In this document: piece by piece, positions 1-64,000 of the stretch
Position numbering within the stretch: position 1 is the stretch's first letter
How the letters are laid out: each line of letters begins with the position of its first letter
Assembly (NCBI GenBank): GCA_016215205.1
Contig: JACRKU010000013.1
Coordinates: 29,016 to 93,015, forward strand
DNA length: 64,000 nucleotides
Reading direction: 5' to 3'
DNA from: Candidatus Yonathbacteria bacterium
Lineage (GTDB): Bacteria > Patescibacteriota > Minisyncoccia > Phycocordibacterales > UBA1550
Notes under the pieces: generated by a model
What the model was told of the DNA's origin: nothing
What the model saw: the letters and a program-made list of their open reading frames with translations, nothing else
Databases searched by the model: none
Made by a program: the position numbers and the translations under genes

Positions 1-103
1 AAAACGGCATCACGAAACATCATCGCAAGAGTTTCCTAAAAAATGTTATGAGCTGATCGCAACACTTGATTTTTTGCGGCTCTTTTGTTATACTACCGGA
101 ACT

Positions 104-331
104 ATGGTAATACGAATGAGACACACCCGCGCGCATACGGCAAACCGCCGTTCGCATCACGCGCTCAAAGGCGCGCGCCTTTCAAAGTGCGTAAAGTGCG
201 AGGCGCTTCACCTTCGCCATCAGGTTTGCACCGCTTGCGGGACATACCGCGGAAAACCAGTCCTCAAATTGGTAAAGACAATGGCGAAGACCGAGAAGCG
301 CGTCGGAGCAAAGAGTAAGGCGGTAAAATAA
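104..331 (+). CDS. rpmF: 50S ribosomal protein L32 (bL32)
   Basis: RRSHHAL...CVKCEALHLRHQVCTACGTYRGK matches the L32 zinc-ribbon pattern; start chosen at ATG 104 to match typical L32 length; TATACT -10-like box just upstream. Confidence 0.8.
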   Translation: MVIRMRHTRAHTANRRSHHALKGARLSKCVKCEALHLRHQVCTACGTYRGKPVLKLVKTMAKTEKRVGAKSKAVK

Positions 332-406
332 GCCCCTCCTTCCGTTAATTTTTTTTGCTTTTATGCTTTTACTCGCGTACAATATGAGTATAAGTACTTT
401 TTAAAT

Positions 407-1324
407 ATGGCAAACAGGCACCTTTCACGAAGTATCGTAATGCAGGTTCTCTACGAATGGGATTTTCGCGGAGGTGCTCTTACCGACCTCGAGATAGAGC
501 AGGCTATCGCGCGAAATGCCGAAGAGTTTGCTCCCGGGGTTGGCGACATTTCGTTTATGAGGAAGCTCCTCTTGGGTATACTGGGCAAACGCGCCAAACT
601 CGACGATATTATTGAAAAAGCGGCGCCGGATTGGCCAATTGATAAAATTGCGCTCATCGACCGAAATATTCTTCGCATCGGACTTTACGAACTTCTTTTT
701 GAAGATCGCGCGCAAGTACCCGCAAAGGTTGCTATTAACGAAGCAATCGAACTTGCGAAAACATACGGCGGCGAGACAAGCGGTAAATTTATAAACGGCG
801 TGCTCGGCGCTGTGTACAAAGAGCTCGGCGAGCCGGGAAAAGACGAAACAAGCAAGAAGAAAAATTTGCAAAAAATTTCGCGTGTGCCGGTTGACCCCAA
901 AACCCTTCCGCTCGACAAGCTCGGCGGCGCGGTGGTGTACGCGCGTGACGGCGCGGATGTATATCTCGGTCTCGTGCATGATATTTTTGGGCACTGGACG
1001 CTCTCAAAGGGTCATTATAAAGACGGAGAGGACGATAAAACCGCGATTACGCGCATTGTGATGGAGGAGATTGGTCTTCCCATAACACTCGGAGAAGTCC
1101 TTGGCGAAAATGAATATGTGGCGTCACACCCAGAGAAAGGAAAGATGCGAAAACATGTGAGCTACTTTCTAGCAGAGGCGCCGTATCAAGAGATTAAGCT
1201 TATGAAAAAAGGCGGTCTTGATGATGCGCAGTGGTTCAAGCTCGCAGATATCATCGACCTTAATATGTATGACGATATGCTTCCGGTGATTACGAAGGCG
1301 GTGAATATATTACTCAAGAAATAA
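407..1324 (+). CDS. nusB: NusB antitermination factor fused to a C-terminal NUDIX hydrolase domain
   Basis: N-terminal ~140 aa NusB-like (SIVMQVLYEWDF..., ALIDRNILRIGLYELLF); C-terminal ~150 aa carries a Nudix box GHWTLSKGHYKDGEDDKTAITRIVMEEIGL (GX5EX7REUXEEXGU); single continuous ORF. Confidence 0.75.
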   Translation: MANRHLSRSIVMQVLYEWDFRGGALTDLEIEQAIARNAEEFAPGVGDISFMRKLLLGILGKRAKLDDIIEKAAPDWPIDKIALIDRNILRIGLYELLFEDRAQVPAKVAINEAIELAKTYGGETSGKFINGVLGAVYKELGEPGKDETSKKKNLQKISRVPVDPKTLPLDKLGGAVVYARDGADVYLGLVHDIFGHWTLSKGHYKDGEDDKTAITRIVMEEIGLPITLGEVLGENEYVASHPEKGKMRKHVSYFLAEAPYQEIKLMKKGGLDDAQWFKLADIIDLNMYDDMLPVITKAVNILLKK

Positions 1325-1334
1325 GAACAGTTTT

Positions 1335-2033
1335 ATGGAAAAGTTTAGAGCATTTGAAGAAAAGATTGGCGTGCATTTTAAAGACCGCGCGGTTCTCCGT
1401 GAGGCTTTTACGCATCGCTCATACATAAACGAAACACGCGAGCGCGGGCTTGACCACAACGAGCGTTTGGAGTTTCTGGGCGACGCGGTGGTGGAGCTTG
1501 TCGTAACAAATTTTCTATACAAAAAATATCCTCAAGCAAATGAAGGCGACCTCACAAGCTACCGCGCGGCGCTCGTAAATGCGGTGACGCTCGGCAATCT
1601 TGCTATTGATATGGGGATGGAGGAATATCTGCTCCTTTCAAAGGGCGAAGCGAAGGACAAGGGAACGAAAGCAAGGCAGATTATTCTTGCTAATGCATTT
1701 GAGGCGCTCGTCGGTGCTATTTATCTTGACCTCGGCTACGAAGCAGCGGATAAATTTCTGAAAGACTATCTCCTTGGAAAAACAGAAGAAATCGTGAAGA
1801 AGGAACTCTGGCGCGACGCAAAAAGCTTTTTTCAAGAAGAAGCGCAGGAGCATGTTGGAATCACTCCATCGTACCGCGTTATTAGTGAAGTTGGTCCCGA
1901 CCACGATAAGGATTTCAATGTGGGAGTGTATCTCAATGATGAACTCATTGGTATCGGAACAGGTAAGTCAAAGCAAGACGCCGAACAAGGCGCCGCCGCG
2001 GATGGGTTGAAAAAGAAAGGGTGGAATAAATAA
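1335..2033 (+). CDS. rnc: Ribonuclease III
   Basis: FTHRSYINE...ERLEFLGDAVVELVVTNFLY RNase III signature plus C-terminal dsRBD-like region. Confidence 0.9.
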   Translation: MEKFRAFEEKIGVHFKDRAVLREAFTHRSYINETRERGLDHNERLEFLGDAVVELVVTNFLYKKYPQANEGDLTSYRAALVNAVTLGNLAIDMGMEEYLLLSKGEAKDKGTKARQIILANAFEALVGAIYLDLGYEAADKFLKDYLLGKTEEIVKKELWRDAKSFFQEEAQEHVGITPSYRVISEVGPDHDKDFNVGVYLNDELIGIGTGKSKQDAEQGAAADGLKKKGWNK

Positions 2034-2070
2034 TTTGAAGGTCTATAAAGTCGCAAAGTCGAGAGGTACT

Positions 2071-2106
2071 TGACACATAATATATTATTTGATACGGTTT
2101 ATTTTA
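2071..2106 (+). promoter_or_regulatory. Putative sigma70-like promoter for the small ORF at 2147
   Basis: TTGACA followed ~17 nt later by a TA-rich -10-like hexamer; AGGAGG RBS 8 nt upstream of ATG 2147. Confidence 0.3.
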
Positions 2107-2146
2107 GAGAATTTGTTGTTTAACGTTACAGATAGGAGGTGCTTGT

Positions 2147-2425
2147 ATGTACATGGATTTGGGTACAAGGACTATTCTGGTTTCTAATGTATGCATGATT
2201 CTGCAGATCCAGGGGCTCGCCCTCCTTCTTTTAATGACGCTATTGATACCCATCGCCGTTTGCGCCAGTTTTGTGGGCTTGGATTGCAATTTCTGGGTTT
2301 GCGGCGGTAATAACCGCACTCCTGTGGCCACAGATTCGTATGTCTATGTCGACAGTTCTTTCAGGGTTGTCTGGGGTCGGTATAATGATTTTCTCACTCA
2401 TCAAACTTGTTCCATAGAGCGGTAA
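2147..2425 (+). CDS. Small hypothetical protein (92 aa) with central hydrophobic helix and Cys-rich C-terminal half
   Basis: Strong AGGAGG RBS, own putative promoter, intrinsic terminator immediately downstream; hydrophobic stretch LALLLLMTLLIPIAVCASFVG then C47, C52 and further Cys in the C-terminal half. Confidence 0.4.
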   Translation: MYMDLGTRTILVSNVCMILQIQGLALLLLMTLLIPIAVCASFVGLDCNFWVCGGNNRTPVATDSYVYVDSSFRVVWGRYNDFLTHQTCSIER

Positions 2426-2430
2426 GCCAA

Positions 2431-2470
2431 AAGCTTGAAACCCACAGAGGTTTCAGGCTTTTTCTTTTTG
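2431..2470 (+). terminator. Rho-independent terminator
   Basis: aagcttgaaacc/ggtttcaggctt 12-bp stem (one G.U) followed by TTTTCTTTTT. Confidence 0.7.
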
Positions 2471-2508
2471 TCGCATCGGTAAAGCCATTATGGTAAACTA
2501 TTCCCACA

Positions 2509-4758
2509 ATGCGCGTAAAAAGTTTGGAAATTTCTGGGTTTAAGTCCTTTGCAAAGAAGAGTGTTTTTGAGTTTGGGGCATCGATTTCGGCTATTGTGGG
2601 ACCGAATGGCTCTGGAAAGTCCAACGTCGCTGAAGCGCTTCGTTTCGTGCTCGGCGAGCAGTCGCTCAAGAGTATGCGTGGCAAGCGCACAGAAGACCTC
2701 ATCTTTAACGGCTCGAAAAGCGCCGAACGGCAAAATCGCGCGAAGGTGACGATTACCTTCGACAACAAAGACCGCACATTTCCCGTGGACTTTGACGAGG
2801 TTTCCATTGCGCGCGAAATCCACCGCGACGCCTCCAGTGAATATTTTTTGAATGGGTCTTCGGTACGCTTGAAAGATATTATTGAACTCCTTGCTTCGGT
2901 GCACATCGGCGCATCGGGACACCACATCATTTCGCAGGGCGAAGCGGATAGAATTTTGAATTCGTCGCCAAAGGACCGCCGCGCGATGATAGAAGACGCC
3001 CTCGGACTCAAGATTTACCACTGGAAAATAAACGAGAGTGAAAAGAAACTTTTGAAGACTGAGGAAAATATGCGTCAGTCGGAGTCTCTCCGCCGCGAGA
3101 TTGCGCCGCATATTAAATTTTTGAAAAAGCAGGTGGAGAAAGTCGAGCAGGCTAGAACATTGCGTGATGAACTCGCGCTTCTCTATGGCGATTATTTAAT
3201 TCGTGAGGAAACATACATCAAACACGCTCGTGAGAAGCTTCATGGAGAAAAAGGAAATCTTGAACGCGAACTTCATGAGGCAAATGAGGCGCTTCTCCGC
3301 GCGGATAGTTTGCGCGGCGTGCAGACGAAAGAAAGCGCCGAGGTTTCGGAGCTTGTGCGCGTGCGCTCGGAAATGGGCGCGGTGCGCCGCGAGCGAGATG
3401 ACCTTGGGAGGAAAATCGGTCGTCTCGAGGGAATGATAGAGTATGAAGAGCGCCGTTTGAATGCGCCGGAAGTTGCGCACGAGAAAACCGTTTCTGCAGA
3501 AGAGGCGGAAAATCTCGCGCAAAATCTGTATGACGAGCTCGGTCATGCAGAGGGAAGCGAGGACTATTTGTATATTAAAGGCGTAGTGAGCGCAACGCGT
3601 AACAAGCTCGGTAAATTCCTCGAACACATCAGGGGAAGTGGTGTCCAAAGAGGTCCCCGCGAGGCGGCAATAAAAGTGCTTGAGGATTTGCGCATTGAAC
3701 ATAAAAACCTTTTGGGCGCACAAGAGAACCTTGAGGATTTGATTTCAGGCTTTGAAGAAAAAATGCGCGAGCTTGAAGCAATACTTGAGACAAAGCGCAG
3801 AGATACCACCGATGCAGAACGCGCATCTTTTGAGTTTCGCGCAAAAAAACAAGAACTTACACTACGCATTGGCATAGTACGCGAACACATTGAAAATTTC
3901 ATGCGCGACGAAGTTGCATTTCGTGAAGAACTCCGCGAGGGGGGAATCCTCGTTGGTCGTTCCATTCTCGATTATGTGAATAATCATATTGATATCGAAC
4001 AAGCCCTTTCAGAGTCACGCGCCGAGCAAGAGAGTCGTCGCAAAAAAATTGAGCGCACTAAAATTCGTTTGGAGGATATTATGGGCGGAGGGTCAGGGGA
4101 GGATATTATGCGCGAGTATGAAGAAGCGGTGGAGCGTGATGTGTTTCTCTCGAAAGAACTCGAGGATTTGAAAACAAGCGCGGAGTCTCTCCGTGAATTG
4201 ATGCGCGGACTCGACGAGGAGCTTGGCGCGCAGTTCAAGGACGGTATTAAGAAAATCAATAAGCAGTTTGGAGAATTTTTTGCATTGATGTTTGGCGGTG
4301 GTACTGCATCGCTTGAAGTTGCGTTAGATAAAAAGAGGAAGCGTGGCGATACAGATATCGAAGGACTATTCGAAGGAGAGCCTGACGACGAAGAAGAAAC
4401 AGAAGAGGGAATTGATGTTGCGATTTCTTTGCCGCACAAAAAAATCCGCGGACTGCAAATGCTTTCTGGTGGCGAGCGCGCGCTCACATCTATCGCACTC
4501 ATCTTTGCGGTTTCGCAGGTGAATCCGCCGCCATTTCTTGTACTCGATGAAACTGATGCGGCTCTCGATGAAGCAAACTCTAAAAAGTATGGCGACATGG
4601 TCGCAACGCTCGCAAAATATTCCCAGCTCATCGTCATAACGCACAACCGCGAAACAATGTCCCGAGCAGGAATTATTTACGGCGTGACGATGGGCTCTGA
4701 CGCTATCTCAAAACTCCTCTCTATTAAGTTTGAGGAAGCGGAGCAGTTGGCGAAGTGA
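2509..4758 (+). CDS. smc: SMC-family chromosome condensation ATPase, short hinge-less form (749 aa)
   Basis: N-terminal head with FKSF, Walker A GPNGSGKSN, Q-loop region; long coiled-coil middle; C-terminal head with signature LSGGERALTSIALIFAV, Walker B FLVLDETDAALD, D-loop; no recognisable hinge (no G-rich hinge motif), length ~430 aa shorter than canonical SMC. Confidence 0.8.
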   Translation: MRVKSLEISGFKSFAKKSVFEFGASISAIVGPNGSGKSNVAEALRFVLGEQSLKSMRGKRTEDLIFNGSKSAERQNRAKVTITFDNKDRTFPVDFDEVSIAREIHRDASSEYFLNGSSVRLKDIIELLASVHIGASGHHIISQGEADRILNSSPKDRRAMIEDALGLKIYHWKINESEKKLLKTEENMRQSESLRREIAPHIKFLKKQVEKVEQARTLRDELALLYGDYLIREETYIKHAREKLHGEKGNLERELHEANEALLRADSLRGVQTKESAEVSELVRVRSEMGAVRRERDDLGRKIGRLEGMIEYEERRLNAPEVAHEKTVSAEEAENLAQNLYDELGHAEGSEDYLYIKGVVSATRNKLGKFLEHIRGSGVQRGPREAAIKVLEDLRIEHKNLLGAQENLEDLISGFEEKMRELEAILETKRRDTTDAERASFEFRAKKQELTLRIGIVREHIENFMRDEVAFREELREGGILVGRSILDYVNNHIDIEQALSESRAEQESRRKKIERTKIRLEDIMGGGSGEDIMREYEEAVERDVFLSKELEDLKTSAESLRELMRGLDEELGAQFKDGIKKINKQFGEFFALMFGGGTASLEVALDKKRKRGDTDIEGLFEGEPDDEEETEEGIDVAISLPHKKIRGLQMLSGGERALTSIALIFAVSQVNPPPFLVLDETDAALDEANSKKYGDMVATLAKYSQLIVITHNRETMSRAGIIYGVTMGSDAISKLLSIKFEEAEQLAK

Positions 4759-4831
4759 TTGACTAAGTTTCCATTTATGGTTTACTGTTTACTGGGTTGT
4801 ATCATTGATTAAACATCATAAGGAGCGCGTT

Positions 4832-5137
4832 ATGGCGAAAAAGCTTACTCTTGGAATTGTTTCTGCGAATGGTGAAATTGTACTGAAAGTAGAGAAGATG
4901 GAAGAGAAAGTTCGCCCTTGGCGAAGGATACCTATTCTTCAGGTGTTGCGAGTGCTTATTGGCACTATGACAGCCCTCTCTTTTGGTTCGAGGGTAATTC
5001 TTACGGACGCAAAAATTTGGTCTTCCGCTACGACCATGTGGATGCTCGCGTTCTCCTTTATGTTTTTGTTTTGGCTGGTTGAGTATATTATGCACAATTT
5101 ATTGCGCATAAAATTTGATTTGTATAAAACCGAGTGA
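4832..5137 (+). CDS. Small hypothetical membrane protein (101 aa)
   Basis: AAGGAG RBS before ATG 4832; hydrophobic segments (LIGTMTALSFG, WMLAFSFMFLFWLV); followed by terminator. Confidence 0.45.
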   Translation: MAKKLTLGIVSANGEIVLKVEKMEEKVRPWRRIPILQVLRVLIGTMTALSFGSRVILTDAKIWSSATTMWMLAFSFMFLFWLVEYIMHNLLRIKFDLYKTE

Positions 5138-5142
5138 TTAAA

Positions 5143-5181
5143 ATACCCAGCCTTTCTGGAAAGGCTGGGTATTATCTTTTT
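5143..5181. terminator. Bidirectional rho-independent terminator
   Basis: Perfect 13-bp stem atacccagccttt/aaaggctgggtat with 4-nt loop and T-run; sits between convergent genes (small ORF + and rnr -). Confidence 0.75.
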
Positions 5182-7210
5182 ACTTCACGAGTTCGTAGTC
5201 GATTGATTTGCGTTCTAGATCAACCGCTTTGACGCGGATTTTTAATTTATCTCCAAGAGTAAAACGCTCCCTAGTTTGTTTGCCGACGATGCGGTAATTC
5301 TCTTTTTCAAAAATATAGTAGTCATTGCCGAGGTCGCTGATGCGGATGAGACCTTCGCACTTTGTTTCATCTTCTTCCACAAAGACGCCCCATTCAGCAA
5401 CGCCGGAGATTGTGCCATTGAATTCTTTGCCTACTCGTTCGCTCATATATTCTGCTTGTTTGAATTTTATAGACGCGCGCTCGGCATCGGCGGCGAGTTT
5501 TTCCATTTCGGATGAATGCGCCGCAAGTGAGCGGTACTCGCTCATTTCTTCTTTTGTTACCTTCTCGTCCGCAAGGAAGTGCGCGAGAATGCGGTGCACC
5601 ATTACATCGGGGTAGCGGCGAATCGGCGAAGTAAAATGCGCGTAGTGCTCGTAAGCAAGGCCATAGTGCCCGATGTTTCGCGTCGAGTAGATTGCTTTTG
5701 CCATCGTGCGGATGGTCGCGGTGTTAAGCATTGTTTCTTCGGGCTTACCTTTTATTTGTTCAAGGAACTTATTTATGTCCGCGGACGAAACACGGCCTTC
5801 TTTAAGCGGGAGCTTGTATCCGAGCCCAGTGGCAAATTTTGCGAGTTCCGCGAGGCGCTCTGGTTTTGGTTCATCGTGCACGCGATACACAAAGAGGTCG
5901 CCCTCGTGCTCACCTTTGTTGCCCGTCTTCTCAAGTTTTTCTGAGACATATTCCGCAACTTTTTTATTTGCGAGAAGCATAAACATTTCCACGAGTTTGT
6001 TTGTATCCTGAAACTTTTTCGTGTACACGCGAATTGGCTTTTTGTTTGCATCGAGCTCAAAGCGCACCTCTTCGTGTTCAAATGATATAGCGCCTCCGGC
6101 TTTGTCTTGCACTACTAGTTTTTTTGCGATGATATTGAGGGTGTTGAGTTCGTCATAAAAAAGACCCGATCCGCTGTCTATTACTTCTTGCGCATTTTCA
6201 TATGTAAAACGTTTTGCCGAGTTGATGATTGCGCGCCCGAACCATGCGTTTCTCATCGTCACTTTTGAAGTTGGATTAGTTGCGGTGTCTGGCGCAAAAG
6301 TGAATACTGCCGAGAAAACAAGTTTGTCTTCTTTTTCGTTCAGACTGCAAAGGTCGTTAGAGAGGACCTCTGGGAACATTGGGATAACGCGGTCAACGAG
6401 GTAAATAGATGTCGCACGCTTGCGCGCCTCTTCGTCTATCAGAGCGTGCGGTTTTACATACGCCGATACATCCGCAATATGCACACCGATTTCAATGTCG
6501 CCATTTGGTAGTGTTTGAATAGAAATAGCGTCGTCAAAATCTTTTGCATCTGCGGGGTCGATGGTGAAAGTCGTTACCTTGCGGAAATCCCGACGCTTCT
6601 TTGCTTCTTCGGCAATGAATGCAGGCGCGGTTTTTTTGAGCGTGTCTGCTTCGCGGTGGATTTTCTCCGGGAGCTCCATTTGGAGACCTTTGTCGAGCAC
6701 AATCGCGCGGATTTCTGTTTCGTTGTCGCCGGCATCGCCAAGGACTTCGATAATTTCTGCAGTAGGGTTTTTCTTTGGGTCGGTCCAGTCTGAAAGACGA
6801 ACAAGGGCCTTCTTTCCGCGTAGTTTTTCACCATGTGGTGGGTTGGAGATGAGGAAATCCACATAGATGCGCGTATCTTGAGGAATGAGAAATGTTGCGC
6901 CGTTCTCTTCGTCAATTGTGCCAACAAAATTTACTTTAGCGCGCGCGAGAACCTCCACCACTTCGCCGGTTTGCTGTATGTCACCGATTTTGGCATTAAG
7001 CCTTACCTTTACCCTGTCGCGGGGAAGGGCGGTATTGAGAAAACCCGCCTCAATGCGAATGTCGTTTTCACGCGGACTGTCTTCGCCCACCGAAACAAAA
7101 CCAAAGCCCTTTGCAGTCGTCGTAATGACGCCCTCAACGAAGCTTCTGGTGAGAGTTTTTTCTTTGATCATATTGTTCCCAAGATAGCATAAAACTAACC
7201 CCTTGACCAT
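5180..7210 (-). CDS. rnr: Ribonuclease R / exoribonuclease II family (RNB domain, C-terminal S1)
   Basis: Cold-shock/OB N-terminus, central RNB catalytic region (…HIADVSAYV…, …GAISFE…), C-terminal S1-like (GTISGVAEWGVFVE); alternative start at 7171 (MIKEKTL). Confidence 0.85.
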   Translation of the reverse strand: MVKGLVLCYLGNNMIKEKTLTRSFVEGVITTTAKGFGFVSVGEDSPRENDIRIEAGFLNTALPRDRVKVRLNAKIGDIQQTGEVVEVLARAKVNFVGTIDEENGATFLIPQDTRIYVDFLISNPPHGEKLRGKKALVRLSDWTDPKKNPTAEIIEVLGDAGDNETEIRAIVLDKGLQMELPEKIHREADTLKKTAPAFIAEEAKKRRDFRKVTTFTIDPADAKDFDDAISIQTLPNGDIEIGVHIADVSAYVKPHALIDEEARKRATSIYLVDRVIPMFPEVLSNDLCSLNEKEDKLVFSAVFTFAPDTATNPTSKVTMRNAWFGRAIINSAKRFTYENAQEVIDSGSGLFYDELNTLNIIAKKLVVQDKAGGAISFEHEEVRFELDANKKPIRVYTKKFQDTNKLVEMFMLLANKKVAEYVSEKLEKTGNKGEHEGDLFVYRVHDEPKPERLAELAKFATGLGYKLPLKEGRVSSADINKFLEQIKGKPEETMLNTATIRTMAKAIYSTRNIGHYGLAYEHYAHFTSPIRRYPDVMVHRILAHFLADEKVTKEEMSEYRSLAAHSSEMEKLAADAERASIKFKQAEYMSERVGKEFNGTISGVAEWGVFVEEDETKCEGLIRISDLGNDYYIFEKENYRIVGKQTRERFTLGDKLKIRVKAVDLERKSIDYELVK

Positions 7211-7238
7211 TTAACCCAATTTTGTTAGGATGCTTTTC

Positions 7239-7607
7239 ATGTTAGCAATTCGACTACAGCGCGTTGGCCGCAAAAATGATCCGTCATTTCGCGTCATCGT
7301 GACAGATTCAAAGATGAAAACCAAGACTGGAAACTTCCTTGAAGTTCTCGGTTCGTACAATGCGCGCATGGGCAAGCCGGTTATTAATACCGAGCGCGCA
7401 AAATACTGGATATCTGTAGGCGCAAAAGCGTCCGGTACCGTGCACAACCTCCTTGTAGACTTCAAGGCGGTTTCGGGAAAGAAAATCAATGTTTTGGGTA
7501 AAAAAACTCCCATCGTAAAAGAGGTTCCCGCCGCAGTCGAGATTGCTTCCGGCAAGCCCGCAGAAGAAGTAGTGGAAGCAACGCCAGAAGTTAAACCAGC
7601 TCAGTAA
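7239..7607 (+). CDS. rpsP: 30S ribosomal protein S16 with C-terminal extension
   Basis: MLAIRLQRVGRKNDPSFRVIVTDS...GNFLEVLGSYNA...ERAKYWISVGAKASGTV matches bS16; ~40-aa low-complexity tail. Confidence 0.85.
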   Translation: MLAIRLQRVGRKNDPSFRVIVTDSKMKTKTGNFLEVLGSYNARMGKPVINTERAKYWISVGAKASGTVHNLLVDFKAVSGKKINVLGKKTPIVKEVPAAVEIASGKPAEEVVEATPEVKPAQ

Positions 7608-7617
7608 GTTCAATTAC

Positions 7618-7652
7618 AAAAGCCCCGCCCTTTTCAAAAGGGCGGGGCTTTT
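7618..7652. terminator. Rho-independent terminator (symmetric, bidirectional)
   Basis: aaaagccccgccctttt / aaagggcggggctttt perfect stem with T-runs on both sides. Confidence 0.8.
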
Positions 7653-7656
7653 GTAA

Positions 7657-7686
7657 TTGAAAATTTGTACCACTGCATGGTACAAT
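7657..7686 (+). promoter_or_regulatory. Putative promoter (-35 TTGAAA, -10 TACAAT)
   Basis: TTGAAA at 7657-7662, 18-nt spacer, TACAAT at 7681-7686, ATG at 7696. Confidence 0.35.
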
Positions 7687-7695
7687 ATAAACACG

Positions 7696-8892
7696 ATGGC
7701 ATTTTCTTTTTTTACTAATCGCGGAAATGATGAAACGCTGATCCTCCTTGTTGATATCGGGTCAGCGAGCGTGGGCGGCGCTCTTGTAAAGATTGAAAAA
7801 GGTCGCGCGCCGAATGTTCTTGCAACAGTTCGCAAAGACATCTCATTCCAAGAAGCGCTTTCTTCCGCTCGTTTCTTATCTGCAATGAATCACGCGCTCG
7901 ACCAAGTTTTAAAAACTATCCACCCAAAAACTACCGTCTTAGGTTCTCCCGCGCATATTTTTTGCACGCTTTCGTCCCCTTGGTTTATTTTAAAGACTCG
8001 CCGTTTATTGATTTCACGTCAAGAAGAATTTGAAGTAACCGAACGAGCTCTTGATGAATTTATAAGTGAAGACATCGCGCGTCTGAAAGAAGAACTCAAA
8101 GAAACGCTTCCGCCGAAGGATGTGAAAATCATCGAAAAGAAAATCATTCAGATGAAATTGAATGGATATGAGATCAAAAATCCATACGGCCAAAAAACGT
8201 CACAAATGGAGATTTTGATGACCATCGGGGTTTCGTCCGAAAAGGTTATTGAAAGCATCGAGCGTAAGCTCGGCAATGTTTTTCACGCAAAATCAGTCCA
8301 CTTCGGCGCATTTCCCATTGCCGCATTTAGCGCAGTAAGGGATATTTCCCCAACCGAAAAGAATTTCCTTTTTCTCGACATCACTGGCGAGGCGACCGAT
8401 GTATCACTGGTAAACAATGATCTTTTAATGGGGACGGTGACATTCCCCCATGGAAAAAATTTTTTTATTCGCGAAATTTCTGCGGAGATGCGCACTGTCC
8501 ACTTTGAGGCGGCAACGCTCTTTGCAATGTTTCTCCGTGATGAGTTGGATGACACAAAACGCGCCAGGATTGCGGCTATTATTGCGCGCGCTGAAGACGA
8601 ATGGCTTGCGCGCCTCGAAAAGTCGCTTGGTGCCCTTGCGAAGAACGGTGTATTGCCTCAGAAGGTATTTTTTACAACAGATGCTTTTATCGCTCCACTG
8701 TTTTCTTTGCTCCTCTCTCGCCGAGACCATATCGCAAAGATGGAGCACGGAACGAACGCATCGTTTGAGGCTCAGTATCTCGACCAGCTTATTGTTGAAA
8801 AGTTTGTTTCGTTCAATACGGGAGTTATTAGGGATCCGTTTATGGTCATTGAAGCGCTCCTAGCTTTCAAAATAGTCACGCAACACAAATAA
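7696..8892 (+). CDS. Actin-fold ATPase-like protein (FtsA/PilM/Ppx-GppA superfamily), hypothetical
   Basis: Two phosphate-binding-like motifs LLVDIGSASVGGALV and FLFLDITGEATDVSLV typical of ASKHA/actin-like ATPases; no family-specific motif recognised. Confidence 0.5.
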   Translation: MAFSFFTNRGNDETLILLVDIGSASVGGALVKIEKGRAPNVLATVRKDISFQEALSSARFLSAMNHALDQVLKTIHPKTTVLGSPAHIFCTLSSPWFILKTRRLLISRQEEFEVTERALDEFISEDIARLKEELKETLPPKDVKIIEKKIIQMKLNGYEIKNPYGQKTSQMEILMTIGVSSEKVIESIERKLGNVFHAKSVHFGAFPIAAFSAVRDISPTEKNFLFLDITGEATDVSLVNNDLLMGTVTFPHGKNFFIREISAEMRTVHFEAATLFAMFLRDELDDTKRARIAAIIARAEDEWLARLEKSLGALAKNGVLPQKVFFTTDAFIAPLFSLLLSRRDHIAKMEHGTNASFEAQYLDQLIVEKFVSFNTGVIRDPFMVIEALLAFKIVTQHK

Positions 8893-8893
8893 T

Positions 8894-10240
8894 ATGAATG
8901 ACATTATCCGAAAACAAATGAAAGATGTGATTGTTCCTCATAACGAGGTTATTCGTCGAGTGCCAACCGTACCCGAACCGTACGCCGCGCCAAAGCCTTC
9001 AGAAGAAATGGGGCGCATCGAAAAAAATCCATTTTTCAAAAAGGAGAGAAAAAAAGATGACGAACCACCAAAAGGCAAAAGCGCGCGTTCCCACGCGCTT
9101 ACTTGGGCGTTTCTGGCAGTCGCACTTTTGGTCGCAGTTTTTGTTGTCGCAAACTATTTTTCATCGGCGACGGTAGAAATCACGCCTATCACGCGAAGTA
9201 TAAATCTAGACCGTGATTTTACAGCGGTTTCGTCCGACAAAGCGGTGGAAGGCGATCTCATTTTTCATTTTGTTGCAACTTCCACGGAAAAAATAAAAGA
9301 GGTCCCCGCAACGGTCGAAAAGAAGATTCAAAAAAAAGCGTCAGGGAAAGTAACAATTTTCAACTCCTATAATGGAGAAAGTCAGCGTCTCATCAAAAAC
9401 ACGCGCCTCGAGTCTCCCGGTCGCAAAACATATCGCATCGACCAGTCGGTGATTGTGCCAGGGATGAAGGTCGTCAATGGCAAAAATATGCCCGGCTCTG
9501 TTGAGGCGGTCGTCTATGCCGATGCTCCCGGTCCGGATTATAATATTGATAAACCTGCCGATTTTACAATCCCCGGGTTTAATGGTGACCCCCGATATAC
9601 GAAGTTTTACGCACGCTCAAAACCGGATTCTCCTATCACGGGCGGTTTTTCCGGAACCGTGAATATTCCCTCGGACGAAGCAATCCTACTTGCGCAAGAA
9701 GAATTGAAGCAAGAGCTCCCTAAAATCGCGATTGAAAAAGCGCGCGCGCAGATTCCCGACGGAATGTCGTTGTTTCCCGGAGGTGTGATAATAAAATTTG
9801 AAGATGTGCCGCAGGACATAACCTTAGGCACGCTGTCAAAGGTTGTCGTGCGCGCCACGGCATCGGTATTTTTCTTTGATACGACTGTTCTCACAGAGAA
9901 ACTTGCAGCCGCATTATTGTCCGAAGACAAAGGAAAAACATTCGTAGTCTCTAATATGTCCGCTCTCGCATTCTCATTCGTTGACCCCGTGAACAACGTA
10001 GTTCTCTCTGACCTCTCAAAGATAAGTTTTCATATCAAGGGGGACTTGGTGTTTGTGGGGCAGATTGATGCCACAAAAATCCGCGCGGAACTCGCGGGCA
10101 AAGAAAAAAAAGATTTTGGCAAACTTATCGTCGGAGAGAATAGTATCGGCAAGGCGGATGTTGTTATTCGTCCAATGTGGAAAACTGCCTTTCCTAAAGA
10201 CCCCACAAAGATTACAATAAAAATTGTTAGCGGGGAATAG
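8894..10240 (+). CDS. Bitopic membrane protein with ~360-aa extracytoplasmic domain, hypothetical
   Basis: Translationally coupled to upstream gene (TAA-T-ATG); charged N-terminus, single TM (LTWAFLAVALLVAVFVVANYF), large C-terminal domain without recognised motifs. Confidence 0.5.
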   Translation: MNDIIRKQMKDVIVPHNEVIRRVPTVPEPYAAPKPSEEMGRIEKNPFFKKERKKDDEPPKGKSARSHALTWAFLAVALLVAVFVVANYFSSATVEITPITRSINLDRDFTAVSSDKAVEGDLIFHFVATSTEKIKEVPATVEKKIQKKASGKVTIFNSYNGESQRLIKNTRLESPGRKTYRIDQSVIVPGMKVVNGKNMPGSVEAVVYADAPGPDYNIDKPADFTIPGFNGDPRYTKFYARSKPDSPITGGFSGTVNIPSDEAILLAQEELKQELPKIAIEKARAQIPDGMSLFPGGVIIKFEDVPQDITLGTLSKVVVRATASVFFFDTTVLTEKLAAALLSEDKGKTFVVSNMSALAFSFVDPVNNVVLSDLSKISFHIKGDLVFVGQIDATKIRAELAGKEKKDFGKLIVGENSIGKADVVIRPMWKTAFPKDPTKITIKIVSGE

Positions 10241-10246
10241 TTGTAA

Positions 10247-10275
10247 TTGACGCCACACTAAACTTTTGGTATCAT
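10247..10275 (+). promoter_or_regulatory. Putative sigma70 promoter upstream of infA
   Basis: TTGACG -35, 17-nt spacer, TATCAT -10, 12 nt before ATG 10288. Confidence 0.5.
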
Positions 10276-10287
10276 GAAGATTCACAA

Positions 10288-10503
10288 ATGGCAGAAATAG
10301 AAAAAGAGGAGCTAACACAAGGGGAGGTTACCGAAGCGCTTCCGGGCGCAATGTTTCGCGTAGAGTTTCCGGACGGGCAAGTTGTCATATCCTATCTCGC
10401 GGGCAAGATGCGTCTGCACCGCATCAAGGTCCTCATCGGGGATAAGGTTATGGTAAAGCTTGATCCGTATGGCGGAAAAGGCCGTATTATCAAGCGACTA
10501 TAG
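10288..10503 (+). CDS. infA: Translation initiation factor IF-1
   Basis: GEVTEALPGAMFRVEFPDGQVVISYLAGKMRLHRIKVLIGDKVMVKLDPYGGKGRIIKR matches IF-1 S1-like fold. Confidence 0.9.
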   Translation: MAEIEKEELTQGEVTEALPGAMFRVEFPDGQVVISYLAGKMRLHRIKVLIGDKVMVKLDPYGGKGRIIKRL

Positions 10504-10596
10504 AGGGCTTGCATTTAATTCCAAAATACGATATAGTACCCTCACTGTTTTGTTTTTGTGGTTTTGTTTGTGTTTTCGTAGGTTTGCGCGAAATTT

Positions 10597-10655
10597 ACTC
10601 TATTGCCGCCTACTTAAAAAGGTAGGTATCAATAGAGAGTTTTTGTTCAATTTTT
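10597..10655 (+). terminator. Putative terminator / structured element between infA and rpmJ
   Basis: Imperfect long hairpin ctctattgccgcctactt...aggtaggtatcaatagagag followed by TTTTTGTTCAATTTTTGTTT. Confidence 0.4.
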
Positions 10656-10688
10656 GTTTAAATAGTAGTGGATACCAATATCTTTAGT

Positions 10689-10802
10689 ATGAAAGTACGA
10701 GCATCAGTAAAAAAAATTTGCGTAAAATGCAAGACGGTCAAGCGCGGCGACCGTATTCGCGTTATCTGCACAAACCCGCGTCATAAACAGCGTCAGGGAT
10801 AA
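10689..10802 (+). CDS. rpmJ: 50S ribosomal protein L36 (bL36)
   Basis: Translates to [37 protein letters not shown] (37 aa), canonical L36; below ORF-track size cutoff. Confidence 0.85.
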
Positions 10803-10839
10803 CTATAGAGTAATCATTTAAGTATAAGACATTATATAT

Positions 10840-11220
10840 ATGCGAATCCTAGGAGTAACAATACCGGATGAAAAAAGATTGGAGATAAGTTTGACCGCAG
10901 TGTACGGCATCGGCCGTCCGCGCGCAAAAGAGCTTCTTGATTCCGCAAAAATCGACCATGGCAAGCGCGCCAAAGATTTGACTCCGGGGGACGAGGCGAA
11001 GATTCGTAAAATTATTGAAGAGCTCACTCTTGAAGGAGACCTCAAACGCGAAATTTCGACAAACATAAAGCGTTTGAAAGAAATCAAAGCGTACCGAGGA
11101 TTACGTCACGCAAAAAAGCTTCCCGTTCGCGGACAACGCACAAAGACAAACTCTCGCACCGTGCGCGGGAACAAGCGCACAACGATGGGTTCAGGACGTC
11201 GCAAGGCTGACAAGAAATAA
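10840..11220 (+). CDS. rpsM: 30S ribosomal protein S13
   Basis: MRILGVTIPDEKRLEISLTAVYGIGRPRAKELL... and basic C-terminal tail. Confidence 0.9.
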   Translation: MRILGVTIPDEKRLEISLTAVYGIGRPRAKELLDSAKIDHGKRAKDLTPGDEAKIRKIIEELTLEGDLKREISTNIKRLKEIKAYRGLRHAKKLPVRGQRTKTNSRTVRGNKRTTMGSGRRKADKK

Positions 11221-11242
11221 TAGACTTCAAGCAAAGACCATT

Positions 11243-11677
11243 ATGGGTAAAAAACGAATTATTAAAAAAGAAGGACAGAGCGTTGATCAGGGATTGGTAT
11301 CTCGCGCCCTTTCTCGTACCGCAAAAAAGAAGCATGTTGAAGGGGTACTCTATGTGCAGTCAACATACAATAATACAAAAGTGCTCCTCGCGGACAAGGC
11401 GGGCAACGCGCTCATCTGGTCTTCGTGCGGCTCTCTCGGTTTCAAGGGGGCAAAGAAGGGGACGCCGTTTGCCGCCGCAAAAGTTGGAGAGCTTGTTGGT
11501 GAAAAGGCCGCAATGATCGGAATGAAGGCGGTTGACGTAGTGGTAAAGGGTGTAGGCGCCGGGCGCGAGAGCTCGATTCGCGCGTTCAACTCAAAAGGCA
11601 TCGATATTGCGCTTATTCGCGATGTAACGCCGGTTCCGCACAATGGTCCGAAGCCAAAGAAACCGCGAAGAATTTAA
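11243..11677 (+). CDS. rpsK: 30S ribosomal protein S11
   Basis: VLYVQSTYNNTKVLLADKAGNALIWSSCGSLGFKGAKKGTPFAAAKV...VKGVGAGRESSIRA...VTPVPHNGPKPKKPRR. Confidence 0.9.
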   Translation: MGKKRIIKKEGQSVDQGLVSRALSRTAKKKHVEGVLYVQSTYNNTKVLLADKAGNALIWSSCGSLGFKGAKKGTPFAAAKVGELVGEKAAMIGMKAVDVVVKGVGAGRESSIRAFNSKGIDIALIRDVTPVPHNGPKPKKPRRI

Positions 11678-11693
11678 ACCATCAATATAATAT

Positions 11694-12305
11694 ATGAGCA
11701 GAGTTACATGTAAAATTTGTCGTCGTCTCGGGGAGACCGTTTGCGGACGCGAGAAGTGCGCGTTTAAAAAGCGTCCGTACCCGCCGGGAAAGTTGCTTTC
11801 TGAAAAAAAGCATCGCGCAACATTGACCGACTTCGGACTCCAGCTTCGTGAGAAGCAAAAAGTTCGCCACACATACGGTGTGAGCGAAAAGCAATTTTCG
11901 AATTATGTTAAAGAGGCATCGGGCAAGCGCGGTACGAACCCTGCTGAATACCTTTTTGAAGCTCTTGAGTCTCGTTTGGACAGTGCCGTGTATCGTTCGG
12001 GTTTTGTGGCATCTCGTTCTCTTGCGCGCCAGATAGTATCACACGGACACATTATGGTAAATGGTCGCCGCGCAAACATCGCGTCACGACGAATGAAAGT
12101 TGGCGACACGATATCAATCCGTCCCGGAAGTATGAGTTCGAAACTCTTTGAAGGGCTCGCGGAACGTTTGAAGGCCGCGACAGTGCCAACTTGGTTCAAG
12201 CTTGATACAGATAAGCTCGAAGCAACGTTTCAAGGAAAGCCAAAAGTGGGGCAGGCAGAAATGTCTTTCAATCTCACTTCTGTCATTGAATTTTACAGCC
12301 GTTAA
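11694..12305 (+). CDS. rpsD: 30S ribosomal protein S4 (zinc-finger form)
   Basis: N-terminal CKICRRLGETVCGREKC zinc ribbon, S4 domain (LESRLDSAVYRSGFVASRSLARQIVSHGHIMVNGRRANIAS). Confidence 0.9.
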   Translation: MSRVTCKICRRLGETVCGREKCAFKKRPYPPGKLLSEKKHRATLTDFGLQLREKQKVRHTYGVSEKQFSNYVKEASGKRGTNPAEYLFEALESRLDSAVYRSGFVASRSLARQIVSHGHIMVNGRRANIASRRMKVGDTISIRPGSMSSKLFEGLAERLKAATVPTWFKLDTDKLEATFQGKPKVGQAEMSFNLTSVIEFYSR

Positions 12306-12371
12306 TTCCTGTGCCCTGTTTGCATTTATCAAAAATTTAAGGTATAGTTTCAACTTCTAATTTACACCACA

Positions 12372-13337
12372 ATGCTCGACTACAACATCACATTGCCATC
12401 GAAACCAAAAGTTCTCTCCGAGGACGGTTTTAAGGGAAGCTACGAAATCGAAAGTCTTTATCCGGGATATGGGCATACGCTCGGAAATTCACTTCGCCGC
12501 ATTATTCTCTCATCGCTTTTGGGTGCCGCAATCACAACGGTAAAGATTGAAGGCGCTTCGCATGAGTTTTCTACTGTAGAAGGAGTCAAAGAGGATGTTA
12601 TTACGATACTTCTCAATTTGAAAAAGGTGCGCTTCAAACTTTCCACAATGGAGCCGCAGGTTGTTACGCTTTCCGTGAAAGGCGCGAAAGATGTTACCGC
12701 AGGCGATATCAAAGTTTCCGGTCAGGTGGAAGTTTTGAATCCGGAACAGCATATTGCGACACTGACCGACAAAAACGCAACACTCAATATCGAGATTGTT
12801 GTTGTAAAAGGTTTCGGCTATGTTTCAAAAGAAATCCACCAGAAAGAAAAGATGGAAATCGGTACCATCGCCGTTGATGCAATCTTTACACCGATTCGTC
12901 GTGTAAATTACGAGGTAGACAACATGCGCGTGGGAAATCGCACCGACTACAACCGTTTGCGCATTTCTATAGAGACTGACGGCACCATTTCTCCTCGCCG
13001 CGCCCTTGAAGCATCGATTGAGATTATGGTAAACCAGCTCAAGTCAGTTATTGGTTTTGTCGAGAAAGTTGAAGTTGAGGCAAAAGAGACTCCGGAGATA
13101 AAGGAGGTTTCTCCAAAGAAAGACGCTGCGGACAATGACTTCTTGAAGACTCGCGTAGAAAATCTCGACCTTTCGACTCGCACGAATAATGCGCTTTCAA
13201 ACGCAAATATTCGCACCATCGGCGGCTTGGCAAGGAAGACCGAAGAGGATCTGCTTGAGATTGATGGTTTGGGAGACAAAGGAATTCAAGAAATAAAGCG
13301 CGCCCTTGGAGCACACAACATCACTCTCAAAAGCTAA
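12372..13337 (+). CDS. rpoA: DNA-directed RNA polymerase alpha subunit
   Basis: GYGHTLGNSLRRIILSSLLGAAIT..., alpha-CTD (RTNNALSNANIRTIGGL). Confidence 0.9.
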   Translation: MLDYNITLPSKPKVLSEDGFKGSYEIESLYPGYGHTLGNSLRRIILSSLLGAAITTVKIEGASHEFSTVEGVKEDVITILLNLKKVRFKLSTMEPQVVTLSVKGAKDVTAGDIKVSGQVEVLNPEQHIATLTDKNATLNIEIVVVKGFGYVSKEIHQKEKMEIGTIAVDAIFTPIRRVNYEVDNMRVGNRTDYNRLRISIETDGTISPRRALEASIEIMVNQLKSVIGFVEKVEVEAKETPEIKEVSPKKDAADNDFLKTRVENLDLSTRTNNALSNANIRTIGGLARKTEEDLLEIDGLGDKGIQEIKRALGAHNITLKS

Positions 13338-13359
13338 CTATTAACTATTTACTAATACC

Positions 13360-13719
13360 ATGAAACACCACAAGTCGATGAGAAAATTTGGACGAGACCA
13401 CGCGGGGCGTATTGCGCTTCTTCGCTCGCTCGCTCTCGCGCTCATAAAGACCGAGCACATAGAGACCACCGAGGCGCGCGCCAAGGAGCTTCGTCCATTC
13501 GTCGAGAAGCTGGTGACTCGAGGCGGAAAGGCAGATTTGACGTCACGCCGTCTTATTATTTCTCGCCTGGGCGGCGTGTCTGGAGAGGAGGGCGCAAAAA
13601 AGCTCATTGATGAGATTGCGCCTCGCTACAAGGAGCGCGCCGGCGGATACACGCGTATTTTGAAACTCCCGCGCCGCCATGGGGACGCATCGAAAATGGC
13701 TGTTATTGAATTTGTTTAG
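13360..13719 (+). CDS. rplQ: 50S ribosomal protein L17
   Basis: MKHHKSMRKFGRDHAGRIALLRSLALALIKTEHIETTEARAKELRPFVEKLVT. Confidence 0.9.
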   Translation: MKHHKSMRKFGRDHAGRIALLRSLALALIKTEHIETTEARAKELRPFVEKLVTRGGKADLTSRRLIISRLGGVSGEEGAKKLIDEIAPRYKERAGGYTRILKLPRRHGDASKMAVIEFV

Positions 13720-13742
13720 TACACCCATTAAAATTAATCACC

Positions 13743-14087
13743 ATGACATACAAAATTGACGCAAAAGGAAAATCCGTAGGGCGCGTTGCCACCGAGGCGG
13801 CGAGTGTTCTTATGGGCAAAACTTCACCCGCATTTCAGAAGCACATCCCTGCAGATGTTCTTGTAATAATCGAGAATGCATCAAAGGCATCAATTACTCC
13901 ATCAAAGATGGGGCAAGTGCATTCAAAGACTTATTCCGGTTATCCTGGCGGACTTCGTGAACGCACGGTCGCATACACAATCGAGAAAAAGGGTCACACT
14001 GAAGTTTTCCTTCGCGCAATTTCACGCATGATTCCGCGCAATCGTTTGCACAAGATTCGCATGAAGAATTTAAAAATTACCGAATAA
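13743..14087 (+). CDS. rplM: 50S ribosomal protein L13 (short form)
   Basis: Position in rpoA-rplQ-rplM-rpsI block; ...KTYSGYPGGLRERT...RAISRMIPRNRL... Confidence 0.85.
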   Translation: MTYKIDAKGKSVGRVATEAASVLMGKTSPAFQKHIPADVLVIIENASKASITPSKMGQVHSKTYSGYPGGLRERTVAYTIEKKGHTEVFLRAISRMIPRNRLHKIRMKNLKITE

Positions 14088-14088
14088 T

Positions 14089-14544
14089 ATGACGACCAAA
14101 GATACTACAAAAAAAGAATCAGTTTCAAGAATACATGCGGTAAAGAAAGCGCATGCTCGCTATGTCGAAGCTGTTGGTCGTCGCAAGACTTCAACCGCCC
14201 GCGTTCGCATCGCCGAGTCTTCAAAAGAATCAGCCACAATAAACGACAAGGATGTTCCGGTGTATTTCCCGACAGCAGAGCTTCAGTCTATTGTTGCCAA
14301 GGCAATCGAGAAATCAAAAGTTGTCGGAAAGTTTGCCGTTTCAGCGCGAGTAACGGGTGGTGGAATTCACTCGCAAGCAGAAGCGGTTCGCCACGGACTC
14401 TCTCGCGCCATCGTTAAATTTGATGAAGAAACAAGGAAGCGTTTGAAGAAACTCGGTTTCCTAAAGCGTGATCCACGCATGAAAGAGCGCCGCAAGTTCG
14501 GCCTTAAGAAAGCGCGCAAGGCGCCACAATGGTCTAAGCGCTAA
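14089..14544 (+). CDS. rpsI: 30S ribosomal protein S9
   Basis: C-terminal ...GFLKRDPRMKERRKFGLKKARKAPQWSKR canonical S9 tail. Confidence 0.9.
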   Translation: MTTKDTTKKESVSRIHAVKKAHARYVEAVGRRKTSTARVRIAESSKESATINDKDVPVYFPTAELQSIVAKAIEKSKVVGKFAVSARVTGGGIHSQAEAVRHGLSRAIVKFDEETRKRLKKLGFLKRDPRMKERRKFGLKKARKAPQWSKR

Positions 14545-14567
14545 TATTGCATAAAGAGTTTTTATAA

Positions 14568-14609
14568 AAGAAAGAGAGAAATTATCAGTCGATAATTTCT
14601 CTCTTTCTT
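14568..14609. terminator. Perfect 17-bp hairpin after rpsI (terminator-like)
   Basis: aagaaagagagaaatta / taatttctctctttctt with 8-nt loop; U-rich 3' arm but no separate T-tract on + strand. Confidence 0.5.
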
Positions 14610-14648
14610 AAATTGTGGGCAATATGATAAGATGAGGTTTCAATAACT

Positions 14649-15278
14649 ATGACAGACACAGAAAACGCGGAAAAAGATGATAAAATAGTGGGTACAGAGG
14701 CTCAAAACGAGTCGCTTGACACAAAAGAAGACCCCATGTATAGTGGTGACCTCCAATACGAGGATGAGGAGGATTTGGAAAGTCCGGCGCTTGCGACGAA
14801 GAAACTTCGCGATAAACTTAAAGCCTGTGAGAAGGAAAAGAAAGAGTATCTTGATGGTTGGCAGAGAATGCGCGCGGATTTTGCAAATGTGAAAAAAGAA
14901 GAGGAAACCCGCCGCGGAGAAATGATAAAATTTGCCTCCGAGGGGCTCGTCGATGACCTGCTTCCAGTTTTAGACAGTTTTTCGATGGCATTTGGAAATC
15001 GTGAAGTGTGGGAAAAGGTGGACGAGAACTGGCGCAAGGGGGTTGAATATATTTACGCGCAAATGTATTCTGTCCTTGAGTCGCGAGGCTTGAGCGAGAT
15101 AGGAAAAGTAGGCGAGAAAGTAGACCCGAGGACCCATGTTGCGATAGAGGAAATCCCTTTGCCTTCCGAAAAAGAAGCAGACACGGTAGCCGAGGTGGTG
15201 CAAAAGGGATACCGTCTGCATAGTAAAGTTATACGCCCCGCAAAAGTAAAAGCATTTGGGCATAAAGTCGAAATTTAA
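14649..15278 (+). CDS. grpE: Nucleotide exchange factor GrpE
   Basis: ...WQRMRADFANVKKEEETRRGEMIKFASEGLVDDLLPVLDSF... GrpE pattern; precedes dnaK. Confidence 0.85.
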   Translation: MTDTENAEKDDKIVGTEAQNESLDTKEDPMYSGDLQYEDEEDLESPALATKKLRDKLKACEKEKKEYLDGWQRMRADFANVKKEEETRRGEMIKFASEGLVDDLLPVLDSFSMAFGNREVWEKVDENWRKGVEYIYAQMYSVLESRGLSEIGKVGEKVDPRTHVAIEEIPLPSEKEADTVAEVVQKGYRLHSKVIRPAKVKAFGHKVEI

Positions 15279-15311
15279 CAGTCTCATTAATCGTAATCAC
15301 ACAAAAATATC

Positions 15312-17210
15312 ATGGCAAAAATTTTAGGCATTGACTTGGGTACAACAAACAGCGCGGTCGCTATCATTGAAGGCGGCGAACCGCGCATCGTAGAAAACAT
15401 CGAAGGCGCGCGCACGACGCCGTCTATTGTTGCCGTTTCAAAAAGTGGTGAACGCTTGGTGGGACTTCTCGCAAAGCGTCAAGCAGTGACGAATCCGAAA
15501 AACACGCTTTTTGGCATCAAGCGTATGATAGGTCACACATTTGAAGACGAGGGTGTTCAGCGTGACAAAAAAACAGCGCCGTTTGGCATTGAGAAATCTC
15601 CCACTGGTGGCGTGCAGGTGAAAATGGGGGATAAGCAGTATCGCCCCGAGGAAATTTCGGCGATGGTGCTCCAGAAACTCAAAGCGGACGCCGAAGCAAA
15701 ACTTGGTGAAAAAATTACCGAGGCGGTAATTACTGTGCCTGCGTACTTCAACGACTCACAGCGTCAGGCGACAAAGGACGCTGGGCAGATTGCGGGTTTT
15801 GATGTGAAGCGTATCATCAACGAGCCGACTGCGGCCGCTCTCGCGTACGGTTTTAATAAAAAGAAAGATGAGAAGATTGTCGTGTACGACTTTGGCGGTG
15901 GTACGTTTGACGTGTCGGTGCTCGAAGTGGGCGGGGATGTTATTGAAGTAAAGTCCACCGACGGCGATGTGCACATGGGTGGGGAAGACATTGACCAGAA
16001 AATTATTCGTCATATTGCGAGTGAGTTCAAAAAAGAATCGGGGATTGATGTTTCAACAGACGTGATGGCGCTCCAGCGTTTGAAAGAATCTGCAGAAAAA
16101 GCAAAGCACGAGCTTTCTACCACCATGGAGGCTGAGATTAACATTCCATTTATTACTTCAGGAGCGGACGGTCCAAAGCACCTTCTTTTGAAACTTTCGC
16201 GCGCGACGCTTGACGACCTCGCTCGCGAGTATATCGACAAGTCAATCGAGATTACCAAGCGCGCGCTCGCCGCTTCTCCGTTCAAAAAGGAAGACATCAA
16301 CGAAATCATTATGGTTGGCGGACAGACCCGCATGCCGGCTATTGTTAATGCAGTGAAGGAGCTTTTTGGTAAGGAGCCAAATCGTTCAATCAATCCGGAT
16401 GAAGTAGTTGCTATTGGTGCGGCCATTCAGGCGGGAATCCTTCAGGGTGATGTAAAAGACGTGCTTCTCCTTGATGTTATTCCTCTCTCGCTCGGTATCG
16501 AAACATTCGGCAATGTCGCGACAAAACTCATCGAAAAAAATACCACGATTCCGGCGTCACGCTCGCAGATTTTCTCGACCGCGGCAGACAACCAAACATC
16601 AGTGGAGATTCATGTGGTGCAAGGCGAACGCCCAATGGCGCCCGACAACAAGTCTCTCGGCCGATTTATTTTGGACGGTATTCCGCCAGCACATCGCGGT
16701 GTGCCACAGGTGGAAGTTTCTTTTGATGTGGACGCAAACGGCATTCTTCAGGTAAAGGCAAAAGAAAAGACTACCGGCAAAGAACAATCCATTCGCATTG
16801 AAGCAAGCTCCGGTCTTTCAAAAGACGACATTGCGCGCATGCAAAAAGAAGCGGAGATGAATGCAGAAGAAGATGCGAAAAAGCGCGACAGCGCCGAGAC
16901 AAAAAACATGCTTGAGCAACTCGTATACACAGCCGAGAAATCACTTCGCGATAACGGCGACAAAGTTTCCGCTGAAATGAAATCTGCCGTTGAGGAAAAG
17001 CTCGCTCTTGCAAAAACCGCAAGCGCGGGAACAGATATTGAAGCAATGAAGAAAGCATCTACAGAGCTTTCAGAGACACTTTCCAAAATCGGCGAAGAAA
17101 TGATGAAGAACGCAGATGCGGCGAAAGCAGAGGGTGGCGCAGGCGAAAAACCGGAAGGCGGCGAGGGTAATGTTCACGACGCAGAGTATAAGGAAGGGGA
17201 GAATAAGTAA
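15312..17210 (+). CDS. dnaK: Chaperone DnaK (Hsp70)
   Basis: [17 protein letters not shown]..., [13 protein letters not shown], full Hsp70 architecture. Confidence 0.95.
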
Positions 17211-17287
17211 AAAGTGACAAGTTAAAAGTAAAAAGTAGATGCATTTGTATCACTTTCAACTTTACACTTTTAACTTTCGACTTGCCT

Positions 17288-18337
17288 ATGGCAAAAGACT
17301 ACTACAAAACACTCGGTGTTGAAAAAAACGCCTCTCAAGACGAAATTAAAAAAGCGTTTCGTACTCTTGCGCACAAATATCATCCCGACAAGGGCGGTGA
17401 TGAGAAAAAGTTCAAAGAGGCAAGCGAAGCGTATCAAGTGCTTTCAGACGAAAAGAAACGCTCCGAATATGACACCTATGGTTCGGCGGGTCCGGGGCGA
17501 GGCAATGGCTTCGGGCAGGGCGGTTTTGACTCGTCTGGTTTCCAAGGGTTTGAAGGTGTGGACATAAACGACATCTTCGGAGATTTTTTTGGCGGTGGCC
17601 GCCGAGAACAGGTGCATCGCGGTCGCGACATTTCTGTTGACATTGAAATATCATTTTCGGAGGCTGTTTTTGGCGTGGAACACAAAGTTCGCATCACAAA
17701 AACCTCTTCTTGCGATACATGTCATGGCAGTGGCGCCAAACCGGGTACCAAAACAAAAGAGTGCGCAAAATGCAAGGGTAAGGGGCGCACACAGGAGTCC
17801 GTTAGGACAATTCTTGGTACATTTGCGCAAGAGCGCGAATGCAGTGCTTGTCACGGCTCCGGAAAAATTCCCGAAGAAAAATGCACCGCTTGCAAAGGCG
17901 CAGGTGTGGCGCGAAAAGAAGAGCAAATTACGATTCGCGTACCCGCAGGTATTCAAAATGGCGAGCAAGTGCGACTCACTGGCGCGGGTGAGGCAATACA
18001 GAACGGCAAGACAGGGGATTTGTATGTGCGTATTCATGTTGCTCCGCACAAAGTTTTCAGGCGCGAGGGTTACAACCTTGTGATGGCGCTCAGTGTGAAG
18101 CTCACCGACGCAATTCTCGGCGCCGAGTACCCCATACAGACTCTCGACGGAGAAATTAAATTAAAAATTCCGAGAGGTGTTTCGTCAGGCGAGGTTTTGC
18201 GCGTGCGCGAAAAAGGTGTACCCGTGGATAGCAAGCGCCGCGGCGATTTACTTATCAAGCTCGACATCAAAAATCCCGCAAAACTTTCCCGCACCGCCGA
18301 AAAACTCATCGAAGACCTTCGCAAAGAGGGGATTTAA
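17288..18337 (+). CDS. dnaJ: Chaperone DnaJ
   Basis: J-domain (DYYKTLGV...HPDK), G/F region, four CxxCxGxG zinc-finger repeats. Confidence 0.9.
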
Positions 18338-18536
18338 ATTTGCGAGATTATGTTTGCAAATTTCTTGAATACAATGCATAGTTTTTGCAGAGATGCTAAT
18401 GGCCAAATGCCGAGATTCCCTCGGCAACAAGAGCATCCTTTGTGAAGAGGAGTGCAAAATGAATATGTTTCTGCGCGTTGGCCCGGGTGATCCGGGCGAT
18501 CCGCCCTGCGACGGCGCTTAAACCACGCCCTCCATA

Positions 18537-18575
18537 ATCCCCCCGCTTCCTGTAAAGCGGGGGGATCTTTATGTT
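18537..18575 (+). terminator. Rho-independent terminator
   Basis: atccccccgctt / aagcggggggat 12-bp stem, loop cctgt, then CTTTATGTT. Confidence 0.6.
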
Positions 18576-18592
18576 AAGATGTCTAAGATTAC

Positions 18593-20035
18593 ATGAACTT
18601 TCTAAAAACAAAACGAGAAGAAACAAGAGAAGATATTTTTGGTATTAAAGTTGCAGACCCGTACCGCTGGCTTGAAGATGTAAAAAATCCAGAGGTTAAA
18701 GAGTGGATTGATGCACAAAATACTCACACCGATAATACTCTTCGAAATGAAACATTTGAGACTTTTTCTCGTGAGCTTGTGAAAAATTTTAAAGTCACTA
18801 CTTTTTCAAATCCTGTCCCAATTAAAGGGAGATACTTTTACTATGAGCGACAGCCAGATGAAGACCAAGATGCTTTTTATATGAAAATTGGTATAGACGG
18901 CGAACCCATAAAGCTTGTTGACCCGAACGGCATGAATTATGGTAATACAGTTTCTCTGGATTTTTGTTTTCCGTCTCGGACGGGAAAATATCTCGCATAC
19001 GGTCTTTCTCAAAGGGGGGGGGATGAAATGCCAACTATACATATTAAGGACACTGGCACAAACAAAGACCTTGGTTACAAAATCCCTCGTTGTAAAACTG
19101 CTAATGTAAGATGGCTCCCGGATGACTCAGGTTTTTTCTATAAACGAAACCACGCTGTTGGTGATGTTCCGCAAAACGAAGAGCATCTGCATACGAAAGT
19201 ATATTTTCATAAACTTGGCGATGATCCAATGCCGGATGACTATGCAGTCAAACAAGAATGGTATACATCAAAAGATAGCACACGCGTTCCAATGTTCATT
19301 TTTCATCGCAAGGATATCGCCCATGACGTGGCGCATCCTACCATTCTTTATGGGTATGGTGGTTTTGGAAGAGTTGAAAGCCCCAATTTTAAAAGAGGTT
19401 TTGTGCCATGGATAGAGCGTGGAGGTATTTTTGCAGTAGTGAATATCCGTGGTGGCGGTGAGTTTGGCGAGGTCTGGCACAATAGAGCTACTAAAGAAAA
19501 AAAGCAAAACAGTTTTGACGATTTTATTTCTGCAGGAGAATATTTAGTAGAACAAGGATATACTAGCGCGGAGCATCTAGGAATTTTTGGGGGAAGTAAT
19601 GGCGGACTCCTTGTGTCCGCAGTAGCAGTCCAAAGGCCAGATTTATTTAAGGCGGTGTGCTCCCGCGTACCACTCACTGATATGGCGCGTTTTCCGAAGT
19701 TCGGTATGGCTTTACGCTGGGTTCACGAATACGGTAATCCCGAAAATGAAGTGGATTTGAAAAATATATTAAAATGGAGTCCTTATCACAATGTAAAAGA
19801 GGGAACAGAATACCCAGCCTTTTTGTTTACCACTGCGGAGAAAGATGCGCGTGTCGACCCGCTTCATGCGCGCAAAATGGCCGCGATACTTCAGTCGGTG
19901 AACAAGAAAAACGAGATTTTTCTTTTTACGGAAAAAGAAGCGGGACATGGAAAAGGTAAACCTATTAAAAAAATTGTGGAAAGCCAAGCTCTAACGTTGG
20001 CATTCTTTGTTAAGAAATTAGGACTACGCATCTAG
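18593..20035 (+). CDS. S9-family serine peptidase (prolyl oligopeptidase-like) with strongly reduced beta-propeller
   Basis: N-terminal DPYRWLED POP hallmark; catalytic GGSNGGLL nucleophile elbow and downstream Asp/His region; only 480 aa vs ~700 typical, so propeller region ~130 aa; gene is AT-rich (~38-40% GC) relative to flanks. Confidence 0.75.
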   Translation: MNFLKTKREETREDIFGIKVADPYRWLEDVKNPEVKEWIDAQNTHTDNTLRNETFETFSRELVKNFKVTTFSNPVPIKGRYFYYERQPDEDQDAFYMKIGIDGEPIKLVDPNGMNYGNTVSLDFCFPSRTGKYLAYGLSQRGGDEMPTIHIKDTGTNKDLGYKIPRCKTANVRWLPDDSGFFYKRNHAVGDVPQNEEHLHTKVYFHKLGDDPMPDDYAVKQEWYTSKDSTRVPMFIFHRKDIAHDVAHPTILYGYGGFGRVESPNFKRGFVPWIERGGIFAVVNIRGGGEFGEVWHNRATKEKKQNSFDDFISAGEYLVEQGYTSAEHLGIFGGSNGGLLVSAVAVQRPDLFKAVCSRVPLTDMARFPKFGMALRWVHEYGNPENEVDLKNILKWSPYHNVKEGTEYPAFLFTTAEKDARVDPLHARKMAAILQSVNKKNEIFLFTEKEAGHGKGKPIKKIVESQALTLAFFVKKLGLRI

Positions 20036-20100
20036 ATATTCAAATGTCCTTGGCCTATTGGATTAGCAGGACAAGGGGTTTTTGAGTTATAATCATCTCA

Positions 20101-20625
20101 ATGAACCTTACGAATAACTATAAAGGCCACGCCGGTGTCGAGTATATTTTTGAATATTCTGATGCTGATTCTTTTGATGATTTGAATTTTAATAAGTGCA
20201 CTCAAGTATACGGAGTTTGTTTTTATGGCGATAAAATTGTAATAGGCTTTGGCGGCGCAAAGAAAAGCTGGGGACTAATCGGCGGGACAATTGAAAGAGG
20301 GGAAACGTTTGCGCAAACACTTGTGAGAGAAATACAGGAAGAATCAAATATGAAAGTGATGTCATTCTTGCCAATAGGATATCAGAAAGTTATAGATACA
20401 CGCGATGATAGTTTTTACTATCAGCTTCGCTATGTTTGCCTCGTACAACCCTACGGACCTTTTGTATCTGACCCAGCTCTCTCAGTAACAGAGATAAAAT
20501 TCATAGACCCCAAAGAATACAAGCAGTATTTTGACTGGGGGAGCATAGGTGACAGAATAATAGAAAGAGCATTAGAATTAAAGCATAAACTCAATTACGT
20601 GGGACTTGACAAAAAGCTGAAATAG
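20101..20625 (+). CDS. NUDIX hydrolase
   Basis: Nudix box GGTIERGETFAQTLVREIQEESN; AT-rich like the upstream peptidase gene. Confidence 0.75.
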   Translation: MNLTNNYKGHAGVEYIFEYSDADSFDDLNFNKCTQVYGVCFYGDKIVIGFGGAKKSWGLIGGTIERGETFAQTLVREIQEESNMKVMSFLPIGYQKVIDTRDDSFYYQLRYVCLVQPYGPFVSDPALSVTEIKFIDPKEYKQYFDWGSIGDRIIERALELKHKLNYVGLDKKLK

Positions 20626-20673
20626 TGTACACTTGATATAGTAATTTCACTCACCCAAAAGGAGCTCTTTGTT

Positions 20674-21087
20674 ATGAATATGGCGATTGTGAAGCAGTAT
20701 CTGAAGAATGCTTTTCGGGTTGTAGCCGTACTGACGATTGCCGCCCTCAGTATGATTATCGGCGACAAGTTTCAGCCGGTCACCTATTTAGGACTGACTG
20801 CGGATTATCTGCATCAGACGGAGGTGAAAAAGACGGTCGTTCACAAAACGTCGCCCGTAAAGGTTGCCGATAAGGTTACCAAAAAGGGAGAGACTCAGAC
20901 GTCGCAGAAAGACGTGCTCTGGGAACATGTCGGGAAGCTCAAGGGCGAATATGTGGTGAAAGACGGAGACACGCTGTGGAACATTGCGCGAAAGCACGAT
21001 GTTTCGCCGAAGAAACTCCTTCTCGCAAACAACATGACACGCGACACCAAATTGCGCCCCGGCCAGCTGATCACAATTCCAAACTGA
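20674..21087 (+). CDS. LysM domain membrane-anchored protein
   Basis: N-terminal TM (VVAVLTIAALSMIIG), C-terminal LysM (YVVKDGDTLWNIARKHDVSPKKLLLANNMTRDTKLRPGQLITIP). Confidence 0.7.
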   Translation: MNMAIVKQYLKNAFRVVAVLTIAALSMIIGDKFQPVTYLGLTADYLHQTEVKKTVVHKTSPVKVADKVTKKGETQTSQKDVLWEHVGKLKGEYVVKDGDTLWNIARKHDVSPKKLLLANNMTRDTKLRPGQLITIPN

Positions 21088-21107
21088 TACAAGCATATGT
21101 ATTTCTT

Positions 21108-21149
21108 ATACACGGAACCGTAAGTATGGTTCCGTGTATTTTCTTTTTG
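21108..21149 (+). terminator. Rho-independent terminator
   Basis: atacacggaacc / ggttccgtgtat perfect stem then TTTCTTTTTG. Confidence 0.8.
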
Positions 21150-21267
21150 TTAAACTCTGGCAATAGACGTTTGCGTTAATGTAGATTATATGTTACGATG
21201 CAGTCAGTTTTTAAGTGTTCTTTTCAATTGGCACATCGTGCCCGTAAACTAAGGGGAGAAAGCAGTA

Positions 21268-21432
21268 ATGAATGACAATATTGACAAACACATGGAAGTA
21301 GAGGTGGGAGCGTTTTGCCCCGTTGATTTTACTCCACTTATCGGAAAGCGAGACCACTGTGGGAAACCATGCACAAACATTGGTACCTCCTCCGACCAGG
21401 ACAAGAAAAATAAAGAAGACACAATAGATTAA
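21268..21432 (+). CDS. Small hypothetical protein (54 aa, 3 Cys), below ORF-track cutoff
   Basis: AAGGGGAG RBS 8 nt upstream of ATG; translates MNDNIDKHMEVEVGAFCPVDFTPLIGKRDHCGKPCTNIGTSSDQDKKNKEDTID; own terminator at 21458. Confidence 0.35.
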   Translation: MNDNIDKHMEVEVGAFCPVDFTPLIGKRDHCGKPCTNIGTSSDQDKKNKEDTID

Positions 21433-21457
21433 TATCCTGTGTTTTCATTCATTTCAG

Positions 21458-21492
21458 CCTCGCGCATTACGATGCGCGGGGTTTTTTTTCTT
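21458..21492 (+). terminator. Rho-independent terminator
   Basis: cctcgcgcat-tacg-atgcgcgggg hairpin followed by TTTTTTTTC. Confidence 0.7.
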
Positions 21493-21559
21493 TTCTCCTT
21501 ACTATGCGTGGCGCCCTTGCGCACTTTTACAATTTGTGGAAATAGATTAAAATAAGTTT

Positions 21560-21985
21560 ATGGTAGTCAATTTGATTTTTATATCGGCAATTTTATTTTT
21601 CAGCATCTTATTTGTTCTCGGTGTTCACAAAGACATCCGAGACCGCAAGCGAGTTGAGATGCTCATAAAGAATACGAAAGTGTCGAACGAGCGTTTGCGA
21701 ACAATGGAAGGACAGAAAATGGAGTTTGCATCTATTGCAGTGCATCAGTTACGCGCGCCACTCGCGGTTATAAAAGGGTATGCCTCAATGATTCTTGAGG
21801 GGACATTTGGCGCTATTTCCGACCCTGCGCGCGACGCGGTGGAGAAGCTTTATAAATCGAGCGAAAAAGTTGTTGCATCGGTCGAGGACCTGCTTGCTCT
21901 ATCGAGTAGCGATAGAGCGGACTTCGACCAAGGCGCGTGGATGACGGATGAGCCTCAGAATACAGCAAATCGCGAAGGTTCATAA
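21560..21985 (+). CDS. Membrane-anchored histidine-kinase DHp (HisKA) domain protein lacking a catalytic ATP-binding domain
   Basis: N-terminal TM; H-box AVHQLRAPLAVIKGY aligns to SHELRTPLtsIkGY with the phospho-acceptor His present; protein ends after second DHp helix (141 aa), no N/G1/G2 boxes. Confidence 0.65.
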   Translation: MVVNLIFISAILFFSILFVLGVHKDIRDRKRVEMLIKNTKVSNERLRTMEGQKMEFASIAVHQLRAPLAVIKGYASMILEGTFGAISDPARDAVEKLYKSSEKVVASVEDLLALSSSDRADFDQGAWMTDEPQNTANREGS

Positions 21986-22036
21986 GAAGAACCTATCTAA
22001 GTGAAATTTGAGCAAAAAGAATGATATACTTATTTC

Positions 22037-23272
22037 ATGATTGGCAGCATATTTGATATTATCAACAACATCTCGCTTGCAGGATTGGGGGTTGTAATAA
22101 GCAGTTTTTTTGCAGCTCTACTTTGTGGGGTTATTTTTTGGCAAGATGTAACAAAACAGAGGAGCTTGCTCCTCTTTCTTTTTGGAATCGTTAACGCCTT
22201 GGCGGCGCTTGCTTACGCATTTTTGGGAGATTCACTGGGCACTTCTGTCGCCTATGCGGGAATGATAATGCTCTATATCGCTTCTAGTGTTGCGCCGGTG
22301 TTTCTTTTTGTAAAATATAATTTGGGGGATATTAAAATCATAGCGATTGAATTATTTATTTCAATAACAGTGCTTGTGCTCGCCGTGGAACTTTTTTTTG
22401 CGGACTCGCTTCTTGATCTGTTTATCAAAACGGGGATTACGGTTCTTGTTGTTTTTGCAAGTTCATTTTTGGTGCGGAGTGTAAAGCGCGAGATACAGTC
22501 CCAAGATCAAATTGCGTGTTTCTCGCATAACCTAGACATTACGCGCGAGCGATTGCGAATTCTCGACAAGAAAAAATCAGAGTTTATTTCCATTGTAGCG
22601 CGTGATTTACTCGGACCACTGACCGCAATAAATGGCTACGCCTCCACGCTCGCAAGAGGGTCCTTTGGCGAGCTTTCAAGACCGATACAAGAGGCAGTTG
22701 AAAAAATCTTTATCTCAAGCGGACACCTTGTTGCCGTGGTTTCTGATTTTGTGGATATTTTACGCATTGAAAGTGGAGACATGAAATACAATTTTACCGA
22801 TGTAGATATGAAGAAACTCGTACTCAGTGTAGCAAACGAGACGAAGAGGGTTGCAGACAGCGCACATTTGACATTTAACACAACAATTGATGACAGCGCG
22901 CCTCTCAGACAATTTATAACAGTGGGCGATGAAAACAAATTGCGACAAGTTATTTTGAACCTTATTGATAATTCCATAAAATATACGCCTCACGGAGAAG
23001 TTTCACTGCTCCTCCGCGAAAGTCCCGATAAGAAAAAAATTCTTTTTAGTCTGTCGGACACGGGGATAGGGATGAGTCCGTCAACGCTCGGAAAAATCTT
23101 TAGAAAATTTAGCCGTGCCGAACAGGTAAACACGGTATATACTGAAAGTATCAGTCTAGGTCTCTACGTCGCAAAAGAGATCGTGGATAAGCACGCGGGC
23201 AGGATTTGGGCGGAATCAAAGGGGGAGGGAATGGGGTCAACGTTTTTTGTAGAGCTTGCGGCAAAGCCATAA
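22037..23272 (+). CDS. Polytopic sensor histidine kinase-like protein with His-to-Arg substitution at the phospho-acceptor position
   Basis: ~5 TM helices; DHp SIVARDLLGPLTAINGY aligns to canonical H-box with R in place of H; intact HATPase_c (N-box LIDNSIKYT, G1 SDTGIGM, G2 GLGLY); DHp helices paralogous to upstream 141-aa gene (GTFGAIS.P..DAVEKLY vs GSFGELSRPIQEAVEKIF). Confidence 0.75.
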   Translation: MIGSIFDIINNISLAGLGVVISSFFAALLCGVIFWQDVTKQRSLLLFLFGIVNALAALAYAFLGDSLGTSVAYAGMIMLYIASSVAPVFLFVKYNLGDIKIIAIELFISITVLVLAVELFFADSLLDLFIKTGITVLVVFASSFLVRSVKREIQSQDQIACFSHNLDITRERLRILDKKKSEFISIVARDLLGPLTAINGYASTLARGSFGELSRPIQEAVEKIFISSGHLVAVVSDFVDILRIESGDMKYNFTDVDMKKLVLSVANETKRVADSAHLTFNTTIDDSAPLRQFITVGDENKLRQVILNLIDNSIKYTPHGEVSLLLRESPDKKKILFSLSDTGIGMSPSTLGKIFRKFSRAEQVNTVYTESISLGLYVAKEIVDKHAGRIWAESKGEGMGSTFFVELAAKP

Positions 23273-23393
23273 AAACCTTGTCAAATGGTGCTTTTTGGTG
23301 TATTGTGCGTCAGTGCTATCGTATTTTGGGAGATCGTCGTATGGTGGGAATGAAAAATGAAGCAGTTCATTTTTCATCCGGTTTCGTGAGAAA

Positions 23394-23509
23394 ATTGCCG
23401 TTGTTTTTGTTTTAAGCTGGGAGATCGTCTAATGGTAGGACAGCGGCCTTTGAAGCCGTGAATCTAAGTTCGATTCTTAGTCTCCCAGCTTAAAACAAAA
23501 ACCGGCAAT
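23394..23509. repeat. ~28-30 bp inverted repeat flanking and overlapping the tRNA-Gln gene
   Basis: attgccgttgtttttgttttaagctgggag (upstream) vs reverse complement of ctcccagcttaaaacaaaaaccggcaat (downstream): near-perfect pairing extending the acceptor stem by >20 bp. Confidence 0.55.
23418..23488 (+). tRNA. tRNA-Gln (anticodon UUG)
   Basis: Manual fold: acceptor TGGGAGA/TCTCCCA, 3-bp D-stem (Gln-like), anticodon stem GCGGC/GCCGT loop CTTTGAA (U33, UUG, A37), T-arm CTAAG-TTCGATT-CTTAG, discriminator G; D-arm closely resembles E. coli tRNA-Gln. Confidence 0.8.
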
Positions 23510-23515
23510 AGGCGA

Positions 23516-23559
23516 GCCTTTGAAGCCGTCAATCTTGGTTCGATTCCAAGCCTCCCAGC
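23516..23559 (+). repeat. Degenerate direct repeat of the 3' half of tRNA-Gln (anticodon-loop to acceptor 3' end), no 5' half
   Basis: gcctttgaagccgtcaatcttggttcgattccaagcctcccagc vs tRNA ggcctttgaagccgtgaatctaagttcgattcttagtctcccagc; T-stem changes are compensatory (CTTGG/CCAAG) but no complementary 5' acceptor strand exists upstream. Confidence 0.5.
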
Positions 23560-23600
23560 AATGAATATAAACCACCGATAGAAAGTGATAGGATTCTTTT

Positions 23601-23906
23601 ATGAAGAAGAGTAATTACAGAGTTGGCGCCAAGGTGTGGATTTATCCGAGCGAAACTGCGCAGTGGCACTTTGTGAATGTTCCCAAAAAGGAATCAATAG
23701 AAATTACTAAGAATTTTGGTGGAGTTTTGCGCGGGTGGGGTTCGCTTCCCGTATCTGTAACAATTGGAAAGACAACATGGATTACATCAATTTTTTCGGA
23801 CAAAAGATCAGGTTGTTATCTTTTACCAATTAAGTCTAAGGTGAGGGAAAAAGAAGGAATTCTAGTAGACGACAATATTGTCTTTACTTTTAAAATTTTC
23901 CCATAA
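23601..23906 (+). CDS. DUF1905-like small protein (hypothetical)
   Basis: ...VWIYPSETAQWHFVNVPKK...GWGSLPVSVTIGKTTWITSIFSDKRSGCYLLPIKSKVREKEGI... resembles the DUF1905 pattern (KxxxYxxxGGWxFVxxP...VxVTIGKTTWxTSLFP...YLLPVKKxVR) as remembered, not searched. Confidence 0.5.
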   Translation: MKKSNYRVGAKVWIYPSETAQWHFVNVPKKESIEITKNFGGVLRGWGSLPVSVTIGKTTWITSIFSDKRSGCYLLPIKSKVREKEGILVDDNIVFTFKIFP

Positions 23907-24097
23907 AGATACACTGATATATAGCCCCAAAATGTTCCAATCCCCCCCCTTATACCCCCGCCAAGCTCAAAAGCTTGACATTAAAACCAAGGTAGTGTAG
24001 GATACCCCAATCGACCAATTCTCTGGTCGATTTCATTTTTTGCCATCTGGCAAGACAGTGAATGTTCTTTCAACTCAACTACACGGAGAATTACACG

Positions 24098-24391
24098 ATG
24101 AACAATCGCAAGACTGGTACGCAGAAGAAAGCCATGCTCCCCATCACGATCAACGGCTCCAAGGCCGCGATCGACGCCTCCACCATCCCTGCGAACAAGT
24201 GGTACCACTGCCACGGCCAGACCAAGGCCGGCGTCCAGGTGAACAGCCTGCAAGCCTCCTTCGTTGGTGATTCGGTCATCGTCAAGCGCCACGACGGCTT
24301 CGAAACTTCGTTCGATGCCAACGAGTTCGAGATCCTGGCGGCGAAGTACAACGAAGCCCGCGATGCGGCGAACAAGGCGCTGTTGGCCTAA
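24098..24391 (+). CDS. Hypothetical protein encoded by a compositionally foreign high-GC (~60%) gene
   Basis: GGAG RBS; GC3-rich codon usage (atc, acg, ggc, gcc, aag) unlike neighbours; upstream TTGACA promoter-like box and two palindromes (atcgaccaattctctggtcgat; ttgccatctggcaa); no recognised domain. Confidence 0.5.
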   Translation: MNNRKTGTQKKAMLPITINGSKAAIDASTIPANKWYHCHGQTKAGVQVNSLQASFVGDSVIVKRHDGFETSFDANEFEILAAKYNEARDAANKALLA

Positions 24392-24425
24392 GCCGGAAGC
24401 AGTCATCATTTTGTAGTAAGTAGCA

Positions 24426-24460
24426 AAGACGGTCCCGTAAAAAGGACCGTCTTTTTTCTG
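24426..24460 (+). terminator. Rho-independent terminator
   Basis: aagacggtcc / ggaccgtctt stem, loop cgtaaaaa, then TTTTTTCTG. Confidence 0.75.
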
Positions 24461-24508
24461 TCTTTTTTCTTGCAAAATTTTAGGTGGAATTGATATACTG
24501 GCATATAT

Positions 24509-24904
24509 ATGTCACACATCACAAATATACTCAAAGAGACTGTCGAGAATACCAATTTTAGAAAAGTGCTTTTCACCGGCGCACGAAGCCAACTTGTGGC
24601 GATGGATATTCCATCAGGCGGTGAAATAGGAGAGGAGATACATCATAACGTAGAACAAACTCTTTTTTTCTTGAGTGGCACAGGGAAAGCGATTCTCGAC
24701 GGGAAAGAAAGTTCAATCGGCGCCGGAGACGTCGTGGTTGTGACACCTGGCACGAAACATAATTTCAAAAATGACGGAATTGATTCGCTCAAAGTTTATA
24801 CCGTGTATGCACCTCCAAATCACATTGATGGACGGATTCACGCCACAAAAGCCGATGCAGACAAAGACGATGCCGACGAAGCGTACGGCGAGGCCGTAAA
24901 ATAG
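24509..24904 (+). CDS. Cupin-domain protein
   Basis: ...GGEIGEEIHHNVEQTLFFLSGTGKAILDGKESSIGAGDVVVVTPGTKHNFKNDG... cupin_2 two-motif pattern (G(X)5HXH...E / G(X)5PXG(X)2H). Confidence 0.7.
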   Translation: MSHITNILKETVENTNFRKVLFTGARSQLVAMDIPSGGEIGEEIHHNVEQTLFFLSGTGKAILDGKESSIGAGDVVVVTPGTKHNFKNDGIDSLKVYTVYAPPNHIDGRIHATKADADKDDADEAYGEAVK

Positions 24905-24962
24905 CGCCGCAAGTTCTTATTGAAGTTTGAGCGGAATCTTGATAAGATATTGTCCATATCAT

Positions 24963-25514
24963 ATGGTATACGATTTTTCAGGATTTAAGAAAAAAACAGG
25001 CTGGATTGCCGAACATTTGAGCAAAGAGCTTTCCGCTATTCACACAGGGCGCGCGTCCGCAGCGATACTTGACGGTATTTTTATCGAGTCGTACGGCGCC
25101 GCGCTCGCGGTTCAGCATGTGGCAACTATCGCAAGCGAAGATGCGCGTACGCTCCGTATCGTGCCGTGGGAAAAAGCGAACGGCAAAGAAATTGAAAAAG
25201 CAATCAACGCCGCAAACCTTGGCGTTTCCGTATCCACGGATGATGCCGGGCTCCGCGTCTTTTTCCCGCCGCTTACTACCGAGCGTCGAGTTTCTTTTAC
25301 AAAAATCGTGCGCGACAAAGTAGAATCCGCGCGCGTGACACTAAAGAGCGCGCGCGAGCAAACAAAGAATTCCATCATTGAGACGGAGAAGGGCGGCGAG
25401 ATGAGTGAAGATGAAAAAACTCGCGCGCTCGAAGATCTTCAAAAGTTTGTCGATGAGGCAAACAATAACCTCGAGTCTATCGGGGAGAAAAAAGAAAAAG
25501 AAATAATGGGCTAA
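24963..25514 (+). CDS. frr: Ribosome recycling factor
   Basis: ...AIHTGRASAAILDGIFIESYGAALAVQHVATIASEDARTLRIVPWEK...GLRVFFPPLTTERR... RRF pattern; start chosen at M13 of track ORF. Confidence 0.85.
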   Translation: MVYDFSGFKKKTGWIAEHLSKELSAIHTGRASAAILDGIFIESYGAALAVQHVATIASEDARTLRIVPWEKANGKEIEKAINAANLGVSVSTDDAGLRVFFPPLTTERRVSFTKIVRDKVESARVTLKSAREQTKNSIIETEKGGEMSEDEKTRALEDLQKFVDEANNNLESIGEKKEKEIMG

Positions 25515-25606
25515 AACATTCTGCGGAGCTCCGCAGAATGTTCGCCCGAACATTTGTAATCAAATGTTTTAGGGAGAGTAATTCGCTCTGTTTTAACACT
25601 ATCTAG

Positions 25607-26701
25607 ATGAGTATTATTTTATTTATAATTATCCTTGGCGCGCTTATTCTCGTGCACGAGCTGGGGCATTTTATTGCCGCAAAACGCGCGGGCGTGCGTG
25701 TCGATGAATTCGGCATTGGTTTCCCGCCTCGTCTCTGGAAGAAAAAAGTGGGTGAGACAGTGTACTCCATCAATGCGTTTCCTGTTGGCGGATTTGTGAA
25801 AATTTTCGGCGAGGACCCAAGCGAAGAATCTTTGAAAGGAAAGGATTCTTCGCGAAGTTTGACCCACAAAAAGCGCATTGTGCAGGCGTGGATTATTGCT
25901 GCCGGAGTTGTTTTTAATCTGCTTTTTGCGTGGTTGCTCGTTAGTTTTGGGTTTATGGTAGGGCTTCCATATTCGGCAGACGACTCCATAAACGGCGCGC
26001 GCGTGCAAAATCCAAGTCTTACCATTACGCAGGTCGTGCCTTTGTCGCCCGCGAAAATTGCGGGCCTAAAAGGCGGCGACATTATCATGCGCCTTTCTTC
26101 GGGCGCGGACAATCTTAGTAATCCAAAAGTAGAAACAACGCAAAAGTTCATCGCTTCGCATGAGGAAATCGAACTTGCCTTTATCCGCGGAGCCGAAGAA
26201 AAGACTGTTGTGATGCGCGGAATAGACGGGGCCATTGACGGCCGCCGCGCTATCGGCATCTCTATGGATATCGTTGGCACATTAAAGCTACCCATTCACG
26301 AAGCGCTGTATATGGGCATGAAAACAACCGCTTCCATCACCGCCGCGATGGCTGTGGGCATCTTGGAATTTTTTAAAAATATATTTATTGGACAAGCGGA
26401 CTTAAAAGATATTTCCGGTCCTGTGGGGATTGTTGGTATTGTTAGTGACGCGTCAACATTGGGTTTTATACATTTGCTCTCGCTCACCGCGATTATTTCG
26501 ATTAATCTCGTTATTATAAATTTACTGCCGTTTCCTGCGCTCGACGGCGGGCGGCTTTTGTTTTTGCTCATTGAGGCGATAAAACGTTCGCCCATAAAAC
26601 CCGCAGTCGCAAACGCCACCAACGGAATTGGTTTCCTCATCCTCATTGCGTTCATGGTGTTTATTACTTTTAATGATGTGATGAAGTTAATTCAATGGTA
26701 G
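25607..26701 (+). CDS. rseP: RIP metalloprotease RseP (site-2 protease, M50 family)
   Basis: HEXXH in TM1 (LVHELGHFIAAK), internal PDZ-like region, C-terminal LDGG motif (PFPALDGGRLLF). Confidence 0.85.
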   Translation: MSIILFIIILGALILVHELGHFIAAKRAGVRVDEFGIGFPPRLWKKKVGETVYSINAFPVGGFVKIFGEDPSEESLKGKDSSRSLTHKKRIVQAWIIAAGVVFNLLFAWLLVSFGFMVGLPYSADDSINGARVQNPSLTITQVVPLSPAKIAGLKGGDIIMRLSSGADNLSNPKVETTQKFIASHEEIELAFIRGAEEKTVVMRGIDGAIDGRRAIGISMDIVGTLKLPIHEALYMGMKTTASITAAMAVGILEFFKNIFIGQADLKDISGPVGIVGIVSDASTLGFIHLLSLTAIISINLVIINLLPFPALDGGRLLFLLIEAIKRSPIKPAVANATNGIGFLILIAFMVFITFNDVMKLIQW

Positions 26702-26794
26702 AGGGCGACTACTTTCGACATTTTAAGCGCAAACAGTCAACCTATTTGGTACTGTATGGTTTTTAAGGTAAGATACAGAGACTACAAGATACAT

Positions 26795-28060
26795 ATGCGA
26801 CAATCTCAATTATTCACAAAAACTCGGAAAGATGCGCCCGCAGACGAGGTGGCAAAAAACGCTAAGCTCCTCATCCGTGCGGGTTTTGTCGACAAGCTTC
26901 AAGCGGGTGTTTACACGTATCTTCCGCTCGGTCTTCGCGTTCTGAAAAAAATTGAAAACATTATTCGCGAGGAAATGAATAATGCGGGCGGACAAGAAAT
27001 TTTGATGCCGTCGCTTCAGCCAAAAGAAAACTGGCAGACCACGGGGCGATGGGACACGATGGATGACCTTTATAAAGTGAGCGACTCGTCTGGTCGCGAA
27101 AACGCGCTCGGTCCCACACACGAGGAGATCGTGGTGCCGCTTGTGAAGCAATTTGTTTCATCGTATCGCGACCTTCCTTTTTCCGCATATCAATTTCAAA
27201 ACAAGTTTCGTATGGAGCTTCGCGCAAAATCGGGCATTCTCCGCGGGCGCGAGTTTATGATGAAAGATATGTATTCCTTTCATCGCGATGAGGCTGATAT
27301 GGAAGTATTTTATGAAAAGATGAAAGGCGTGTATGCGAATGTATTTGAACGAATGGGAATTGGTGCAACAACATTTTTAACTTTTGCTTCAGGCGGAAGT
27401 TTTTCAAAATACTCGCACGAATTTCAGACCGTCACCCCTGCGGGAGAGGATACAATTTACATTTGTGATAAATGTCATATAGCGGTGAACAAGGAAATCA
27501 TCGAGGATCAGAATAACGCATGTCCAAAGTGTCATGGAAAGAATTTGCGCACGGAAACGTCCGTAGAGGTAGGGAATATTTTTGAGCTAAAGACAAAATA
27601 TTCAGCCCCATTCAACCTTTCGTATAAAGACGAAGAAGGGAAAGAGCAAACGGTCGTTATGGGGTGCTATGGTATCGGGCTTGGGCGCGTTTTGGGTACT
27701 GTCGTAGAGGTGCTTGGCGATGAAAAGGGGCTTGTTTGGCCAGCTAGTATTTCTCCGTTTAATGTACATTTAGTTGACCTAGCAAATACAATCGAAGCGC
27801 GGCAATTGTATGATGAACTTGTGGCGGCCGGAGTCGAGGTGCTCTGGGATGATCGCGACTTGCGAGCAGGGGAGAAGTTTGCGGAGAGCGACCTCATTGG
27901 AATCCCTATCCGCGTTGTGGTATCCGCAAAAACTATTGAATCCGGTAAGCTCGAAGTGAAGACGAGAGCAACTGGCGAGGTTTCCATGGTCGACCGCGCC
28001 GAGTTATTCAAAATTCTCGAATCAGCAGATTCGCGTCTTGGACGCTGTTCAAAATTCTAA
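26795..28060 (+). CDS. proS: Prolyl-tRNA synthetase, short form without editing insertion
   Basis: MRQSQLFTKTRKDAPADEVAKNAKLLIRAGFVDKLQAGVYTYLPLGLRVLKKIENIIREEMNNAGGQEILMP class II motif 1 region; ~420 aa; C-terminal anticodon-binding domain. Confidence 0.85.
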   Translation: MRQSQLFTKTRKDAPADEVAKNAKLLIRAGFVDKLQAGVYTYLPLGLRVLKKIENIIREEMNNAGGQEILMPSLQPKENWQTTGRWDTMDDLYKVSDSSGRENALGPTHEEIVVPLVKQFVSSYRDLPFSAYQFQNKFRMELRAKSGILRGREFMMKDMYSFHRDEADMEVFYEKMKGVYANVFERMGIGATTFLTFASGGSFSKYSHEFQTVTPAGEDTIYICDKCHIAVNKEIIEDQNNACPKCHGKNLRTETSVEVGNIFELKTKYSAPFNLSYKDEEGKEQTVVMGCYGIGLGRVLGTVVEVLGDEKGLVWPASISPFNVHLVDLANTIEARQLYDELVAAGVEVLWDDRDLRAGEKFAESDLIGIPIRVVVSAKTIESGKLEVKTRATGEVSMVDRAELFKILESADSRLGRCSKF

Positions 28061-28072
28061 ATTCTACCCTAT

Positions 28073-29122
28073 ATGTTCGACAAATTTTACCAACTTTTTT
28101 CCAATGACATCGGCATCGATCTCGGTACCGCGAATACTCTTGTGTATTTGCGCGATCACGGCATCGTTATCAACGAGCCGTCGGTTGTTGCGGTAAATCA
28201 GAAAACGGGGCAGGTTGTCGCGCTAGGGACGCAGGCAAAACAAATGCTCGGTCGCACGCCGGGGCACATTGTTGCGGTGCGTCCTCTTGTTGACGGTGTC
28301 ATTTCAAACTTTGAAGTTACTGAAGAAATGCTCTCATACCTTATCGGAAAGGCGAATAAGATAAGCAAAAAAACGGTGCGGCCGCGCGTGGTTATCGGCG
28401 TGCCTTCCGGTATTACGACCGTTGAAGTGCGTGCCGTTTACGATGCGGCAAAAAATGCTGGCGCGCGAGAAGTGCACATTGTTGAAGAGCCGATGTCCGC
28501 GGCTATCGGCATAAAACTCCCCGTGAAAGAGCCGATTGGCAATATGATTATAGATATCGGCGGCGGCACGACAGACATCGCAGTAATTTCGCTCGGCGGT
28601 ATTGTACGCTCGAAAAATCTGCACATTGCGGGAGACCGTTTAAACAATGACATTATTAATTATGTGCGTGATGAATTTCGCGTGCTTATCGGCGAGCGCA
28701 CCGCGGAAAGCGTGAAAATCGCGATTGGCTCGGCTAAAAAAGGCGCAAGCCCGATGGAAGCGGTCATTCGCGGGCGCGACCTTGTGACAGGGCTTCCTCG
28801 CGAGGTGGTGGTGACAGACACGGATATTCGGGAAGCAATGAGCGCTTCGATTGTGGGTCTTGTTGAGTCGGTAAAAGAAGTCATTGAAACCACGCCGCCT
28901 GAAGTTCTTTCTGATGTGATGAGTCGCGGAATTATTTTGGTCGGCGGCGGCGCGCTCCTTCGCGGACTTGACGAGCTTCTTTCTCAAACGCTTCATGTCC
29001 CTGTTTATGTGGCCAACGACCCATTGACCGCAGTCGCGCGCGGCGCGGGGGTCATCCTTGAAGATATGGAAGGATTCCGCGAAGTGCTTATCGAACACGA
29101 AAATGACACACCGCCGCGATAG
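28073..29122 (+). CDS. mreB: Rod shape-determining protein MreB
   Basis: IGIDLGTANTLVY..., DIGGGTTDIAVISLGG actin-like motifs, 349 aa. Confidence 0.9.
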   Translation: MFDKFYQLFSNDIGIDLGTANTLVYLRDHGIVINEPSVVAVNQKTGQVVALGTQAKQMLGRTPGHIVAVRPLVDGVISNFEVTEEMLSYLIGKANKISKKTVRPRVVIGVPSGITTVEVRAVYDAAKNAGAREVHIVEEPMSAAIGIKLPVKEPIGNMIIDIGGGTTDIAVISLGGIVRSKNLHIAGDRLNNDIINYVRDEFRVLIGERTAESVKIAIGSAKKGASPMEAVIRGRDLVTGLPREVVVTDTDIREAMSASIVGLVESVKEVIETTPPEVLSDVMSRGIILVGGGALLRGLDELLSQTLHVPVYVANDPLTAVARGAGVILEDMEGFREVLIEHENDTPPR

Positions 29123-29897
29123 TTTATTGTTTGCACGAAAACATCGTGCATTTGTTGTTCTCATTGTCGTAAGCGCCCTTGCTCTTTTTTACGCACCGGT
29201 TAGGAATGCGCTTACGCAGGCGGTGTATACGGTTGCGCCGGGCGTGTGGGGTATCGGCAAGGCATCTTCGAGCGCATGGAATTCTTTTATAACAAATTTT
29301 CTCGTAAAGGATGCTCTGGTTGCCGAAAATGATTTGCTCCGCTCGGATGTCAGCCGTATGCAGGCGCAGGTTCTCGACAGAAATCTCCTCGGTGAGAAAG
29401 TAAATAAACTCGAAGAGGCGCTTGGCCGCGCGCAGGAGGACAATCGCGTTGTTGCCTATGTGCTCGCGGGACCGGGCTTGTCGCCCTATGACACGCTTAT
29501 TGTTGATGCGGGCACCGACAATGGTGTTGCATTGGGTAATACGGTTGTATACGCCGGGTCGGGTGTCATTGGAGAGGTTGTCGAAGTTACTTTGGCTACT
29601 TCAAAAATAAAACTGTACTCGTCCCCGGGGGTTGAACATTTGGTGGGGATTGGCGGACAGTCTATTCCGTCGCGGGCGTTCGGGAAAGGTATGGGAAATT
29701 TTGAAGCAAAGGTGCCGGAGGGAAGCGCTGTGGCTCCAGGAGACGCCGTTGTTTCTTTAAAAAGCGGACTTTTGCTCGGCATCGTTTCTTCTATTGAAGG
29801 AGAATCATCCTTGCCGTTTGTGCGCATATTTTTTAGAGTCCCGTTCAACATTACCGAGATTCGTTCCGTGGAAATTGTTGTTGATAAGCGTTCTTAA
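29103..29897 (+). CDS. mreC: Rod shape-determining protein MreC
   Basis: Follows mreB; N-terminal TM, coiled-coil (NDLLRSDVSRMQAQVLD), beta-rich C-terminal domain; start at M16 of track ORF overlaps mreB stop. Confidence 0.7.
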   Translation: MTHRRDSLLFARKHRAFVVLIVVSALALFYAPVRNALTQAVYTVAPGVWGIGKASSSAWNSFITNFLVKDALVAENDLLRSDVSRMQAQVLDRNLLGEKVNKLEEALGRAQEDNRVVAYVLAGPGLSPYDTLIVDAGTDNGVALGNTVVYAGSGVIGEVVEVTLATSKIKLYSSPGVEHLVGIGGQSIPSRAFGKGMGNFEAKVPEGSAVAPGDAVVSLKSGLLLGIVSSIEGESSLPFVRIFFRVPFNITEIRSVEIVVDKRS

Positions 29898-29902
29898 ATA
29901 TA

Positions 29903-30151
29903 ATGAGAAATCGTATTATTTTTGATATTGTGCTATTTTGCGCGGTTTTTTTTACGCCGTGGTGGTTTGTAGCGGCACTTGCTTTTTTGGGTGCCTTTTT
30001 CTTTTCGTCGTTTTATGAAATTATAGCGTTCGGCGCGCTCGTTGATTTTTTATATGGCGCGCGCGCTTTGGCAGCTTCGGGAATGCTCGGTATTCTCGGA
30101 GCTGTCGTTATTTTTGTGCTGGCTACTTATATGAAGAAAATAGTGCGATAG
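29903..30151 (+). CDS. Small membrane protein, possible MreD
   Basis: 82 aa, 2-3 hydrophobic helices, positioned between mreC and PBP2 where mreD normally sits; shorter than typical MreD. Confidence 0.3.
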   Translation: MRNRIIFDIVLFCAVFFTPWWFVAALAFLGAFFFSSFYEIIAFGALVDFLYGARALAASGMLGILGAVVIFVLATYMKKIVR

Positions 30152-30169
30152 TAACCGTACAGCAATTTT

Positions 30170-31915
30170 ATGTCAAAGAAAATTTCCGCGCACCACTTAA
30201 GACAGCTTTCGCGAGACATCAATCCGGACGAGATTTTTCTTGATTCAAAAAACTTGCCCGGATTTGATAAAAATCAATTTGAGGGGCGCATAGAAAAATC
30301 TATAAGTCGGATGTCTATGTGGGGTATTTTTTTATTTTTTCTCTTGGTGGTTTTTGTTTTTCTTGCAAAAGTGACAAGTCTGCAAATTTTTCAGGGAACA
30401 GATTTTTTTAAAAAGAGCGAGAATAATCGCCTCGACCATACGCCCCTCTTTGCAATGCGCGGTGTTATTTACGATCGCAACAAAGTGCCGCTTGCGTGGA
30501 ATTCTTTTGATGACGAGGCGTCCAGAACAGCGCTCATCGTGTCTGATACAAGCTCGACAACCGAAAAAATGCCATTCCCGCATCGTTCTTATATCGCGGC
30601 ATCGGGGTTTGGTCACACGCTCGGCTATGTGAGCTATCCAAAGCGCGACAATCGCGGATATTATTTTCAAGAAAATTTTCTGGGCAAGGACGGCATCGAA
30701 GAATACTACAATGAAATTCTTTCCGGAAAAAATGGACTTCAGATTGTTGAGACAGATGCTCTTGGAAAAATAGAAGAGGGAAGCATTGTGGAGAATCCGC
30801 AAAATGGCACTGCGCTCATTTTGGGAATTGATGCGCGCGTACAAGAAAAACTGCATATCACGATTCGCGACACCACAAATGATTTTGGCTACATGGCGGG
30901 AGCGGGAGCTATTATGGATATTGAAACAGGCGAGCTTCTCGCGATGACGAGTTTTCCGGAATACGATAGCGCCACACTTTCCGAGGGAAAAAACAAAAAA
31001 CTTATTCAGAGCTACAATCTGGACAAACGTGCTGTGTTCCTCGACCGCGCGGTGTCGGGTGTGTACACACCCGGCTCTATTATAAAACCTTTTATGGCGA
31101 TTGCCGCGCTTGCTGAAGGTGTTGTCACTCCGGAAAAACAAATTTTGAGCACCGGGTCTATTTCCATTCAAAATCCATATTACCCGAATATAAAATCAGT
31201 GTTTAACGACTGGAAGGCGCACGGGTGGGTGGATATGCGCCGCGCTCTCGCAGTATCGTCGGACGTGTATTTTTATGAAATCGGCGGCGGCTTCGAAGGT
31301 CAAAAGGGCATCGGCATCGCGAACATTGAAAAATACGCGCGTATGTTCGGTTTTGGCGCGCCTACGGGTGTGGATATTACAGATGAAAAACTCGGCACGA
31401 TTCCGAACCCGGCGTGGAAAGAAAAAATGTTTGGAGGGGAAGCATGGCGCCTGGGAGACACATATCACACGGTCATCGGGCAGTATGGTTTTCAGGTTAC
31501 AATTCTGCAGGCGCTTCGCGGCGTCGCAAGTATCGCAAACGGCGGCACCCTTGTTACACCGCATTTTTTAAAAGACCCCGCGCAAGAATTTACATCATCA
31601 AAGATTTCAATTCCTTCGGAATATTTTCAAGTCGCGCGCGAGGGAATGCGCGCCGCGGTAATTGATGGCGGTACGGTGCGCGGACTTGATGTGCCGTATG
31701 TTGCTGTTGCCGGCAAGACCGGTACTGCCGAAATAGACGCAGGGAAAAAATATATCAACTCATGGGTTGTAGGTTTTTTCCCGTACGAAAAACCGCGTTA
31801 CGCGTTTACGGTCGTGATGGAGCGCGGTCCGCACGCAAACACTATCGGAGGCGTGTACATTATGCGCCAGATGTTTGACTGGATGAAGCAAAATACGCCG
31901 GAGTATCTAAATTAA
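30170..31915 (+). CDS. mrdA: Penicillin-binding protein 2 (elongasome transpeptidase)
   Basis: N-terminal TM, dimerisation domain, transpeptidase motifs SIIKPF (SXXK), SSD-like, KTGTAE. Confidence 0.8.
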   Translation: MSKKISAHHLRQLSRDINPDEIFLDSKNLPGFDKNQFEGRIEKSISRMSMWGIFLFFLLVVFVFLAKVTSLQIFQGTDFFKKSENNRLDHTPLFAMRGVIYDRNKVPLAWNSFDDEASRTALIVSDTSSTTEKMPFPHRSYIAASGFGHTLGYVSYPKRDNRGYYFQENFLGKDGIEEYYNEILSGKNGLQIVETDALGKIEEGSIVENPQNGTALILGIDARVQEKLHITIRDTTNDFGYMAGAGAIMDIETGELLAMTSFPEYDSATLSEGKNKKLIQSYNLDKRAVFLDRAVSGVYTPGSIIKPFMAIAALAEGVVTPEKQILSTGSISIQNPYYPNIKSVFNDWKAHGWVDMRRALAVSSDVYFYEIGGGFEGQKGIGIANIEKYARMFGFGAPTGVDITDEKLGTIPNPAWKEKMFGGEAWRLGDTYHTVIGQYGFQVTILQALRGVASIANGGTLVTPHFLKDPAQEFTSSKISIPSEYFQVAREGMRAAVIDGGTVRGLDVPYVAVAGKTGTAEIDAGKKYINSWVVGFFPYEKPRYAFTVVMERGPHANTIGGVYIMRQMFDWMKQNTPEYLN

Positions 31916-31958
31916 GCCTAAATTGACTTTTAGCCATTAAACCGATAGAATGGGGCAT

Positions 31959-32426
31959 ATGTCAGAAGAAAAAGAATATTTAAGCAAAGAGAAATTTGAG
32001 GAATTGACCAAGGAGTTGGATTACTTGAAAAGCGTGCGCCGCAAGGAAATTGCGGAACAGCTTGAGTTTGCAAAGGGTCTAGGGGACCTATCGGAAAACG
32101 CCGAGTACCACGAGGCGCGCCAAAACCAAGCAGAGACCGAAGAGCGTATCGCAAAGCTTGAGCAGATGATCAAGAATGTTGTCATTACCGAAAAACACAA
32201 GGGCGGTTCTGTGGGCATCGGTTCAACGGTAGTCATTGTAAAAGGCGGAGAGAAATCGGAGCGCCACTACCAGATTGTCGGCTCCGAAGAAACAAACACA
32301 AAAGAGAGCAAAATCTCAAACAAATCTCCGCTCGGAGAAGCTATTATGGGGAAGAAAAAAGGAGACAAAATCTCTTACGAAACACCAGCGGGTGCTGTTG
32401 AAGCAAAGATTGTTAATGTGGAGTAA
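31959..32426 (+). CDS. greA: Transcription elongation factor GreA
   Basis: YLSKEKFEELTKELDYLKSVRRKEIAEQLEFAKGLGDLSENAEYHEARQNQAETEERIAKLEQMI coiled-coil plus C-terminal FKBP-like domain. Confidence 0.85.
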   Translation: MSEEKEYLSKEKFEELTKELDYLKSVRRKEIAEQLEFAKGLGDLSENAEYHEARQNQAETEERIAKLEQMIKNVVITEKHKGGSVGIGSTVVIVKGGEKSERHYQIVGSEETNTKESKISNKSPLGEAIMGKKKGDKISYETPAGAVEAKIVNVE

Positions 32427-32484
32427 TTTTAAATTTGTATCTGGGCTACTAATCACTATTGGCTAAAAACTAATAACTACTTCA

Positions 32485-33957
32485 ATGGCTTCCATCCTAG
32501 AGATTCGCGCCGAACGAATAAAGAAACTTGAACTTCTCAAAGAGAATGGAATGAGCGCATATCCGATCGTAACAAAACGTTCACTTTCGGTAGCGCAAGC
32601 TCTGTCTTCGTTTGCAAAACTTTCTCGCGAAAATAAAAAAATGACGCTTGCCGGGCGAGTGATGGCTCTCCGCGGACAGGGCGCGCTTGTGTTCTTTAAT
32701 CTGCGCGATGGAGAAGCCCTGATTCAGGGTTTTCTCAAGCGCGATGAAATGGACGAAAAGATTTTTGCGCTTTTTCAGGATACTGTCGATGTGGGCGATT
32801 TTATCGAATGCACGGGGACGCTTTTTATGACAAAGCGCAAAGAGCGCACGATACTCGTGAAGGATTGGAAAATTCTCGCCAAAAGTTTGCGCTCGCTTCC
32901 GGATAAATGGCACGGCCTTCAGGATGTAGAGGAGCGTTTTCGCAAACGCTATTTGGATTTGCTTATGTCAGACGAAGTCCGCGCGCGTTTTGTAATGCGT
33001 TCAAAAATCATCACCGAGATTCGCAAGTTCTTGAACGAGGCGGATTATCTCGAAGTTGAAACACCGCTCCTTCAATCGCTTGCGGGAGGCGCTCTCGCGG
33101 AGCCTTTTAAAACGCATCACAATGCGCTCGATATCGACCTCAACCTCCGCATCGCGCCCGAGCTTTATTTGAAAAAACTTTTGGTCGGCGGGTTTCCGCG
33201 CGTGTATGAGATTGGCCGTAATTTTAGAAATGAAGGTATCGATATGACGCACAACCCGGAATTTACGATGCTTGAGTTTTATGCCGCATACGAAACCGCG
33301 GGGTCCCAGATGGCGTTTGTCGAGAAGCTCTTGAAGACTCTCGTAAAAACAATTCTCAAGGGGAACAAAATAAAAAACGGAGAGGATGTTATAGATGTTT
33401 CAAGAAAGTTTGCCGTTGTGCCGTTTTTTGACTTATTCAAGCGTTACGCATCTATCGAAAATCCCGAGACAATGTCTTTGGATGACTGGTGCTTGTCTTC
33501 AGAACGTTTTGGCGTGCGTGTAGAGCCATCGGACTCCATAGAAAAAATAATGGACAATGTTTACAAAAAAGCATGCCGCCCAAAAATAATTCAACCGACA
33601 TTTATCATTGACTTTCCTGTAGGATTTTCACCATTCGCAAAAAAACAGGAAAAAAATCCGAGTTTAATCGACCGTTTCCAACTCGTTGTCGCCGGCATTG
33701 AAATGGTGAATGCATTTTCAGAATTGAACGACCCGCTTGATCAGCGTGCGCGCTACGAAGAGCAGGACAAAAAGAAAAAAGGAGGAGAAGGGGATGTGTC
33801 GCCATCGGACACTGATTATCTCGAAGCCATCGAATACGGCCTTCCCCCAGCTGGCGGTGTCGGTATCGGCATAGACCGCGTGGTAATGATTCTTTCCAAT
33901 ATGCGGAATATTCGCGAAGTAGTGCTGTTTCCCACAATGCGGCCAGAGAGCGAGTAA
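32485..33957 (+). CDS. lysS: Lysyl-tRNA synthetase (class II)
   Basis: OB anticodon-binding N-domain; motif 2 region FRNEGIDMTHNPEFTMLEFY; motif 3 GGVGIGIDRVVMIL. Confidence 0.9.
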   Translation: MASILEIRAERIKKLELLKENGMSAYPIVTKRSLSVAQALSSFAKLSRENKKMTLAGRVMALRGQGALVFFNLRDGEALIQGFLKRDEMDEKIFALFQDTVDVGDFIECTGTLFMTKRKERTILVKDWKILAKSLRSLPDKWHGLQDVEERFRKRYLDLLMSDEVRARFVMRSKIITEIRKFLNEADYLEVETPLLQSLAGGALAEPFKTHHNALDIDLNLRIAPELYLKKLLVGGFPRVYEIGRNFRNEGIDMTHNPEFTMLEFYAAYETAGSQMAFVEKLLKTLVKTILKGNKIKNGEDVIDVSRKFAVVPFFDLFKRYASIENPETMSLDDWCLSSERFGVRVEPSDSIEKIMDNVYKKACRPKIIQPTFIIDFPVGFSPFAKKQEKNPSLIDRFQLVVAGIEMVNAFSELNDPLDQRARYEEQDKKKKGGEGDVSPSDTDYLEAIEYGLPPAGGVGIGIDRVVMILSNMRNIREVVLFPTMRPESE

Positions 33958-33971
33958 AAACCTACCTGAAA

Positions 33972-34008
33972 AGAGCCCGTTCGCGAAGCGAACGGGCTCT
34001 TTTTCTTT
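33972..34008 (+). terminator. Rho-independent terminator
   Basis: agagcccgttcgc-gaa-gcgaacgggctct then TTTTCTTTAT. Confidence 0.8.
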
Positions 34009-34011
34009 ATC

Positions 34012-34165
34012 GTCGCTTGTGGATATAACTGGGTACAATATCCACTTCGCTCGCTCGGGGCTAAAAAGGGTACTTTTTGACCCCTCACTCGCTTGTGGAT
34101 AACTATTGTTGTAGAGTGGGACAAAGTGTAATATAATGTAGCCAAGTGGGAAATTGTGGTAAATT
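34012..34165 (+). promoter_or_regulatory. mraZ promoter region with repeated GTGG(G/A) MraZ-box-like motifs
   Basis: TGTGGAT at 34018 and 34095, GTGGGA at 34116 and 34146 (30-nt spacing), TGTGG at 34155; -35 TTGTAG (34109), 17-nt spacer, -10 TATAAT (34132); palindrome gtggatat...atatccac at 34018-34047. Confidence 0.4.
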
Positions 34166-34198
34166 AGAAAAACCACAAAAACCCCACTAAGAATCTTT

Positions 34199-34633
34199 AT
34201 GTTAATCGGCGAATACATTCACACACTCGACCCAAAGAAGCGCCTCGCGCTGCCGGTGAAATTTCGCAAGGAGCTTGGCAAAAAGGTGGTCATCACGCAC
34301 GGTCTCGACAACTGTCTTTTCGTATATCCAATGAAGGAATGGGAAAAGGTTGCGGAGAAACTTGCGGGGCTTCCCATGGGGCAGGCAGACACGCGCGGAT
34401 TCGGACGCTTTATGCTCGCTGGCGCGGTAGAAACGGATGTGGACAGCATCGGCCGTATTCTCGTTCCGGATTTTTTAAAAGAGTTTGCGAATTTAAAAAT
34501 AGAAGTCGCTGTCGTGGGGGTGTCCACGCGCGTTGAACTCTGGAACGAAAAAGAGTGGCTTGGATACAAAGCACGGATTCAAAAAGGCGCAGATGCGCTT
34601 GCTGAAAAGCTTGGAGAGATTGGTGTCATATAA
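34199..34633 (+). CDS. mraZ: Transcriptional regulator MraZ
   Basis: Two MraZ repeats (LDPKKRLALPVKFRKEL and ...GRILVPDFLKEFANL), 144 aa. Confidence 0.9.
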   Translation: MLIGEYIHTLDPKKRLALPVKFRKELGKKVVITHGLDNCLFVYPMKEWEKVAEKLAGLPMGQADTRGFGRFMLAGAVETDVDSIGRILVPDFLKEFANLKIEVAVVGVSTRVELWNEKEWLGYKARIQKGADALAEKLGEIGVI

Positions 34634-34639
34634 GCGAGT

Positions 34640-35524
34640 ATGGATCGTCATATCCCAGTTCTTTTACAGGAATCCACAGAAGGGCTCGCGCTCAAAGAGG
34701 GTAGCGTGGTGTTTGAGGGTACTGTCGGGCTCGGCGGACACAGTCGCGTACTTTGCGAAAAGATAGGGAAGTCGGGTCTCTTTATCGGTACCGATGCCGA
34801 CCTAGAATCGCTCAAGATTGCAGAAGAGCGTTTGAAAGATTTGCCGTGTAAAAAACTCTTTATATGCGACAATTTTCGAAACATTGATGCGGTACTAAAA
34901 AACGCAGGCGCAGAAAAAGTTGATGCCATTTTACTCGACATCGGCCTCTCCAATCGGCAACTTGAAGTCGCGCCACGCGGATTCTCATTTATGCGCGACG
35001 AACCGCTCCTTATGACCTTTCGTTCAAGCGGAGACGGTCTCACTGCGCGCGAGATTGTAAACGAATGGGCGGAGGAAAGCATTGCGGACATTATTTACGG
35101 CTATGGCGAGGAACGCTATGCGCGTCGCATAGCGCGCGGAATCGTAGAAGCGAGAAATGAAAAGCCTATCGAAACATCGGGACAGCTTGCGGAAATCGTA
35201 AAGCAAAGCGTACCGAAGCGTTTTGGCAAGATAAATCCCGCCACAAAGACCTTTCAGGCGCTACGCATTGCGGTAAACGATGAACTCGGCGCGCTCCGCG
35301 AAGGCATTGCAAAGGGATTTGAACACCTCGCTCCGGGCGGCAGAATGGCGGTCATTTCATTCCACTCGCTTGAAGATCGCATCGTAAAAGAATTTTTTAG
35401 ACAAAAAAAAGAAGAAGGAATAGCAACACTTTTTGCAAAGAAGCCGATCGTCCCCGACAACGCTGAAATAAAAGAAAATCCAAAATCACGAAGCGCAAAA
35501 TTAAGAATCATCATAAAAAATTAG
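34640..35524 (+). CDS. rsmH: 16S rRNA (cytosine1402-N4)-methyltransferase RsmH (MraW)
   Basis: HIPVLLQESTEGLALKEGSVVFEGTVGLGGHS, ILLDIGLSNRQLE SAM-MTase motifs. Confidence 0.9.
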   Translation: MDRHIPVLLQESTEGLALKEGSVVFEGTVGLGGHSRVLCEKIGKSGLFIGTDADLESLKIAEERLKDLPCKKLFICDNFRNIDAVLKNAGAEKVDAILLDIGLSNRQLEVAPRGFSFMRDEPLLMTFRSSGDGLTAREIVNEWAEESIADIIYGYGEERYARRIARGIVEARNEKPIETSGQLAEIVKQSVPKRFGKINPATKTFQALRIAVNDELGALREGIAKGFEHLAPGGRMAVISFHSLEDRIVKEFFRQKKEEGIATLFAKKPIVPDNAEIKENPKSRSAKLRIIIKN

Positions 35525-35545
35525 CAACAAATTAATTTCAATACC

Positions 35546-35881
35546 ATGACCACAAAAACACTTGAACTGAATAATATTGAACAAAAGATTTTTTGGATAT
35601 TGGCGTCACTTATCGGCGTGGTGGTCGCTTTCTATTTGTACTCGGTTTTGTCTCTCACGCTTGCAGTCGTGGACCGCAATAGTATGAATGTCGCGGCGCG
35701 TTCCATCGCGAACAATGGCGCCATGCTTGAGGCTGAATATCTGTCGCAAACGAATTCAATCACACTTGCCTATGCGCAAAGACTCGGTTTTTCTGAGGTG
35801 AATGCGAAGTTTGCGGGTGAGCCGCTCGCCTCGGCGGCAACGGCAGTGATGTCTCCCGCAAAAATTTCAATGGCGCGTTAA
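35546..35881 (+). CDS. FtsL-like small bitopic membrane protein (dcw-cluster position)
   Basis: 111 aa, single TM (IFWILASLIGVVVAFYLYSVL), located between rsmH and ftsI as ftsL usually is. Confidence 0.4.
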   Translation: MTTKTLELNNIEQKIFWILASLIGVVVAFYLYSVLSLTLAVVDRNSMNVAARSIANNGAMLEAEYLSQTNSITLAYAQRLGFSEVNAKFAGEPLASAATAVMSPAKISMAR

Positions 35882-35887
35882 AACGGG

Positions 35888-37594
35888 ATGAAAGACCGTC
35901 GGCTTTACAATATATGGTTTTTAAACACAGGAGTGCTTTTGATAGCGCTCCTTTTAATTGCGAAGCTTGGATATATACAAATCGGCAAGGGGGAATTTTA
36001 TCGAAATCGCGCAGAGTCGCCCTATCTAGCCCTCCCTAACGGAACATTTGACAGAGGCACAATATTTTTTACAGAAAAAACAGGGCGAACTATTTCCGCC
36101 GCTACCGTAGTGCCCGACTACACGCTCGCCGTGGACCCTTCAAAGATTACAAATAAAGAAGCGCTCGCGGATAAATTGACGGCGCTCTTTTCTTTTGATC
36201 GGGCGGATTTGATTGCGCGAATGGGACGTGTGAACGACCAGTATGAAGAAGTCGCAAAGCATTTGTCCGAGAAAGAAATTGAAGGAATCAAATCACTCGC
36301 CGACAAAAGCACAATTTTACAAAAAGACAAAAAACGTTTTTATCCGGGGGGTCAGCTTGCGGCGCAAGTCCTCGGTTTCATCGGGTCAAACGGCTCTACA
36401 GTTACTGGCAGATACGGGCTTGAGCGATATTATAATGAGACATTGACTCGGTCCGGAAATAGCGAGTCATCTGGTTTCTTTGCCGATTTATTTTTGAAGC
36501 CCGGCGCGGCGATACTTTTTGACCGAGGACGCGAAGGGGATTTGGTGACGACCATTGAGCCGACCGTGCAGGGATTCCTCGAGCGAACTCTAGAGGATGA
36601 TATTCTAAAAAAATATAATGCCGCCGGCGCCGGCGGCATTATTATGAACCCAAAAACAGGCGAGATATTGGCAATGGCGACAGCGCCGGCATTCGACCCG
36701 AATAATTTTTCAAAAGAAAAAAACCAAAGTGTTTTCGCAAATTCGCTCGTGGACGGCGTATACGAAATGGGCTCCATTATAAAACCTCTCACGATAGCGG
36801 CAGGAATAGACGCGGGCGTAGTGACTGCAAACACAACTTATGATGACAAAGGATTTCGCACCATAAACACAAAGCGTATCGCGAATTACGATAGGAAAGC
36901 GCGCGGGGTAGTGCCCTTGCAGGAAGTTTTGAATCAGTCTCTCAACACCGGAACGATGTTTGTGGAAGACCGCCTCGGCAGAGATCGTTTCAGGGAATAT
37001 TTCAAAGCATACGGACTGGGAGAGGAGACGGGGATTGATTTGCCGAACGAAGGAGTTGGTAATTTGCGAAACCTTGAGAGTCCTCGCGATATTGAGTATG
37101 CAACCGCATCATTCGGGCAGGGTATTTCGATGACACCAATCGCGACCATTCGCGCGCTTGCGTCGCTTGCAAACGGCGGAGTTTTGGTAACTCCTCACGT
37201 GGTCAAGCGCACTGAATACGGTATCGGTCCTTCGCGTGATTTTGTGCCACCCTACGAACGCCGCGTTCTCAAAAAAGAAACATCGGAAGAAATTTCACGA
37301 ATGCTTACCGTGGTGGTCGACAAGGCGCTCATGGGCGGAATGCTCAAAATGGAACACTACAGTATTGCCGCAAAAACTGGTACCGCACAGCTCGTGGAAG
37401 ATGGCGCGTATTCAAAAACAGATTACCTTCACACGTTCTTCGGATACTTCCCTTCTCGTGATCCAAAATTTATTGTATTCATCGCGCTCAAAAATCCGCG
37501 CGGGGAAGCGTACGCATCACACACACTCTCCTCGCCGTTTATGCAAATCACGAAATTTTTGATAAACTACTATGAAATCCCGCCCGATCGTTAA
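35888..37594 (+). CDS. ftsI: Peptidoglycan D,D-transpeptidase FtsI-like (class B PBP)
   Basis: N-terminal TM, transpeptidase motifs SIIKPL (SXXK), SLN, KTGTAQ. Confidence 0.8.
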   Translation: MKDRRLYNIWFLNTGVLLIALLLIAKLGYIQIGKGEFYRNRAESPYLALPNGTFDRGTIFFTEKTGRTISAATVVPDYTLAVDPSKITNKEALADKLTALFSFDRADLIARMGRVNDQYEEVAKHLSEKEIEGIKSLADKSTILQKDKKRFYPGGQLAAQVLGFIGSNGSTVTGRYGLERYYNETLTRSGNSESSGFFADLFLKPGAAILFDRGREGDLVTTIEPTVQGFLERTLEDDILKKYNAAGAGGIIMNPKTGEILAMATAPAFDPNNFSKEKNQSVFANSLVDGVYEMGSIIKPLTIAAGIDAGVVTANTTYDDKGFRTINTKRIANYDRKARGVVPLQEVLNQSLNTGTMFVEDRLGRDRFREYFKAYGLGEETGIDLPNEGVGNLRNLESPRDIEYATASFGQGISMTPIATIRALASLANGGVLVTPHVVKRTEYGIGPSRDFVPPYERRVLKKETSEEISRMLTVVVDKALMGGMLKMEHYSIAAKTGTAQLVEDGAYSKTDYLHTFFGYFPSRDPKFIVFIALKNPRGEAYASHTLSSPFMQITKFLINYYEIPPDR

Positions 37595-38894
37595 TTTAAC
37601 CATGAAAGCACTTATACGGCATATTATTACGGTTATTCTTGAAGCAGAGGCGCGCCTCGTGCTTCGCAAGTATAGACCCAAAATTATCGCTGTGACGGGA
37701 AGCGTTGGAAAAACTTCAACAAAAGACGCGATTTTTGCGGTAGTGGGGGAGGCGTTGGTGGCGCGCAAAAGCATGAAGAGCTTTAACAGCGAGATTGGTC
37801 TCCCGCTTACTATTTTAGATTGCGAAAACGCGTGGTTGAATCCGCTCCTCTGGTTAAAAAATATTTTAAAAGGCCTCATGCTCATTGTTACGCGCGTTCA
37901 CTATCCGAAGTGGCTTGTGCTTGAAATCGGCGCGGGTAAACCGGATGATATCACGCGCGCAACGAAGCTCGCCGTGCCGGATATTGCCGTCATCACGCGT
38001 TTTGGCGATGTGCCGGTGCATGTGGAATTTTTCAAATCCCCCGCGGAACTTTTTGAAGAAAAAACGATATTGGTAAAGTCCCTCCGCCCCACAGGCGTCC
38101 TCATTGTGAATGCCGACGATGAGCGTGTGCTTGCACTTCGCGAAAAAACAAAAGCCAAGTCGATTACTTACGGATTGAATGCTGGCGCTATGTTTCGCGC
38201 ATCAAACATACAAACCGCTTACGAAGGAGACGCGCCAGTCGGCACGACATTCAAACTCGAATATGACGGTAATGTATTTCCAGTTGATATGCGCGGTGTT
38301 TTGGGTGTTCAGCCGGTGTACAGCGCGCTTGCCGCAATAGCGACCGGCGTATATTTGAAACTCAATGTGGTGGATATTATCGGGCGACTTTCTTCGTACA
38401 CGAGCCCGCCTGGGCGAATGAGAGTAACTCCCGGACTAAAAGGTTCAACAATTATCGATGACACCTATAATGCGTCTCCGGTAGCATCTGAAGCCGCGGT
38501 AGAGACACTTAAGAATATAAACACAAAAGGTAAACGCATTGCGGTACTCGGCGATATGCTTGAGCTCGGAAAGTTTACTGTCGAAGAACACAAAAAAATC
38601 GGCAAGCTTGTCGGAAATTTTGCGGATTTCTTGGTAGCTGTTGGACCGCGCGCAAAGTACATTGTGGATGGCGCGCTCGATTCCGATATGAGCGAAAAAA
38701 ATATCATTGAATTTGATGATTCGCGTTTGGCGGGAAAGTACCTCGAAAGTATCATCGGCGCCGGGGATGTCGTTCTCATAAAAGGTTCACAGGGCGTGCG
38801 TATGGAGCGCGCCGTAGAAGAAATAATGGCAGAGCCCGAACGCGCCGCAGAGCTACTTGTTCGACAGGAAGAAGAGTGGAAGGCAAAAATCTAG
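37572..38894 (+). CDS. murF: Mur ligase, MurF-like (UDP-MurNAc-tripeptide–D-Ala-D-Ala ligase) with short N-terminal domain
   Basis: P-loop IIAVTGSVGKTSTKD, NSEIGLPLTIL (MurF-like NNEIGVPLT), C-terminal Mur ligase domain; only ~45 aa before P-loop. Confidence 0.6.
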   Translation: MKSRPIVNLTMKALIRHIITVILEAEARLVLRKYRPKIIAVTGSVGKTSTKDAIFAVVGEALVARKSMKSFNSEIGLPLTILDCENAWLNPLLWLKNILKGLMLIVTRVHYPKWLVLEIGAGKPDDITRATKLAVPDIAVITRFGDVPVHVEFFKSPAELFEEKTILVKSLRPTGVLIVNADDERVLALREKTKAKSITYGLNAGAMFRASNIQTAYEGDAPVGTTFKLEYDGNVFPVDMRGVLGVQPVYSALAAIATGVYLKLNVVDIIGRLSSYTSPPGRMRVTPGLKGSTIIDDTYNASPVASEAAVETLKNINTKGKRIAVLGDMLELGKFTVEEHKKIGKLVGNFADFLVAVGPRAKYIVDGALDSDMSEKNIIEFDDSRLAGKYLESIIGAGDVVLIKGSQGVRMERAVEEIMAEPERAAELLVRQEEEWKAKI

Positions 38895-38947
38895 TGAGTC
38901 TAGATTTCTGTAGAAAATAGTGTTATAGTAATGGACGTTTGAAACGA

Positions 38948-39019
38948 GGCCCTATCGTCTATCGGTTAGGACATATCCTTCTCAAGGATAGAAGCGCGGT
39001 TCGATTCCGCGTAGGGTCA
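38948..39019 (+). tRNA. tRNA-Glu (anticodon CUC)
   Basis: Manual fold: acceptor GGCCCTA/TAGGGTC (one G.U), D-arm TCGTCTATCGGTTAGGACA (Glu-like), anticodon stem TATCC/GGATA loop TTCTCAA (U33, CUC, A37), T-arm CGCGG-TTCGATT-CCGCG, discriminator A. Confidence 0.85.
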
Positions 39020-39029
39020 CAAAGCGTTA

Positions 39030-39057
39030 AGAAAAAGTGAATTGCTTCACTTTTTTA
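39030..39057 (+). terminator. Terminator hairpin after tRNA-Glu
   Basis: aaaagtgaa-ttgc-ttcactttt followed by TTTAG. Confidence 0.5.
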
Positions 39058-39061
39058 GCTT

Positions 39062-39125
39062 TGTGAAGGCGCAGTGATGTTTTCTCTGCTCCCCGCAGAG
39101 AAAACCACGAGCCGGGGTCGCGAGC
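39062..39125 (+). repeat. Structured repeat element copy 1 (~64 nt)
   Basis: tgtgaaggcgcagtgatg + hairpin ttttctctgc-tcccc-gcagagaaaa + ccacgagccggggtcgcgagc; copy 2 at 39349 has same flanks with a different but self-complementary hairpin (compensatory). Confidence 0.5.
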
Positions 39126-39231
39126 ACTTAATAGATTGCGAGCAAAGCGAAGCAATATATTTAGTGACTTGTGACCACGCAGATTTTGCCGAACCTTGTT
39201 CGTCTGTAAAGTGTGGTAAAATACTTAGTAA

Positions 39232-39259
39232 CCCGTGAACGATTCCCCGTAGGGTCACA
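39232..39259 (+). repeat. Degenerate direct repeat of tRNA-Glu 3' end (T-loop to acceptor, att-like)
   Basis: cccgtgaacgattccccgtagggtcaca vs tRNA gcgcggttcgattccgcgtagggtcaca (22/28 identical), 240 bp downstream of the tRNA. Confidence 0.45.
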
Positions 39260-39348
39260 TTTAGAAACTTCAGCAGGTGTGAACGAAAAAATGACGCGCG
39301 CCGCAGGCGGAGCCCGATTTTGAGCTCACTTCCGACCAAGTTTCTGAA

Positions 39349-39413
39349 TGTGAAGGCGGAGCGATGTTTTTGTTTCCATCTGAAACAAAAACCGCGAACA
39401 GGATTGACCGAGC
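39349..39413 (+). repeat. Structured repeat element copy 2 (~65 nt)
   Basis: tgtgaaggcggagcgatg + hairpin tttttgtttc-catct-gaaacaaaaa + ccgcgaacaggattgaccgagc. Confidence 0.5.
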
Positions 39414-39529
39414 TTCGCTCGTCGATGTACCCAAAACGGCAATGGTAAAGCTCTGTAAAAACAAGTTTATTTGTGGTATGGTGGGAATTGGATAGTCATT
39501 TCAAATGTTTGTAAGGAAAGGAGGATAAT

Positions 39530-39895
39530 GTGAATTATGAAAAGTCGGAAAAAGTGACGAGGTGGTTCGTGGAGCCGCGTAATGCGGCTACCAATGAAAA
39601 TGCGATGATGGCTCTCGTAGGGTTGTGCAATGCGACCGAAGACAAGATTTATCGCGGTAAAGCGGACAACAAAGGTATGATGCATGATGTGGTAGAGGTT
39701 GATCGTCCTTTTGTCGCGCTCATGGAACGCAATATTGCAAACCATAAACATCTCTTTCGCGTGTTCACGCAGACAGAGGGCGAGAGCGCGATGAAACTGT
39801 GGCCTTTCAGCAACAGAAAGAAACTCCACCGCACGAAAGAAGTACGACGCGTCACGCAAGTTCTCGAAAGGCGTCCTACGCGTCCCAAAAAATGA
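39530..39895 (+). CDS. Hypothetical protein (121 aa), GTG start
   Basis: AGGAGG RBS 5 nt before GTG 39530; no recognised domain; basic C-terminal tail (RKKLHRTKEVRRVTQVLERRPTRPKK); terminator downstream. Confidence 0.5.
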   Translation: MNYEKSEKVTRWFVEPRNAATNENAMMALVGLCNATEDKIYRGKADNKGMMHDVVEVDRPFVALMERNIANHKHLFRVFTQTEGESAMKLWPFSNRKKLHRTKEVRRVTQVLERRPTRPKK

Positions 39896-39911
39896 AAACA
39901 CAAAAAACTCA

Positions 39912-39943
39912 AAACGCCCATGCTTCGCATTGGCGTTTTTTTT
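39912..39943 (+). terminator. Rho-independent terminator
   Basis: aaacgcc...ggcgttt stem with inner atgc-ttc-gcat, followed by TTTTTTTTG. Confidence 0.55.
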
Positions 39944-39973
39944 GCGCCCGTGCCTCAAGTGATGTAAAATGTA

Positions 39974-40686
39974 ATGAATATGACGATACTCAAAAAAGAT
40001 ACATTGCGCAAAGTGGCGATATTCGATATAGACGGCACTATTTTCCGTTCGAGTTTGCTTATTGAGCTTGTTGAGGTTTTGATTGAGCTTGGGCTTTTCC
40101 ACACCAAAGTGCGCGCAGAATACGAGCGTGAAAAAGTGCGATGGCTCGACCGCAAAGGTGACTACGAGGCATACATCATGGCGGTCGTCGGAGTTTTTTG
40201 AAAAATATAAAAGGAATGCCGTACAGTGAGTTTTTGCGCGCATCCGAGCTAGTGGTTGCGCGCTATCGTCATCGCACATACATATTCACAGAGGATCTCA
40301 TCAGGAACTTAAAAAAGGAGGGATATTTCCTTCTCGCCATTTCGCAGTCGCCAAAGGGAACCCTCGATTTGTTTTGCAAAGAAATCGGTTTTGATAAAAC
40401 ATACGGCCGGCTTTATGAGACCGGTCCGACAGAATGTTTTACGGGGAATATTATGGATGAGCATTTGATTGCGAACAAAGCGGCTATCGTGCGCCGAGCT
40501 ATTGAAAAAGATGGGCTCACTCTTGATGGTTCGGTTGGCGTGGGGGACACCGAGGGTGATATTTCATTTCTTGAACTTGTTGACCGGCCGATTTGTTTCA
40601 ATCCAAATTTGAAACTTTACCGCCATGCAAAGAGAATGAATTGGGAAACGGTGGTCGAGAGGAAGGACGTGATTTATGAACTGTAA
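39974..40686 (+). pseudogene. HAD-superfamily hydrolase (HAD-IB/PSPase-like) split by a frameshift at a T-homopolymer
   Basis: ORF 39974-40201 carries motif I (VAIFDIDGTIF); ORF 40198-40686 in another frame carries motif IV (GVGDTEGDISFL); junction at ggagttttttgaaaaa (T6/A5 run) - authentic frameshift or sequencing error. Confidence 0.6.
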
Positions 40687-40689
40687 AAA

Positions 40690-41604
40690 TTATTTCAATA
40701 GAGATGAAATAGGAACTTCAAGTGCGGCAAACGCCGAGTTTTTTGATACTCTGCCATCTTTGCGAATAAGGAAATAGGGGAGGCCGCGCTTTTCCAATCG
40801 CGCAATCGCTTCAGTTTCTGAAAGCAAAATTGCAAGAGAAGCCTCTGTGTCCGCTTCTTCGCATGTGTTTGCAATGACTGTCGCGCTCGCAAACCCCGTA
40901 GACGGTTTGCCTGTTCGCATATCAACGAGATGGTGCCACTCTCGACCCTTGTTTGCGCCTTTTGTTTGGTAAGTGCCTGATGTCGCCATCCCGCCGTTTT
41001 GGATTGTTACTGCCGCTACTATGGCGTCTGGATTACGCGGATCTTCTATTGCGATGTTCCACGGCGCGTCGTTTTCGTACATGCCACGGGTGATTATATC
41101 CCCTCCCGCATTTATCAAAAATCCGGGAACTTTGATGAGCGACTTCCCCGCCTCGTCTATTGCCATCCCTTTTACAATACTTGCTGGTTCAAGGACTTGC
41201 GCGGGAGCGAGGCGGACGGAAAGCTCGCGGTCGTTAAACTCAATGTTACGGTATGTTAGGGGAGGTGATGGCGGTGTAAAATTACTAGGAAGGCCGTAAT
41301 CATACGATGCGAGTACGCCGCCGACTGACGGGTCAAATGCGCCGCGGGTTTCTTCCGCGAGCGCGACACACTTTTTTAATACTTGAAACATAGGAAGGCT
41401 TGCCGTGAACCATTGACCGCCCGCAGTGTTTAATTTGTGAAGCTCGCTTGTTTCATTGAAACGACTGAAACGTTTATCATACTCATGAAAAATATTTTCC
41501 GCTTCGGAAACATATTTTCTTGCTTCTGATTTTTTTATTCCGACAAGCGTAATATGCACCGGAATACCCATTGAGTGAAATACATGATGAATTGTTTCAG
41601 TCAT
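40690..41604 (-). CDS. apbE: FAD:protein FMN transferase (ApbE family flavin transferase)
   Basis: ApbE motifs: GAFDPSVGG, IVKGMAIDEAG, LINAGGDI, GMATSGTYQT; start chosen at M33 (41604), 2 nt after upstream stop. Confidence 0.8.
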   Translation of the reverse strand: MTETIHHVFHSMGIPVHITLVGIKKSEARKYVSEAENIFHEYDKRFSRFNETSELHKLNTAGGQWFTASLPMFQVLKKCVALAEETRGAFDPSVGGVLASYDYGLPSNFTPPSPPLTYRNIEFNDRELSVRLAPAQVLEPASIVKGMAIDEAGKSLIKVPGFLINAGGDIITRGMYENDAPWNIAIEDPRNPDAIVAAVTIQNGGMATSGTYQTKGANKGREWHHLVDMRTGKPSTGFASATVIANTCEEADTEASLAILLSETEAIARLEKRGLPYFLIRKDGRVSKNSAFAALEVPISSLLK

Positions 41605-41605
41605 A

Positions 41606-42193
41606 CTAATCGTCCCATTCGTCGTCGTCACCACGATATTTGCGCGGCACAGAAGGTTTGCTTGCGGGGAATCTAGTCGCAGAAGAGTTTGTGACAGCAT
41701 CGGTAGAAGAAATAATACTTTGCCCCCTTGCGCTTGCCTTCACAATAGCGTCTTCAAGCGATGACTTGAACGCAATACTTGTGTATGTTGCTCCCGATAC
41801 GCCCTGAATGTTTGCCGAGCCATTTTTCAGCGCTTGTTGTACGAGGTACGGTTCTGCGTACTGCGAGGGAGGAGAGTTTGGAACCTGTGGCATCGTAACA
41901 TCCGTAATTTTGCCATTGATTACGCTGATTGACGCCACCACATTTCCCCACGGTGTTTGGTATGTTCTGCCGGTGAATGTGCTGGCGACCATCGTCCCCT
42001 GTGTGGTTGTCGGTGTGACGGAAATAATTGGCTTTTTTGCGGTTGTGGGTTCTTGCCCCGGAGCTGGAGTTACGGACAAAGTTTCGCTCTTTGATCGAGT
42101 TGCTCCGATGATAACGAGAACAACAGATGTCGCCGTGAAAGAAAAGACCAGAAATCTCTGTAAGTTTTTTTGGAATGGAGACATAATCATCAA
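41606..42193 (-). CDS. FMN-binding domain protein (flavinylation substrate), membrane-anchored, extracytoplasmic
   Basis: N-terminal TM/signal anchor, Thr/Pro-rich linker, FMN_bind motif GVSGATYTSIAF (S/TGAT flavinylation site as in NqrC/RnfG); acidic C-terminal tail. Confidence 0.7.
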   Translation of the reverse strand: MMIMSPFQKNLQRFLVFSFTATSVVLVIIGATRSKSETLSVTPAPGQEPTTAKKPIISVTPTTTQGTMVASTFTGRTYQTPWGNVVASISVINGKITDVTMPQVPNSPPSQYAEPYLVQQALKNGSANIQGVSGATYTSIAFKSSLEDAIVKASARGQSIISSTDAVTNSSATRFPASKPSVPRKYRGDDDEWDD

Positions 42194-42664
42194 TTATACA
42201 ACTTCAAAAAGCTCGCGCACTTTCGAGCGGACGAAAAACCACCATCCGAGCAGGAGCACCACTTCACCAACATAGAGCAGAAGAAGCGCAAGCGCAAAAT
42301 TTTGAACCTCGTGCTTTATCGACTCCTCTAATTTCACAAGAACGTAATTATTGCTTCCGTTTGCGTACGCGAGATACTTTTTTTCCGCAATTTTTGTCTC
42401 ATAAAAACCGACACGCTCCACTTTAGTCACATGAAAAGAAAGAATATCGTCAGGCAGAGCAATTGTTTGCTCTGTTTTGGGAGTTGTTTGCGCGGGTAAC
42501 TTTTCCGAAAGTGTCGCAAGCTCGTTTTTGAGCTCATTTGTTTCAAACCACTTGAGTGCGCCCAGAGTTATCGCATTTAAAGCGAAGAGAGCCACTAACA
42601 CCAAGATGCCGTAGTTTCGCACCGCCCCAAGTCCTCTATATAATGCTAATTCTGTTGATTCCAT
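42194..42664 (-). CDS. Hypothetical membrane protein (156 aa), translationally coupled to FMN-binding gene
   Basis: TM helices at both ends (ILVLVALFALNAITLGAL; FALALLLLYVGEVVLLLGWWFFV); stop abuts downstream start. Confidence 0.5.
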   Translation of the reverse strand: MESTELALYRGLGAVRNYGILVLVALFALNAITLGALKWFETNELKNELATLSEKLPAQTTPKTEQTIALPDDILSFHVTKVERVGFYETKIAEKKYLAYANGSNNYVLVKLEESIKHEVQNFALALLLLYVGEVVLLLGWWFFVRSKVRELFEVV

Positions 42665-42850
42665 ACTTTTTTATTATACCCCTGCATTTAAAGAAAACCA
42701 AGCTATTTTTTCTGCGCTCTTTGTCAGCGCACTCAACCTTAGAGCGAGCCGCTTCCTTTTTCAGTGCCTTGCGCAGCGCGGCGGCGCGAGCAGAGCAAAT
42801 TTTTAGCAAAAAATTATGCGTGCAATGAAAAAGTAAGCGGCGAGCGGCCT

Positions 42851-43639
42851 TTATCCGAATTTTTGCACGAATATCTGATTTTTTGGAACACCAATACCCT
42901 TGAGCGCGCCAAGGACGCCAAAGGTCATTGCTGGGATGCCGCAAATATACACATCGCTTTTACCTAAAAATTCTTCTTTGCCATTGACTTGGTCTGTCAC
43001 ATATCCTCGCGCGCCGCTCCACGATGCGTCAGCATCGGATACGCATGGTACAAAAGTGAAGCTTGGGTGCTTGCGGGAGAGTTCCTCAAACTCCTTCTTG
43101 AATGCGATATCCGACTCTTTTGGCGAGCCGAGAAGAAGAACAGAGTTTACATTTTCCTTGATTGCCTCCTCTATCATACGACGGAACGGCGCAACACCCG
43201 TGGATGTTGCAAAGAATACTTTTGCGCGGCCTGTGCCATAGTGATAAGGAAAATCATCAAATGGGCCATAGCAAGTGACCTTGTCGCCGACGACTGCGTC
43301 GCGGAAAAAACGCGCGCCTGCGCCGCCTCCAGAAAAACTCACAAGAATAGTGAATGTTCGCGTATCTGCGGTGGCAACTGAATATGCGCGGGGGATACAC
43401 CCCCATGCAATTGTTTGTATGTAGCAACCAATATGGAATGGTTCGGCGATTTGGGAGGGGAGCGCAATGGTGACTTTTTGAATGCGCGTGCCAATACGCT
43501 CGGATGCTACGATGGTCCCTTCAAAATGTGTGGCCTCCGTGAACCAGTATTTAATTATTTTAAAAAAAGACATAGAAAACAGAAGAAAACAGGGCGAGGA
43601 TGAAATGAATACCAAGAATCCCCAGACAGAGCCACCCAA
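42851..43639 (-). CDS. Membrane-anchored FNR-family FAD/NAD(P)H-binding oxidoreductase
   Basis: N-terminal TM; FAD-binding RAYSVAT (RxYS), GGGAGARFF; NAD(P)-binding ATSTGVAPF; C-terminal ...CGIPAMT... FNR-like; alternative start M22 at 43576. Confidence 0.7.
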   Translation of the reverse strand: MGGSVWGFLVFISSSPCFLLFSMSFFKIIKYWFTEATHFEGTIVASERIGTRIQKVTIALPSQIAEPFHIGCYIQTIAWGCIPRAYSVATADTRTFTILVSFSGGGAGARFFRDAVVGDKVTCYGPFDDFPYHYGTGRAKVFFATSTGVAPFRRMIEEAIKENVNSVLLLGSPKESDIAFKKEFEELSRKHPSFTFVPCVSDADASWSGARGYVTDQVNGKEEFLGKSDVYICGIPAMTFGVLGALKGIGVPKNQIFVQKFG

Positions 43640-43802
43640 ACCAATGATGGAGCGGGGTAAGCGGAATCTGAAGTTTCATGAAAATATTGTAATTGTATTG
43701 CTTCACGAGCGCGGAGATGATAAGGAGCAGAAAAAAGAACCCGCCAACCATTCCCGTCCACCACACAAGTCCATGCCCTGCAAAAATAGTCATTGATGTC
43801 AT
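43555..43802 (-). CDS. His-containing 2-3 TM membrane segment (80 aa), possibly the heme-binding ferric-reductase-like N-terminal part of the downstream oxidoreductase
   Basis: H53 and H67 spaced H-x13-H within one TM helix (LHHWFGWLCLGILGIHFIL), reminiscent of bis-heme FRD/NOX helices; overlaps the FNR-like ORF by 85 nt (22 nt with the alternative start M22) in another frame, with an A/T7 homopolymer in the overlap. Confidence 0.4.
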
Positions 43803-43907
43803 ATATTTTTCATTTTAGCATCTACTGACTTTGTATGGAATAGCCCTGTTGCTTTTTTCATGTAATTGTGGTACGGTAAAAATGGAAATCACATACGGAG
43901 GTACTCT

Positions 43908-44015
43908 ATGTTTAAGAAACTCTGGAAGACTCTTGTGGCGGTACTCCGAGCGATTGTGTCACCGGGGGAATTCCCGGAATTGATCGGACAAGACAAACAG
44001 GAACGTAAGCGCTAA
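43908..44015 (+). CDS. Small ORF (35 aa) with strong RBS and terminator
   Basis: GGAGG 8 nt upstream of ATG; MFKKLWKTLVAVLRAIVSPGEFPELIGQDKQERKR; terminator at 44027. Confidence 0.3.
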   Translation: MFKKLWKTLVAVLRAIVSPGEFPELIGQDKQERKR

Positions 44016-44026
44016 AAACAGTCTAA

Positions 44027-44066
44027 GCAAAAAGAAAAATGCCCAGCCACTCTAGAGTGGTTGGGC
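44027..44066. terminator. Bidirectional rho-independent terminator
   Basis: aatgcccagccactc-taga-gtggttgggcatt then TTGTTTT; between convergent small ORF (+) and 98-aa gene (-). Confidence 0.7.
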
Positions 44067-44086
44067 ATTTGTTTTGAGTGTGGCAA

Positions 44087-44383
44087 TCAACGGTCGTCTT
44101 CGGGAATCCCCACGACGAGAGATGCTTCGCTCTTTGCGGCGTCTTCTAGTACTTTGCCTCTCCGGTTTTTAGGGAATAAGTTCAATTGTTTCGCTGTACT
44201 ACTTTTCTTCCGCTCTCGCCGCTTCCTTTTGCCGAGAATGCTACCGACTTCGCGGCGAGTTGTCGCCCAGTCGAAATTTTTGTAGTTCTGCATTACTTTG
44301 GCGAATGCGGCATCGAATCCCATTTCTTGCTTTCGCATGACATACGAAACTTCATTTGCCACATCATCGTAGACTGAATCCAC
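44087..44383 (-). CDS. Hypothetical protein (98 aa), basic C-terminal half
   Basis: No recognised domain; KRKRRERKK basic stretch; divergent from parB. Confidence 0.45.
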   Translation of the reverse strand: MDSVYDDVANEVSYVMRKQEMGFDAAFAKVMQNYKNFDWATTRREVGSILGKRKRRERKKSSTAKQLNLFPKNRRGKVLEDAAKSEASLVVGIPEDDR

Positions 44384-44553
44384 AGGTCAACCTCCGTTTG
44401 TAAAGTTCAACTATGACAATTATACCATATTTACAATAAAGTGCAAGCTCCGAAGGTTTGCACAAAATATCCACAGAATTAAGCACTTTTTGGGAATTTT
44501 CAAGTTTGCGAAGACGCACATGTGTGATAAACTGAGAGGATAATTTCCCCATC

Positions 44554-45546
44554 ATGCCAATCGGAATGCCAAATCAAATGTATCAAAATTCAATCTTTTG
44601 GATTGAAATTGACAAGATTAAACCAAACCCTTTTCAACCGCGAAAGGAGTTTGACGAGCACAAGCTTCGCGACCTTGCGGATTCCATAAAACAGTACGGC
44701 ATTTTGCAGCCGCTTGTTGTTACGCGCCGCGAGATTGAAAAGTCCGATGGAGGTCTCGCTGTGGAGTATGAGCTTATCGCAGGAGAGCGCCGTTTACGCG
44801 CGGCGAAAATCGCCGGACTCTCGCAAGTTCCAGTACTTATTCGTATTGGAGAAGAGGGAAAAGAGGAAGAAGACAGGGTGAAGCTTGAGCTCGCCATCAT
44901 TGAAAACTTGCAACGCGAAGACCTAAACCCGGTGGACCGCGCAAAAGCATTTCAGCGTCTTGCCGATGATTTTGGTTTCAAGCATGTGCAAATCGCCGTA
45001 AAAGTAGGCAAGAGCCGCGAGTATGTTTCAAACACATTACGCTTGCTCGCGCTTCCGGAGGAAATGCAGACTGCGCTCGCGGAGCGCAAAATTACCGAGG
45101 GACACACGCGCCCGCTCCTTATGCTTTGCGACCGCAAAGAAGAACAGCTGACGCTCTACAAAGAAATAATTTTCAAAAAGTTGAATGTGCGCGAAGCGGA
45201 GCGTATCGCGCGCCGCATCGCGGTGGAAAAAGTTCGAAAGATAGGGTTAATTGATCCGGAAGTTGCAGAACTCGAACAGGAGCTCACGGAGCGGCTTGGC
45301 ACTCGGGTACAAATTGAAAAGCGAGAAACTGGCGGAAAAATTGTTATCGACTTTTTTTCAAACGATGATGTGCGCAACTTTTTGAAGCGGTTGCACGCGG
45401 AAATGCAGACGGCGCCGCCACTGGGCGAAACTGCCAAAGAAGCGTCAACACCCGCGGCAGCAGACGAGCTTGCAGAAGGCGGGGAAGATGTGATGGAAAA
45501 AGATCCGGACGAGGATATATACAACGTGAAAAATTTCTCGTTGTAA
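44554..45546 (+). CDS. parB: ParB/Spo0J-family partition protein (no adjacent parA)
   Basis: ParB N-domain GILQPLVV...YELIAGERRLRAAKIAGL, HTH, ...IIENLQREDLNPVDRAKAF...; long C-terminal extension. Confidence 0.85.
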   Translation: MPIGMPNQMYQNSIFWIEIDKIKPNPFQPRKEFDEHKLRDLADSIKQYGILQPLVVTRREIEKSDGGLAVEYELIAGERRLRAAKIAGLSQVPVLIRIGEEGKEEEDRVKLELAIIENLQREDLNPVDRAKAFQRLADDFGFKHVQIAVKVGKSREYVSNTLRLLALPEEMQTALAERKITEGHTRPLLMLCDRKEEQLTLYKEIIFKKLNVREAERIARRIAVEKVRKIGLIDPEVAELEQELTERLGTRVQIEKRETGGKIVIDFFSNDDVRNFLKRLHAEMQTAPPLGETAKEASTPAAADELAEGGEDVMEKDPDEDIYNVKNFSL

Positions 45547-45561
45547 GAACATGTTTAGAAG

Positions 45562-45610
45562 ATAGCGGGGTGTCGCGAAGCGACACCCCGCTATTTGTCA
45601 TTTCTTTTTG
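45562..45610. terminator. Bidirectional rho-independent terminator
   Basis: atagcggggtgtcgc-gaa-gcgacaccccgctat perfect 15-bp stem, T-tracts both sides; between convergent parB and relA. Confidence 0.8.
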
Positions 45611-47082
45611 AAAAATTTTTGGGCGATGGCGCCGATTGTGCTCGTCTTGTCAAGATAGATGCGAATGTGTCTCTTTGCCATTGTTGTTTTTGTATAGTCG
45701 AGCCATTTACGCTTTGGGGTCGCGTTTTCTTTTGTCTCAATTTCAACAATATCACCGCTTTTGAGTTTTGTTTCAATGGAGACGAGCTTGCCGTTTATTT
45801 TTGCTCCTGACAAATGGTTGCCTATGTTGGAGTGAATCGCGTAAGCAAAATCTACAGGGCTTGATTCTTCGGGAAGGTCAATGACATCGCCCTTTGGAGT
45901 GAATACGAAAACGCGGTTTTTGAAGAAGTCCATATGCAGATGTTCCATAAATTCATCAGAACCCGCAACTTCCTTTTGCCACTTGGCAAGCTCCTTTACC
46001 CACGCGAGATTTTTATCAATATCCTTGGCGGATTCCCCTTTTTCTTTGTACGCGAGGTGTGAAGCGATACCGAACTGCGCCTCATTGTGCATTTCTTCGG
46101 TACGAATTTGTATTTCAATAATGCCGCCGTCCCCGCGGAAAATAGTGGTGTGGAGCGAGCGGTAGCCGTTTGTTTTTGGTACAGCGATGTAGTCTTTGAT
46201 GCGGCCGGAAACCGGGCGCCAGTGCTTGTGAATGATGCCGAGTGCCCGATAGCAGTCTTCCATAGACTTCACAATTACCCGCACGGCGAGAATGTCGAAT
46301 ACTTTGTCCGGGTCCATATCTTTGCGCGCGAGTTTTTTCCACAAACTAAAAAGATTTTTTACGCGGTAGTCCACGCGTGCGGTTTTGAGACCGTTTGCGG
46401 CAAGTTCTTTTTGAATAGAGCGATGAATTTTTTCGGCATACTTTTCATCGGCAATCCGCTTATTCTTGATGATGGCGAGGACTTGCCCGTGTTCTTTTGG
46501 ATAAGCATAAGGGAAGGCCGCATCTTCAAAGATTGCTTTCCATTTTCCCATACCAAAACGGTCGGCGAGGCGCGCGTGAATTTCAAGTGTTTCAAGCGCT
46601 ATACGCGCTCGTTTTGCTTCGGGCACATGTTCAAGAGTTTGTATATTGTGCAGACGGTCGGCGAGTTTAATTAAAAGCACGCGAATGTCGTGAGACATTG
46701 CAATAAAAAATTTACGCAAACTTTCCACGTGACGCTCCACGCCGTGATACTTGAGTTTGCCGAGTTTGGTGACACCTTCAACAAGCGTAAGCACTTCTTT
46801 GCCAAACTCTTGCTCTATTATTTTTGGCGAAACATTCGCATCTTCTATTGTGTCATGAAGGAATCCTGCCGCGATTGTCGGTGCATCGACATGAATCTGC
46901 GCAAGGTTTACGCCTACATGGGCGACATGGTTGAAGTATGGTTCGCCAGAGTAACGTTTTTGTCCCGCGTGCGCTTTCTCTGCAAACGCGTATGCTTTTT
47001 CGATAAGCTCGCGATCGCTCTTGGTCGGCGACTTCATAAGAGCAATAATTTCATCGACTGAAGGATATGACGGATGAGACAT
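45598..47082 (-). CDS. relA: (p)ppGpp synthetase/hydrolase RelA/SpoT homolog, short form (HD + synthetase + TGS)
   Basis: HD domain (HDTIED), synthetase domain (…GYRSLHTTIF…), TGS (VFVFTPKGDVIDLPE); 494 aa, lacks C-terminal regulatory domains of long RSH. Confidence 0.85.
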   Translation of the reverse strand: MSHPSYPSVDEIIALMKSPTKSDRELIEKAYAFAEKAHAGQKRYSGEPYFNHVAHVGVNLAQIHVDAPTIAAGFLHDTIEDANVSPKIIEQEFGKEVLTLVEGVTKLGKLKYHGVERHVESLRKFFIAMSHDIRVLLIKLADRLHNIQTLEHVPEAKRARIALETLEIHARLADRFGMGKWKAIFEDAAFPYAYPKEHGQVLAIIKNKRIADEKYAEKIHRSIQKELAANGLKTARVDYRVKNLFSLWKKLARKDMDPDKVFDILAVRVIVKSMEDCYRALGIIHKHWRPVSGRIKDYIAVPKTNGYRSLHTTIFRGDGGIIEIQIRTEEMHNEAQFGIASHLAYKEKGESAKDIDKNLAWVKELAKWQKEVAGSDEFMEHLHMDFFKNRVFVFTPKGDVIDLPEESSPVDFAYAIHSNIGNHLSGAKINGKLVSIETKLKSGDIVEIETKENATPKRKWLDYTKTTMAKRHIRIYLDKTSTIGAIAQKFFKKK

Positions 47083-47108
47083 CTTTTTATCTTATGGGAA
47101 TGTGTAAG

Positions 47109-47157
47109 GAAAAGCAAACACCCAGCCTGTCATCTGACAGGCTGGGTGTTTGCTTTT
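47109..47157. terminator. Long perfect hairpin terminator (23-bp stem)
   Basis: aaaagcaaacacccagcctgtca-tc-tgacaggctgggtgtttgctttt; between topA 3' region and relA start. Confidence 0.75.
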
Positions 47158-47169
47158 CCTTACTTCGTT

Positions 47170-47236
47170 TTCTCCAATTTGTGGGGTTTATGATTTGGGC
47201 ACAATTTGTTTGAGCAGCGTTCCGGAATTGTCTTCG
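47170..47236. repeat. Direct repeat copy 1 (~67 nt) matching the 3' end of topA
   Basis: ttatgatttgggcacaatttgtttgagcagcgttccggaattgtcttcg (49-nt identical core) repeated at 47402-47450 inside the topA C-terminal codons. Confidence 0.7.
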
Positions 47237-47373
47237 GTCACGAGTTACTAAGTCTGCTTGAGTGATTACACTCTGCGCGGACTAAGTACTCTCGACCCCG
47301 GCTCGGCTCCCTCGCAAGAGCCTCGGGATGCCTCCGCCCCACGAAGACGATTTGCGCATGCGGTGCATGCTTC

Positions 47374-49560
47374 CTATTTAGACTTCTCCAGTTTATGCGG
47401 ATTATGATTTGGGCACAATTTGTTTGAGCAGCGTTCCGGAATTGTCTTCGTGCCGAGCATCATAAGCGACCCGCACAAGTCGCATACTTTCCCCGTTGGT
47501 TTTGCTTTGATGGCATACTTGCAGTCAGGGTAGTTTGTACAACTATAGAAAATTCCGAAGCGACCTTTGCGTTCGGTCATAAAACCTTTTTTACAAACAG
47601 GGCATGGAACGCCCGTGTGGTTTAGGAGTGCGGCCGTCTCGTCTTTTTTAATAAATTTGCATTTTGGGTAACTTCCGCAGGCAATGAATCTTCCAAAGCG
47701 GCCGTCGCGTTCGACGAGATTTACCTTTCCGCATTTTGGACAAAGCTCGCCCGTGTCGCGCGGGCCGGCGAGCTCGGTGCCGTCTATCATGCGCGCGCCA
47801 ACACACTCGGGATAATTTTTACACGAGAGAAATTTCCCCGTGCGCGCGAGCTTTATAATCATCGGACCGTTGCATTTTGGACACTTGTGTTTTGGGTCTG
47901 CGTCGCCGAGCGTGGTGAGTTTGTCAATCTTGTCTTTTGATTTCACTTCTTTCAAAAATGGTCCGTAAAATTCTTTGAGTACTTTCACATACTCGCGCTC
48001 GCCGTTCGCAATATCATCAAGCTTGTCTTCCATTTCGGCAGTGAACACGTCACTGATGTAGTTTGCAAAATGAGCCTCTAGGAACGAACTCACCACATCG
48101 CCAGTGTCGGTGGGCTTGAGAGCTTTGCTATCTTTAATGACATAGCCGCGGTCAATTATCGTCTTGATGATAGACGCGTATGTGGAAGGGCGGCCGATAT
48201 CGCGTTTTTCGAGCTCTTTCACAAGCCCCGCTTCGGAGTAGCGTGGAGGCGGCTCAGTGAACTTTGCTTCGTCATCCAGAGAAAGAAGGATGAGCGATTC
48301 ACCTGAGGTCAACTTTGGCAGCTCCACATCCTCACCGCGCGAGTCTGTGTCTGCGGCGAGCCAACCTGGCATAATGACGCGAGAACCGGTAACGGAAAAA
48401 TTGGGTATTGAAAAATCACGGACATTGGCGAGAATGGTTGTGCGGGCGAGTTTTGCGTCAATCATCTGCGATGCGATGGTACGCGCCCAGATGAGTCGAT
48501 AAAGTTTTTTCTCTTCAGGGTTGATACCGAGGTCGTCCTTGCTCATGTCGGTGGGGCGAATAGCTTCGTGCGCCTCTTGCGCATTTTTGCTTTTAGTTTT
48601 AAACACGCGTGCTTCCGCGGATTGCGCGCCGTATCTCTTTGTTACTTCAGCGATGACGGCTTTTTGCGCGTCTAAAGAGAGTGTTGTGCTATCGGTACGC
48701 ATATATGTTATGAAACCCCTTTCGTAAAGTTTTTGAGCGATACCCATCGTGCGTGACGGCGCAAAGCCAAAACGCGAAGAGCCTGCTTGTTGAAGTGTGG
48801 ATGTAATGAACGGCGCTTTTGGCGCACGACTGACTTCGCTTTCTTTTACTTCTCGCACAACCCACTGATTTGCGCGCCCGATTTTTAAAATATTTTTTAC
48901 GATTGACTCATCACGCGGCTCCTCCGTACACGAAAGTAGAAGCTCAACACCTTTTCCCGTCTTTACTTTTGCGCTGAGCGACCAGTACGCCTCGGGAATA
49001 AACGCGCGGATTTCACGCTCGCGCTCCATAATGATGCGGAGGGCGGGGGACTGCACTCGCCCAGCCGAAAGACCGTAGCGTACTTTTTTCCAGATGAGCC
49101 CCGAGAGGTCATAGCCCACGAGCCGGTCGAGCACACGACGCGCCTCCTGAGCAACGCGCAAGTTTTCATCAATTAAGCGCGGATGCTTGAGAGCCTCTTC
49201 AATCGCACTTTTTGTAATTTCGTGAAAAACAATTCGCTTTGGTTTTTTCAAACCGCACGCTTCTTTGATGTGCCATGCTATAGCCTCGCCTTCGCGGTCA
49301 GGGTCGGTCGCAAGAAGCACTTCGCTCGCTTTTTTTGCAAGCACATCAATCTCGTGTACCACCTCGGCTTTACCTTTTGAAATTTCATAATGCGGAATAA
49401 AGCCGCCGGGGATGTCGATAGCTTTCTTATTGCTCTTTGGAAGGTCGCGAATATGCCCCACGCTCGCTTTTACGACATATTCGTTGCCCAAATATTTTCC
49501 AATCGTCTTCGCTTTTGACGGCGACTCGACAATGAGAAGTTTGTATTGTTTAACGGTCAT
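47374..49560 (-). CDS. topA: DNA topoisomerase I
   Basis: TOPRIM N-terminus, catalytic Tyr region, multiple C-terminal zinc ribbons (CPKCNGPM, CPKCGKVNL, CPVCKKGFM, CDLCGSLM). Confidence 0.95.
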   Translation of the reverse strand: MTVKQYKLLIVESPSKAKTIGKYLGNEYVVKASVGHIRDLPKSNKKAIDIPGGFIPHYEISKGKAEVVHEIDVLAKKASEVLLATDPDREGEAIAWHIKEACGLKKPKRIVFHEITKSAIEEALKHPRLIDENLRVAQEARRVLDRLVGYDLSGLIWKKVRYGLSAGRVQSPALRIIMEREREIRAFIPEAYWSLSAKVKTGKGVELLLSCTEEPRDESIVKNILKIGRANQWVVREVKESEVSRAPKAPFITSTLQQAGSSRFGFAPSRTMGIAQKLYERGFITYMRTDSTTLSLDAQKAVIAEVTKRYGAQSAEARVFKTKSKNAQEAHEAIRPTDMSKDDLGINPEEKKLYRLIWARTIASQMIDAKLARTTILANVRDFSIPNFSVTGSRVIMPGWLAADTDSRGEDVELPKLTSGESLILLSLDDEAKFTEPPPRYSEAGLVKELEKRDIGRPSTYASIIKTIIDRGYVIKDSKALKPTDTGDVVSSFLEAHFANYISDVFTAEMEDKLDDIANGEREYVKVLKEFYGPFLKEVKSKDKIDKLTTLGDADPKHKCPKCNGPMIIKLARTGKFLSCKNYPECVGARMIDGTELAGPRDTGELCPKCGKVNLVERDGRFGRFIACGSYPKCKFIKKDETAALLNHTGVPCPVCKKGFMTERKGRFGIFYSCTNYPDCKYAIKAKPTGKVCDLCGSLMMLGTKTIPERCSNKLCPNHNPHKLEKSK
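47384..47450. repeat. Direct repeat copy 2 (inside topA 3' coding end)
   Basis: Identical 49-nt core plus similar flanks; encodes ...MLGTKTIPERCSNKLCPNHN on minus strand. Confidence 0.7.
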
Positions 49561-49599
49561 TGAGATACATTAGTACTATAGAGTGATTTATTTTGCAAA

Positions 49600-50487
49600 T
49601 TATTTAACTTTTTCTATTTTTCCCATTCGTTCTTGAATCACGCCTTTGATTTCTAAAACAGTAAGAATGGAAAGTGTTTGCGCGGGCGGAGTGTCGAGCG
49701 ATGCGAGAAGTTCCTCGCGCTCGCGGGGCTCATCTAATAGTATGAGCACCGCTTGTTCTTCGCGGGTAAAAAGCGTGAGGTCGAGGGTGCCGATAGCTTG
49801 TTCTATAAAACCAAGCTCCTCAAGTAAATTCTTTGCCGATGTGATAGGTGTCGCGCCTTGGCGCAATAAATTGTTTGTACCTTTTGATGTTGCTGAAAAA
49901 ATAGGTCCCGGAACCACAAATACATTTCTATTGTAGTCGAGTGCCATGCGTGCAGTGATAAGCGTTCCCGACTTTTCCTCAGCTTCTATGATAAGTACTC
50001 CTTGTGAGAGCCCAGCCATGATTCTGTTTCGCTGGGGGAAGCTCCACGGTGCTGCGCGGAAGTCTGGTTCGTATTCAGAAAGAAGCGCTCCGTCATTTTT
50101 GACAATCTCACGGGCGAGGTTTAAATGCGTACGCGGGTAAATAACTTTCGGATTAAGGCCTGAGCCGGGGATGGCGACCGTGCGAAGCCCTGCGTCTAGT
50201 GCGGCACGATGCGCAATGCCGTCGATCCCCATAGCAAGCCCCGACACGATACAAATAGGATACCCCGCAAGCCCCTTGATAATCCGCTCGCACGCCTCGC
50301 GCCCGTAGCTCGTGTATTTCCGTGAGCCCACGACCGACAAATAGTAGTAATCGGCAGGATCTGGAAGTTTCCCCGCGAGGAAGAGCTTTTCAGGAACTTG
50401 TGGAATTTCTAGCAGAGCAGGCGGGAATTCGTCCTGCGGAAGCGTACTTATCGCATACAAATGTGCATCGCTCATAATTTTACTCAT
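49600..50487 (-). CDS. dprA: DNA processing protein DprA (Smf)
   Basis: Rossmann-like DprA core: VVGSRKYTSYGREA, IVSGLAMGIDGIAHRAAL, TVAIPGSGL; start set at MSKIM (50487) to avoid overlap with serS. Confidence 0.85.
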   Translation of the reverse strand: MSKIMSDAHLYAISTLPQDEFPPALLEIPQVPEKLFLAGKLPDPADYYYLSVVGSRKYTSYGREACERIIKGLAGYPICIVSGLAMGIDGIAHRAALDAGLRTVAIPGSGLNPKVIYPRTHLNLAREIVKNDGALLSEYEPDFRAAPWSFPQRNRIMAGLSQGVLIIEAEEKSGTLITARMALDYNRNVFVVPGPIFSATSKGTNNLLRQGATPITSAKNLLEELGFIEQAIGTLDLTLFTREEQAVLILLDEPREREELLASLDTPPAQTLSILTVLEIKGVIQERMGKIEKVK

Positions 50488-50518
50488 TCTATCATGTTTG
50501 CTATACTCAGTCATACAT

Positions 50519-51784
50519 ATGTTGGACATCAAATTCATTCGTGAAAATGCAGACCTTGTGAAAGCGGCAGCGGTTAAAAAGAACATTGCCTTTGATGTGG
50601 CGGAGCTTTTGGCTGCGGATGATTCTCGCCGCACTCTTCTACTTGAAGTAGAAACAATGCGCAGTAAACAAAACGAAATTGCAAATGCCGTACCGCGCGC
50701 CACAGACACCAAAGAACGCGAACGCCTGATTTCTGAATCAAAATCAATGAAAGATGTCCTTCAAAAAAAAGAAGTCGAGCTTCAGGAAGTGATGAAAACA
50801 TGGCACGGGCTTATGGTGCAGGTGCCTAATATTCCCGATGTGTCGGTGCCGGAAGGCAAAGAAGATTCTGACAATGTGGAAGTGCGCACATGGGGCTCAA
50901 TTCCGAAATTTGATTTTACTCCCAAAGACCACATTGAACTTTTTGAAAAACACGGTATGGCGGACTTTGAGCGCGGCACAAAAGTTGCCGGTTTTCGCGG
51001 ATATGTTTTGAAGAGCGATGGCGCGCGGCTTGTTTTTGCTCTTTCGCAATTTGTACTCAACGAACTTTCAAAAGAAGGATTTGAGCCGATGATTGTGCCA
51101 TCACTCGTGCGTCGTGCGCCACTTATTGGTACCGGTTTTTTGCCGCAAGGAGAAGAAGATTTATATAAAACACAGGATGGCGACTTTCTTGCGGGCACTG
51201 CCGAGGTGGCAACGATGGGCTACCACATGGATGAAGTTTTGAACATCTCTGATTTTCCGAAAAAATATATTTCATTCTCGCCGAGTTTTAGGCGCGAAGC
51301 GGGAAGCCACAGCAAAGACACAAAAGGACTTATCCGTGTCCACGAGTTTTTCAAATGGGAGCAAGTCATTTTGTGCGAGGCAAGCCATGAGCAAAGCGTA
51401 AAATTCCACGAATACCTCACCGAAAACTCCGAAAAGCTGATGCAGAAACTCGGCATTCCGTATCACATAGTATTGAACTGCGGCGGCGACCTTGGTCTCG
51501 GTCAAGTAAAGAAATACGACATTGAAGCATGGGTTCCTTCGCAAAACACCTACCGCGAGACGCACTCCGCTTCATACTTTCATGATTTTCAAACACGCCG
51601 CCTGAACATTCGCTACAAGGATGCCAACGGCAAGCTTCGTTTTGCGCACTCGCTCAATAACACAGCCATTGCGATGCCGCGCATTCTTGTGCCGCTTGTT
51701 GAAAATTTCCAGCAGGCGGATGGTAGCATTACTATCCCCGAAGTTCTGCGTCCATATATGGGCGGGAAACATAAGATTGGGTAG
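50519..51784 (+). CDS. serS: Seryl-tRNA synthetase
   Basis: MLDIKFIRENADLV N-terminal coiled coil; class II motifs (FRREAGSHSKDTKGLIRVHEF, GYHMDEV...). Confidence 0.9.
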   Translation: MLDIKFIRENADLVKAAAVKKNIAFDVAELLAADDSRRTLLLEVETMRSKQNEIANAVPRATDTKERERLISESKSMKDVLQKKEVELQEVMKTWHGLMVQVPNIPDVSVPEGKEDSDNVEVRTWGSIPKFDFTPKDHIELFEKHGMADFERGTKVAGFRGYVLKSDGARLVFALSQFVLNELSKEGFEPMIVPSLVRRAPLIGTGFLPQGEEDLYKTQDGDFLAGTAEVATMGYHMDEVLNISDFPKKYISFSPSFRREAGSHSKDTKGLIRVHEFFKWEQVILCEASHEQSVKFHEYLTENSEKLMQKLGIPYHIVLNCGGDLGLGQVKKYDIEAWVPSQNTYRETHSASYFHDFQTRRLNIRYKDANGKLRFAHSLNNTAIAMPRILVPLVENFQQADGSITIPEVLRPYMGGKHKIG

Positions 51785-51786
51785 TA

Positions 51787-51840
51787 TACCATCCTCAAAA
51801 AATCTATGTACAGTTATTCAAAAATTTTTTGAGGATGGTA
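51787..51840 (+). terminator. Rho-independent terminator overlapping a TATAAT -10 box
   Basis: taccatcctcaaaaaat...attttttgaggatggta 17-bp stem; 3' arm runs into TATAAT (51839-51844) 7 nt before ATG 51851. Confidence 0.7.
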
Positions 51841-51850
51841 TAATTTAAAT

Positions 51851-52711
51851 ATGACACGCTTTGGCAATCTCTTTGCGCGCCTTCACGATCAATTTGGTGT
51901 ATGGTTTAGTCGAATGTTTATTATAGCCCTTCTTTCTTTTTTGTTTTTTGTCGCACTGGGCGGCGTATCACACAATAGTAAGTGGCAAATTTTCCAAATT
52001 AAGGTAACAGGGGCAACCACTATTTCTTCGGACACAGTACGCTCGCTCGCACTTGAAAAGATTCTTGGAAATTATTTTCTTGTGTATGCGCGGAATAACA
52101 GCTTTTTGTTTCCTATTGGAGAAATAGAACAATCGCTTCTTGATTTGTATCCACAGATTGCGAGTGTTTCAGTAAATCGCATTGATGATCATTCTATAGT
52201 AATAAATATTTCTGAACGCAAGCCGTACGCGCTATGGTGCGGGGAAGAATTTAGTTTGATACCGCGCGAACTTATTGATTGTTGGTTTATCGATAACAAT
52301 GGTTTTATATTTGACCAAGCGCCGGTGTTTTCTAGCGGGGTTTATCTTGAGGTATATTCCAAATTAATTGAAAAAAACGAGGGTGAGCCATTGCGCGCCG
52401 GAGTTCCTTATGAGCGATTTTATGCCGCGGATTCTTTTGTAAAACTTTTGCGCGAGGAAGTCGGCGAGCCGCTTCGCGTCAGTTTGAAACCCGAAGGAGA
52501 AGCCGAGGTTACTTTGCGCACGAGCGCGATATACCCGTTTCTTGCTGGAGTCATCGTACGATTCAAAGACGAAGAGATTCCGCAAACGCTCGTAAAAACT
52601 TTGCGCGCGGCAATTTCCAGAGAGTTTCCCGATAACACAGCGTTAAAAAAGAAGCTTCTTTACATTGATATGCGCTTTGGAAATAAAATTTTCTTTGGGT
52701 TTGAAAACTGA
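51851..52711 (+). CDS. ftsQ: Cell division protein FtsQ/DivIB-like (POTRA domain)
   Basis: Short cytoplasmic N-terminus, TM (MFIIALLSFLFFVALGG), POTRA-like segment (...SLLDLYPQIASVSVNRIDDHSIVINISERKPYALW). Confidence 0.6.
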   Translation: MTRFGNLFARLHDQFGVWFSRMFIIALLSFLFFVALGGVSHNSKWQIFQIKVTGATTISSDTVRSLALEKILGNYFLVYARNNSFLFPIGEIEQSLLDLYPQIASVSVNRIDDHSIVINISERKPYALWCGEEFSLIPRELIDCWFIDNNGFIFDQAPVFSSGVYLEVYSKLIEKNEGEPLRAGVPYERFYAADSFVKLLREEVGEPLRVSLKPEGEAEVTLRTSAIYPFLAGVIVRFKDEEIPQTLVKTLRAAISREFPDNTALKKKLLYIDMRFGNKIFFGFEN

Positions 52712-52734
52712 CAAACTGTGCTAGAGTATCCGCA

Positions 52735-53733
52735 ATGAATAATGACACCCAAAAACCAATTATGGGGTTCTGGGCAAACTTGCCAAAACCATTTTTTGTG
52801 TCTGCGCCAATGGCGGATGTAACAGATGCGGCGTTTCGTCAGATGATTGCAAAGTACAGCAGACACGGTGAGAAGGGCGGTGGGCCTGATGTATTTTGGA
52901 CGGAATTTGTTTCTGCAGATGGTCTCTGTAGCGCAGGGCGCGAAGCTTTGAAACGCGATCTCGCGTTTAGCGACCGCGAGCATCCAATCATTGCGCAGAT
53001 TTTTGGTTCTACGCCGGAGCACATGAAAAAGACCGCACAGCTCATCAAGGAACTTGGATTTGATGGCATTGATATCAATATGGGTTGCCCCGATAAAAGT
53101 ATCGAGAAGCAAGGAGCCGGTGCGGCGCATATAAAGAACCCGAAACTTGCGCAAGAAATTATTCGCGCGACAATAGAGGGCGCAGGAGGACTTCCCGTGT
53201 CGGTCAAAACTCGCATCGGGTACAACAAAGAAAATCTTGAAGAGTGGCTTGGCGCGATACTTGAAACAAAACCAGCGGCCATCACTGTGCATGCGCGTAC
53301 GCGCAAAGAGCTTTCGCTTGTGCCTGCGCGTTGGGAGGAAGTTCGGCGCGCCGTGAAGCTCGCCCGAGGCACAGGCACACTTATTATTGGCAATGGAGAT
53401 GTGAAGGACATTGACGATGCAAACGAGAAAGCGTTGACAACGGGCGCAGACGGCGTGATGCTTGGTCGCGCGATGTTTGGCACACCGTGGCTTTTTGACC
53501 GGCTCCGCAAATGGCCGCCGACTCTTGAAGAAAAATTTGAAATACTCATCGAACACACCCATCTTTTTGAAAAACTTTTGGGCGATATTAAAAACTTCGC
53601 GATTATGAAAAAGCATTACAAGGCGTATGTGAACGGTTTTGATGGCGCGAAAGAGCTTCGCGTGAGAATAATGGACGCGAAAAATGCCGACGAGGTAGAG
53701 CGCATTGTCCGCGATTTTCTCAAGTCACTTTAG
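52735..53733 (+). CDS. dus: tRNA-dihydrouridine synthase
   Basis: FVSAPMADVTDAAFR..., DINMGCP, TIM-barrel Dus pattern with C-terminal helical domain. Confidence 0.85.
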   Translation: MNNDTQKPIMGFWANLPKPFFVSAPMADVTDAAFRQMIAKYSRHGEKGGGPDVFWTEFVSADGLCSAGREALKRDLAFSDREHPIIAQIFGSTPEHMKKTAQLIKELGFDGIDINMGCPDKSIEKQGAGAAHIKNPKLAQEIIRATIEGAGGLPVSVKTRIGYNKENLEEWLGAILETKPAAITVHARTRKELSLVPARWEEVRRAVKLARGTGTLIIGNGDVKDIDDANEKALTTGADGVMLGRAMFGTPWLFDRLRKWPPTLEEKFEILIEHTHLFEKLLGDIKNFAIMKKHYKAYVNGFDGAKELRVRIMDAKNADEVERIVRDFLKSL

Positions 53734-53753
53734 TTTGTTATACTATTGTTACA

Positions 53754-54788
53754 ATGTCTTCGAGCCTCGCACTTTATACCAAATATCGCCCGAAAACCTT
53801 TGAGGAGGTCATCGGACAAGAGCAAACCATAAAAACGCTTTTAGGTGCTATAAAAGCCGGCTCTGTCGGGCATGCGTATCTTTTTTCTGGCTCTCGCGGT
53901 ACCGGCAAGACTTCCATCGCGCGTATTTTTGCGCGCGCAATCGGCGCGCACAATGACGACATTTACGAGATTGACGCGGCTTCAAATCGCGGCATTGATG
54001 ACATCCGCGCGCTTCGCGATGCCGTGCACACAGTGCCAATGCACTCGCCATATAAAGTATATATTATTGACGAAGCCCACATGCTTTCACATGATGCATT
54101 TCCGGCGCTCTTGAAAACCCTTGAGGAGCCGCCGCGGCATGTCGTGTTCATTCTCGCTACGACCAACGAGAGAAAAATTCCGGAAACAATCGTCTCGCGC
54201 TGTCAGAGTTTCCGTTTTGAGAAACCTTCACAGGCGACGCTCAAAGTGATGGTGGAGCGCGTGGTTAAACAAGAGGGTTACATACTTGAGCCGGCATCGG
54301 CAGACCTCATCGCGCTACTTGGCGACGGTTCATTTCGAGACACTTACGGCATTCTTCAAAAAGTCATAGCGGCATCTTCCGACAAAAAGATTTCTCAAGA
54401 AGAAGTGGAAGCGGCGACAGGCGCGCCAGATAGTCGCCTTGTGAATTCGTTTCTTCGTGCAGTGGTGGCGCGCGACGTAGAAGCTGGAGTTACTTCTCTC
54501 TTCGGCGCTGTGGAACACGGAGTGGAAGAAAAAGTTTTTCTTGATTTGCTCCTTCGAAAGATGCGCGCAGTGATGATGTTCCGTTTTGTGGCAGGGTCTG
54601 CAAAGCGTCTCGCCGAGGATTTCCCGACAGAAGATATGTCGCTCATTGAAGATCTTGCCAAGAACGCAACACATACTTTAACGTCCAAAGAGCTCGCCGA
54701 GTTCCTTCGTGCATATGAATCAGTGCGCGTGGCAGCCGTGCCCGGCCTCGCTCTCGAGCTGGCACTTCTCCGTATTTCAGGAAAGTAA
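53754..54788 (+). CDS. dnaX: DNA polymerase III gamma/tau-like clamp-loader ATPase, compact (344 aa)
   Basis: YRPKTFEEVIGQE, Walker A GSRGTGKTS, DEAHML, sensor TTNERKIPETIVSRCQSFRF; only the N-terminal AAA+ and lid domains. Confidence 0.75.
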   Translation: MSSSLALYTKYRPKTFEEVIGQEQTIKTLLGAIKAGSVGHAYLFSGSRGTGKTSIARIFARAIGAHNDDIYEIDAASNRGIDDIRALRDAVHTVPMHSPYKVYIIDEAHMLSHDAFPALLKTLEEPPRHVVFILATTNERKIPETIVSRCQSFRFEKPSQATLKVMVERVVKQEGYILEPASADLIALLGDGSFRDTYGILQKVIAASSDKKISQEEVEAATGAPDSRLVNSFLRAVVARDVEAGVTSLFGAVEHGVEEKVFLDLLLRKMRAVMMFRFVAGSAKRLAEDFPTEDMSLIEDLAKNATHTLTSKELAEFLRAYESVRVAAVPGLALELALLRISGK

Positions 54789-54825
54789 CCTTTTGAAAAG
54801 CGCATTTTTCTGATATGATAACGAA

Positions 54826-55794
54826 ATGCGGAAAACACTACTTTCAGGAGTACAGCCGTCGGGTACGGCACATATTGGCAACTATTTTGGCGCGATGCGC
54901 CAGTTTGTTGACCGCCAAGGCGATTATCGCCAATTTATTTTTATTGCGAATTATCATGCGCTCACGAGCGTGTCAGATGGTGCGCTTCTCCAGAAGCTTA
55001 CGCTTGAGCTCGCGATGGATTATCTCGCTATCGGCGTGGACCCTAAAAAGACAACAATTTTTCTTCAGTCCGATGTTCCTGAGGTGACAGAACTTGCGTG
55101 GATTTTTAACACGATTACGACGGTGCCATATCTTGCTCGCGCAACTTCATTTAAAGATGCCGAGGCAAAAAATAAAGAGGTGAATGTCGGACTTTTTGAT
55201 TATCCGATTTTAATGGCTGCTGATATTTTGATGTACAATGCTGATGTGGTGCCAGTGGGGCTTGACCAAAAACAGCATATTGAAATCGCAAGAGATACGG
55301 CGCAAAAGTTTAATCGCATTTTTGGCGAGACATTCAAAATTCCCGAACCGATGATTTTGGAGAAGGTGAAAACAGTCCCCGGTACTGATGGACGCAAGAT
55401 GAGCAAGAGTTACGGAAACGTAATTGGACTTTTTGCGAGCGACGAGGAAATCAAAAAAGCGGTGATGAGTATTCCCACAGACTCAAAGGTGGTTGAGGAG
55501 CCAAAAAATCCGAGCGAGTGCAAGGTGTTCGCGCTCCACGAGCTTTTTCCCGGTGCAGACCTTGAGGCTCTGCGCACGCGCTACCTCGCGGGTGGTGTCG
55601 GCTACAAGGAATCAAAAGATTTACTTGTAGAAAAAATCATTGCATTCGTATCACCAATGCGTGCACGTCGTGAGGAAATCGCGCGTAATCCTGATGCTGT
55701 TTTGAAAATCTTGCGCGATGGTGGGGAAGTGGCTCTAGCGCAGGCACAGAAGACAATGCAGGAGGTACGCAAGAAGGCGGGGTTAATTTTATAG
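54826..55794 (+). CDS. trpS: Tryptophanyl-tRNA synthetase
   Basis: LSGVQPSGTAHIGNYFGA (HIGH region), KMSKSYGN (KMSKS). Confidence 0.9.
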   Translation: MRKTLLSGVQPSGTAHIGNYFGAMRQFVDRQGDYRQFIFIANYHALTSVSDGALLQKLTLELAMDYLAIGVDPKKTTIFLQSDVPEVTELAWIFNTITTVPYLARATSFKDAEAKNKEVNVGLFDYPILMAADILMYNADVVPVGLDQKQHIEIARDTAQKFNRIFGETFKIPEPMILEKVKTVPGTDGRKMSKSYGNVIGLFASDEEIKKAVMSIPTDSKVVEEPKNPSECKVFALHELFPGADLEALRTRYLAGGVGYKESKDLLVEKIIAFVSPMRARREEIARNPDAVLKILRDGGEVALAQAQKTMQEVRKKAGLIL

Positions 55795-55803
55795 TGAACT
55801 ATT

Positions 55804-56067
55804 ATGGTAAATTTTGAAAATTTTTCCAACAAAACAGAGAGTAACATTGATTCTGATCAGGGTAAATTTGAAATTATGCAGAGCGCTCAAATTGACTTAA
55901 TAAACAGAGCTGGCGGAAACGATGTTACGATGGAATGGATTACTGCAAATAGCGCGCGGTTTCGAACGCTTGTAAATGACCCGCAAAATAATTTTATAGA
56001 AAGACTTGCAAACGAAAATACGCGCGAAGAAACGCTTGATGAAATACAGAAAAAACTTGCCAACTAA
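55804..56067 (+). CDS. Hypothetical small protein (87 aa)
   Basis: Fills the gap between trpS and aspS (stop TAA directly before aspS ATG); no recognised domain. Confidence 0.4.
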   Translation: MVNFENFSNKTESNIDSDQGKFEIMQSAQIDLINRAGGNDVTMEWITANSARFRTLVNDPQNNFIERLANENTREETLDEIQKKLAN

Positions 56068-56068
56068 T

Positions 56069-57397
56069 ATGACCAGAACATATATTAAAAACCTGAATGA
56101 ACATATCGGAAAGGAAGTCACCGTCGCAGGATGGGTAGATGTTCGCCGCGATCAAGGGAAAATGGTTTTTCTTGATTTGCGCGATATGAGCGGCAAAGTG
56201 CAGGCAGTCGTACTTCCTAATCACACTCTGGCACTTGACGTGGCACAGCGCCTACGCCCCGAGTGGGTAGTGAGCGTTTCTGCTCAAGTGAATAAACGTC
56301 CTGAGCGCAATGTTAAAGCAGATGTTTTGAACGGCGAGATTGAACTCGAGGTTTTGAATATTGAGGTTTTAAGTAAAGCAAAAGAGCTTCCTTTTGAACT
56401 TGGAGCAGAACTCAACCTTGATACATATCTGGACAACCTCCCGTTGACACTTCGCGAAGAAAAAGCGCGCGCAGTATTTAAGGTGCAGACGGTTATCGTT
56501 CATGCATTTCGCAATTTTCTCGTTGGGGAAGGTTTTACAGAGTTTCAAGCTCCAAAACTTATTGGAGAAGATGCCGAAGGTGGCGCGAACTCGTTTAATG
56601 TTGAGTATTTTGGTCATACCGCTCACCTCGCGCAGAGTCCGCAACTCTACAAACAAATCATGGTTGGGGTATTTGAGCGCGTATTTTCAACGGGGAATGT
56701 ATATCGCGCAGAAAAGCACAGCACCACGCGCCACTTGAACGAATATACGAGCCTTGACCTTGAGATGGGATTTATCAAGGACCATACTGACGTGATGAAT
56801 ATGGAGAATCGTGTTCTCGCGCATATTACGAAGGAGCTTAAGGAAAAATGTGCTACCGAATTTGCACTTTTTGGCGCGACGATTCCCGAGGTTCCTGCAA
56901 AAATTCCCGCGATGAAACTTCGTGAAGCGCAGGAGATTATCAAGAAAGAAACTGGGGAAGACTGCACAAAAGAACCTGACCTTGAACCAGCGCATGAACG
57001 CTTTTTGTGCGAATATGCTAAAAAGGAACTCAATTCTGATTTTATTTTTATCACTCATTTTCCTATTTCAAAGCGACCATTCTATACATACGAGGATGAA
57101 AATGACCCAGGGTATGCAAAAGGTGGCGACCTGCTTTTTCGCGGTATTGAAATCACGACGCTCGCACAGCGCATCCATGATTACGACACCCTCGTTCAAT
57201 CAATGAAAAACAAAGGCCTTGATCCTGAGAAGTTCCGCTTCTATTTGCAGGCTTTTAAGTATGGCATGCCACCGCACGGCGGACTTGGCCTAGGTCTTGA
57301 GCGCTTGACTGCAAAATTCTTGGGGCTAGAAAATGTAAAACGGGCGGCGCTTTTCCCTCGCGACTTGAATCGCATCGACAACTTGCTTTCGGAGTAA
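56069..57397 (+). CDS. aspS: Aspartyl-tRNA synthetase, compact archaeal/eukaryal-type (AsnRS not excluded)
   Basis: OB-fold N-domain (VTVAGWVDVRRDQGKMVFLDLRD), class II core (FRNFL..GFTEFQAPKL, QSPQLYKQ, GGDLLFRGIEI, GLGLGLERL); ~440 aa. Confidence 0.75.
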   Translation: MTRTYIKNLNEHIGKEVTVAGWVDVRRDQGKMVFLDLRDMSGKVQAVVLPNHTLALDVAQRLRPEWVVSVSAQVNKRPERNVKADVLNGEIELEVLNIEVLSKAKELPFELGAELNLDTYLDNLPLTLREEKARAVFKVQTVIVHAFRNFLVGEGFTEFQAPKLIGEDAEGGANSFNVEYFGHTAHLAQSPQLYKQIMVGVFERVFSTGNVYRAEKHSTTRHLNEYTSLDLEMGFIKDHTDVMNMENRVLAHITKELKEKCATEFALFGATIPEVPAKIPAMKLREAQEIIKKETGEDCTKEPDLEPAHERFLCEYAKKELNSDFIFITHFPISKRPFYTYEDENDPGYAKGGDLLFRGIEITTLAQRIHDYDTLVQSMKNKGLDPEKFRFYLQAFKYGMPPHGGLGLGLERLTAKFLGLENVKRAALFPRDLNRIDNLLSE

Positions 57398-57409
57398 GGT
57401 ACGATATCT

Positions 57410-58147
57410 ATGCAGTCAGACTACCAAACTAAAACGGATATTTTTGAGGGTCCACTGGAGCTCTTGCTTGACATGGTGGAAAAACGGAAACTTTTCATCA
57501 ACGAGATTTCGCTCGCGCAGGTGGCGGATGATTACATTGCGCACTTGAAACAGTTTGAAAAAATGCCAGTTGATTTTGTGTCCAACTTTCTTATCGTCGC
57601 GTCGACGCTTATTCTTATTAAATCAAAATCGCTTCTGCCGACACTCTCTCTTACGGAGGAAGAAACACAGGATATAGACGAGCTTGAACGACGCCTCAAA
57701 GAGTATCAAAAAATTCGCGAACTCTCTGTTCATGTGAAGCAAATGTTTGGTGCGCAAGTGTCATTTCCAAAAGGACAGTCGCGCGAGCGGGAGGCAGTGT
57801 TCATGCCGAGCGAGGAAATTACCGCACAAAGTATTTTTTCCGCGATACAGGATGTGATTTTACATTTTCCCAAAAAGATTACTTTGCCAAAAGTAGTGGT
57901 AAAAAAAGTTGTTTCGCTTGAGGAGATGATGGACAGGCTCACAAGGCGAATTACGGGTAGCTTAAAGATGAGTTTTCGTGATTTTGCCGGAGTAGGAAAG
58001 GAGGAGAAGGTAAACATCATTGTGAGCTTTCTCGCAATGCTTGAACTCGTGAAGCAGGGGATGATTGCAGTGACTCAAGGCGCGCACGGAGATGATATTG
58101 AAATTGAAACAAATACTCTTGAAACTCCAAATTACGGAGTAAAGTAG
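57410..58147 (+). CDS. scpA: Segregation and condensation protein A (kleisin)
   Basis: GPLELLLDMVEKRKLFINEISLAQVADDYIAHL ScpA N-terminal pattern. Confidence 0.85.
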   Translation: MQSDYQTKTDIFEGPLELLLDMVEKRKLFINEISLAQVADDYIAHLKQFEKMPVDFVSNFLIVASTLILIKSKSLLPTLSLTEEETQDIDELERRLKEYQKIRELSVHVKQMFGAQVSFPKGQSREREAVFMPSEEITAQSIFSAIQDVILHFPKKITLPKVVVKKVVSLEEMMDRLTRRITGSLKMSFRDFAGVGKEEKVNIIVSFLAMLELVKQGMIAVTQGAHGDDIEIETNTLETPNYGVK

Positions 58148-58169
58148 GGTGTGATATAATGGCAAATAT

Positions 58170-58721
58170 ATGGAACTTTCGCGACAAATCGAAGCACTGC
58201 TTTTCTTTAAAGGCGAACCTGTAACTGTGGGCTTTTTGGCAAAGACATTAAATATCTCGGAGGATGATGCGCGCGCCGGACTCGCAGAGCTAGAAAAGTC
58301 GCTCTCTGGTCACGGGATTATTTTGATGCAAAATGGTAACGAATACATGCTTGGCACCGTGCCGCAAATGGGCCCGACCATCGAAGCGCTTCTCAAAGAG
58401 GAGTTGGCTCGTGAGCTCGGCAAGGCAGGTCTCGAAACCCTTGCGATTGTGCTTTATCGCGGACCGATTTTACGAAGCGAGATCAACTACTTGCGTGGTG
58501 TAAACTCCAATTATATTTTGAGAAGCCTCCTTGTTCGCGGACTTATTGAAAAAGTTGACCAAGGCGGACGAAGCACAGTGTATCAGCCGACATTTGAACT
58601 CCTTTCTTATATGGGTGTGAGCAAAGTCGCGGATTTACCCGGATTTGATGAGACGCAAAAAGCGGTTGAAGAATTTAAACAAGAGTCGCAGAAAAACAAA
58701 AATGAACACGAAGAAGAATAG
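58170..58721 (+). CDS. scpB: Segregation and condensation protein B
   Basis: Tandem winged-helix ScpB pattern (IEALLFFKGEPVTVGFLAKTL...; LETLAIVLYRGPILRSEIN). Confidence 0.85.
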   Translation: MELSRQIEALLFFKGEPVTVGFLAKTLNISEDDARAGLAELEKSLSGHGIILMQNGNEYMLGTVPQMGPTIEALLKEELARELGKAGLETLAIVLYRGPILRSEINYLRGVNSNYILRSLLVRGLIEKVDQGGRSTVYQPTFELLSYMGVSKVADLPGFDETQKAVEEFKQESQKNKNEHEEE

Positions 58722-59676
58722 AGAACAACTTGTTACAAAAAGGGCTCACGCTCTTATTGTGGTGCTGGGCGGCGGAGCAGGTCTCGCAATTACATTGCAG
58801 GGGCTTCTTTCATTTGCGATACCGACGGAAGCGCAAACGAATGCGAATGTTTCCGCCCAAGAGGAAATTCGTTCCATGAAATCCGTAAATCCATTTGAGA
58901 ATGTTTCCCTTGAAGCCCGCGCGGTGTATGTGTTTAACTTAAAAACAAATGCCGTATTGTATGCCAAAAACGAAAACGAAAAACTTCCGCTCGCATCGAT
59001 TACAAAACTTATGACTGCGCTTGTTGCGCGCGAGTACATGCCTTTAGGCGCGGTTATCACTCTTACAAAAGACGACCTCGCTTCCGAAGGTGATTCCGGA
59101 TTTCGCCCGGGAGAACGGTGGCGACTCGGCGATATACTGAATGCAATGCTCCTCGTCTCTTCAAATGATGCGGCGCATGCCGTTTCAGAATTTGTGGGCG
59201 GGAGCGGGCGAATAGAAATTGATCCCGCGACCGCGCACAATAATTTTGTAAAAATGATGAACGAAAAAGCGAACGCGCTCAAGCTCGACCAAATGGAATT
59301 TTTTAATGAATCGGGGCTCGATATAAACGAAACACAAAACGGGGGATATGGTTCTGCGCGAAATGTTGCAACACTTTTTTCTGAATTGTGGAAAAGATAC
59401 CCGGAAAATGTTGAAATAACCGCGCGCAAATATGTGCACATTCTTTCTCAAGATGAGATTGATCATTTTCTTGCCAACACAAATGAAATAATAGGGCGTA
59501 TTCCGGGACTCATTGCTTCAAAGACCGGGTTCACCAACATTTCCGGTGGCAATTTGGCTGTTATTTTTGATAAAGGGCTAGGGGAACCCGTCGTTGCGGT
59601 GGTCTTGGGTTCAAGCTATAAGGAGCGTTTTGATGATATGCAGAAGCTTGTTGAGGCGTCACTAAAAGAGCAGTGA
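58702..59676 (+). CDS. D-alanyl-D-alanine carboxypeptidase (S11, PBP5/6-like)
   Basis: Signal anchor, SXXK (LASITKLMTA), SXN (SSNDAA), ...KTGFT (KTG) motifs. Confidence 0.75.
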   Translation: MNTKKNREQLVTKRAHALIVVLGGGAGLAITLQGLLSFAIPTEAQTNANVSAQEEIRSMKSVNPFENVSLEARAVYVFNLKTNAVLYAKNENEKLPLASITKLMTALVAREYMPLGAVITLTKDDLASEGDSGFRPGERWRLGDILNAMLLVSSNDAAHAVSEFVGGSGRIEIDPATAHNNFVKMMNEKANALKLDQMEFFNESGLDINETQNGGYGSARNVATLFSELWKRYPENVEITARKYVHILSQDEIDHFLANTNEIIGRIPGLIASKTGFTNISGGNLAVIFDKGLGEPVVAVVLGSSYKERFDDMQKLVEASLKEQ

Positions 59677-59742
59677 CTACTGAAATACAAAATCGGTAAA
59701 AGTTTGGTGTTTGCTGATATTTTTGTATAATATATACATATT

Positions 59743-60852
59743 ATGCCGATTGATGTCGTTAAAATCTTTCTCACTACCGCAACAGCCTTTTTTGTCGGCA
59801 TCGCCATAACCCCGTTTCTGACGGATTTTCTCTATCGTCACAAGATGTGGAAGAAGTCTAGTGTACGGCTCGCCATGGACGGCAGACAAGCCACTATCTC
59901 AAGCAAGCTCCACAATGACGAAGAGCGAAAGACTCCGCGTATGGGCGGAGTGGTGATTTGGGGGTCGGTTTTCATTACCGCTTTTTTGTTTTTTATTCTC
60001 GCCGCGATATTTCCGGAAAGTATTTTTGCAAAATTTTCGTTTCTTTCACGCGAGCAGACATGGCTTCCGCTTTTTACACTTATCGCCGGCGCGTCTTTTG
60101 GTCTCATTGATGATTATCTTGTTTGTCGCGATGCCGGCCTGCCCGCCACTGCCTATCGCTCGATAGAAGCAGCTGGGCGGTGGCAGGCGGGCACATACGC
60201 CGGAGGAGGGCTTTCTCTCCGCATAAGACTTGCATTTGTGTTTATTCTTGCGTCGGCAGGCGCGTGGTGGTTCTACGCAAAACTTGGCATGGATGTTGTG
60301 CATGTGCCGTTTGTGGGGGATGTATACTTAGGCTTATGGTTTATTCCGCTTTTTATTATTTTTATGGTTGGTATTTACTCCGGGGGAATTATTGACGGTA
60401 TAGATGGACTTTCGGGCGGGGTGTTCGCGGCGATTTTTTCAGCGTATGCCATCATCGCCTTTGCACAAGGACAAATCGATCTGGCGGCGTTTTCCAGCGT
60501 GGTTGTCGGCGGACTTCTTGCATTTCTTTGGTTCAATATTCCACCAGCCAGATTTTTTAATTCTGAAACAGGAACAATGGCTCTCACGACATCTCTCACG
60601 GTCGTCGCATTTTTAACAAAAGCCGTGCTTGTGCTTCCTGTCATCGCTCTCATTCTTGTAGTAACGAGCGCATCAAGTTTGATTCAGATTCTTTCAAAAA
60701 AATACCGCAACGGCAAGAAAGTATTTTTGGTGGCGCCGCTCCACAACCACTTTCAAGCGCTCGGCTGGCCGGCGTACAAAGTTACTATGCGATACTGGGT
60801 TATTGCAGTGGTACTTGCGCTTGTCGGCACCATAATTGCGCTTGTCGGTTAG
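59743..60852 (+). CDS. mraY: Phospho-N-acetylmuramoyl-pentapeptide transferase MraY
   Basis: Polytopic membrane protein; DDxxD-like LIDDYLVCRD; His-rich motif VAPLHNHFQALGWP (PxHHHxE-like). Confidence 0.85.
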   Translation: MPIDVVKIFLTTATAFFVGIAITPFLTDFLYRHKMWKKSSVRLAMDGRQATISSKLHNDEERKTPRMGGVVIWGSVFITAFLFFILAAIFPESIFAKFSFLSREQTWLPLFTLIAGASFGLIDDYLVCRDAGLPATAYRSIEAAGRWQAGTYAGGGLSLRIRLAFVFILASAGAWWFYAKLGMDVVHVPFVGDVYLGLWFIPLFIIFMVGIYSGGIIDGIDGLSGGVFAAIFSAYAIIAFAQGQIDLAAFSSVVVGGLLAFLWFNIPPARFFNSETGTMALTTSLTVVAFLTKAVLVLPVIALILVVTSASSLIQILSKKYRNGKKVFLVAPLHNHFQALGWPAYKVTMRYWVIAVVLALVGTIIALVG

Positions 60853-60864
60853 CTTGAATAAAAA

Positions 60865-61962
60865 ATGAAAAAAATTCATTCAGTCGATAAAATTTTCCTA
60901 AGCATTACCGCCCTCCTCACACTGGCAGGGCTTTTTGTTTTTACTTCGGCTTCATTCGGTCTTTTTGCACACAAAGGATTTTCGCTAAAAGATATGTTTT
61001 TTGATCAAGTCGTACTCGGCTTCTTTTTGGGAATTGTGATGCTTATTATAATGTTTAATATCCCGCTCAAGATATTTCGCACATATGCGCTCTCTATTTT
61101 TATCGGAGCGGCATTATTCACACTTCTTGTTTTTGTGCCGGGTATTGGCGCAGAACATGGCGGGGCAAAGCGCTGGTTATGGCTCGGGCCAACCTCATTT
61201 CAACCTTCCGAAATTCTTAAACTTGGTACGATTATTTATTTTGCCGCAATCCTCTCTCTCTTGAAGGACCGTCTACAAACCGCAAAATATGCGATTGGCG
61301 TGTTTTTTGCAGTTATTGCGGTGCCGGCTATTATTCTTCTTCTTGAGCCGGACAATGGTACGCTTGGTGTCCTCTTTGTCGCGATGTGCGCGATGCTTCT
61401 TGCAAGCGGAGCAAAAATTCGACATTTTTTTATTCTTGCCGCTATAGGCATCATCTCTGTGGGCGTGCTCGCTTTGGCAAGTCCTCATGTAAAAGCGCGC
61501 ATGCTTACTTTTTTTAATCAATCGCGTGATCCGCAAGGCGCGGGTTATCAAATACAAAAATCATTTCTCGCTATCGGGTCTGGCGGCATTACTGGACGCG
61601 GTTTTGGTCAAAGTATTCAAAAATTCGGGTCTCTTCCGGAACCGACAGGAGACTCTATTTTTGCGGTGGCGGCGGAGGAGTTTGGGTTTATTGGCGGAGC
61701 AATCCTCATCGTTCTTTTTCTTTTGTTTGGTGTCCGCGGGCTTCAAATAGCGTATCGCGCCCCTGATTTGTTCAGTGGACTCTTGGCCGTTGGAATTGTT
61801 ATACTTATAGTATCGCAGTCGTTTGTGAATATAGGAGCGATGCTCGGCGTTATTCCACTCAAGGGGATCCCTCTTATTTTTGTGAGCAAGGGCGGGTCGG
61901 CACTCATCTTTGCTTTTATTGAGATTGGCATACTCTTAAATATTTCGAAACTAAAAATATGA
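60865..61962 (+). CDS. ftsW: SEDS-family peptidoglycan glycosyltransferase FtsW/RodA
   Basis: 10-TM SEDS pattern, ...PDNGTLGV..., position between mraY and murG. Confidence 0.8.
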   Translation: MKKIHSVDKIFLSITALLTLAGLFVFTSASFGLFAHKGFSLKDMFFDQVVLGFFLGIVMLIIMFNIPLKIFRTYALSIFIGAALFTLLVFVPGIGAEHGGAKRWLWLGPTSFQPSEILKLGTIIYFAAILSLLKDRLQTAKYAIGVFFAVIAVPAIILLLEPDNGTLGVLFVAMCAMLLASGAKIRHFFILAAIGIISVGVLALASPHVKARMLTFFNQSRDPQGAGYQIQKSFLAIGSGGITGRGFGQSIQKFGSLPEPTGDSIFAVAAEEFGFIGGAILIVLFLLFGVRGLQIAYRAPDLFSGLLAVGIVILIVSQSFVNIGAMLGVIPLKGIPLIFVSKGGSALIFAFIEIGILLNISKLKI

Positions 61963-63095
61963 AAATTCTTTTTACCGGTGGCGGCAGTGGCGGACATTTT
62001 TATCCTATTCTCGCCGTTGCAGAAAAATTAAATAAAATGCTTGAGCGCGAAAATGTCGCGAACATAGAGTTTTTTTATATGTCGACCGAGCCCTACAACG
62101 AGCGTCTTTTATCTGATAATAAAATAACATTTAAGCGGGTGGTTGCCGGTAAAATTCGCGCATATTTTTCAATTCAAAACTTCTTTGATTTATTTAAGAC
62201 GGCGTGGGGAGTCTTTAAAGCATTTTTTCAGCTTTTTGCACTGTATCCCGATGTTATTTTTGCTAAAGGAGGATTCCCAAGTTTCCCCGTCCTTTTTGCC
62301 GCGCGATTTTTCCGCATTCCGGTTATTATTCACGAGTCGGACAGTGTTCCGGGGCGGGTGAACGCGTGGGCAGGGAAGTTTGCTCAAAAGATTGCGATTT
62401 CATACGCTGAAGCGGCGCAGTTTTTTCCCGCGGGTCGCACGGCTCTCACGGGAAATCCGATTCGCGAAGAACTCCTGCGTCCATCGGGAAAAGATGCATT
62501 CAAAGAACTCGGTCTTGACCCAAGTGTTCCGGTGATTTTGGTGCTCGGCGGCTCAAATGGCGCTCGCATTATCAACGGGCAAATGGAAACTCTTGCGCCG
62601 CGGCTTGTAGAAAAGTACCAGATTGTACATCAAACGGGCGAAGCGAATATGGCGGAAGTAAAAACTACAGTTAGCGGACTTTTAGGCGGTAATCCAAATG
62701 CGTCACGCTACCATATTTATGGATATCTTGATAATCAAACAATGAAACTTGCAGCGGAGGCGACGACTATTGTTGTGTCGCGCGCAGGGTCCGCGATTTT
62801 TGAAATTGCCGTTTGGGGTGTGCCAGCGATACTTATTCCAATCGCAAACCATGTTGGCGACCATCAGCGCAAGAATGCGTTTGCGTATGCGCGCGCGGGC
62901 GGCGCGGTAGTTATCGAAGAGGCAAATCTCGGACCGCATATTTTAATGTCAGAAATTGAGAATTTAATGCAAGACGGGAATAAACGCGCGGCAATGAAAG
63001 ATTCCGCAAAAGCGTTTGCGCGTACCGATGCCACGGAGCGGATTGCGGAACAGATTGTAGCGGTGCTTATGCGGCATCAAGAAGGCTTTAAATAA
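61959..63095 (+). CDS. murG: Lipid II synthase MurG (UDP-GlcNAc transferase)
   Basis: MKILFTGGGSGGHFYPILAV N-terminal G-rich loop; GT-B fold length. Confidence 0.9.
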   Translation: MKILFTGGGSGGHFYPILAVAEKLNKMLERENVANIEFFYMSTEPYNERLLSDNKITFKRVVAGKIRAYFSIQNFFDLFKTAWGVFKAFFQLFALYPDVIFAKGGFPSFPVLFAARFFRIPVIIHESDSVPGRVNAWAGKFAQKIAISYAEAAQFFPAGRTALTGNPIREELLRPSGKDAFKELGLDPSVPVILVLGGSNGARIINGQMETLAPRLVEKYQIVHQTGEANMAEVKTTVSGLLGGNPNASRYHIYGYLDNQTMKLAAEATTIVVSRAGSAIFEIAVWGVPAILIPIANHVGDHQRKNAFAYARAGGAVVIEEANLGPHILMSEIENLMQDGNKRAAMKDSAKAFARTDATERIAEQIVAVLMRHQEGFK

Positions 63096-63096
63096 A

Positions 63097-64000
63097 ATGA
63101 CAAAAGTAATTACGCGTTTCGCGCCATCTCCAACGGGGGTGCTCCATATCGGTTCTGTGCGCACCGCGCTCTATTCGTGGCTGTATGCAAGACAGAACAA
63201 CGGAAAGTTTATTCTTCGCATTGAGGATACCGACAAGGAGCGTTCAAAAAAAGAATTTGAAGACAACATCATTGATGGGCTTAATTGGCTCGGTCTCACT
63301 CATGATGAGTTTTTCCGACAGTCGGATCGCTCGGTTTTTTACAAAGAGAAAATTATTGAACTCATCGCAAAAGGCGCGGTGTATGTGTCAAAAGAAGAAC
63401 CAAAGGAACCCGGCGGTCGCGCAGAAGTGATTCGTTTCAAAAATCCAAATCGCGTGGTGACTTTTGAGGATGTTGTGCGCGGAGATATTTCTTTTGACAC
63501 CACAGAGCTCGGTGATTTTGTCATCGCAAAGGATTTTGACACACCGCTGTACCACTTTGCGGTGGTGGTGGATGATTTTGAGATGGGAGTCACGCATGTG
63601 ATTCGCGGTGATGACGCTATTTCGAATACACCGAGACAAATTCTCATTCAAGAAGCGCTTGGCGCGCCACGCCCTATTTACACGCATTTGCCAATGATTC
63701 TCGCGCCTGACAAATCAAAACTTTCCAAGCGTCATGGCGCTTTGGCAGTTACTGAATATCACGAGGAAGGATATTTGCCTGAAGCGATATTAAATTTTGT
63801 CGCGCTTATGGGGTGGAACCCGGGCAATGATCAAGAAATCATTTCTCTTGAAGAGATGGTAAAACTTTTCACACTTCCAAAAGTCCAAAAAAGCGCCGCC
63901 GTTTTTAATATCGACAAATTAAAATGGCTCAACAAACATTATATGAAACTTCTTTCTGCGGATAGAGCAGGGGAGGAGATTCTCACGCGGTTCCCTCCCA
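63097..64000 (+). CDS. gltX: Glutamyl-tRNA synthetase (5' partial, continues beyond window)
   Basis: TRFAPSPTGVLHIGSVRTALYSW (HIGH), ...RIEDTDKERS...; open to window end. Confidence 0.85.
   Translation, partial: MTKVITRFAPSPTGVLHIGSVRTALYSWLYARQNNGKFILRIEDTDKERSKKEFEDNIIDGLNWLGLTHDEFFRQSDRSVFYKEKIIELIAKGAVYVSKEEPKEPGGRAEVIRFKNPNRVVTFEDVVRGDISFDTTELGDFVIAKDFDTPLYHFAVVVDDFEMGVTHVIRGDDAISNTPRQILIQEALGAPRPIYTHLPMILAPDKSKLSKRHGALAVTEYHEEGYLPEAILNFVALMGWNPGNDQEIISLEEMVKLFTLPKVQKSAAVFNIDKLKWLNKHYMKLLSADRAGEEILTRFPP

Follow-up and report, generated by a model that had tools for sequence, protein, structure and literature searches.

The window analysed here, a 64-kb stretch of DNA from a Candidatus Yonathbacteria bacterium, carries two adjacent histidine kinase-related genes on the plus strand. 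Gene 1 (21560..21985) encodes 141 amino acids and gene 2 (22037..23272) encodes 411, the same open reading frames (ORFs) as in a first-pass annotation of this DNA. Upstream of the pair, a hairpin with a 12-bp stem containing 7 GC pairs and a T-run with a TTTTTTCTTT tail (21456..21493, plus strand) resembles an intrinsic terminator and would close the preceding transcription unit. A candidate sigma-70-like promoter for gene 1 (TTTACA-16-TAAAAT; 21526..21553, plus strand), proposed from its consensus match (10 of 12 positions), ends 6 nt before the ATG, so that a transcript starting from it would be leaderless or nearly so. The candidate promoter of gene 2 (22001..22030, plus strand) has a TG-extended −10 element (TATACT) and also ends 6 nt before the ATG; its TGATATACT element recurs upstream of the L076/L077 orthologue. 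As the first-pass annotation had noted, there is no response regulator within the 64-kb window; the receiver-domain HMM used here was built for this analysis and detects receivers in other loci at E values of 1e-22 to 1e-37. Nor did we find a kinase other than the pair itself within the 64 kb.

Gene 1 encodes a DHp-only protein. A single hydrophobic segment (residues 6–22) precedes a HisKA match (PF00512; residues 53–118, nt 21716–21913, E=6.4e-12), and domain profile searches detected neither a 7TM sensor nor a CA/HATPase domain, which bears out its earlier description as a transmembrane (TM) anchor plus a His-containing DHp lacking any ATP-binding domain. In alignment, H62 (codon CAT, 21743..21745, plus strand) pairs with the phospho-acceptor His of HK853, and the core of the H-box, AVHQLRAPLAVIKGY, is well kept (H62, L64, R65, P67 and L68). 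The AF2 model comprises a continuous helix (residues 2–79), a loop, a second helix (88–122) and a disordered tail. The protein stops about 15 residues past helix α2. An exhaustive search of 1.84 billion representatives returned gene 1's own cluster as the only close DHp-only match.

Gene 2 encodes five hydrophobic, putatively TM segments followed by a HisKA domain (PF00512; residues 180–247, nt 22574–22777, E about 2e-8 (2.1e-8)) and a HATPase_c domain (residues 297–408, nt 22925–23260, E=1.4e-22). Its acceptor position is occupied by R189 (codon CGT, 22601..22603, plus strand; one nucleotide from the His codons CAT and CAC), which pairs with His260 of HK853; 115 of 120 gene 2 homologues have a His there. 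The first-pass reading of five TM helices and an Arg-bearing DHp was therefore correct. Its description of an intact HATPase_c domain holds for the N and G1 boxes, which are present together with the F box, but not for the G2 box at the ATP-lid hinge, which reads S371-I-S-L-G-L376 (23147..23164, plus strand) against a family consensus of G-[TS]-G-L-G-L. The other 119 homologues have GxGLG[LI], and SISLGL is unique to the window's gene 2 among the 120. Two of the three G2-box glycines have been lost, as has R192 of the H-box; the R189 and G2-box lesions are read from a single MAG assembly. The Ser-for-Gly changes in the G2 box may weaken ATP-lid function without abolishing it, a point that counts against the explanation we favour below. 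Matches in a structure-database comparison of gene 2 included DivL (PDB 4q20) and RetS (PDB 6dk7). NCBI names the protein 'HAMP domain-containing histidine kinase', which is misleading and, if our explanation is true, a warning for annotation.

We looked for the origin of the pair among longer kinases. DHp domains with 55–69% identity to that of gene 1 lie inside 550–595-aa kinases at about 30 loci. At about 17 of these the kinase, here called A, is directly followed by a 545–560-aa kinase of gene 2's family, here called B, with a gap of −4 to 365 nt. These A-then-B tandems are full-length (~555 aa) multi-TM kinases in related Parcubacteria loci; the tandem is widespread in Yonathbacteria and other Parcubacteria, and the same HMM detected no receiver domain within 6 kb of the Yonathbacteria tandems. 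HisKA_7TM (PF16927) is matched by most of the ~553-aa homologues and by A of locus L036, and has no match in gene 1 or gene 2. In a neighbour-joining tree, gene 1 falls within clade A and gene 2 within clade B, and the distance to the outgroup family is greater for the truncated forms than for nearly all full-length members. A and B share about 29% identity over their full length and 37–40% in the DHp domains; the DHp domains of gene 1 and gene 2 share 37% over 102 aa (E=2e-21). The first-pass annotation was right that the two DHp domains are homologous, but they are not recent duplicates: by tree and identity, A and B are two anciently diverged kinase families.

Gene 1 corresponds to residues ~249–363 of kinase A (59–63% identity), that is, the last TM helix and the DHp (HisKA) domain of the ancestral full-length protein, and it begins where A has a conserved internal Met. 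The DNA on either side of gene 1 carries no remnants of the 7TM or CA coding regions of A. Gene 2 aligns with kinase B (50–68% identity) in two blocks, residues 4–91 with B residues 4–99 and residues ~90–410 with B residues ~231–553. The junction (A86–L90; 22292..22306, plus strand) marks an ancestral in-frame loss of about 143 aa within the multi-TM sensor, containing four hydrophobic segments of B, and the deletion boundaries are identical in the three 411-aa gene 2 orthologues. Both reduction steps, from A to gene 1 and from B to gene 2, are demonstrated by these sequence comparisons. A caveat raised earlier, that gene 1 might be a fragment of a longer kinase gene, is right as to its source in A. 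It does not hold for a recent frameshift or pseudogene origin, because the short ORF is kept in three lineages; gene 1 arose by deletion.

Other origins were considered and rejected. The summed length of the two proteins (141 + 411 = 552 aa) is close to that of the ~553-aa homologues, as if one gene had been split, but the two genes fall in different families, A for gene 1 and B for gene 2. A single deletion from the end of A's DHp into the N terminus of B would not leave the B N terminus that gene 2 retains (residues 4–91), its deletion being internal. The DHp of gene 1 is not a recent copy from gene 2 either, showing 30–46% identity to all B members alike versus 59–63% to A. At L040, the 5′ part of kinase A is swapped and 101–273-nt repeats lie upstream; a local cassette or shufflon was discounted there, as the upstream genes are ordinary (QueC, HIT, DUF397, hydrolase, acyltransferase and HAD).

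The search for orthologous pairs in relatives proposed in the first-pass annotation located the reduced pair in three lineages, in the syntenic order NUDIX/LysM–gene 1–gene 2–DUF1905–cupin–RRF–RseP. In one case the pair spans two contigs, L004 and L077, which come from the same sample. Their join is inferred from a 28-nt palindromic terminator: L004 breaks off there, and L077 opens with the identical sequence. The ORF annotated after gene 1 on the L004 contig is not gene 2. Across the lineages gene 1 is 137–141 aa long and gene 2 exactly 411 aa, at dS of ~0.8–1.3. Conservation in gene 1 is highest in the DHp helices, and one long block (IKGYASMIL.GTFG, EKL.KSSEKVV) shows no change in any lineage. 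Of 25 invariant A positions, 4–7 are broken in the gene 1 orthologues, every one of which has lost the SRIEQGR motif at the end of α2. Among 67 family-invariant positions, the gene 2 orthologues have 5, 10 and 4 broken, compared with a median of 0 in full-length B.

The lesions in gene 2 orthologues fall in the H-box (H189, R192 and P194), the F-box/lid (F358 and R360) and the G2 box (G371, G373 and L376), and those in the H-box, F-box/lid or G2 box differ between the three lineages. The acceptor states (gene 1/gene 2) are His/His, His/Arg and Arg/Leu. Arg/Leu is the state of the L001/L009 clade, where neither protein has an acceptor His; the Arg of gene 1 (TSREMRTSL) recurs in five independent assemblies. 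The third lineage keeps both His residues and has lost P194 and R360 of gene 2. By alignment, the acceptor His has been replaced three separate times, by Arg in the window's gene 2 and by Leu in gene 2 and Arg in gene 1 of the L001 clade. Every distinct full-length sequence from the loci retains it (A, 28 of 28; B, 19 of 19; together 47 of 47), as against three losses among the six truncated gene-lineages (Fisher p=7e-4). Since the replacement varies by lineage (Arg, Leu or His kept), it points to relaxed selection on the site rather than to a newly selected residue.

We next compared rates of evolution. At dS of 0.8–1.3, which is near saturation, ω was 0.28–0.34 for gene 1 (bootstrap 0.14–0.56) and 0.23–0.25 for gene 2 (bootstrap 0.17–0.32). 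For the full-length proteins at comparable dS, ω was 0.035 for the TM7+DHp segment of A and 0.083 for B. The calibration failed for most full-length pairs because dS was saturated, leaving L015–L016 and L036–L040 as usable pairs, and these values come mainly from L015–L016, where dS was unsaturated. The non-synonymous rate of gene 1 and gene 2 is 3–10 times that of their full-length counterparts, and the ω of the pair is also several times above that of neighbouring genes. Between two sub-lineages that lack the His, gene 2 has ω=0.15 (0.04–0.42); for gene 1, comparison of L001 with L009 after His loss gives ω=0.6 (CI 0.11–2.6), compatible with 1. Judged by these rates and by ORF length, both ORFs are intact and under purifying selection.

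We consider it moderately likely, taking the two parts jointly, that gene 1 and gene 2 are reduced descendants of a tandem HisKA_7TM-type pair A–B and that any function they retain is independent of phosphorylation. In one Yonathbacteria sub-lineage, A was cut to its last TM helix and DHp hairpin, giving gene 1, and B lost four TM segments in one in-frame deletion, giving gene 2. After this reduction, selection on phosphotransfer chemistry relaxed, and the pair would now work, if at all, without His phosphorylation. Gene 1 may then act as a membrane-anchored DHp dimerization stub, and gene 2 as a membrane pseudokinase in which the kinase fold is preserved and the N, G1 and F boxes probably still bind nucleotide. 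As a pair they would serve as a scaffold or modulator rather than a phosphodonor. The first-pass annotation had offered 'pseudokinase or scaffold' as its fallback for the Arg-bearing protein, and the comparative evidence favours that option.

There are precedents for function without phosphorylation in DivL (PMC4211667), CA-less ChrS (PMC9491836) and RetS–GacS (PMC8498467). DivL of Caulobacter crescentus, which functions without autophosphorylation (PMC4211667), resembles gene 2 in combining a DHp and CA fold with a replaced acceptor His. However, its Tyr is conserved among orthologues, whereas the gene 2 position is Arg, Leu or His depending on the lineage, and unlike DivL the proteins of this pair have no PAS domains and no known DivK-like or CckA-like partners. 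At the related locus L019, the His position is occupied by Tyr, as in DivL. ChrS_CA-fs of Corynebacterium glutamicum, a laboratory-evolved protein, is reduced to TM and DHp after loss of its CA domain, yet still confers a phenotype, for which its conserved His is dispensable (PMC9491836). It resembles gene 1 in consisting of TM and DHp only, with a paralogous kinase present, but a frameshift during experimental evolution produced it, whereas gene 1 occurs naturally as a short ORF kept in several lineages and has also lost the whole sensor region. RetS of Pseudomonas aeruginosa is a kinase-like protein that acts on GacS through DHp–DHp contacts rather than its own phosphotransfer (PMC8498467); it differs in having a known partner, a periplasmic sensor and the full length of a hybrid kinase. 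Clear sequence relatives of the pair are its ancestral families, the Parcubacteria HisKA_7TM (PF16927) kinases A and B, compared with which gene 1 lacks the 7TM and CA regions, gene 2 lacks four TM segments, and phospho-acceptor or ATP-lid motifs are damaged. In the literature on CPR two-component systems and HisKA_7TM, we found nothing specific to this pair.

The main alternative is that the two proteins form a split kinase, with a DHp heterodimer in which the CA domain of gene 2 phosphorylates H62 of gene 1 in trans and the phosphoryl group passes to an unlinked response regulator. In the window genome the losses are complementary, gene 1 having the His and no CA domain and gene 2 the CA domain and no His; this has the look of a split kinase and counts against the explanation we favour. 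Complementary degeneration inside an ancestral A–B heteromer would account for it, and gene 1 keeps most of its H-box along with the His, as gene 2 does its N, G1 and F boxes. Moreover, the adjacency of A and B, with short or overlapping gaps, is conserved in a wide clade although the two are only ~29% identical, which suggests functional coupling. By analogy, the closest experimental precedent for the split-kinase model is FasB/FasC of group A Streptococcus, tandem kinase-like membrane proteins that heterodimerize, in which neither the FasC CA domain nor the TM domains of the other partner are needed and a pseudokinase role has been proposed for one partner (PMC12675982). That system, however, is an operon with the response regulator FasA and requires FasC H246 (PMC12675982), whereas the window pair has no linked regulator, an acceptor His that is not conserved in orthologues, and membership of another kinase subfamily. 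In Rhodobacter sphaeroides, CheA3/CheA4 is a split kinase with biochemically shown activity, and a HATPase domain is missing from 3.7% of HisKA proteins (PMC3591291). CheA3/CheA4 likewise joins an acceptor protein without a kinase domain to a kinase protein without an acceptor, but its architecture is P1/P3/P4 rather than DHp, and the window pair shows degenerating catalytic motifs and a non-conserved His.

Against a split kinase stand the L001/L009 pair, which has no acceptor His in either protein although gene 2 remains under purifying selection, the loss in the window's gene 2 of R192 and of two G2 glycines that are invariant in the 119 other homologues, and the third lineage, where P194 and R360 have gone while both His residues stay. 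The absence of a receiver domain in the 64 kb also weighs against it, as does the A/B DHp identity of only 37–40%. Kinase paralogues are usually insulated against heterodimerization. We regard this model as unlikely. A variant, in which the A–B tandem is an obligate heteromer here pared to a minimal split kinase, gene 1 serving only as anchor and acceptor DHp and gene 2 only as catalytic domain, with the His-less L001 clade as a later and separate loss, appears less probable still. The first-pass proposal of trans-phosphorylation within a heterodimer is not supported as a conserved function by these comparisons, given the His-less L001/L009 pair, the G2 loss, the lineage-specific lesions, the faster evolution and the lack of a nearby regulator, although residual trans-phosphorylation may occur in the window genome itself. 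The same comparisons suggest that a phosphotransfer-independent pseudokinase pair is the better reading.

The two genes could instead be functionless relics, dead A–B remnants that decay slowly and have yet to be disrupted or deleted. Three independent His losses, lineage-specific lesions in catalytic motifs, the elevated ω relative to neighbours and full-length counterparts, and the gene 1 value for L001–L009 that is compatible with 1 are all consistent with decay. So are two observations on the surroundings: the neighbouring S9 peptidase gene in the same genome has another in-frame internal deletion, and in the L001 clade an IS200-type transposase is inserted beside the pair. Yet ω lies well below 1, with bootstrap upper bounds of 0.56 for gene 1 and 0.32 for gene 2, and gene 2 stays at 0.15 after its His loss. 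ORF lengths have held, exactly in the case of gene 2, over dS of ~0.9 in strongly deletion-prone genomes, gene 1 has a long stretch that is unchanged in every lineage, and each gene has a promoter-like element. We therefore think it improbable, about as much so as the split kinase, that the pair is without function.

In a sub-case of our preferred explanation, one of the reduced proteins, or both, would tune a bona fide kinase encoded elsewhere by binding its DHp, as RetS does GacS (PMC8498467) or DivL does CckA (PMC4211667). This fits the conservation of the gene 1 DHp helices, but no other kinase occurs within the 64-kb window. We give it the least credence of all.

The evidence suggests that the reduced pair is of interest as a curiosity of evolution and reveals no new signalling mechanism or principle. 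If a phosphorylation-independent pair is the true explanation, the locus would be a natural domain-dispensability experiment on a histidine kinase pair in an ultra-small CPR genome. Once phosphotransfer is no longer selected, what survives would be the hairpin of the DHp domain and the fold of the CA domain, and the parts shed would comprise one CA domain and the sensor TM helices along with the acceptor His and ATP-lid glycines. A naturally conserved DHp-only protein and a His-less kinase would then join the short list of bacterial pseudo-histidine kinases, and attention would be drawn to an uncharacterized, widely conserved Parcubacteria tandem of two multi-TM kinases without a linked regulator.

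Gene 1 (21560-21985, 141 aa) and gene 2 (22037-23272, 411 aa) were confirmed as the ORF pair described in the first-pass annotation. Gene 1 has a single hydrophobic segment (residues 6-22), and a domain search of it matched only HisKA (residues 53-118, E=6.4e-12). Its AF2 model (mean pLDDT 70) has an unbroken helix spanning residues 2-79, which a short loop connects to another helix (88-122), and its tail is disordered; gene 1 is thus predicted to be a membrane-anchored DHp hairpin. Gene 2 carries the expected five hydrophobic segments, followed by HisKA (180-247, E=2.1e-8) and HATPase_c (297-408, E=1.4e-22). Residue-by-residue alignment to HK853 structures placed both H62 of gene 1 and R189 of gene 2 opposite the phospho-acceptor His ('IVARDLLGPLT' in gene 2 versus 'NISHELRTPLT'), in agreement with the annotated His in one protein and Arg in the other. 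The HATPase_c domain of gene 2 had also been called intact; the domain is present, but its G2 box reads SISLGL, whereas the motif is G-x-G-L-G-[LI] in 119 of 119 other homologues examined. The two genes share a reading frame, probably by coincidence, with three in-frame stops (gene 1's own included) across the 51 nt between them.

Where these proteins came from is indicated by their relatives. A word-indexed search returned just four short proteins matching gene 1 (127-141 aa). When 1.84 billion representatives were searched exhaustively, its close relatives were nearly all 530-575-aa kinases, matched at their residues ~255-375, and the sole close DHp-only match was its own cluster. Homologues of gene 2 are mostly ~553 aa long, with an additional PF16927 HisKA_7TM region, and only three have 411 aa. 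We scanned genome and metagenome collections with a gene 1 alignment and parsed ORFs at every match. At ~30 Parcubacteria loci, a gene-1-like DHp (55-69% identity) forms part of a full-length kinase of 550-595 aa, kinase A, with the near-invariant H-box KTEFVSIASHQLRTPLTVIKGY. At ~17 of these loci, A is directly followed (gap -4 to 365 nt) by full-length kinase B (545-560 aa, H-box SHHLRDPLT), which represents the family of gene 2 and is only ~29% identical to A.

Gene 1 corresponds to A residues ~249-363 (59-63% identity). Its start codon aligns with a conserved internal Met of A, where A's last TM helix begins, its ORF ends ~15 residues past helix alpha-2, and we found no trace around it of A's sensor or CA (HATPase_c) coding sequence. 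Gene 2 aligns to B in two blocks (residues 4-91 with B 4-99, and ~90-410 with B ~231-553), revealing that the same in-frame stretch of ~143 aa has been cleanly deleted from all three 411-aa proteins. Of nine hydrophobic segments, the deletion takes out four; because that number is even, topology is kept. In a neighbour-joining tree, gene 1 belonged to clade A, and the three gene 2 proteins formed one group within clade B. Of the paralogy noted at first pass, homology of the DHp regions stands (37% identity over 102 aa, E=2e-21). Given the A and B matches, the shared deletion and the tree, the sequences give good support to gene 1 and gene 2 being reduced descendants of tandem A-B kinases and not recent paralogues.

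Reduction and sensor divergence were also seen elsewhere in the A family. The A-type kinase at L019:6004-6912 has only 302 aa. Like gene 1, it begins at the last TM helix, but it keeps its CA domain; Tyr occupies the acceptor position (IVSYQLRAPL), as in DivL, and a full-length B with His follows. This kinase could represent an intermediate or a parallel reduction. The N-terminal ~250 aa of A, the multi-TM sensor, are only ~20-25% identical between L036:1066-2751 and L040:5257-6924, two loci that elsewhere, from the middle of A through B and onwards, are 99% identical in DNA. The same divergence separates L015:5236-6930 from L016:5227-6888, in which the remaining A and all of B are ~87-90% identical. 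The breakpoint is the last TM helix, exactly gene 1's starting point, which suggests modular replacement or hypervariability of the sensor, or chimeric metagenome assembly.

The reduced pair occurs in three lineages with the same synteny (NUDIX/LysM, gene 1, gene 2, DUF1905, cupin, RRF, RseP): the window, a clade of five loci (L001, L002, L003, L009 and L038), and L004 plus L076/L077, two contigs that we infer to be adjacent, since both are from one sample and share a 28-nt palindromic terminator where they overlap. Judged by LysM identities, the window and L004 group as sisters, with L001 as the outgroup. Orthologous pairs therefore exist, but among these three lineages the His/Arg pattern is confined to the window (CAT in gene 1, CGT in gene 2); L004/L077 has His in both (CAC and CAC), and the L001 clade has Arg (CGT) and Leu (CTT), leaving neither partner with a phospho-acceptor. 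From these codons, the His was lost three independent times, each by a single-nucleotide change. It is kept in 28 of 28 distinct full-length A and 19 of 19 distinct full-length B proteins from the fetched loci, and in 115 of 120 gene 2 homologues. Loss affected three of six truncated gene-lineages versus 3 of 145 full-length sequences (Fisher p=7e-4, on phylogenetically non-independent data). Three full-length B-family kinases of 540-553 aa lack the His (P0053, Arg; P0069, Asn; P0098, Lys), so sporadic loss occurs in B even without truncation.

The surroundings of the pair have features of their own. A terminator-like hairpin (21456-21483) with a T-run after it lies 5' of gene 1 and 3' of a 54-aa ORF (21268-21432, + strand) between LysM and gene 1. 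This ORF shares GAFCP.D...LIG.RDH.GKPCTN.G.S.DQ with its 55-aa L001 counterpart and probably encodes a real small Cys-containing protein; a ~400-550 bp spacer between it and gene 1 in L001 and L004 is missing from the window. Promoter-like elements end 6 nt 5' of each ATG: TTTACA-16-TAAAAT (21526-21553) for gene 1 and a TG-extended TATACT (22001-30) for gene 2, the latter also found 5' of the gene 2 orthologue in L076/L077. With such -10 elements close to the ATG and no obvious Shine-Dalgarno in 21526-21559 or 22001-22036, the sequence suggests leaderless transcripts. Upstream, the 480-aa S9 prolyl-oligopeptidase-like gene (18593-20035) is missing residues ~215-398 relative to its L004 orthologue (680 aa), a second in-frame internal deletion less than 3 kb from the kinase pair; the L001 locus has no match to it, and DnaJ is directly upstream of NUDIX there. 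Downstream, a perfect 22-nt inverted repeat (23403-23424 and 23481-23502) brackets tRNA-Gln(UUG) (23418-23489), lengthening the acceptor stem 15 bp into leader and trailer; 91 nt upstream is a 23-nt copy of the tRNA's 5' end (23327-23349), and L077 has a similar arrangement. In the L001 clade, gene 2 is separated from DUF1905 by an insertion (L001:12263-12937) comprising a Y1 transposase gene of IS200/IS605 type and an ORF of 276 aa; the window has no such insertion.

Decay extends beyond the acceptor. Of 67 DHp and CA columns at least 95% conserved among 108 full-length B-family proteins, the window's gene 2 violates five (for example, H189R, R192L, G371S, G373S and L162F), and its orthologues P0002 and P0003 violate ten (including H189L, R192L, F358L and L376I) and four (including P194Q and R360V), against a median of 0 and a mean of 0.9 in full-length B. 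The lesions vary from lineage to lineage, yet they concentrate in the H-box, the F-box/ATP lid and the G2 box. In gene 1 orthologues, 4-7 of 25 columns invariant across A kinases are broken (full-length A mean, 0.31). The SRIEQGR motif, which closes alpha-2 and adjoins the CA domain in intact kinases, has been lost from every one of these orthologues; the block IKGYASMIL.GTFG...EKL.KSSEKVV is invariant among them.

Selection was estimated as ω (Nei-Gojobori, bootstrap ranges in brackets). Between lineages, ω was 0.28-0.34 (0.14-0.56) for gene 1, at dS ~0.8-1.3, and 0.23-0.25 (0.17-0.32) for gene 2; housekeeping neighbours had a median of ~0.11 (range 0.07-0.27). L015-L016, the single full-length pair at comparable dS, gave 0.035 for the TM7+DHp segment of A (no bootstrap) and 0.083 (0.06-0.11) for B. 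Between the His-less L001 and L009, ω was 0.15 (0.04-0.42) for gene 2, so purifying selection persists after His loss; the gene 1 value was 0.6, with a wide bootstrap (0.11-2.6). In a relative-rate comparison, the truncated proteins exceeded nearly every full-length member in distance from the outgroup family. We conclude that both genes are constrained rather than free-drifting pseudogenes, and that this constraint is several-fold relaxed.

Because the acceptor His and the ATP-lid motifs have degenerated separately from lineage to lineage, and one clade is acceptor-less, phosphotransfer chemistry would no longer be what selection maintains in the pair; the folds of both proteins are maintained nonetheless. 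We therefore lean towards a phosphorylation-independent role, in which gene 1 would be a membrane-anchored DHp stub, gene 2 a pseudokinase, and the two a scaffold or modulator. The first-pass model, a split kinase in which the CA domain of gene 2 phosphorylates the His of gene 1, could apply to the window genome alone, where the losses are complementary, and has real precedents in FasBC (PMC12675982) and CheA3/CheA4 (PMC3591291). We consider it improbable owing to the G2-box damage, the His-less L001 clade and the missing regulator: with a receiver-domain HMM, the 64-kb window yielded no response regulator, as first reported, and neither did the neighbourhood of Yonathbacteria A-B tandems, although the HMM did detect receivers beside more distant relatives. 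A tblastn search with A and B found no further kinase in the window. That the genes are functionless relics in pure decay is similarly doubtful in view of their ω values and preserved ORFs.

Analogues of the pair include the pseudo-histidine kinase DivL (PMC4211667), the CA-less pseudokinase ChrS with its dispensable His (PMC9491836), RetS, which cross-regulates through its DHp (PMC8498467), and the tandem, heterodimeric FasBC. In SMART, ~3.7% of HisKA proteins have no HATPase domain (PMC3591291), so there is already precedent for a DHp-only protein. The distinctive feature is that two different tandem kinases in a CPR genome gave rise, by deletion, to a pair that is conserved in nature and has lost the acceptor His in a lineage-specific way.

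Follow-up and report, generated by a model that had tools for sequence, protein, structure and literature searches.

Results

The tRNA-Gln locus of the window

The window, a stretch of 64,000 nt from a Candidatus Yonathbacteria bacterium, contains an intact tRNA-Gln(UUG) gene that lies between two complementary arms and has a piece of tRNA-Gln sequence on either side (Table 1). The first-pass annotation had proposed the tRNA gene, the inverted repeat around it and a 44-nt downstream copy with compensatory T-stem changes. All three were confirmed, while the 5' copy, the hairpin beside it, the outer trailer and the promoter-like site had escaped that annotation.

Table 1. Features of the tRNA-Gln locus, with positions in the window
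Feature	Position	Strand	Basis
Promoter-like site TTGTCA-17-TATTGT, sigma-70-like, of the putative old outer tRNA-Gln gene	23278..23306	+	39/41 identical in L021
5' fragment, copy of tRNA-Gln nt 1-23 (acceptor 5' strand and D arm)	23327..23349	+	repeat family D2
Palindromic hairpin, 28 nt, 12-bp stem, GCAG loop, directly 3' of the 5' fragment	23350..23377	+	inverted repeat I5
Spacer, pairs back onto the D-arm part of the 5' fragment, lengthening the hairpin into a rod	23378..23393	+	folds
Leader arm, abuts tRNA nt 1	23394..23417	+	7 bp, TT bulge, 15 bp
tRNA-Gln(UUG), intact, no encoded CCA	23418..23489	+	ARAGORN; Rfam tRNA 64.5 bits
Trailer arm, complement of the leader arm	23490..23509	+	inverted-repeat pairing
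Junction AGGCGA between trailer and 3' fragment, not tRNA-like	23510..23515	+	sequence reading
3' fragment, anticodon loop to C74 of the putative outer tRNA-Gln gene	23516..23559	+	repeat family D1
Probable remnant outer trailer T1, partner leader mostly deleted in the window	23559..23581	+	pairing with L021 leader L1

Within the inverted repeat, the arms 23403-23424 and 23481-23502 are complementary at 22 of 22 positions, the 7-bp acceptor stem included, and beyond a 2-nt TT bulge 7 further base pairs join 23394-23400 with 23503-23509. The leader/trailer helix comprises 22 bp beyond the acceptor stem and is continuous with it, since pairing begins at G73:C(-1). The leader sequence was found only here and, reverse-complemented, in the trailer, with 0.21 chance matches expected. 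Because leader and trailer are complementary across the intact tRNA, we conclude that the three came as one piece. The whole 251-nt region folds with z = -7.9. RNase III, encoded in the window at 1335-2033, is a possible agent for cutting the helix. An Rfam scan up to an E-value of 10 returned no family except tRNA, bar two spurious weak matches; a match to a plant miRNA precursor merely mirrors the long inverted repeat. An independent Logan assembly (L001) is identical to positions 19186-23452 of the window and the same array occurs in three independent assemblies of a relative, so an assembly artefact is unlikely.

The 5' fragment is identical to the inner tRNA at 20 of 23 positions and to the 5' fragment of a sister Yonathbacteria genome (L021) at 22 of 23; its derived variant GTCGTAYGGTGGGAAT is shared with L004, an unrelated member of the Patescibacteria. 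The hairpin next to it is 100% complementary and occurs once in the window. Pairing of the D-arm region with the spacer was seen in six of the seven homologous modules that were folded, the window among them, and the spacer is 14/16 identical in L021 by a hand count on the alignment. Between positions 23100 and 23700 the only promoter-like site lies upstream of the 5' fragment, not of the intact tRNA, and it is presumed to drive the whole nested unit.

On the other side, the intact tRNA is separated from the 3' fragment by 26 nt (23490-23515), 20 nt of which (23490-23509) complement the host-side leader. The junction that follows brings its AGG 3 nt closer to the anticodon loop than in a tRNA. 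The 3' fragment matches the inner tRNA at 38 of 44 positions, from the last 3 nt of the 5' strand of the anticodon stem to C74, and two T-stem base pairs are changed on both sides. It proved to be a true fragment and not a second tRNA; when the outer halves were joined in silico, no tRNA was detectable in the window, while one could still be detected in L004. Moreover, the fragment is identical at all 44 positions to the 3' half of the intact tRNA-Gln of L021. An origin of the fragment in another lineage's tRNA-Gln, as had been suggested, is right insofar as the two 3' halves differ in history, but the direction is probably the reverse: going by this last match, the 3' fragment is probably the remnant of the resident gene and the intact gene the cargo of an insert. 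Further downstream, T1 pairs with the L021 leader L1 through 7 bp, a bulge and ~14 bp (-19.7 kcal/mol, as against -8.3 +/- 2.6 for shuffled sequences).

Related arrays in other genomes

The orthologous Yonathbacteria locus (L021, L022 and L023) has the same array as the window from the 5' fragment through hairpin, spacer, leader, tRNA and trailer into the beginning of the 3' fragment, and in L021 there is one outer layer more than in the window. Similar arrays were found at tRNA-Gln in two unrelated Patescibacteria with other neighbouring genes, with three layers in L002, where L0/T0 and L1/T1 are separate leader/trailer pairs, and with nested and tandem units in L004. The seven upstream modules form one family (nhmmer E-values of 1e-13 to 1e-20), which occurs only at tRNA-Gln in the 220 kb compared. 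The 3' fragments lack the 5' strand of the anticodon stem throughout, and four of the five junctions read have AGG followed by 5 nt, compared with 8 nt in tRNA; homologous junctions of this kind are present in L002 and L004.

The degree of conservation varies between pieces. The 3' fragments of L002 are 100% identical to the tRNA, the 5' fragments only about 70-75%. The window and L021 share ~95% identity in the 5' and 3' fragments, compared with 55-71% at 4-fold sites, and no clear identity gradient was seen in the flanking genes that would mark a recent recombination tract.

The DUF1905 gene and the high-GC gene downstream, the latter called foreign in the first-pass annotation, are both syntenic and conserved in L021. 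In that genome an insertion sequence sits within the 3' fragment; ~220 bp beyond the 3' side of the nested array there is a RAYT-like Y1 transposase, which interrupts the 3' fragment and has REP-like repeats of its own, unrelated to the array, on its flanks. The locus is a hot spot in the relatives L002, L007 and L021, where tRNA-Gln has a methylase, Mrr and a RAYT-like gene as neighbours.

Four IMG/VR scans, which used the 3' half, the two cassette subtypes and the 5' fragment with its palindrome as queries, gave nothing relevant in viral contigs; the single match (L029) is due to chance and falls in coding DNA of high GC content that has no tRNA. Two anchor proteins led to unrelated contexts. 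Homologues of the YafQ protein P0017 (L009-L012) had no tRNA-Gln called beside the anchor gene; among those of the histidine kinase P0065 (L024-L028), L024 had no tRNA gene and the others no tRNA-Gln by the anchor.

Empty sites and GIY-YIG genes

Presence/absence polymorphism at an orthologous site was seen among relatives outside Yonathbacteria, where HolB-RelB-YafQ and then tRNA-Gln define an allelic series. The site after RelB-YafQ is empty in L005-L007, which have a plain tRNA-Gln and no helix; it holds a GIY-YIG ORF and tRNA-Gln in L008, and hairpin cassettes in L002 and L004. Homologous upstream sequence precedes both the L006 tRNA and the L004 5' fragment.

The GIY-YIG ORF lies 3-7 nt upstream of tRNA-Gln in L008, L013, L014 and L016. 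The encoded proteins, 82 aa long, are bare catalytic domains of the UPF0213/YhbQ type without a DNA-binding domain. The break point of the hairpin cassettes, after GGTAGGA and before TAA, is also that of the GIY-YIG cassettes of L013 and L016-L020, and the ORF of L008 likewise occupies this insertion point. These cassettes have a 5' fragment and no 3' fragment; the two cassette types are therefore not simply the same element with and without an ORF. In L014 the GIY-YIG-tRNA-Gln pair has no upstream 5' fragment and is accompanied by a true tandem second copy of the tRNA. The suggested link between hairpin cassettes and GIY-YIG genes rests on the shared insertion point and the shared orthologous site, not on homology inside the cassettes.

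In the window, a GIY-YIG profile built from 38 sequences matched none of the 850 ORFs. An integrase gene was looked for as well: a Pfam scan of the 30 large window ORFs revealed no integrase, transposase or GIY-YIG protein, nor did the genes flanking the tRNA include one.

Covariation of the two helices

For the window and five other leader/trailer pairs, 14 of the 22 base pairs of the leader/trailer helix change on both sides and 95.5% are paired; five measures of this pairing were each reached by at most 1 in 500 shuffles. The pairs are nested, with one covarying leader and trailer to each layer. The hairpin behaves alike, with changes on both sides in 9 of 12 pairs across seven homologues, 97.6% of cells paired and no G-U. 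Overall, G-U makes up 1.6% of the pairs in these helices, compared with 11% in tRNA stems (Fisher p = 4.5e-4). Given this strong covariation with almost no G-U pairs, both helices behave like DNA palindromes, and it is mainly as such that they may act.

Equilibrium modelling gave nothing in favour of a folding clamp, by which helix or fragments would guard the inner tRNA from mispairing with the duplicated halves: the acceptor-stem probability stays at 0.96-0.997 with leader or trailer shuffled, and the cloverleaf probability changes only when nearly all flanks are shuffled together. An integron attC-like site was dismissed by eye, as the GTT and AAC boxes and the stem do not follow one another as they do in attC, and a degenerate ORF in the hairpin was rejected since reading frames are not kept among the homologous hairpins.

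Discussion

We propose, with a probability of about 0.6, that the tRNA-Gln gene of the window is carried by a small insert with palindromic arms, which broke an older copy of this gene in two. Because the 5' copy, the hairpin and the promoter-like site lie upstream and the 3' copy downstream, the older gene, with its promoter at 23278-23306, would have been split after nt ~24 by a cassette of ~166 nt (23350-23515), and 23327-23349 and 23516-23559 would be its two halves. Such a cassette would consist of the palindromic hairpin, the spacer, the 24-nt leader, a complete tRNA-Gln and the 20-nt complementary trailer, the inverted repeat being the cassette's own leader/trailer helix. Since the cassette would destroy its target gene and supply the replacement in one step, insertion would be cheap for the cell; the replacement tRNA-Gln is again a target, and cassettes could therefore nest. 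The window copy, common to the sister genome, has no nuclease gene; it would be old and would have lost part of a still older outer layer.

Insertion might occur through the repair of a site-specific break in tRNA-Gln, copied from a cassette-bearing allele in a homing-like manner. The cut would be made in trans by a nuclease, for which the GIY-YIG proteins encoded at this insertion point in relatives are the candidates. The tRNA would be transcribed from the old promoter within a long precursor, whose leader/trailer duplex would have to be opened first, plausibly by RNase III, to give access to RNase P and 3' processing.

On this reading the window locus is a member of an apparently undescribed family of self-nesting tRNA-Gln replacement cassettes, the arrangement not having been found described in literature searches on the 18-nt palindrome and on the association of GIY-YIG, tRNA and Patescibacteria. 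Only tentatively, and with odds against it, do we go further and picture miniature cassettes, autonomous with a GIY-YIG nuclease, that would home into tRNA-Gln of Patescibacteria, cut at nt ~24 and leave a self-replacing copy between palindromic arms, layer within layer like Russian dolls; arms and hairpins could then be DNA structures recognised by the machinery, or else products of hairpin-mediated break repair.

Several observations count against the cassette. The window copy has no nuclease or recombinase linked to it, and from Yonathbacteria neither a donor nor an empty allele is known. The lack of a DNA-binding domain in the 82-aa proteins and of a 3' fragment in the GIY-YIG cassettes also counts against it. 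The 3'-side junction is not a clean cut-and-paste joint. Moreover, the conservation of the fragments is unlike that of decaying relics and points to selection, gene conversion or recent exchange, and the unequal identities of the L002 fragments are unlike those of pieces of equal age.

The locus could instead be a precursor that serves the host, its helix an RNase III stem as in rRNA operons, with fragments and hairpin kept because they influence how the only tRNA-Gln(UUG), or the DUF1905 gene downstream of it, is processed or expressed. The presence of an RNase III gene, the covariation of the helix, the folding of the 251-nt region, a conservation of fragments, spacer and helix bases in L021 that clearly exceeds that of 4-fold sites, and the lack of a terminator before DUF1905 agree with this. 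We nevertheless regard it as unlikely, given that syntenic relatives manage with a plain tRNA-Gln and no helix, that G-U pairs are nearly absent, unlike in RNA helices, and that an insertion sequence sits in the L021 3' fragment. In silico shuffling of leader, trailer, hairpin or fragments barely alters the folding of the inner tRNA. In addition, a duplex through C(-1):G73 is expected to hinder rather than help substrate recognition by RNase P, and should hinder RNase Z as well.

We give still less credence to a local tandem duplication of tRNA-Gln in which, without any mobile element, deletions spared only one of three copies and reduced the others to a 5' piece and a 3' piece. Such an origin would account for the direct orientation of the fragments on both sides and finds parallels in the second tRNA copy of L014, in the tandem unit B of L004 and in the SegB-driven tandem amplification of tRNA segments in phage T6 (PMC13096335). 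Tandem copies, however, would start alike and lose complementarity, whereas the leader/trailer pairing is nested, with its own covarying pair for each layer. In register, the copy that gave the 3' fragment would begin 70 nt after the start of the 72-nt intact tRNA, which leaves no room for a whole copy, and the module of hairpin and spacer is not part of the tRNA unit, yet homologous across genomes with different neighbours. About as improbable, in our view, is a variant in which the nested history is the same but a hairpin-specific HUH/Y1 transposase of the IS200/IS605 or RAYT type, and not nuclease-induced homing, moves the cassettes in the form of folded single-stranded DNA. The palindrome-like helices with their conserved bases, variable tips and constant 2-nt bulge would suit such a mechanism, as would the RAYT-like transposase near the L021 array. 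That transposase, however, a RAYT-like gene that occurs in L021 only, has unrelated repeats of its own and breaks up the 3' fragment. In the window there is no Y1 transposase, and hairpin, leader and upstream module are single-copy in its 64 kb, unlike REPINs or PATEs.

The interpretation offered by the first-pass annotation, that tRNA and downstream copy are attL/attR sites left by an integrase, seems to us very improbable. It would have a tyrosine-integrase element enter the anticodon-loop region of tRNA-Gln, bring a replacement 3' half and later be lost, the displaced 3' half remaining as attR. The block of identity does begin at the anticodon loop and extend to the 3' end, like att sites of the anticodon-loop kind, and an insertion scar at a hot spot is what we also see. 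The part played by an integrase finds no support, for neither the 30 large window ORFs scanned nor the genes flanking the tRNA include an integrase or transposase, and the 26 nt between tRNA and fragment leave no room for an island. Leader, tRNA and trailer are one piece, and a trailer borne by the element could not complement the host-side leader; a 5' fragment upstream is not a product of 3'-end integration. The same compact arrangement recurs in four independent loci, and because the relatives L021, L002 and L004 show it without an integrase island, which the annotation itself had held to speak against its reading, the attL/attR interpretation fails. A group I intron, or an intron or split gene of archaeal type, was discarded, as no such Rfam family matched and the joined outer halves were not recognised as a tRNA.

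The nested cassette that we favour resembles several known systems in part. Phage T4/T6 SegB is a free-standing GIY-YIG homing endonuclease that lies beside tRNA genes and cuts them (PMC2330249, PMC13096335); flanking tRNA sequence is co-inherited with it, and local duplication of tRNA segments can follow. Likewise, a GIY-YIG gene is found directly beside tRNA genes in L008, L013, L014 and L016. Unlike SegB, the window copy has no nuclease gene and the bare catalytic domains of the relatives have a predicted activity only; the target here is split and replaced, the products nest, and palindromic leader/trailer arms are no feature of SegB. Islands and prophages that target tRNA genes restore the tRNA they enter (Islander, PMC4383910). 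In tRNA-dependent lysogeny the element destroys the host tRNA and substitutes its own complete tRNA of the same isotype (PMC10865867), which is the logic of the cassette here. In both, tRNA sequence borne by the element compensates for insertion and a displaced fragment marks the site. Here, in contrast, there is no integrase, island or attP arm, the insert measures ~166 nt, fragments lie on both sides, and insertion falls at nt ~24, within the D arm and not in the anticodon or T loop.

Precursors of rRNA have leader-trailer helices formed by complementary flanks, long and covarying, that are natural RNase III substrates (PMC11404451, PMC10250234). The likeness lies in complementary, covarying flanks around a mature RNA, whereas here a single tRNA is enclosed, the helix accompanies nested cassettes only, is absent from the plain tRNA-Gln of relatives and has nearly no G-U. 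Finally, archaea have split and intron-bearing tRNAs, and a model from Caldiarchaeum invokes disruption of tRNA by a mobile element (PMC3293823); there too, insertion leaves a 5' tRNA fragment ahead of an intact copy, and the locus is variable in populations. The present case differs in that the host is a bacterium, there is no bulge-helix-bulge, the outer halves form no tRNA, and a whole tRNA and not a recombinase lies between them.

If the nested-cassette reading is correct, a selfish element can settle in an essential, probably single-copy tRNA gene of a minimal genome and spare its host by bringing a replacement. This would be a third solution beside tRNA-regenerating integrases and self-splicing introns, one that needs neither an integrase nor an intron ribozyme, and tRNA fragments at tRNA-Gln should then not be taken for att sites. 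It would also give the very abundant 82-aa GIY-YIG proteins of Patescibacteria a testable candidate function. The locus offers a natural system for studying tRNA processing where the acceptor stem of the precursor runs on into a 22-bp duplex. Moreover, such arrays would explain why assemblies of Patescibacteria break at tRNA-Gln: the contigs L001, L004 and L008 end inside the array, and that of L002 about 1.4 kb past it.

A tRNA-Gln gene nested in a tRNA-Gln gene

Calling with ARAGORN and Rfam yielded one tRNA-Gln(UUG) at the locus, and the only other tRNA of the window is a plain tRNA-Glu at 38948. The first-pass annotation had described an inverted repeat around tRNA-Gln and a copy of its 3' half behind it, and both are borne out, with two T-stem pairs of the copy altered on both sides; it had missed the 5' copy, the 12-bp hairpin, the spacer and the position of the promoter. 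The acceptor-stem pairing runs on through G73:C(-1) to a total of about 29 bp. Moreover, in the fold of 23320-23570 (z = -7.9) the whole unit is enclosed by pairing between the outer 5' acceptor strand and the outer 3' strand. Given the fragments, the arms, the hairpin and the promoter position, an outer tRNA-Gln has been split after nt ~24 by an insert of ~166 nt, and this insert bears a complete tRNA-Gln between complementary arms, inside the disrupted outer gene. When the insert was removed in silico, the joined outer halves of the window were no longer a recognisable tRNA. The independent Logan assembly (L001) matches the window exactly up to 23452 and ends where the duplicated 3' half starts.

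Features of the nested array in the window, and sites of an 18-nt palindrome in comparison loci
Feature	Coordinates	Remarks
Promoter-like site	23278-23306	Upstream of the 5' copy, not of the intact tRNA; only one in 23100-23700
5' fragment	23327-23349	Copy of tRNA nt 1-23; 20/23 identical
Perfect 12-bp hairpin	23350-23377	Directly 3' of the 5' fragment
Spacer	23378-23393	Folds back on D-arm portion of the 5' copy
Helix extension beyond TT bulge	23394-23400 with 23503-23509	7 more bp
Inverted-repeat arms	23403-23424 / 23481-23502	22/22 complementary, 7-bp acceptor stem included (repeat finder)
Intact tRNA-Gln(UUG)	23418-23489	ARAGORN and Rfam agree, 64.5 bits
3' fragment	23516-23559	38/44 vs tRNA; anticodon stem 5'-strand end to C74
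18-nt palindrome, L008	4345-4362, 1091-1108	
18-nt palindrome, L013	2467-2484	
18-nt palindrome, L014	2849-2866, 2892-2909	
18-nt palindrome, L016	2466-2483	
54-nt elaborated version of the palindrome, L021	~4311-4364	

The array in a sister genome and in other Patescibacteria

The orthologous locus was found in a sister Yonathbacteria genome, represented by three assemblies (L021-L023) that are identical across the array. Its neighbours are those of the window (NUDIX, LysM, HisKA, HK, then DUF1905), with a histidine kinase 67% identical. The two loci share the promoter region and the 5' fragment (22/23), and are homologous in hairpin, spacer, leader, tRNA, trailer and the start of the 3' fragment. 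L021 has one outer layer more, consisting of a 5' fragment, a second hairpin with spacer, and a leader, L1. Window positions 23559-23581, just past the 3' fragment, are complementary to L1 in the standard pattern of these helices (7 bp, 2-nt 5' bulge, 15 bp, the last stretch being ~14 bp here; -19.7 kcal/mol vs -8.3 +/- 2.6 for shuffled sequences), indicating that the window formerly had this outer layer and lost the greater part of its 5' side. A RAYT-like Y1 transposase element of L021 (4650-5600, 224 aa) interrupts the 3' tRNA fragment after GCCGTCAA; it is bordered by inverted REP-like repeats (GGGGGTCAGGTACCCTTTTT) and followed by a 276-aa ORF without family match. Ahead of the tRNA, the histidine kinase (window 21560-23272) is split into ORFs of 141 and 411 aa, most homologues having about 554 aa, and the split is inherited since L021 has it too.

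Pattern scanning across reference genomes and metagenomes revealed two more independent loci in other Patescibacteria, L002 and L004, with neighbours unlike the window's (HolB-RelB-YafQ upstream). Upstream of the L002 tRNA, the set of leader, 5' fragment, hairpin and spacer is stacked three layers deep, and two trailer-plus-3'-fragment units follow downstream. L004 has one nested layer and a tandem unit, whose leader/trailer hairpin has lost its tRNA. The nested anatomy thus recurs at tRNA-Gln in four independent genomes. The seven upstream modules form one family (nhmmer E 1e-13 to 1e-20), found at tRNA-Gln only within the 220 kb compared; two subtypes recur among genomes of differing synteny, and both are present in L021 as well as in L004. 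The outermost 3' fragment of L002 (1330-1390, minus strand) is truncated inside the T loop, between GGTTCGATT and AAAATATT, where it adjoins a 390-aa ORF, a putative adenine DNA methyltransferase; the distance from this ORF to the end of the contig is about 160 nt. The fragment may have served a different element as a target.

Covarying helices around the inner tRNA

The standard pattern is common to five leader/trailer pairs from four genomes, the sequences of which differ widely: both partners are changed in 14 of the 22 pairs, with pairing in 95.5% of cells. At most 1/500 shuffles reached any of five measures, and slid controls were 35-46% paired. Likewise, 9/12 pairs of the seven hairpins are changed on both sides (97.6% paired). 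Comparison of the orthologous copies in the window and L021 shows several pairs of both helices with a change in each partner, so the strands have been kept complementary since insertion. Each layer has its own leader/trailer pair, and the pairs are nested, an order that speaks against a tandem duplication that then decayed neutrally.

The helices covary and are almost purely Watson-Crick, with 3 G-U among 187 paired cells; the tRNA stems at these loci have 14/125 (p = 4.5e-4, a value that overstates independence, as the tRNA sequences are mutually related). Such near-exclusive Watson-Crick pairing is characteristic of a DNA palindrome and less typical of an RNA helix, suggesting that the arms act at the DNA level. 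The palindrome may be kept by protein recognition as a hairpin or cruciform, or perfected by template switching between the arms. A role of the helix or the fragments as a folding clamp is unsupported, because removing the complementarity or shuffling the fragments in silico hardly changed folding of the inner tRNA. Going by how RNase P recognises its substrates, a duplex that extends across C(-1):G73 would be expected to impede RNase P and 3' processing. RNase III, encoded at 1335-2033 in the window, could open the leader/trailer duplex and so help tRNA maturation.

Empty and nuclease-occupied alleles

Using YafQ as an anchor for syntenic sites, we found three genomes (L005-L007) with a plain tRNA-Gln in the order SerRS-FtsQ-Dus-HolB-RelB-YafQ-tRNA-Gln; fragments, hairpin and leader/trailer complementarity are absent at their tRNA-Gln. 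The sequence upstream of the L006 tRNA is homologous to that before the outer 5' fragment in L004, so the outer fragment shows where the resident gene lay. At this position L008, the fourth syntenic genome, has a 5' fragment ending ...GGTAGGGTAG, then an 82-aa GIY-YIG nuclease ORF (Pfam E = 7e-15), and a complete tRNA-Gln beginning 3 nt past its stop codon. Other Patescibacteria (L013, L014, L016-L020; anticodon CUG in L016-L020) encode homologues of this protein 3-7 nt ahead of tRNA-Gln, and in L013 and L016 the ORF is preceded by a 5' fragment ending GGTAGGA/TAA, the junction of the hairpin cassettes. Empty and nuclease-occupied alleles hence exist at one orthologous site, and together with the hairpin loci they show one site in one gene in three states: empty, nuclease plus tRNA, and hairpin plus tRNA between arms. 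A 3' fragment is missing from the nuclease cassettes; the two cassette types can therefore be linked by their target, but not demonstrably by descent.

In L002, L005-L008, L013 and L014, tRNA-Gln, with any cassettes, comes right after HolB. The window has TrpRS immediately after SerRS-FtsQ-Dus-HolB (50498-55794), so the tRNA-Gln locus has changed place between lineages. L007 carries a GC-rich insert of about 250 nt (861-1120) immediately 3' of its plain tRNA-Gln, the far end of which duplicates the last 12 nt of the tRNA (CTGTCTCCCGGC), with an Mrr-type restriction gene nearby.

Origin and maintenance of the cassette

The first-pass annotation took the 3'-half copy for an att site left by integrase-mediated insertion, and pointed to DUF1905, a foreign high-GC gene and a cupin gene downstream. 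This reading did not hold up: neither the 30 large window ORFs scanned with Pfam nor the genes flanking the tRNA encode an integrase, transposase or GIY-YIG protein, and relatives share this arrangement without an island. DUF1905 and the next downstream gene are conserved in L021 along with their intergenic promoter region, and are therefore not a recent island; the GC of this stretch is 0.51, within the window range. The supposedly foreign gene (24062-24391, no Pfam match) is not a recent acquisition, since L021 retains both the N-terminal part of its coding sequence and the promoter-like region upstream of it. Insertion of the cassettes would instead occur when a nuclease-made break is repaired, the candidate nucleases being GIY-YIG proteins that act in trans.

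A simple relic of such an insertion is at odds with several observations. While 4-fold degenerate sites of the flanking genes are 55-71% identical between the window and L021, the 5' fragment, spacer and shared part of the 3' fragment are identical at 57 of 60 positions, counted on the alignment. The whole 3' fragment of the window agrees at 44/44 positions with the 3' half of the intact L021 tRNA (4565-4608), including C66, mismatched to A7, whereas the window's own tRNA differs from that half at six positions, among which are two compensated T-stem pairs; either copy may have been converted, replaced or selected. In L002, 3' fragments are identical to the tRNA and 5' fragments show a divergence of 25-30%. 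Each of these observations could stem from selection on the flanks, from gene conversion between the 44-nt repeats or from recent cassette exchange. In 4/5 junctions read, the 3' fragment starts at AGG plus 5 nt, not AGG plus 8 nt, and the start is shorter still in L004 A and L021. The right-hand junction was therefore inherited with the cassette, not remade each time; flank co-conversion during homing would pass it on.

Among known systems, the nearest are SegB-type GIY-YIG cassettes of phage tRNA clusters (PMC2330249, PMC13096335), tRNA-dependent lysogeny (PMC10865867), tRNA-targeting islands (PMC4383910) and rRNA leader-trailer helices (PMC11404451). The nested tRNA-within-tRNA form occurs in none of these, and no description of it turned up in the literature searched.

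An 18-nt palindrome in displaced 5' fragments

Five genomes carry a perfect 18-nt palindrome, CCTGCCTGCGCAGGCAGG (variant CCTGCCCGCGCAGGCGGG), as a precise insertion between nt 11 and nt 12 of displaced tRNA-Gln 5' fragments, with no duplication of the target. The window lacks this palindrome, and a literature search gave no match. It also occurs in the anticodon loop of the second tRNA copy of L014 and in frame (6 codons) in the L008 Dus gene, and L021 carries an elaborated 54-nt version.

Follow-up and report, generated by a model that had tools for sequence, protein, structure and literature searches.

Three copies of a structured, ORF-less and putatively mobile element behind tRNA-Glu and topA in a Candidatus Yonathbacteria genome

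The window analyzed here, a stretch of 64,000 nucleotides from a Candidatus Yonathbacteria genome, contains three copies of a structured core in different states of decay, two behind tRNA-Glu and one behind topA. The sequence-only reading of this DNA had noted a tRNA-Glu gene followed by a degenerate copy of its 3' end and by two ~65-nt elements with shared flanks and self-complementary hairpins, and had interpreted them either as the scar or boundary of an integrative element or as a pair of small RNAs. The features of the two loci are the following.

38948-39020, plus strand: tRNA-Glu(CTC), the target gene of the element
39005-39021, plus strand: DR1, tRNA positions 59-73 with 2 nt of trailer (TTCCGCGTAGGGTCACA), repeated at 39243-39259
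39017-39066, plus strand: trailer/anti-trailer helix
39055-39183, plus strand: complete core, copy A, a 129-nt unit (covariance model R1, 138.6 bits, E 7e-32)
39223-39242, plus strand: 3'-end remnant of another decayed core, in which ACTTAGTAACCCGTGAACGA matches the family 3' end ACTTAGTAACTCGTGACCGA
39243-39259, plus strand: DR2, direct copy of tRNA positions 59-73 with 2 nt (TTCCCCGTAGGGTCACA), beginning directly after CGA, as elsewhere in the family
39255-39353, plus strand: inverted repeat from DR2 and its trailer (TCACATTTAGAAACTT, 39255-39270) to the 5' flank of copy C (AAGTTTCTGAATGTGA, 39338-39353), from the repeat search
39342-39433, plus strand: internally deleted core, copy C (model R1, 35.1 bits, E 8e-07, 50 model positions missing)
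47161-47236, minus strand: distal copy of the topA direct repeat, 89% identical over 76 nt, starting right after the ..GACCGA of the core
47229-47351, minus strand: third core copy, directly behind topA and on the topA strand (model R1, 61.7 bits, E 2.9e-13)
47340-47352, minus strand: short inverted copy of target 47440-47452 (13 nt, 92%), abutting the 5' end of the core
47375-47450, minus strand: proximal copy of the topA direct repeat, the final 76 nt of the topA frame including the stop codon (repeat search, translation)

The tRNA-Glu upstream of the repeats was called by both ARAGORN and Rfam (RF00005, 53.9 bits), and its T-loop reads TTCGATT (39000-39006), with A58 at 39004. The degenerate copy of its 3' end was also confirmed, being 21/28 identical in the 28-nt version first described and 19/20 identical in a 20-nt version, CGATTCC[G>C]CGTAGGGTCACA, found at 39002-39021 and 39240-39259. 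With up to 3 mismatches allowed, the window has no third site, and 100 shuffles gave 0 matches. The junction at 39240-39259 is the standard 3' junction of the family described below, where a decayed core end (..GTGAACGA) is followed by the tRNA copy from T-loop position 59. Upstream of copy A, TCACAAAGC (39017-39025) pairs with GCTTTGTGA (39058-39066), and the resulting trailer/anti-trailer helix encloses the hairpin AAAAAGTGAA-TTGC-TTCACTTTTT (39032-39055). The helix is present with a different sequence in four other loci (L016, L063, L015, and L007). The anti-trailer at 39058-39066 is the leftover of an inverted copy of the target (IR) from which the complement of the acceptor and T-stem was deleted.

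Copy A (MFE -53.1 kcal/mol, z -7.3) is made up of P1 (GGC 39068-70 with GCC 39111-13), the hairpin P1a (39074-39108), P2 (39116-39128 with 39163-39176, with a bulged A), and the hairpin P3 (approximately 39131-39160). In copy C, P1 and P1a are intact, P2 and P3 are gone, and a terminal hairpin follows (CCGAGCTTCGCTCG, 39408-39421). The flank motif TGTGAAGGCGsAGyGATG occurs at exactly two sites in the window, 39062 and 39349, and at two or more sites in 0 of 100 shuffles. The central hairpins of the two copies differ at four stem positions, every one of them compensated (TTTTCTCTGC/GCAGAGAAAA versus TTTTTGTTTC/GAAACAAAAA), and the outer GYG/CRC pair covaries too. The shared flanks and self-complementary hairpins of the two ~65-nt elements therefore hold, but their status as whole elements does not: the first is the 5' third of the 129-nt unit and the second is the internally deleted copy, so that what had been proposed as a pair of small RNAs is a full copy plus a truncated one, both belonging to a larger, multi-copy family.

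The covariance-model search that had been suggested as a check revealed the third copy in the window, behind topA and outside the region first described. Its fold has an MFE of -51.8 kcal/mol (z -4.3). Within the direct repeats that flank it, 47190-47236 is identical to 47404-47450 (both minus strand), and the distal repeat still encodes a diverged topA C-terminus, CPNHKPHKLEKTK followed by a stop. One Logan contig of this strain is broken within the repeats that lie behind topA.

A model search of the window and 81 loci gave 23 hits at E<=1, in the window and in 13 of 80 MurF loci. At least 120 metagenome contigs were matched by a 28-base strict pattern, and in 100 of these pattern-matched loci the covariance model made 128 hits, among the matches listed. 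Among the matches listed, a tRNA ends within 150 nt upstream of 97 of the 123 copies, and element and tRNA lie on the same strand in all 97 of these. More than 35 tRNA species have the element behind them. In an unbiased tRNA set, the repeat is found downstream in 8/57 cases and upstream in 1, and 9 of 59 tRNA-Glu loci carry the element. Core type 1 was found at 0/19 tRNAs with a TTCAA T-loop versus 102/241, in a biased sample. At least one second, unrelated core type occupies the same slot behind tRNAs. Rarely the target is the 3' end of another gene, topA being an example. The family is so far restricted to Patescibacteria. The canonical strict pattern matched none of 2.9 million viral contigs; a single match (L001) was obtained with the window-type 5' pattern, and we treat it as chance, since the covariance model misses it and about one chance match is estimated for an assumed collection size.

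Across the family, the core spans 70-125 nt of the tRNA-sense strand and folds as a three-way junction, composed of P1 bearing the variable hairpin P1a, P2 bearing the variable hairpin P3, and a closing helix. The junction bases UCGAAAG, GSAG, CGAG, and GGGGUCGC/GUGACCGA are near-invariant, partly by construction, because the pattern used to recruit the metagenome copies fixes UCGAAAG, CGAG/GGGGU, and GUGACCGA; variants of these bases occur among copies found without that pattern. P2 has a recurrent bulged A, as read from individual copies, and a conserved G.U pair. For six orthologous copies (MAFFT/RNAalifold), 36 pairs were predicted, 20 of them with compensatory changes. In 125 distinct sequences, 94.9% of the cells are paired, versus 67.8% when shuffled and 29 to 47% when the partners are slid, and all 36 pairs show double changes (905 double-change cells versus 258); this alignment was fitted to the model, which somewhat favors structure, and the separate MAFFT/RNAalifold result agrees. 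One G.U pair is kept in 112/125 sequences, and its asymmetry fixes the strand of the core. The core is under selection as a folded single strand, for which the G.U pair fits RNA and folded single-stranded DNA alike. The compensatory changes in orthologous copies bear out the earlier suggestion that the hairpins are selected for structure, and related genomes hold both covariation and other copies.

The same comparison bears on a coding function for the two copies behind tRNA-Glu. The ATG in GATG opens ORFs of 54 amino acids (39074-39238) and 43 amino acids (39364-39495), with AAGG upstream, which could be small peptide genes. This has next to no chance of being correct, and we reject it because start codon and frame are not conserved: L015, L063, and L016 read GGCATAATTT, with a stop. 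Moreover, the copies differ by compensatory stem changes rather than synonymous ones, and no Pfam match was obtained for the ORFs.

None of the known RNA families accounts for the core. Only the tRNA passes the Rfam gathering score in the window; with Rfam 15 at E<=10, no family covers the element in 38900-39560, and at E<=1 there is no match to the element on 10 loci with canonical copies or 4 with the second core type. The families without a match include hammerhead, twister, twister-sister, pistol, hatchet, HDV-like, and group I and II introns, as well as omega/HEARO, tmRNA, 6S, and SRP. A likeness to hammerhead, HDV-like, or group II domain V/VI motifs was rejected by eye, and Rfam concurs. 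An integron attC site was rejected, since neither conserved flank is the inverse core site of the other. The small size, the three-way junction, the near-invariant junction bases, and the sharp CGA boundaries are no more than suggestive of a self-cleaving ribozyme, for which scission would be expected at CGA|N59.

Each canonical copy is accompanied by a direct and an inverted copy of the last ~18 bases of the adjacent tRNA, and the T-loop trinucleotide CGA delimits canonical cores at both ends, a boundary that is partly built into the metagenome sample because the recruiting pattern fixes the element ends. The direct repeat begins at tRNA position 59 and is identical to its own tRNA at 11.6/16 positions versus 7.0 for shuffled pairings, 35 of 93 repeats being perfect over 16 nt. 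For the inner 7 nt of the inverted repeat, the corresponding values are 5.9/7 and 3.8. The flanking repeats are derived from the target and vary in length (median 14, up to 60 to 76 nt), and the conserved ends of the element itself (TCGAAAG.. / ..GTGACCGA) share just a short TCG/CGA complement.

At stem positions with a G.U pair or mismatch, the inverted repeat agrees with the complement of the 3' strand in 73 cases and with the 5' strand in 9, a count in which a few tRNAs are aligned one base out of register. We therefore rejected the inverted repeat as a copy of the tRNA 5' half, that is, as true tRNA mimicry. A tRNA mimic or tmRNA-like RNA was likewise rejected, given that the helix loses the tRNA G.U pairs and that ARAGORN finds no tmRNA here. 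The helix between inverted and direct repeats exists by construction. Compensatory upkeep of this helix was not found (8 compensated versus 172 uncompensated positions): the repeats decay independently, departing from the tRNA separately at 84 and 88 positions and jointly at 8, and 22% of the inner pairs are nonstandard.

Comparison of loci also shows reassortment of cores and flanks. Different tRNAs host cores that are 93 to 96% identical to each other; in L170, two cores are 99% identical in unrelated flanks, and in L093, different cores sit between identical 44-nt flanks, and the unit closest to the tRNA is the youngest. In tandem arrays, decay is least advanced in the tRNA-proximal unit. 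The element also differs in presence between relatives: L004, the closest relative of the window genome, lacks the element and anything corresponding to 39021-39469. The possibility raised from the sequence that 39020-40690 is an insertion agrees with this for 39021-39469 but fails at the far end, since L004 has both the 121-aa gene and the HAD gene, conserved in order.

The copy behind tRNA-Glu is kept in the window and in L063, L015, L007, L016, L078, and L070, with a shared derived 5' end, TTTGTGAAGG, and MurF is only 51 to 76% identical among the genomes that share this copy. Pairwise core likeness has a median of 0.62 both on the same contig and on different contigs, and copies within a genome were more alike than those between genomes only in L170 and L179, so that there is little sign of recent within-genome bursts. 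Exact-protein look-ups with RelA and MurF for empty alleles returned contigs from one sample only, where the contig spanning the tRNA-Glu locus has the same structure as the window. Flank BLAST among loci gave no empty/filled pair, and no transposition intermediate, within-species pair of empty and filled alleles, or enzyme was seen in the loci compared.

All-against-all clustering of 618 ORFs from 120 loci, among the matches listed, revealed no recurrent integrase or neighboring enzyme. The nearest downstream ORFs (96 neighbors) likewise include no recurrent integrase, with one XerC-like N-terminus among them, and an anchor-motif scan found no core interrupted by an ORF-sized insert. The neighbors that do recur (YraN/UPF0102, CCA-adding enzyme, MiaA, and a GTPase) belong to one tRNA-rich syntenic block. 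An ORF with HTH and LAGLIDADG-like features lies directly 5' of the tRNA in 4 loci and was rejected as a candidate, being missing from the window and from all MurF loci.

These observations weigh on the possibility that the repeats are attL/attR scars of integrase islands inserted in the T-loop, whose cargo was later lost and whose attachment-site arm region is the core. A direct repeat from the T-loop to the 3' end of a tRNA gene is the classic footprint of T-loop-specific tyrosine integrases; such a repeat marks the distal boundary here (39005-39021 versus 39243-39259) and across the family, and arrays whose youngest unit is closest to the tRNA look like tandem islands. This explanation is nevertheless very unlikely and largely refuted. 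Whole units measure 200 to 300 nt, in which cargo cannot fit (the repeats are spaced 238 nt apart at tRNA-Glu, and the 214-nt topA unit is too short for a gene), no integrase recurs beside ~120 copies, among the matches listed, and the canonical pattern is absent from the viral contigs. Furthermore, site-specific recombination makes no inverted copy of the target, the same core is found at more than 35 different tRNAs with flanks matching each, and the G.U pair and compensatory changes indicate a folded single strand rather than duplex protein-binding arms. Of the earlier interpretation of the tRNA-end repeat, an insertion boundary is retained and an integrase-borne island is not, for want of gene room and of a recurrent integrase, and in view of the inverted copy.

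Comparative patterns suggest instead that the element itself is mobile. On balance, we consider it probable that the three copies in this region represent a non-autonomous mobile cassette without ORFs, a T-loop-linked element that targets the T-loop CGA. A live tRNA gene would receive new units at its CGA (C56-G57-A58), and older ones would be displaced outward, which fits the least-decayed unit being nearest the tRNA. Entry would leave two copies of the 3' segment of the target, from position 59 through the tRNA end into the trailer: one as the direct repeat 3' of the core, and the other as the inverted repeat 5' of it, presumably made as the complement of the 3' strand. Because this segment is duplicated, the tRNA gene would stay intact. 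Copy A would then be old and vertically inherited, having lost most of its inverted repeat and conserved its core; copy C and the remnant at 39223-39242 would be decayed units farther out, and the topA copy a separate insertion. Spread might proceed by fold-back copying or template switching at the T-loop, which is nearly palindromic (TTCGAA), or via an RNA that is then copied back, with enzymes supplied in trans and the core as a recognition or catalytic module.

Besides the lack of an observed intermediate or allele pair and the scant sign of recent bursts, two observations count against such a cassette. Conservation of the tRNA-Glu copy at the MurF divergence given above suits a host function at least as well, and hairpins with U-runs sit between tRNA and core, so that co-transcription of the core is not assured.

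A small RNA beneficial to the host, appended to tRNA transcription units and duplicated among tRNA loci by ordinary recombination, would explain the first of these. It could be, for example, a 3'-trailer RNA freed by RNase Z and RNase P via the minihelix of inverted and direct repeats, these being by-products or processing signals. The persistence of the tRNA-Glu copy in seven genomes, including the window, with compensatory changes is consistent with this, as are the trailer/anti-trailer helix that stays paired despite sequence differences, the orientation always sense to the tRNA, and the near-invariant junction bases with the conserved G.U pair. We nonetheless regard a host RNA as unlikely, since presence is patchy (9/59 tRNA-Glu loci, and none in L004), many copies are truncated or decaying in tandem, one is found behind topA, and at least one unrelated core type uses the same slot. 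The uncompensated decay of the repeats, with their nonstandard inner pairs and lost tRNA G.U identity pairs, points in the same direction.

The U-run hairpins, which would hinder co-transcription of tRNA and core, also favor a process at the DNA level. The folded top strand could be DNA, and the element a relic of a single-stranded-DNA transposon derived from IS200/IS605 (a PATE-like miniature), in which the extruded T-arm hairpin of the lagging-strand template is cut after CGA, and the element at its ..CCGA end, by an HUH transposase or nickase provided in trans. Strand-specific folding, the same CGA on both boundaries, a target within a hairpin loop, and an orientation fixed relative to the tRNA gene agree with this, tRNA genes being usually co-oriented with replication. 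However, no HUH-like enzyme or TnpB was recognized among the ORF clusters of 120 loci, among the matches listed and with few clusters scanned with Pfam, and IS200/IS605 elements give no target duplication, in contrast to the long direct repeats and inverted copy seen here. There is also no match to the Rfam IS605/omega-RNA families, and we hold this origin to be decidedly improbable. As a candidate class, an IS200/IS605 miniature (PATE) or TnpB omega-RNA was rejected on the same grounds and because no such ORF lies nearby, even though the fixed motif, CGA, is present.

For the mobile cassette, likenesses to several known systems can be drawn. P4-type elements and other tyrosine-integrase elements of tRNA genes share the 3' target, the direct repeat from T-loop to gene end, the intact tRNA, and the tRNA-proximal position of the newest unit in tandem arrays. 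The element differs from them in having no integrase or cargo, a unit of 200 to 300 nt, an extra inverted complementary copy of the target, one core serving more than 35 tRNAs with rewritten flanks, and a conserved part that is a folded single strand. MITEs, REP/BIME, and PATEs are similarly short, ORF-less, multi-copy, hairpin-rich intergenic repeats, presumably moved in trans, but here the flanking repeats are long (16 to 76 nt) and copied from the target in both orientations, and the target is a single position in the tRNA T-loop. A MITE was rejected, given the lack of terminal inverted repeats of its own sequence and of a fixed-length short target duplication.

The Mauriceville and Varkud retroplasmids of Neurospora integrate at tRNA genes via a hybrid plasmid-tRNA cDNA, followed by homologous recombination. 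They likewise come to lie as a small element beside a tRNA gene, with duplicated tRNA sequence at the junction and a proposed template switch onto tRNA, and they encode their own reverse transcriptase. Near the elements studied here, no reverse transcriptase was seen. The junctions include trailer, which indicates that the template copied would be the gene or primary transcript and not mature tRNA. A survey from 2026 detected no group II introns among 95 complete Patescibacteria genomes (PMC13011429), so that at least this source of reverse transcriptase is missing. That paper, on group I introns in Patescibacteria tRNA genes, is the closest we found and does not mention the element, and full-text literature searches did not find it described.

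Class C (IIC) group II introns and their ORF-less ribozyme derivatives also insert in sense behind hairpins at the 3' ends of transcription units; the core here is, in contrast, far smaller and lies beside an intact target gene with target duplications. A class C intron was rejected on account of this size (70 to 125 nt versus ~400 nt or more), the lack of an Rfam match, and the lack of an ORF insert. Retrozymes, SINEs, and viroid-like ribozyme elements resemble the element in being protein-free, with a conserved RNA structure and a link to tRNA-like sequence, and a unit made up of direct repeat, linker, inverted repeat, and core would, if circularized, form a rod that a structured domain closes. 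They differ from it in that its host is bacterial, no known ribozyme motif was detected, and the element is known here from DNA sequence alone. More speculatively, both core types may be new catalytic or guide RNAs that drive mobility independently of proteins or with host enzymes only, by cutting and joining at the T-loop CGA and fold-back copying to DNA. We give this a minor share of probability; if true, the element would be a bacterial, DNA-integrated counterpart of viroid-like or retrozyme-like elements, with tRNA genes as landing pads.

Many tRNA genes of the tiny-genome Patescibacteria carry this undescribed, strongly conserved structured element. If it is mobile without encoding a protein, it would represent a new mode of spread for small nucleic-acid parasites of bacteria, entering at one universally conserved site, the T-loop CGA, and rebuilding the target gene at each insertion. 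If it is a host RNA, tRNA transcription units would have a new and widespread class of non-coding RNA associated with them. The covariance model can annotate hundreds of "empty" intergenic regions, and the element may explain contig breaks beside tRNA genes in metagenome assemblies. The shortest core copy seen is 82 nt, a compact candidate RNA that suits direct assays of self-cleavage or protein binding.

The plus-strand tRNA-Glu(CTC) gene was placed at 38948-39020 by both ARAGORN and Rfam, in the neighborhood of mraZ, rsmH, ftsL, ftsI, and murF. Together with 80 MurF-anchored loci, these neighbors place the organism in the Patescibacteria (Paceibacteria, Yonathbacteria/Nomurabacteria-like). 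The sequence-only reading had noticed a repeat of the tRNA 3' end downstream of this gene, and this was borne out: the 20-mer CGATTCCGCGTAGGGTCACA at 39002-39021 recurs at 39240-39259 with one mismatch, with no further match in the window at up to three mismatches and none in shuffled sequences. Two 65-nt elements with a shared flank and self-complementary hairpins had also been described. The flank motif TGTGAAGGCGsAGyGATG indeed occurs exactly twice in the window, at 39062 and 39349; the central 10- to 11-bp hairpins have four stem differences, each of them compensated, and the outer GYG/CRC pair covaries between the two. These elements are real and repeated, but they are not whole units, being part of a unit of approximately 125 nt in an alignment of six copies. 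BLAST of 38895-39530 against the 80 MurF-anchored loci revealed a conserved stretch, 39032-39204, in L063, L015, L007, L016, L008, and L065. The six-copy alignment gave the following helices, with compensatory changes at 20 of the 36 predicted pairs:

P1: 3 bp, GNC/GN'C
P1a: variable hairpin, the one seen in the sequence-only reading
P2: 13-bp helix with a bulged A
P3: second variable hairpin

Rfam returned no family over the 65-nt elements, even at E ≤ 10, but a covariance model of the element (R1) recovers copies, and their structure covaries. Three were found in the window, with the same result when the speed filters were off. Further copies, which had been suggested as a check, thus exist both in the window (the topA copy) and as R1 hits in metagenome loci.

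39055-39183, plus strand: copy A, complete, R1 138.6 bits
39342-39433, plus strand: copy C, P2 and P3 deleted, R1 35.1 bits
47229-47351, minus strand: topA copy, complete, R1 61.7 bits

The plus-strand fold of copy A has an energy of −53.1 kcal/mol (z = −7.3). Across 125 distinct sequences, standard pairs fill 94.9% of cells, versus 67.8% in a control with the 3' letters shuffled and 29 to 47% with the partners slid, and double changes occur at 36/36 pairs. One G.U pair is retained in 112 of the 125 sequences. This pair would be a C.A mismatch on the opposite strand, which indicates that the folded strand is the tRNA-sense strand. Sequence is near-invariant at the base of P2 (GGUCGC/GUGACC), and P1a and P3 are free in length and sequence.

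The full architecture of this T-loop-linked element is visible in better-preserved copies (comparison loci L065, L055, L043, and L057). The tRNA is followed by a linker hairpin, an inverted copy of the tRNA 3' end (IR), the core (the folded unit, starting ..TCGAAAG and finishing ..GTGACCGA), and a direct copy from the T-loop onward (DR). The linker is partly element-borne, given that recurrent types are found behind different tRNAs; one consists of CAAAnnGCC, an 11-bp hairpin with mostly GNRA-type loops, and GTTGCnnTTTGT, and another is AAAAACGGAGTTTTT. No ORF was found inside a copy. A 28-base pattern taken from the conserved core matched at least 120 metagenome contigs and no viral contigs, and R1 gave 128 hits in 100 of the metagenome loci listed. 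The sole viral match to the window-type 5' motif (L001, 5674-5694) is not recognized by the covariance model and is most likely a chance match.

Among the 123 pattern matches listed, 97 have a tRNA end within 150 nt upstream, on the same strand in every case (97/97) and from more than 35 tRNA species, the commonest gap between tRNA and core being 62 to 65 nt. The other 26 are mostly outer units of tandem arrays, copies at contig ends, or copies behind T-arm-bearing 3' ends uncalled by ARAGORN. In the MurF loci, selected without regard to the element, the repeat lies downstream of 8 of 57 tRNAs and upstream of 1; the core stands behind 9 of 59 tRNA-Glu genes. The DR starts exactly at tRNA position 59, just past C56-G57-A58, which coincide with the final three core bases, a boundary partly built into the metagenome sample by the recruiting pattern, which fixes the element ends. 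DRs match their own tRNA at 11.6 of 16 positions (7.0 in shuffled pairings), with 35 of 93 perfect, and the inner 7 nt of the IR match at 5.9 of 7 (3.8 in shuffled pairings). In L082, L126, and L198, the element follows T-arm-bearing 3' ends (..GGGTTCGATTCCC..CTCCAC) missing from the ARAGORN tRNA calls. On visual inspection they resemble the 3' ends of tmRNAs; if they are, tmRNA genes would be targets as well.

At G.U or mismatch positions of the acceptor or T stem, the IR sides with the 3' strand, as its reverse complement, in 73 cases and with the 5' strand in 9. This shows that the IR is a complementary copy of the 3' segment and rules out a copy of the tRNA 5' half. Retention of the IR as a tRNA mimic is also ruled out, as shown, for instance, by loss of the alanine G3.U70 pair. 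Departures from the tRNA fall in the IR alone at 84 positions, in the DR alone at 88, and in both together at only 8; each repeat tracks the tRNA and decays independently. The helix that IR and DR can form is a by-product, and the core is the part under selection. Since the IR and DR alike include trailer sequence, the copied template was the gene or primary transcript, not the mature tRNA.

Copy A lies behind tRNA-Glu, past a hairpin at 39032-39055. Its 5' end, TTTGTGA/AGG, is the complement of the last tRNA bases and trailer (TCACAAA) joined straight to the core, and reads as an IR minus the acceptor and T-stem complement. This derived form is common to L063, L015, L007, L016, L078, and L070, with covariation of the trailer/anti-trailer helix from locus to locus, which shows that copy A is old, vertically inherited, and conserved. 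Such long conservation favors a host-beneficial function or domestication. Downstream, a further core has left its decayed 3' end at 39223-39242 (ACTTAGTAACCCGTGAACGA), and directly after it comes the DR (39243-39259), the att-like repeat of the sequence-only reading. An inverted repeat (39255-39270/39338-39353) connects this DR to copy C, which keeps P1, P1a, and a terminal hairpin.

The topA copy is located between 76-nt direct repeats (47375-47450 and 47161-47236; 89% identical, 47 nt fully so). The proximal repeat forms the terminal part of the topA reading frame; the distal one still encodes a slightly different C-terminus and is followed by a terminator palindrome. The inserted unit measures 214 nt, a 13-nt inverted copy of the target adjoins the core, and the target, ..GCACGA/AGAC.., has CGA here too. 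For the same strain, an independent Logan assembly has a contig break within this repeat region. The palindrome, located between the distal repeat and relA (47104-47163), is perfect over 29 bp with a loop of 2 nt and is unusually long for a terminator-like hairpin.

Evidence for mobility came from cores that are 93 to 96% identical behind different tRNAs (Arg-TCT, Trp, and Tyr in one group; Ser-GCT and Ala-GGC in another), with flanks that fit the local tRNA in each case. Likewise, L170 carries two 99% identical cores with unrelated flanks. In L093, two tandem units have flanks identical over 44 nt and different cores; the youngest unit adjoins the tRNA and the most diverged repeat is outermost, a polarity with which L090 and L085 are consistent. 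Tandem arrays of two to three units with a period of ~200 nt were observed in L094 (~5900-6550, minus), L065 (7837-8154, minus), and L090 (~3020-3260, plus), where outer units are progressively decayed, some to linker, GTGACCAA, and DR.

The closest relative, L004 (80% DNA identity in murF), has no element. The proposal that 39020-40690 is an insertion therefore holds for the element but not from 39470 onward, the counterpart of which, including a 121-aa gene and the HAD gene, comes directly in L004. The tRNA-Glu gene is inverted between these close relatives, at the element's own locus: in L004 (7353-7426) it is convergent with murF, with a common bidirectional terminator. In front of its 121-aa gene, L004 has an insert of 138 nt with a small hydrophobic ORF (7558-7725). 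A frameshift had been noticed earlier in the HAD-family phosphatase gene; its two overlapping plus-strand frames (39974-40201, 75 aa; 40198-40686, 162 aa) are also called in the independent Logan assembly (L203), and L004 has a single intact 237-aa ORF (8181-8894). Rather than an assembly error, the split is probably a genuine frameshift or a pseudogene.

L179, a 3,200-nt contig, has a 127-nt terminal direct repeat with a complete core inside, and is either a 3,073-nt circle or a segment between two identical copies. It carries no tRNA. Its genes are one for a 267-aa DUF3800 protein and several small ORFs, and a 118-aa ORF has the core at its 3' end.

Genes for a reverse transcriptase, integrase, or transposase do not recur in the surroundings of the elements. 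Fold-back or a template switch at the near-palindromic T-loop (TTCGAA) would give an inverted complementary copy ending at position 59; alternatively, this copy could arise by self-primed copying from a terminator hairpin. A second switch at the terminal CGA of the core would then yield the direct copy. Against an RNA route stand the U-rich hairpins between tRNA and core and a survey in which 95 complete Patescibacteria genomes yielded no group II introns (PMC13011429). For the core itself, candidate roles are ribozyme, guide, and protein-binding scaffold.

Known systems share parts of this arrangement. T-loop-specific integrative islands have the same target site and a direct repeat, but carry an integrase and cargo and lack an inverted target copy. 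Miniature transposon relics are also small and ORF-less, but are bounded by terminal repeats of their own, with a short duplication of fixed length. Class C group II introns insert behind hairpins, although intron RNA is far larger, and Neurospora retroplasmids, with proposed junctions by template switching onto tRNA sequence, encode a reverse transcriptase. Given that no description of the T-loop-linked element was found in the literature, we place it as a previously undescribed form of small non-autonomous repeat element. We consider it unlikely to be categorically new, that is, an RNA-driven mobile element needing no protein of its own.

The position between the IR and the junction of CGA and DR is also taken by at least one core type unrelated to the first, with no match in Rfam. 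Its consensus is ..GCCCGAUUG..CAAUCGGG-GUACUGA-hairpin-UCGA, with the end changed to ..UUUCAA where the preceding tRNA has TTCAA in its T-loop. It was found at these loci:

L070, ~8860-9010, minus strand
L119, ~11100-11260, minus strand
L142, ~3740-3895, minus strand
L174, ~190-350, minus strand
L131, ~2190-2360, plus strand

GCCCGAUUG and CAAUCGGG form a long-range helix, after which come GUACUGA and a hairpin of 5 bp whose loop is UGUAA. Some type-1 cores are followed by an abbreviated version of the 3' part of this second type, AAGCGTACTCGCGG.

The reverse strand of L050 (~840-1100) contains a CRISPR-like array of four repeats (GTGCACAGACCCCATCGAAAGACGGAGGGGGTGGGCTAC) ~70 nt apart; 14 nt of the repeat (ATCGAAAGACGGAG) are shared with the canonical element 5' end, which may reflect chance or relationship. 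Finally, an ORF of ~222 aa with an N-terminal HTH (Pfam HTH_23 and similar) and a LAGLIDADG-like motif (e.g., LIAGLALYWAEGYK) was observed in L093 (3540-4220), L095 (2740-3405), L096 (95-565), and L143 (2443-3111), and also in L089, L090, and L174. It is absent from the window and the MurF loci, and lies directly 5' of element-bearing tRNA genes (Met, Gly) in four loci. It may be a free-standing homing endonuclease favoring tRNA neighborhoods.
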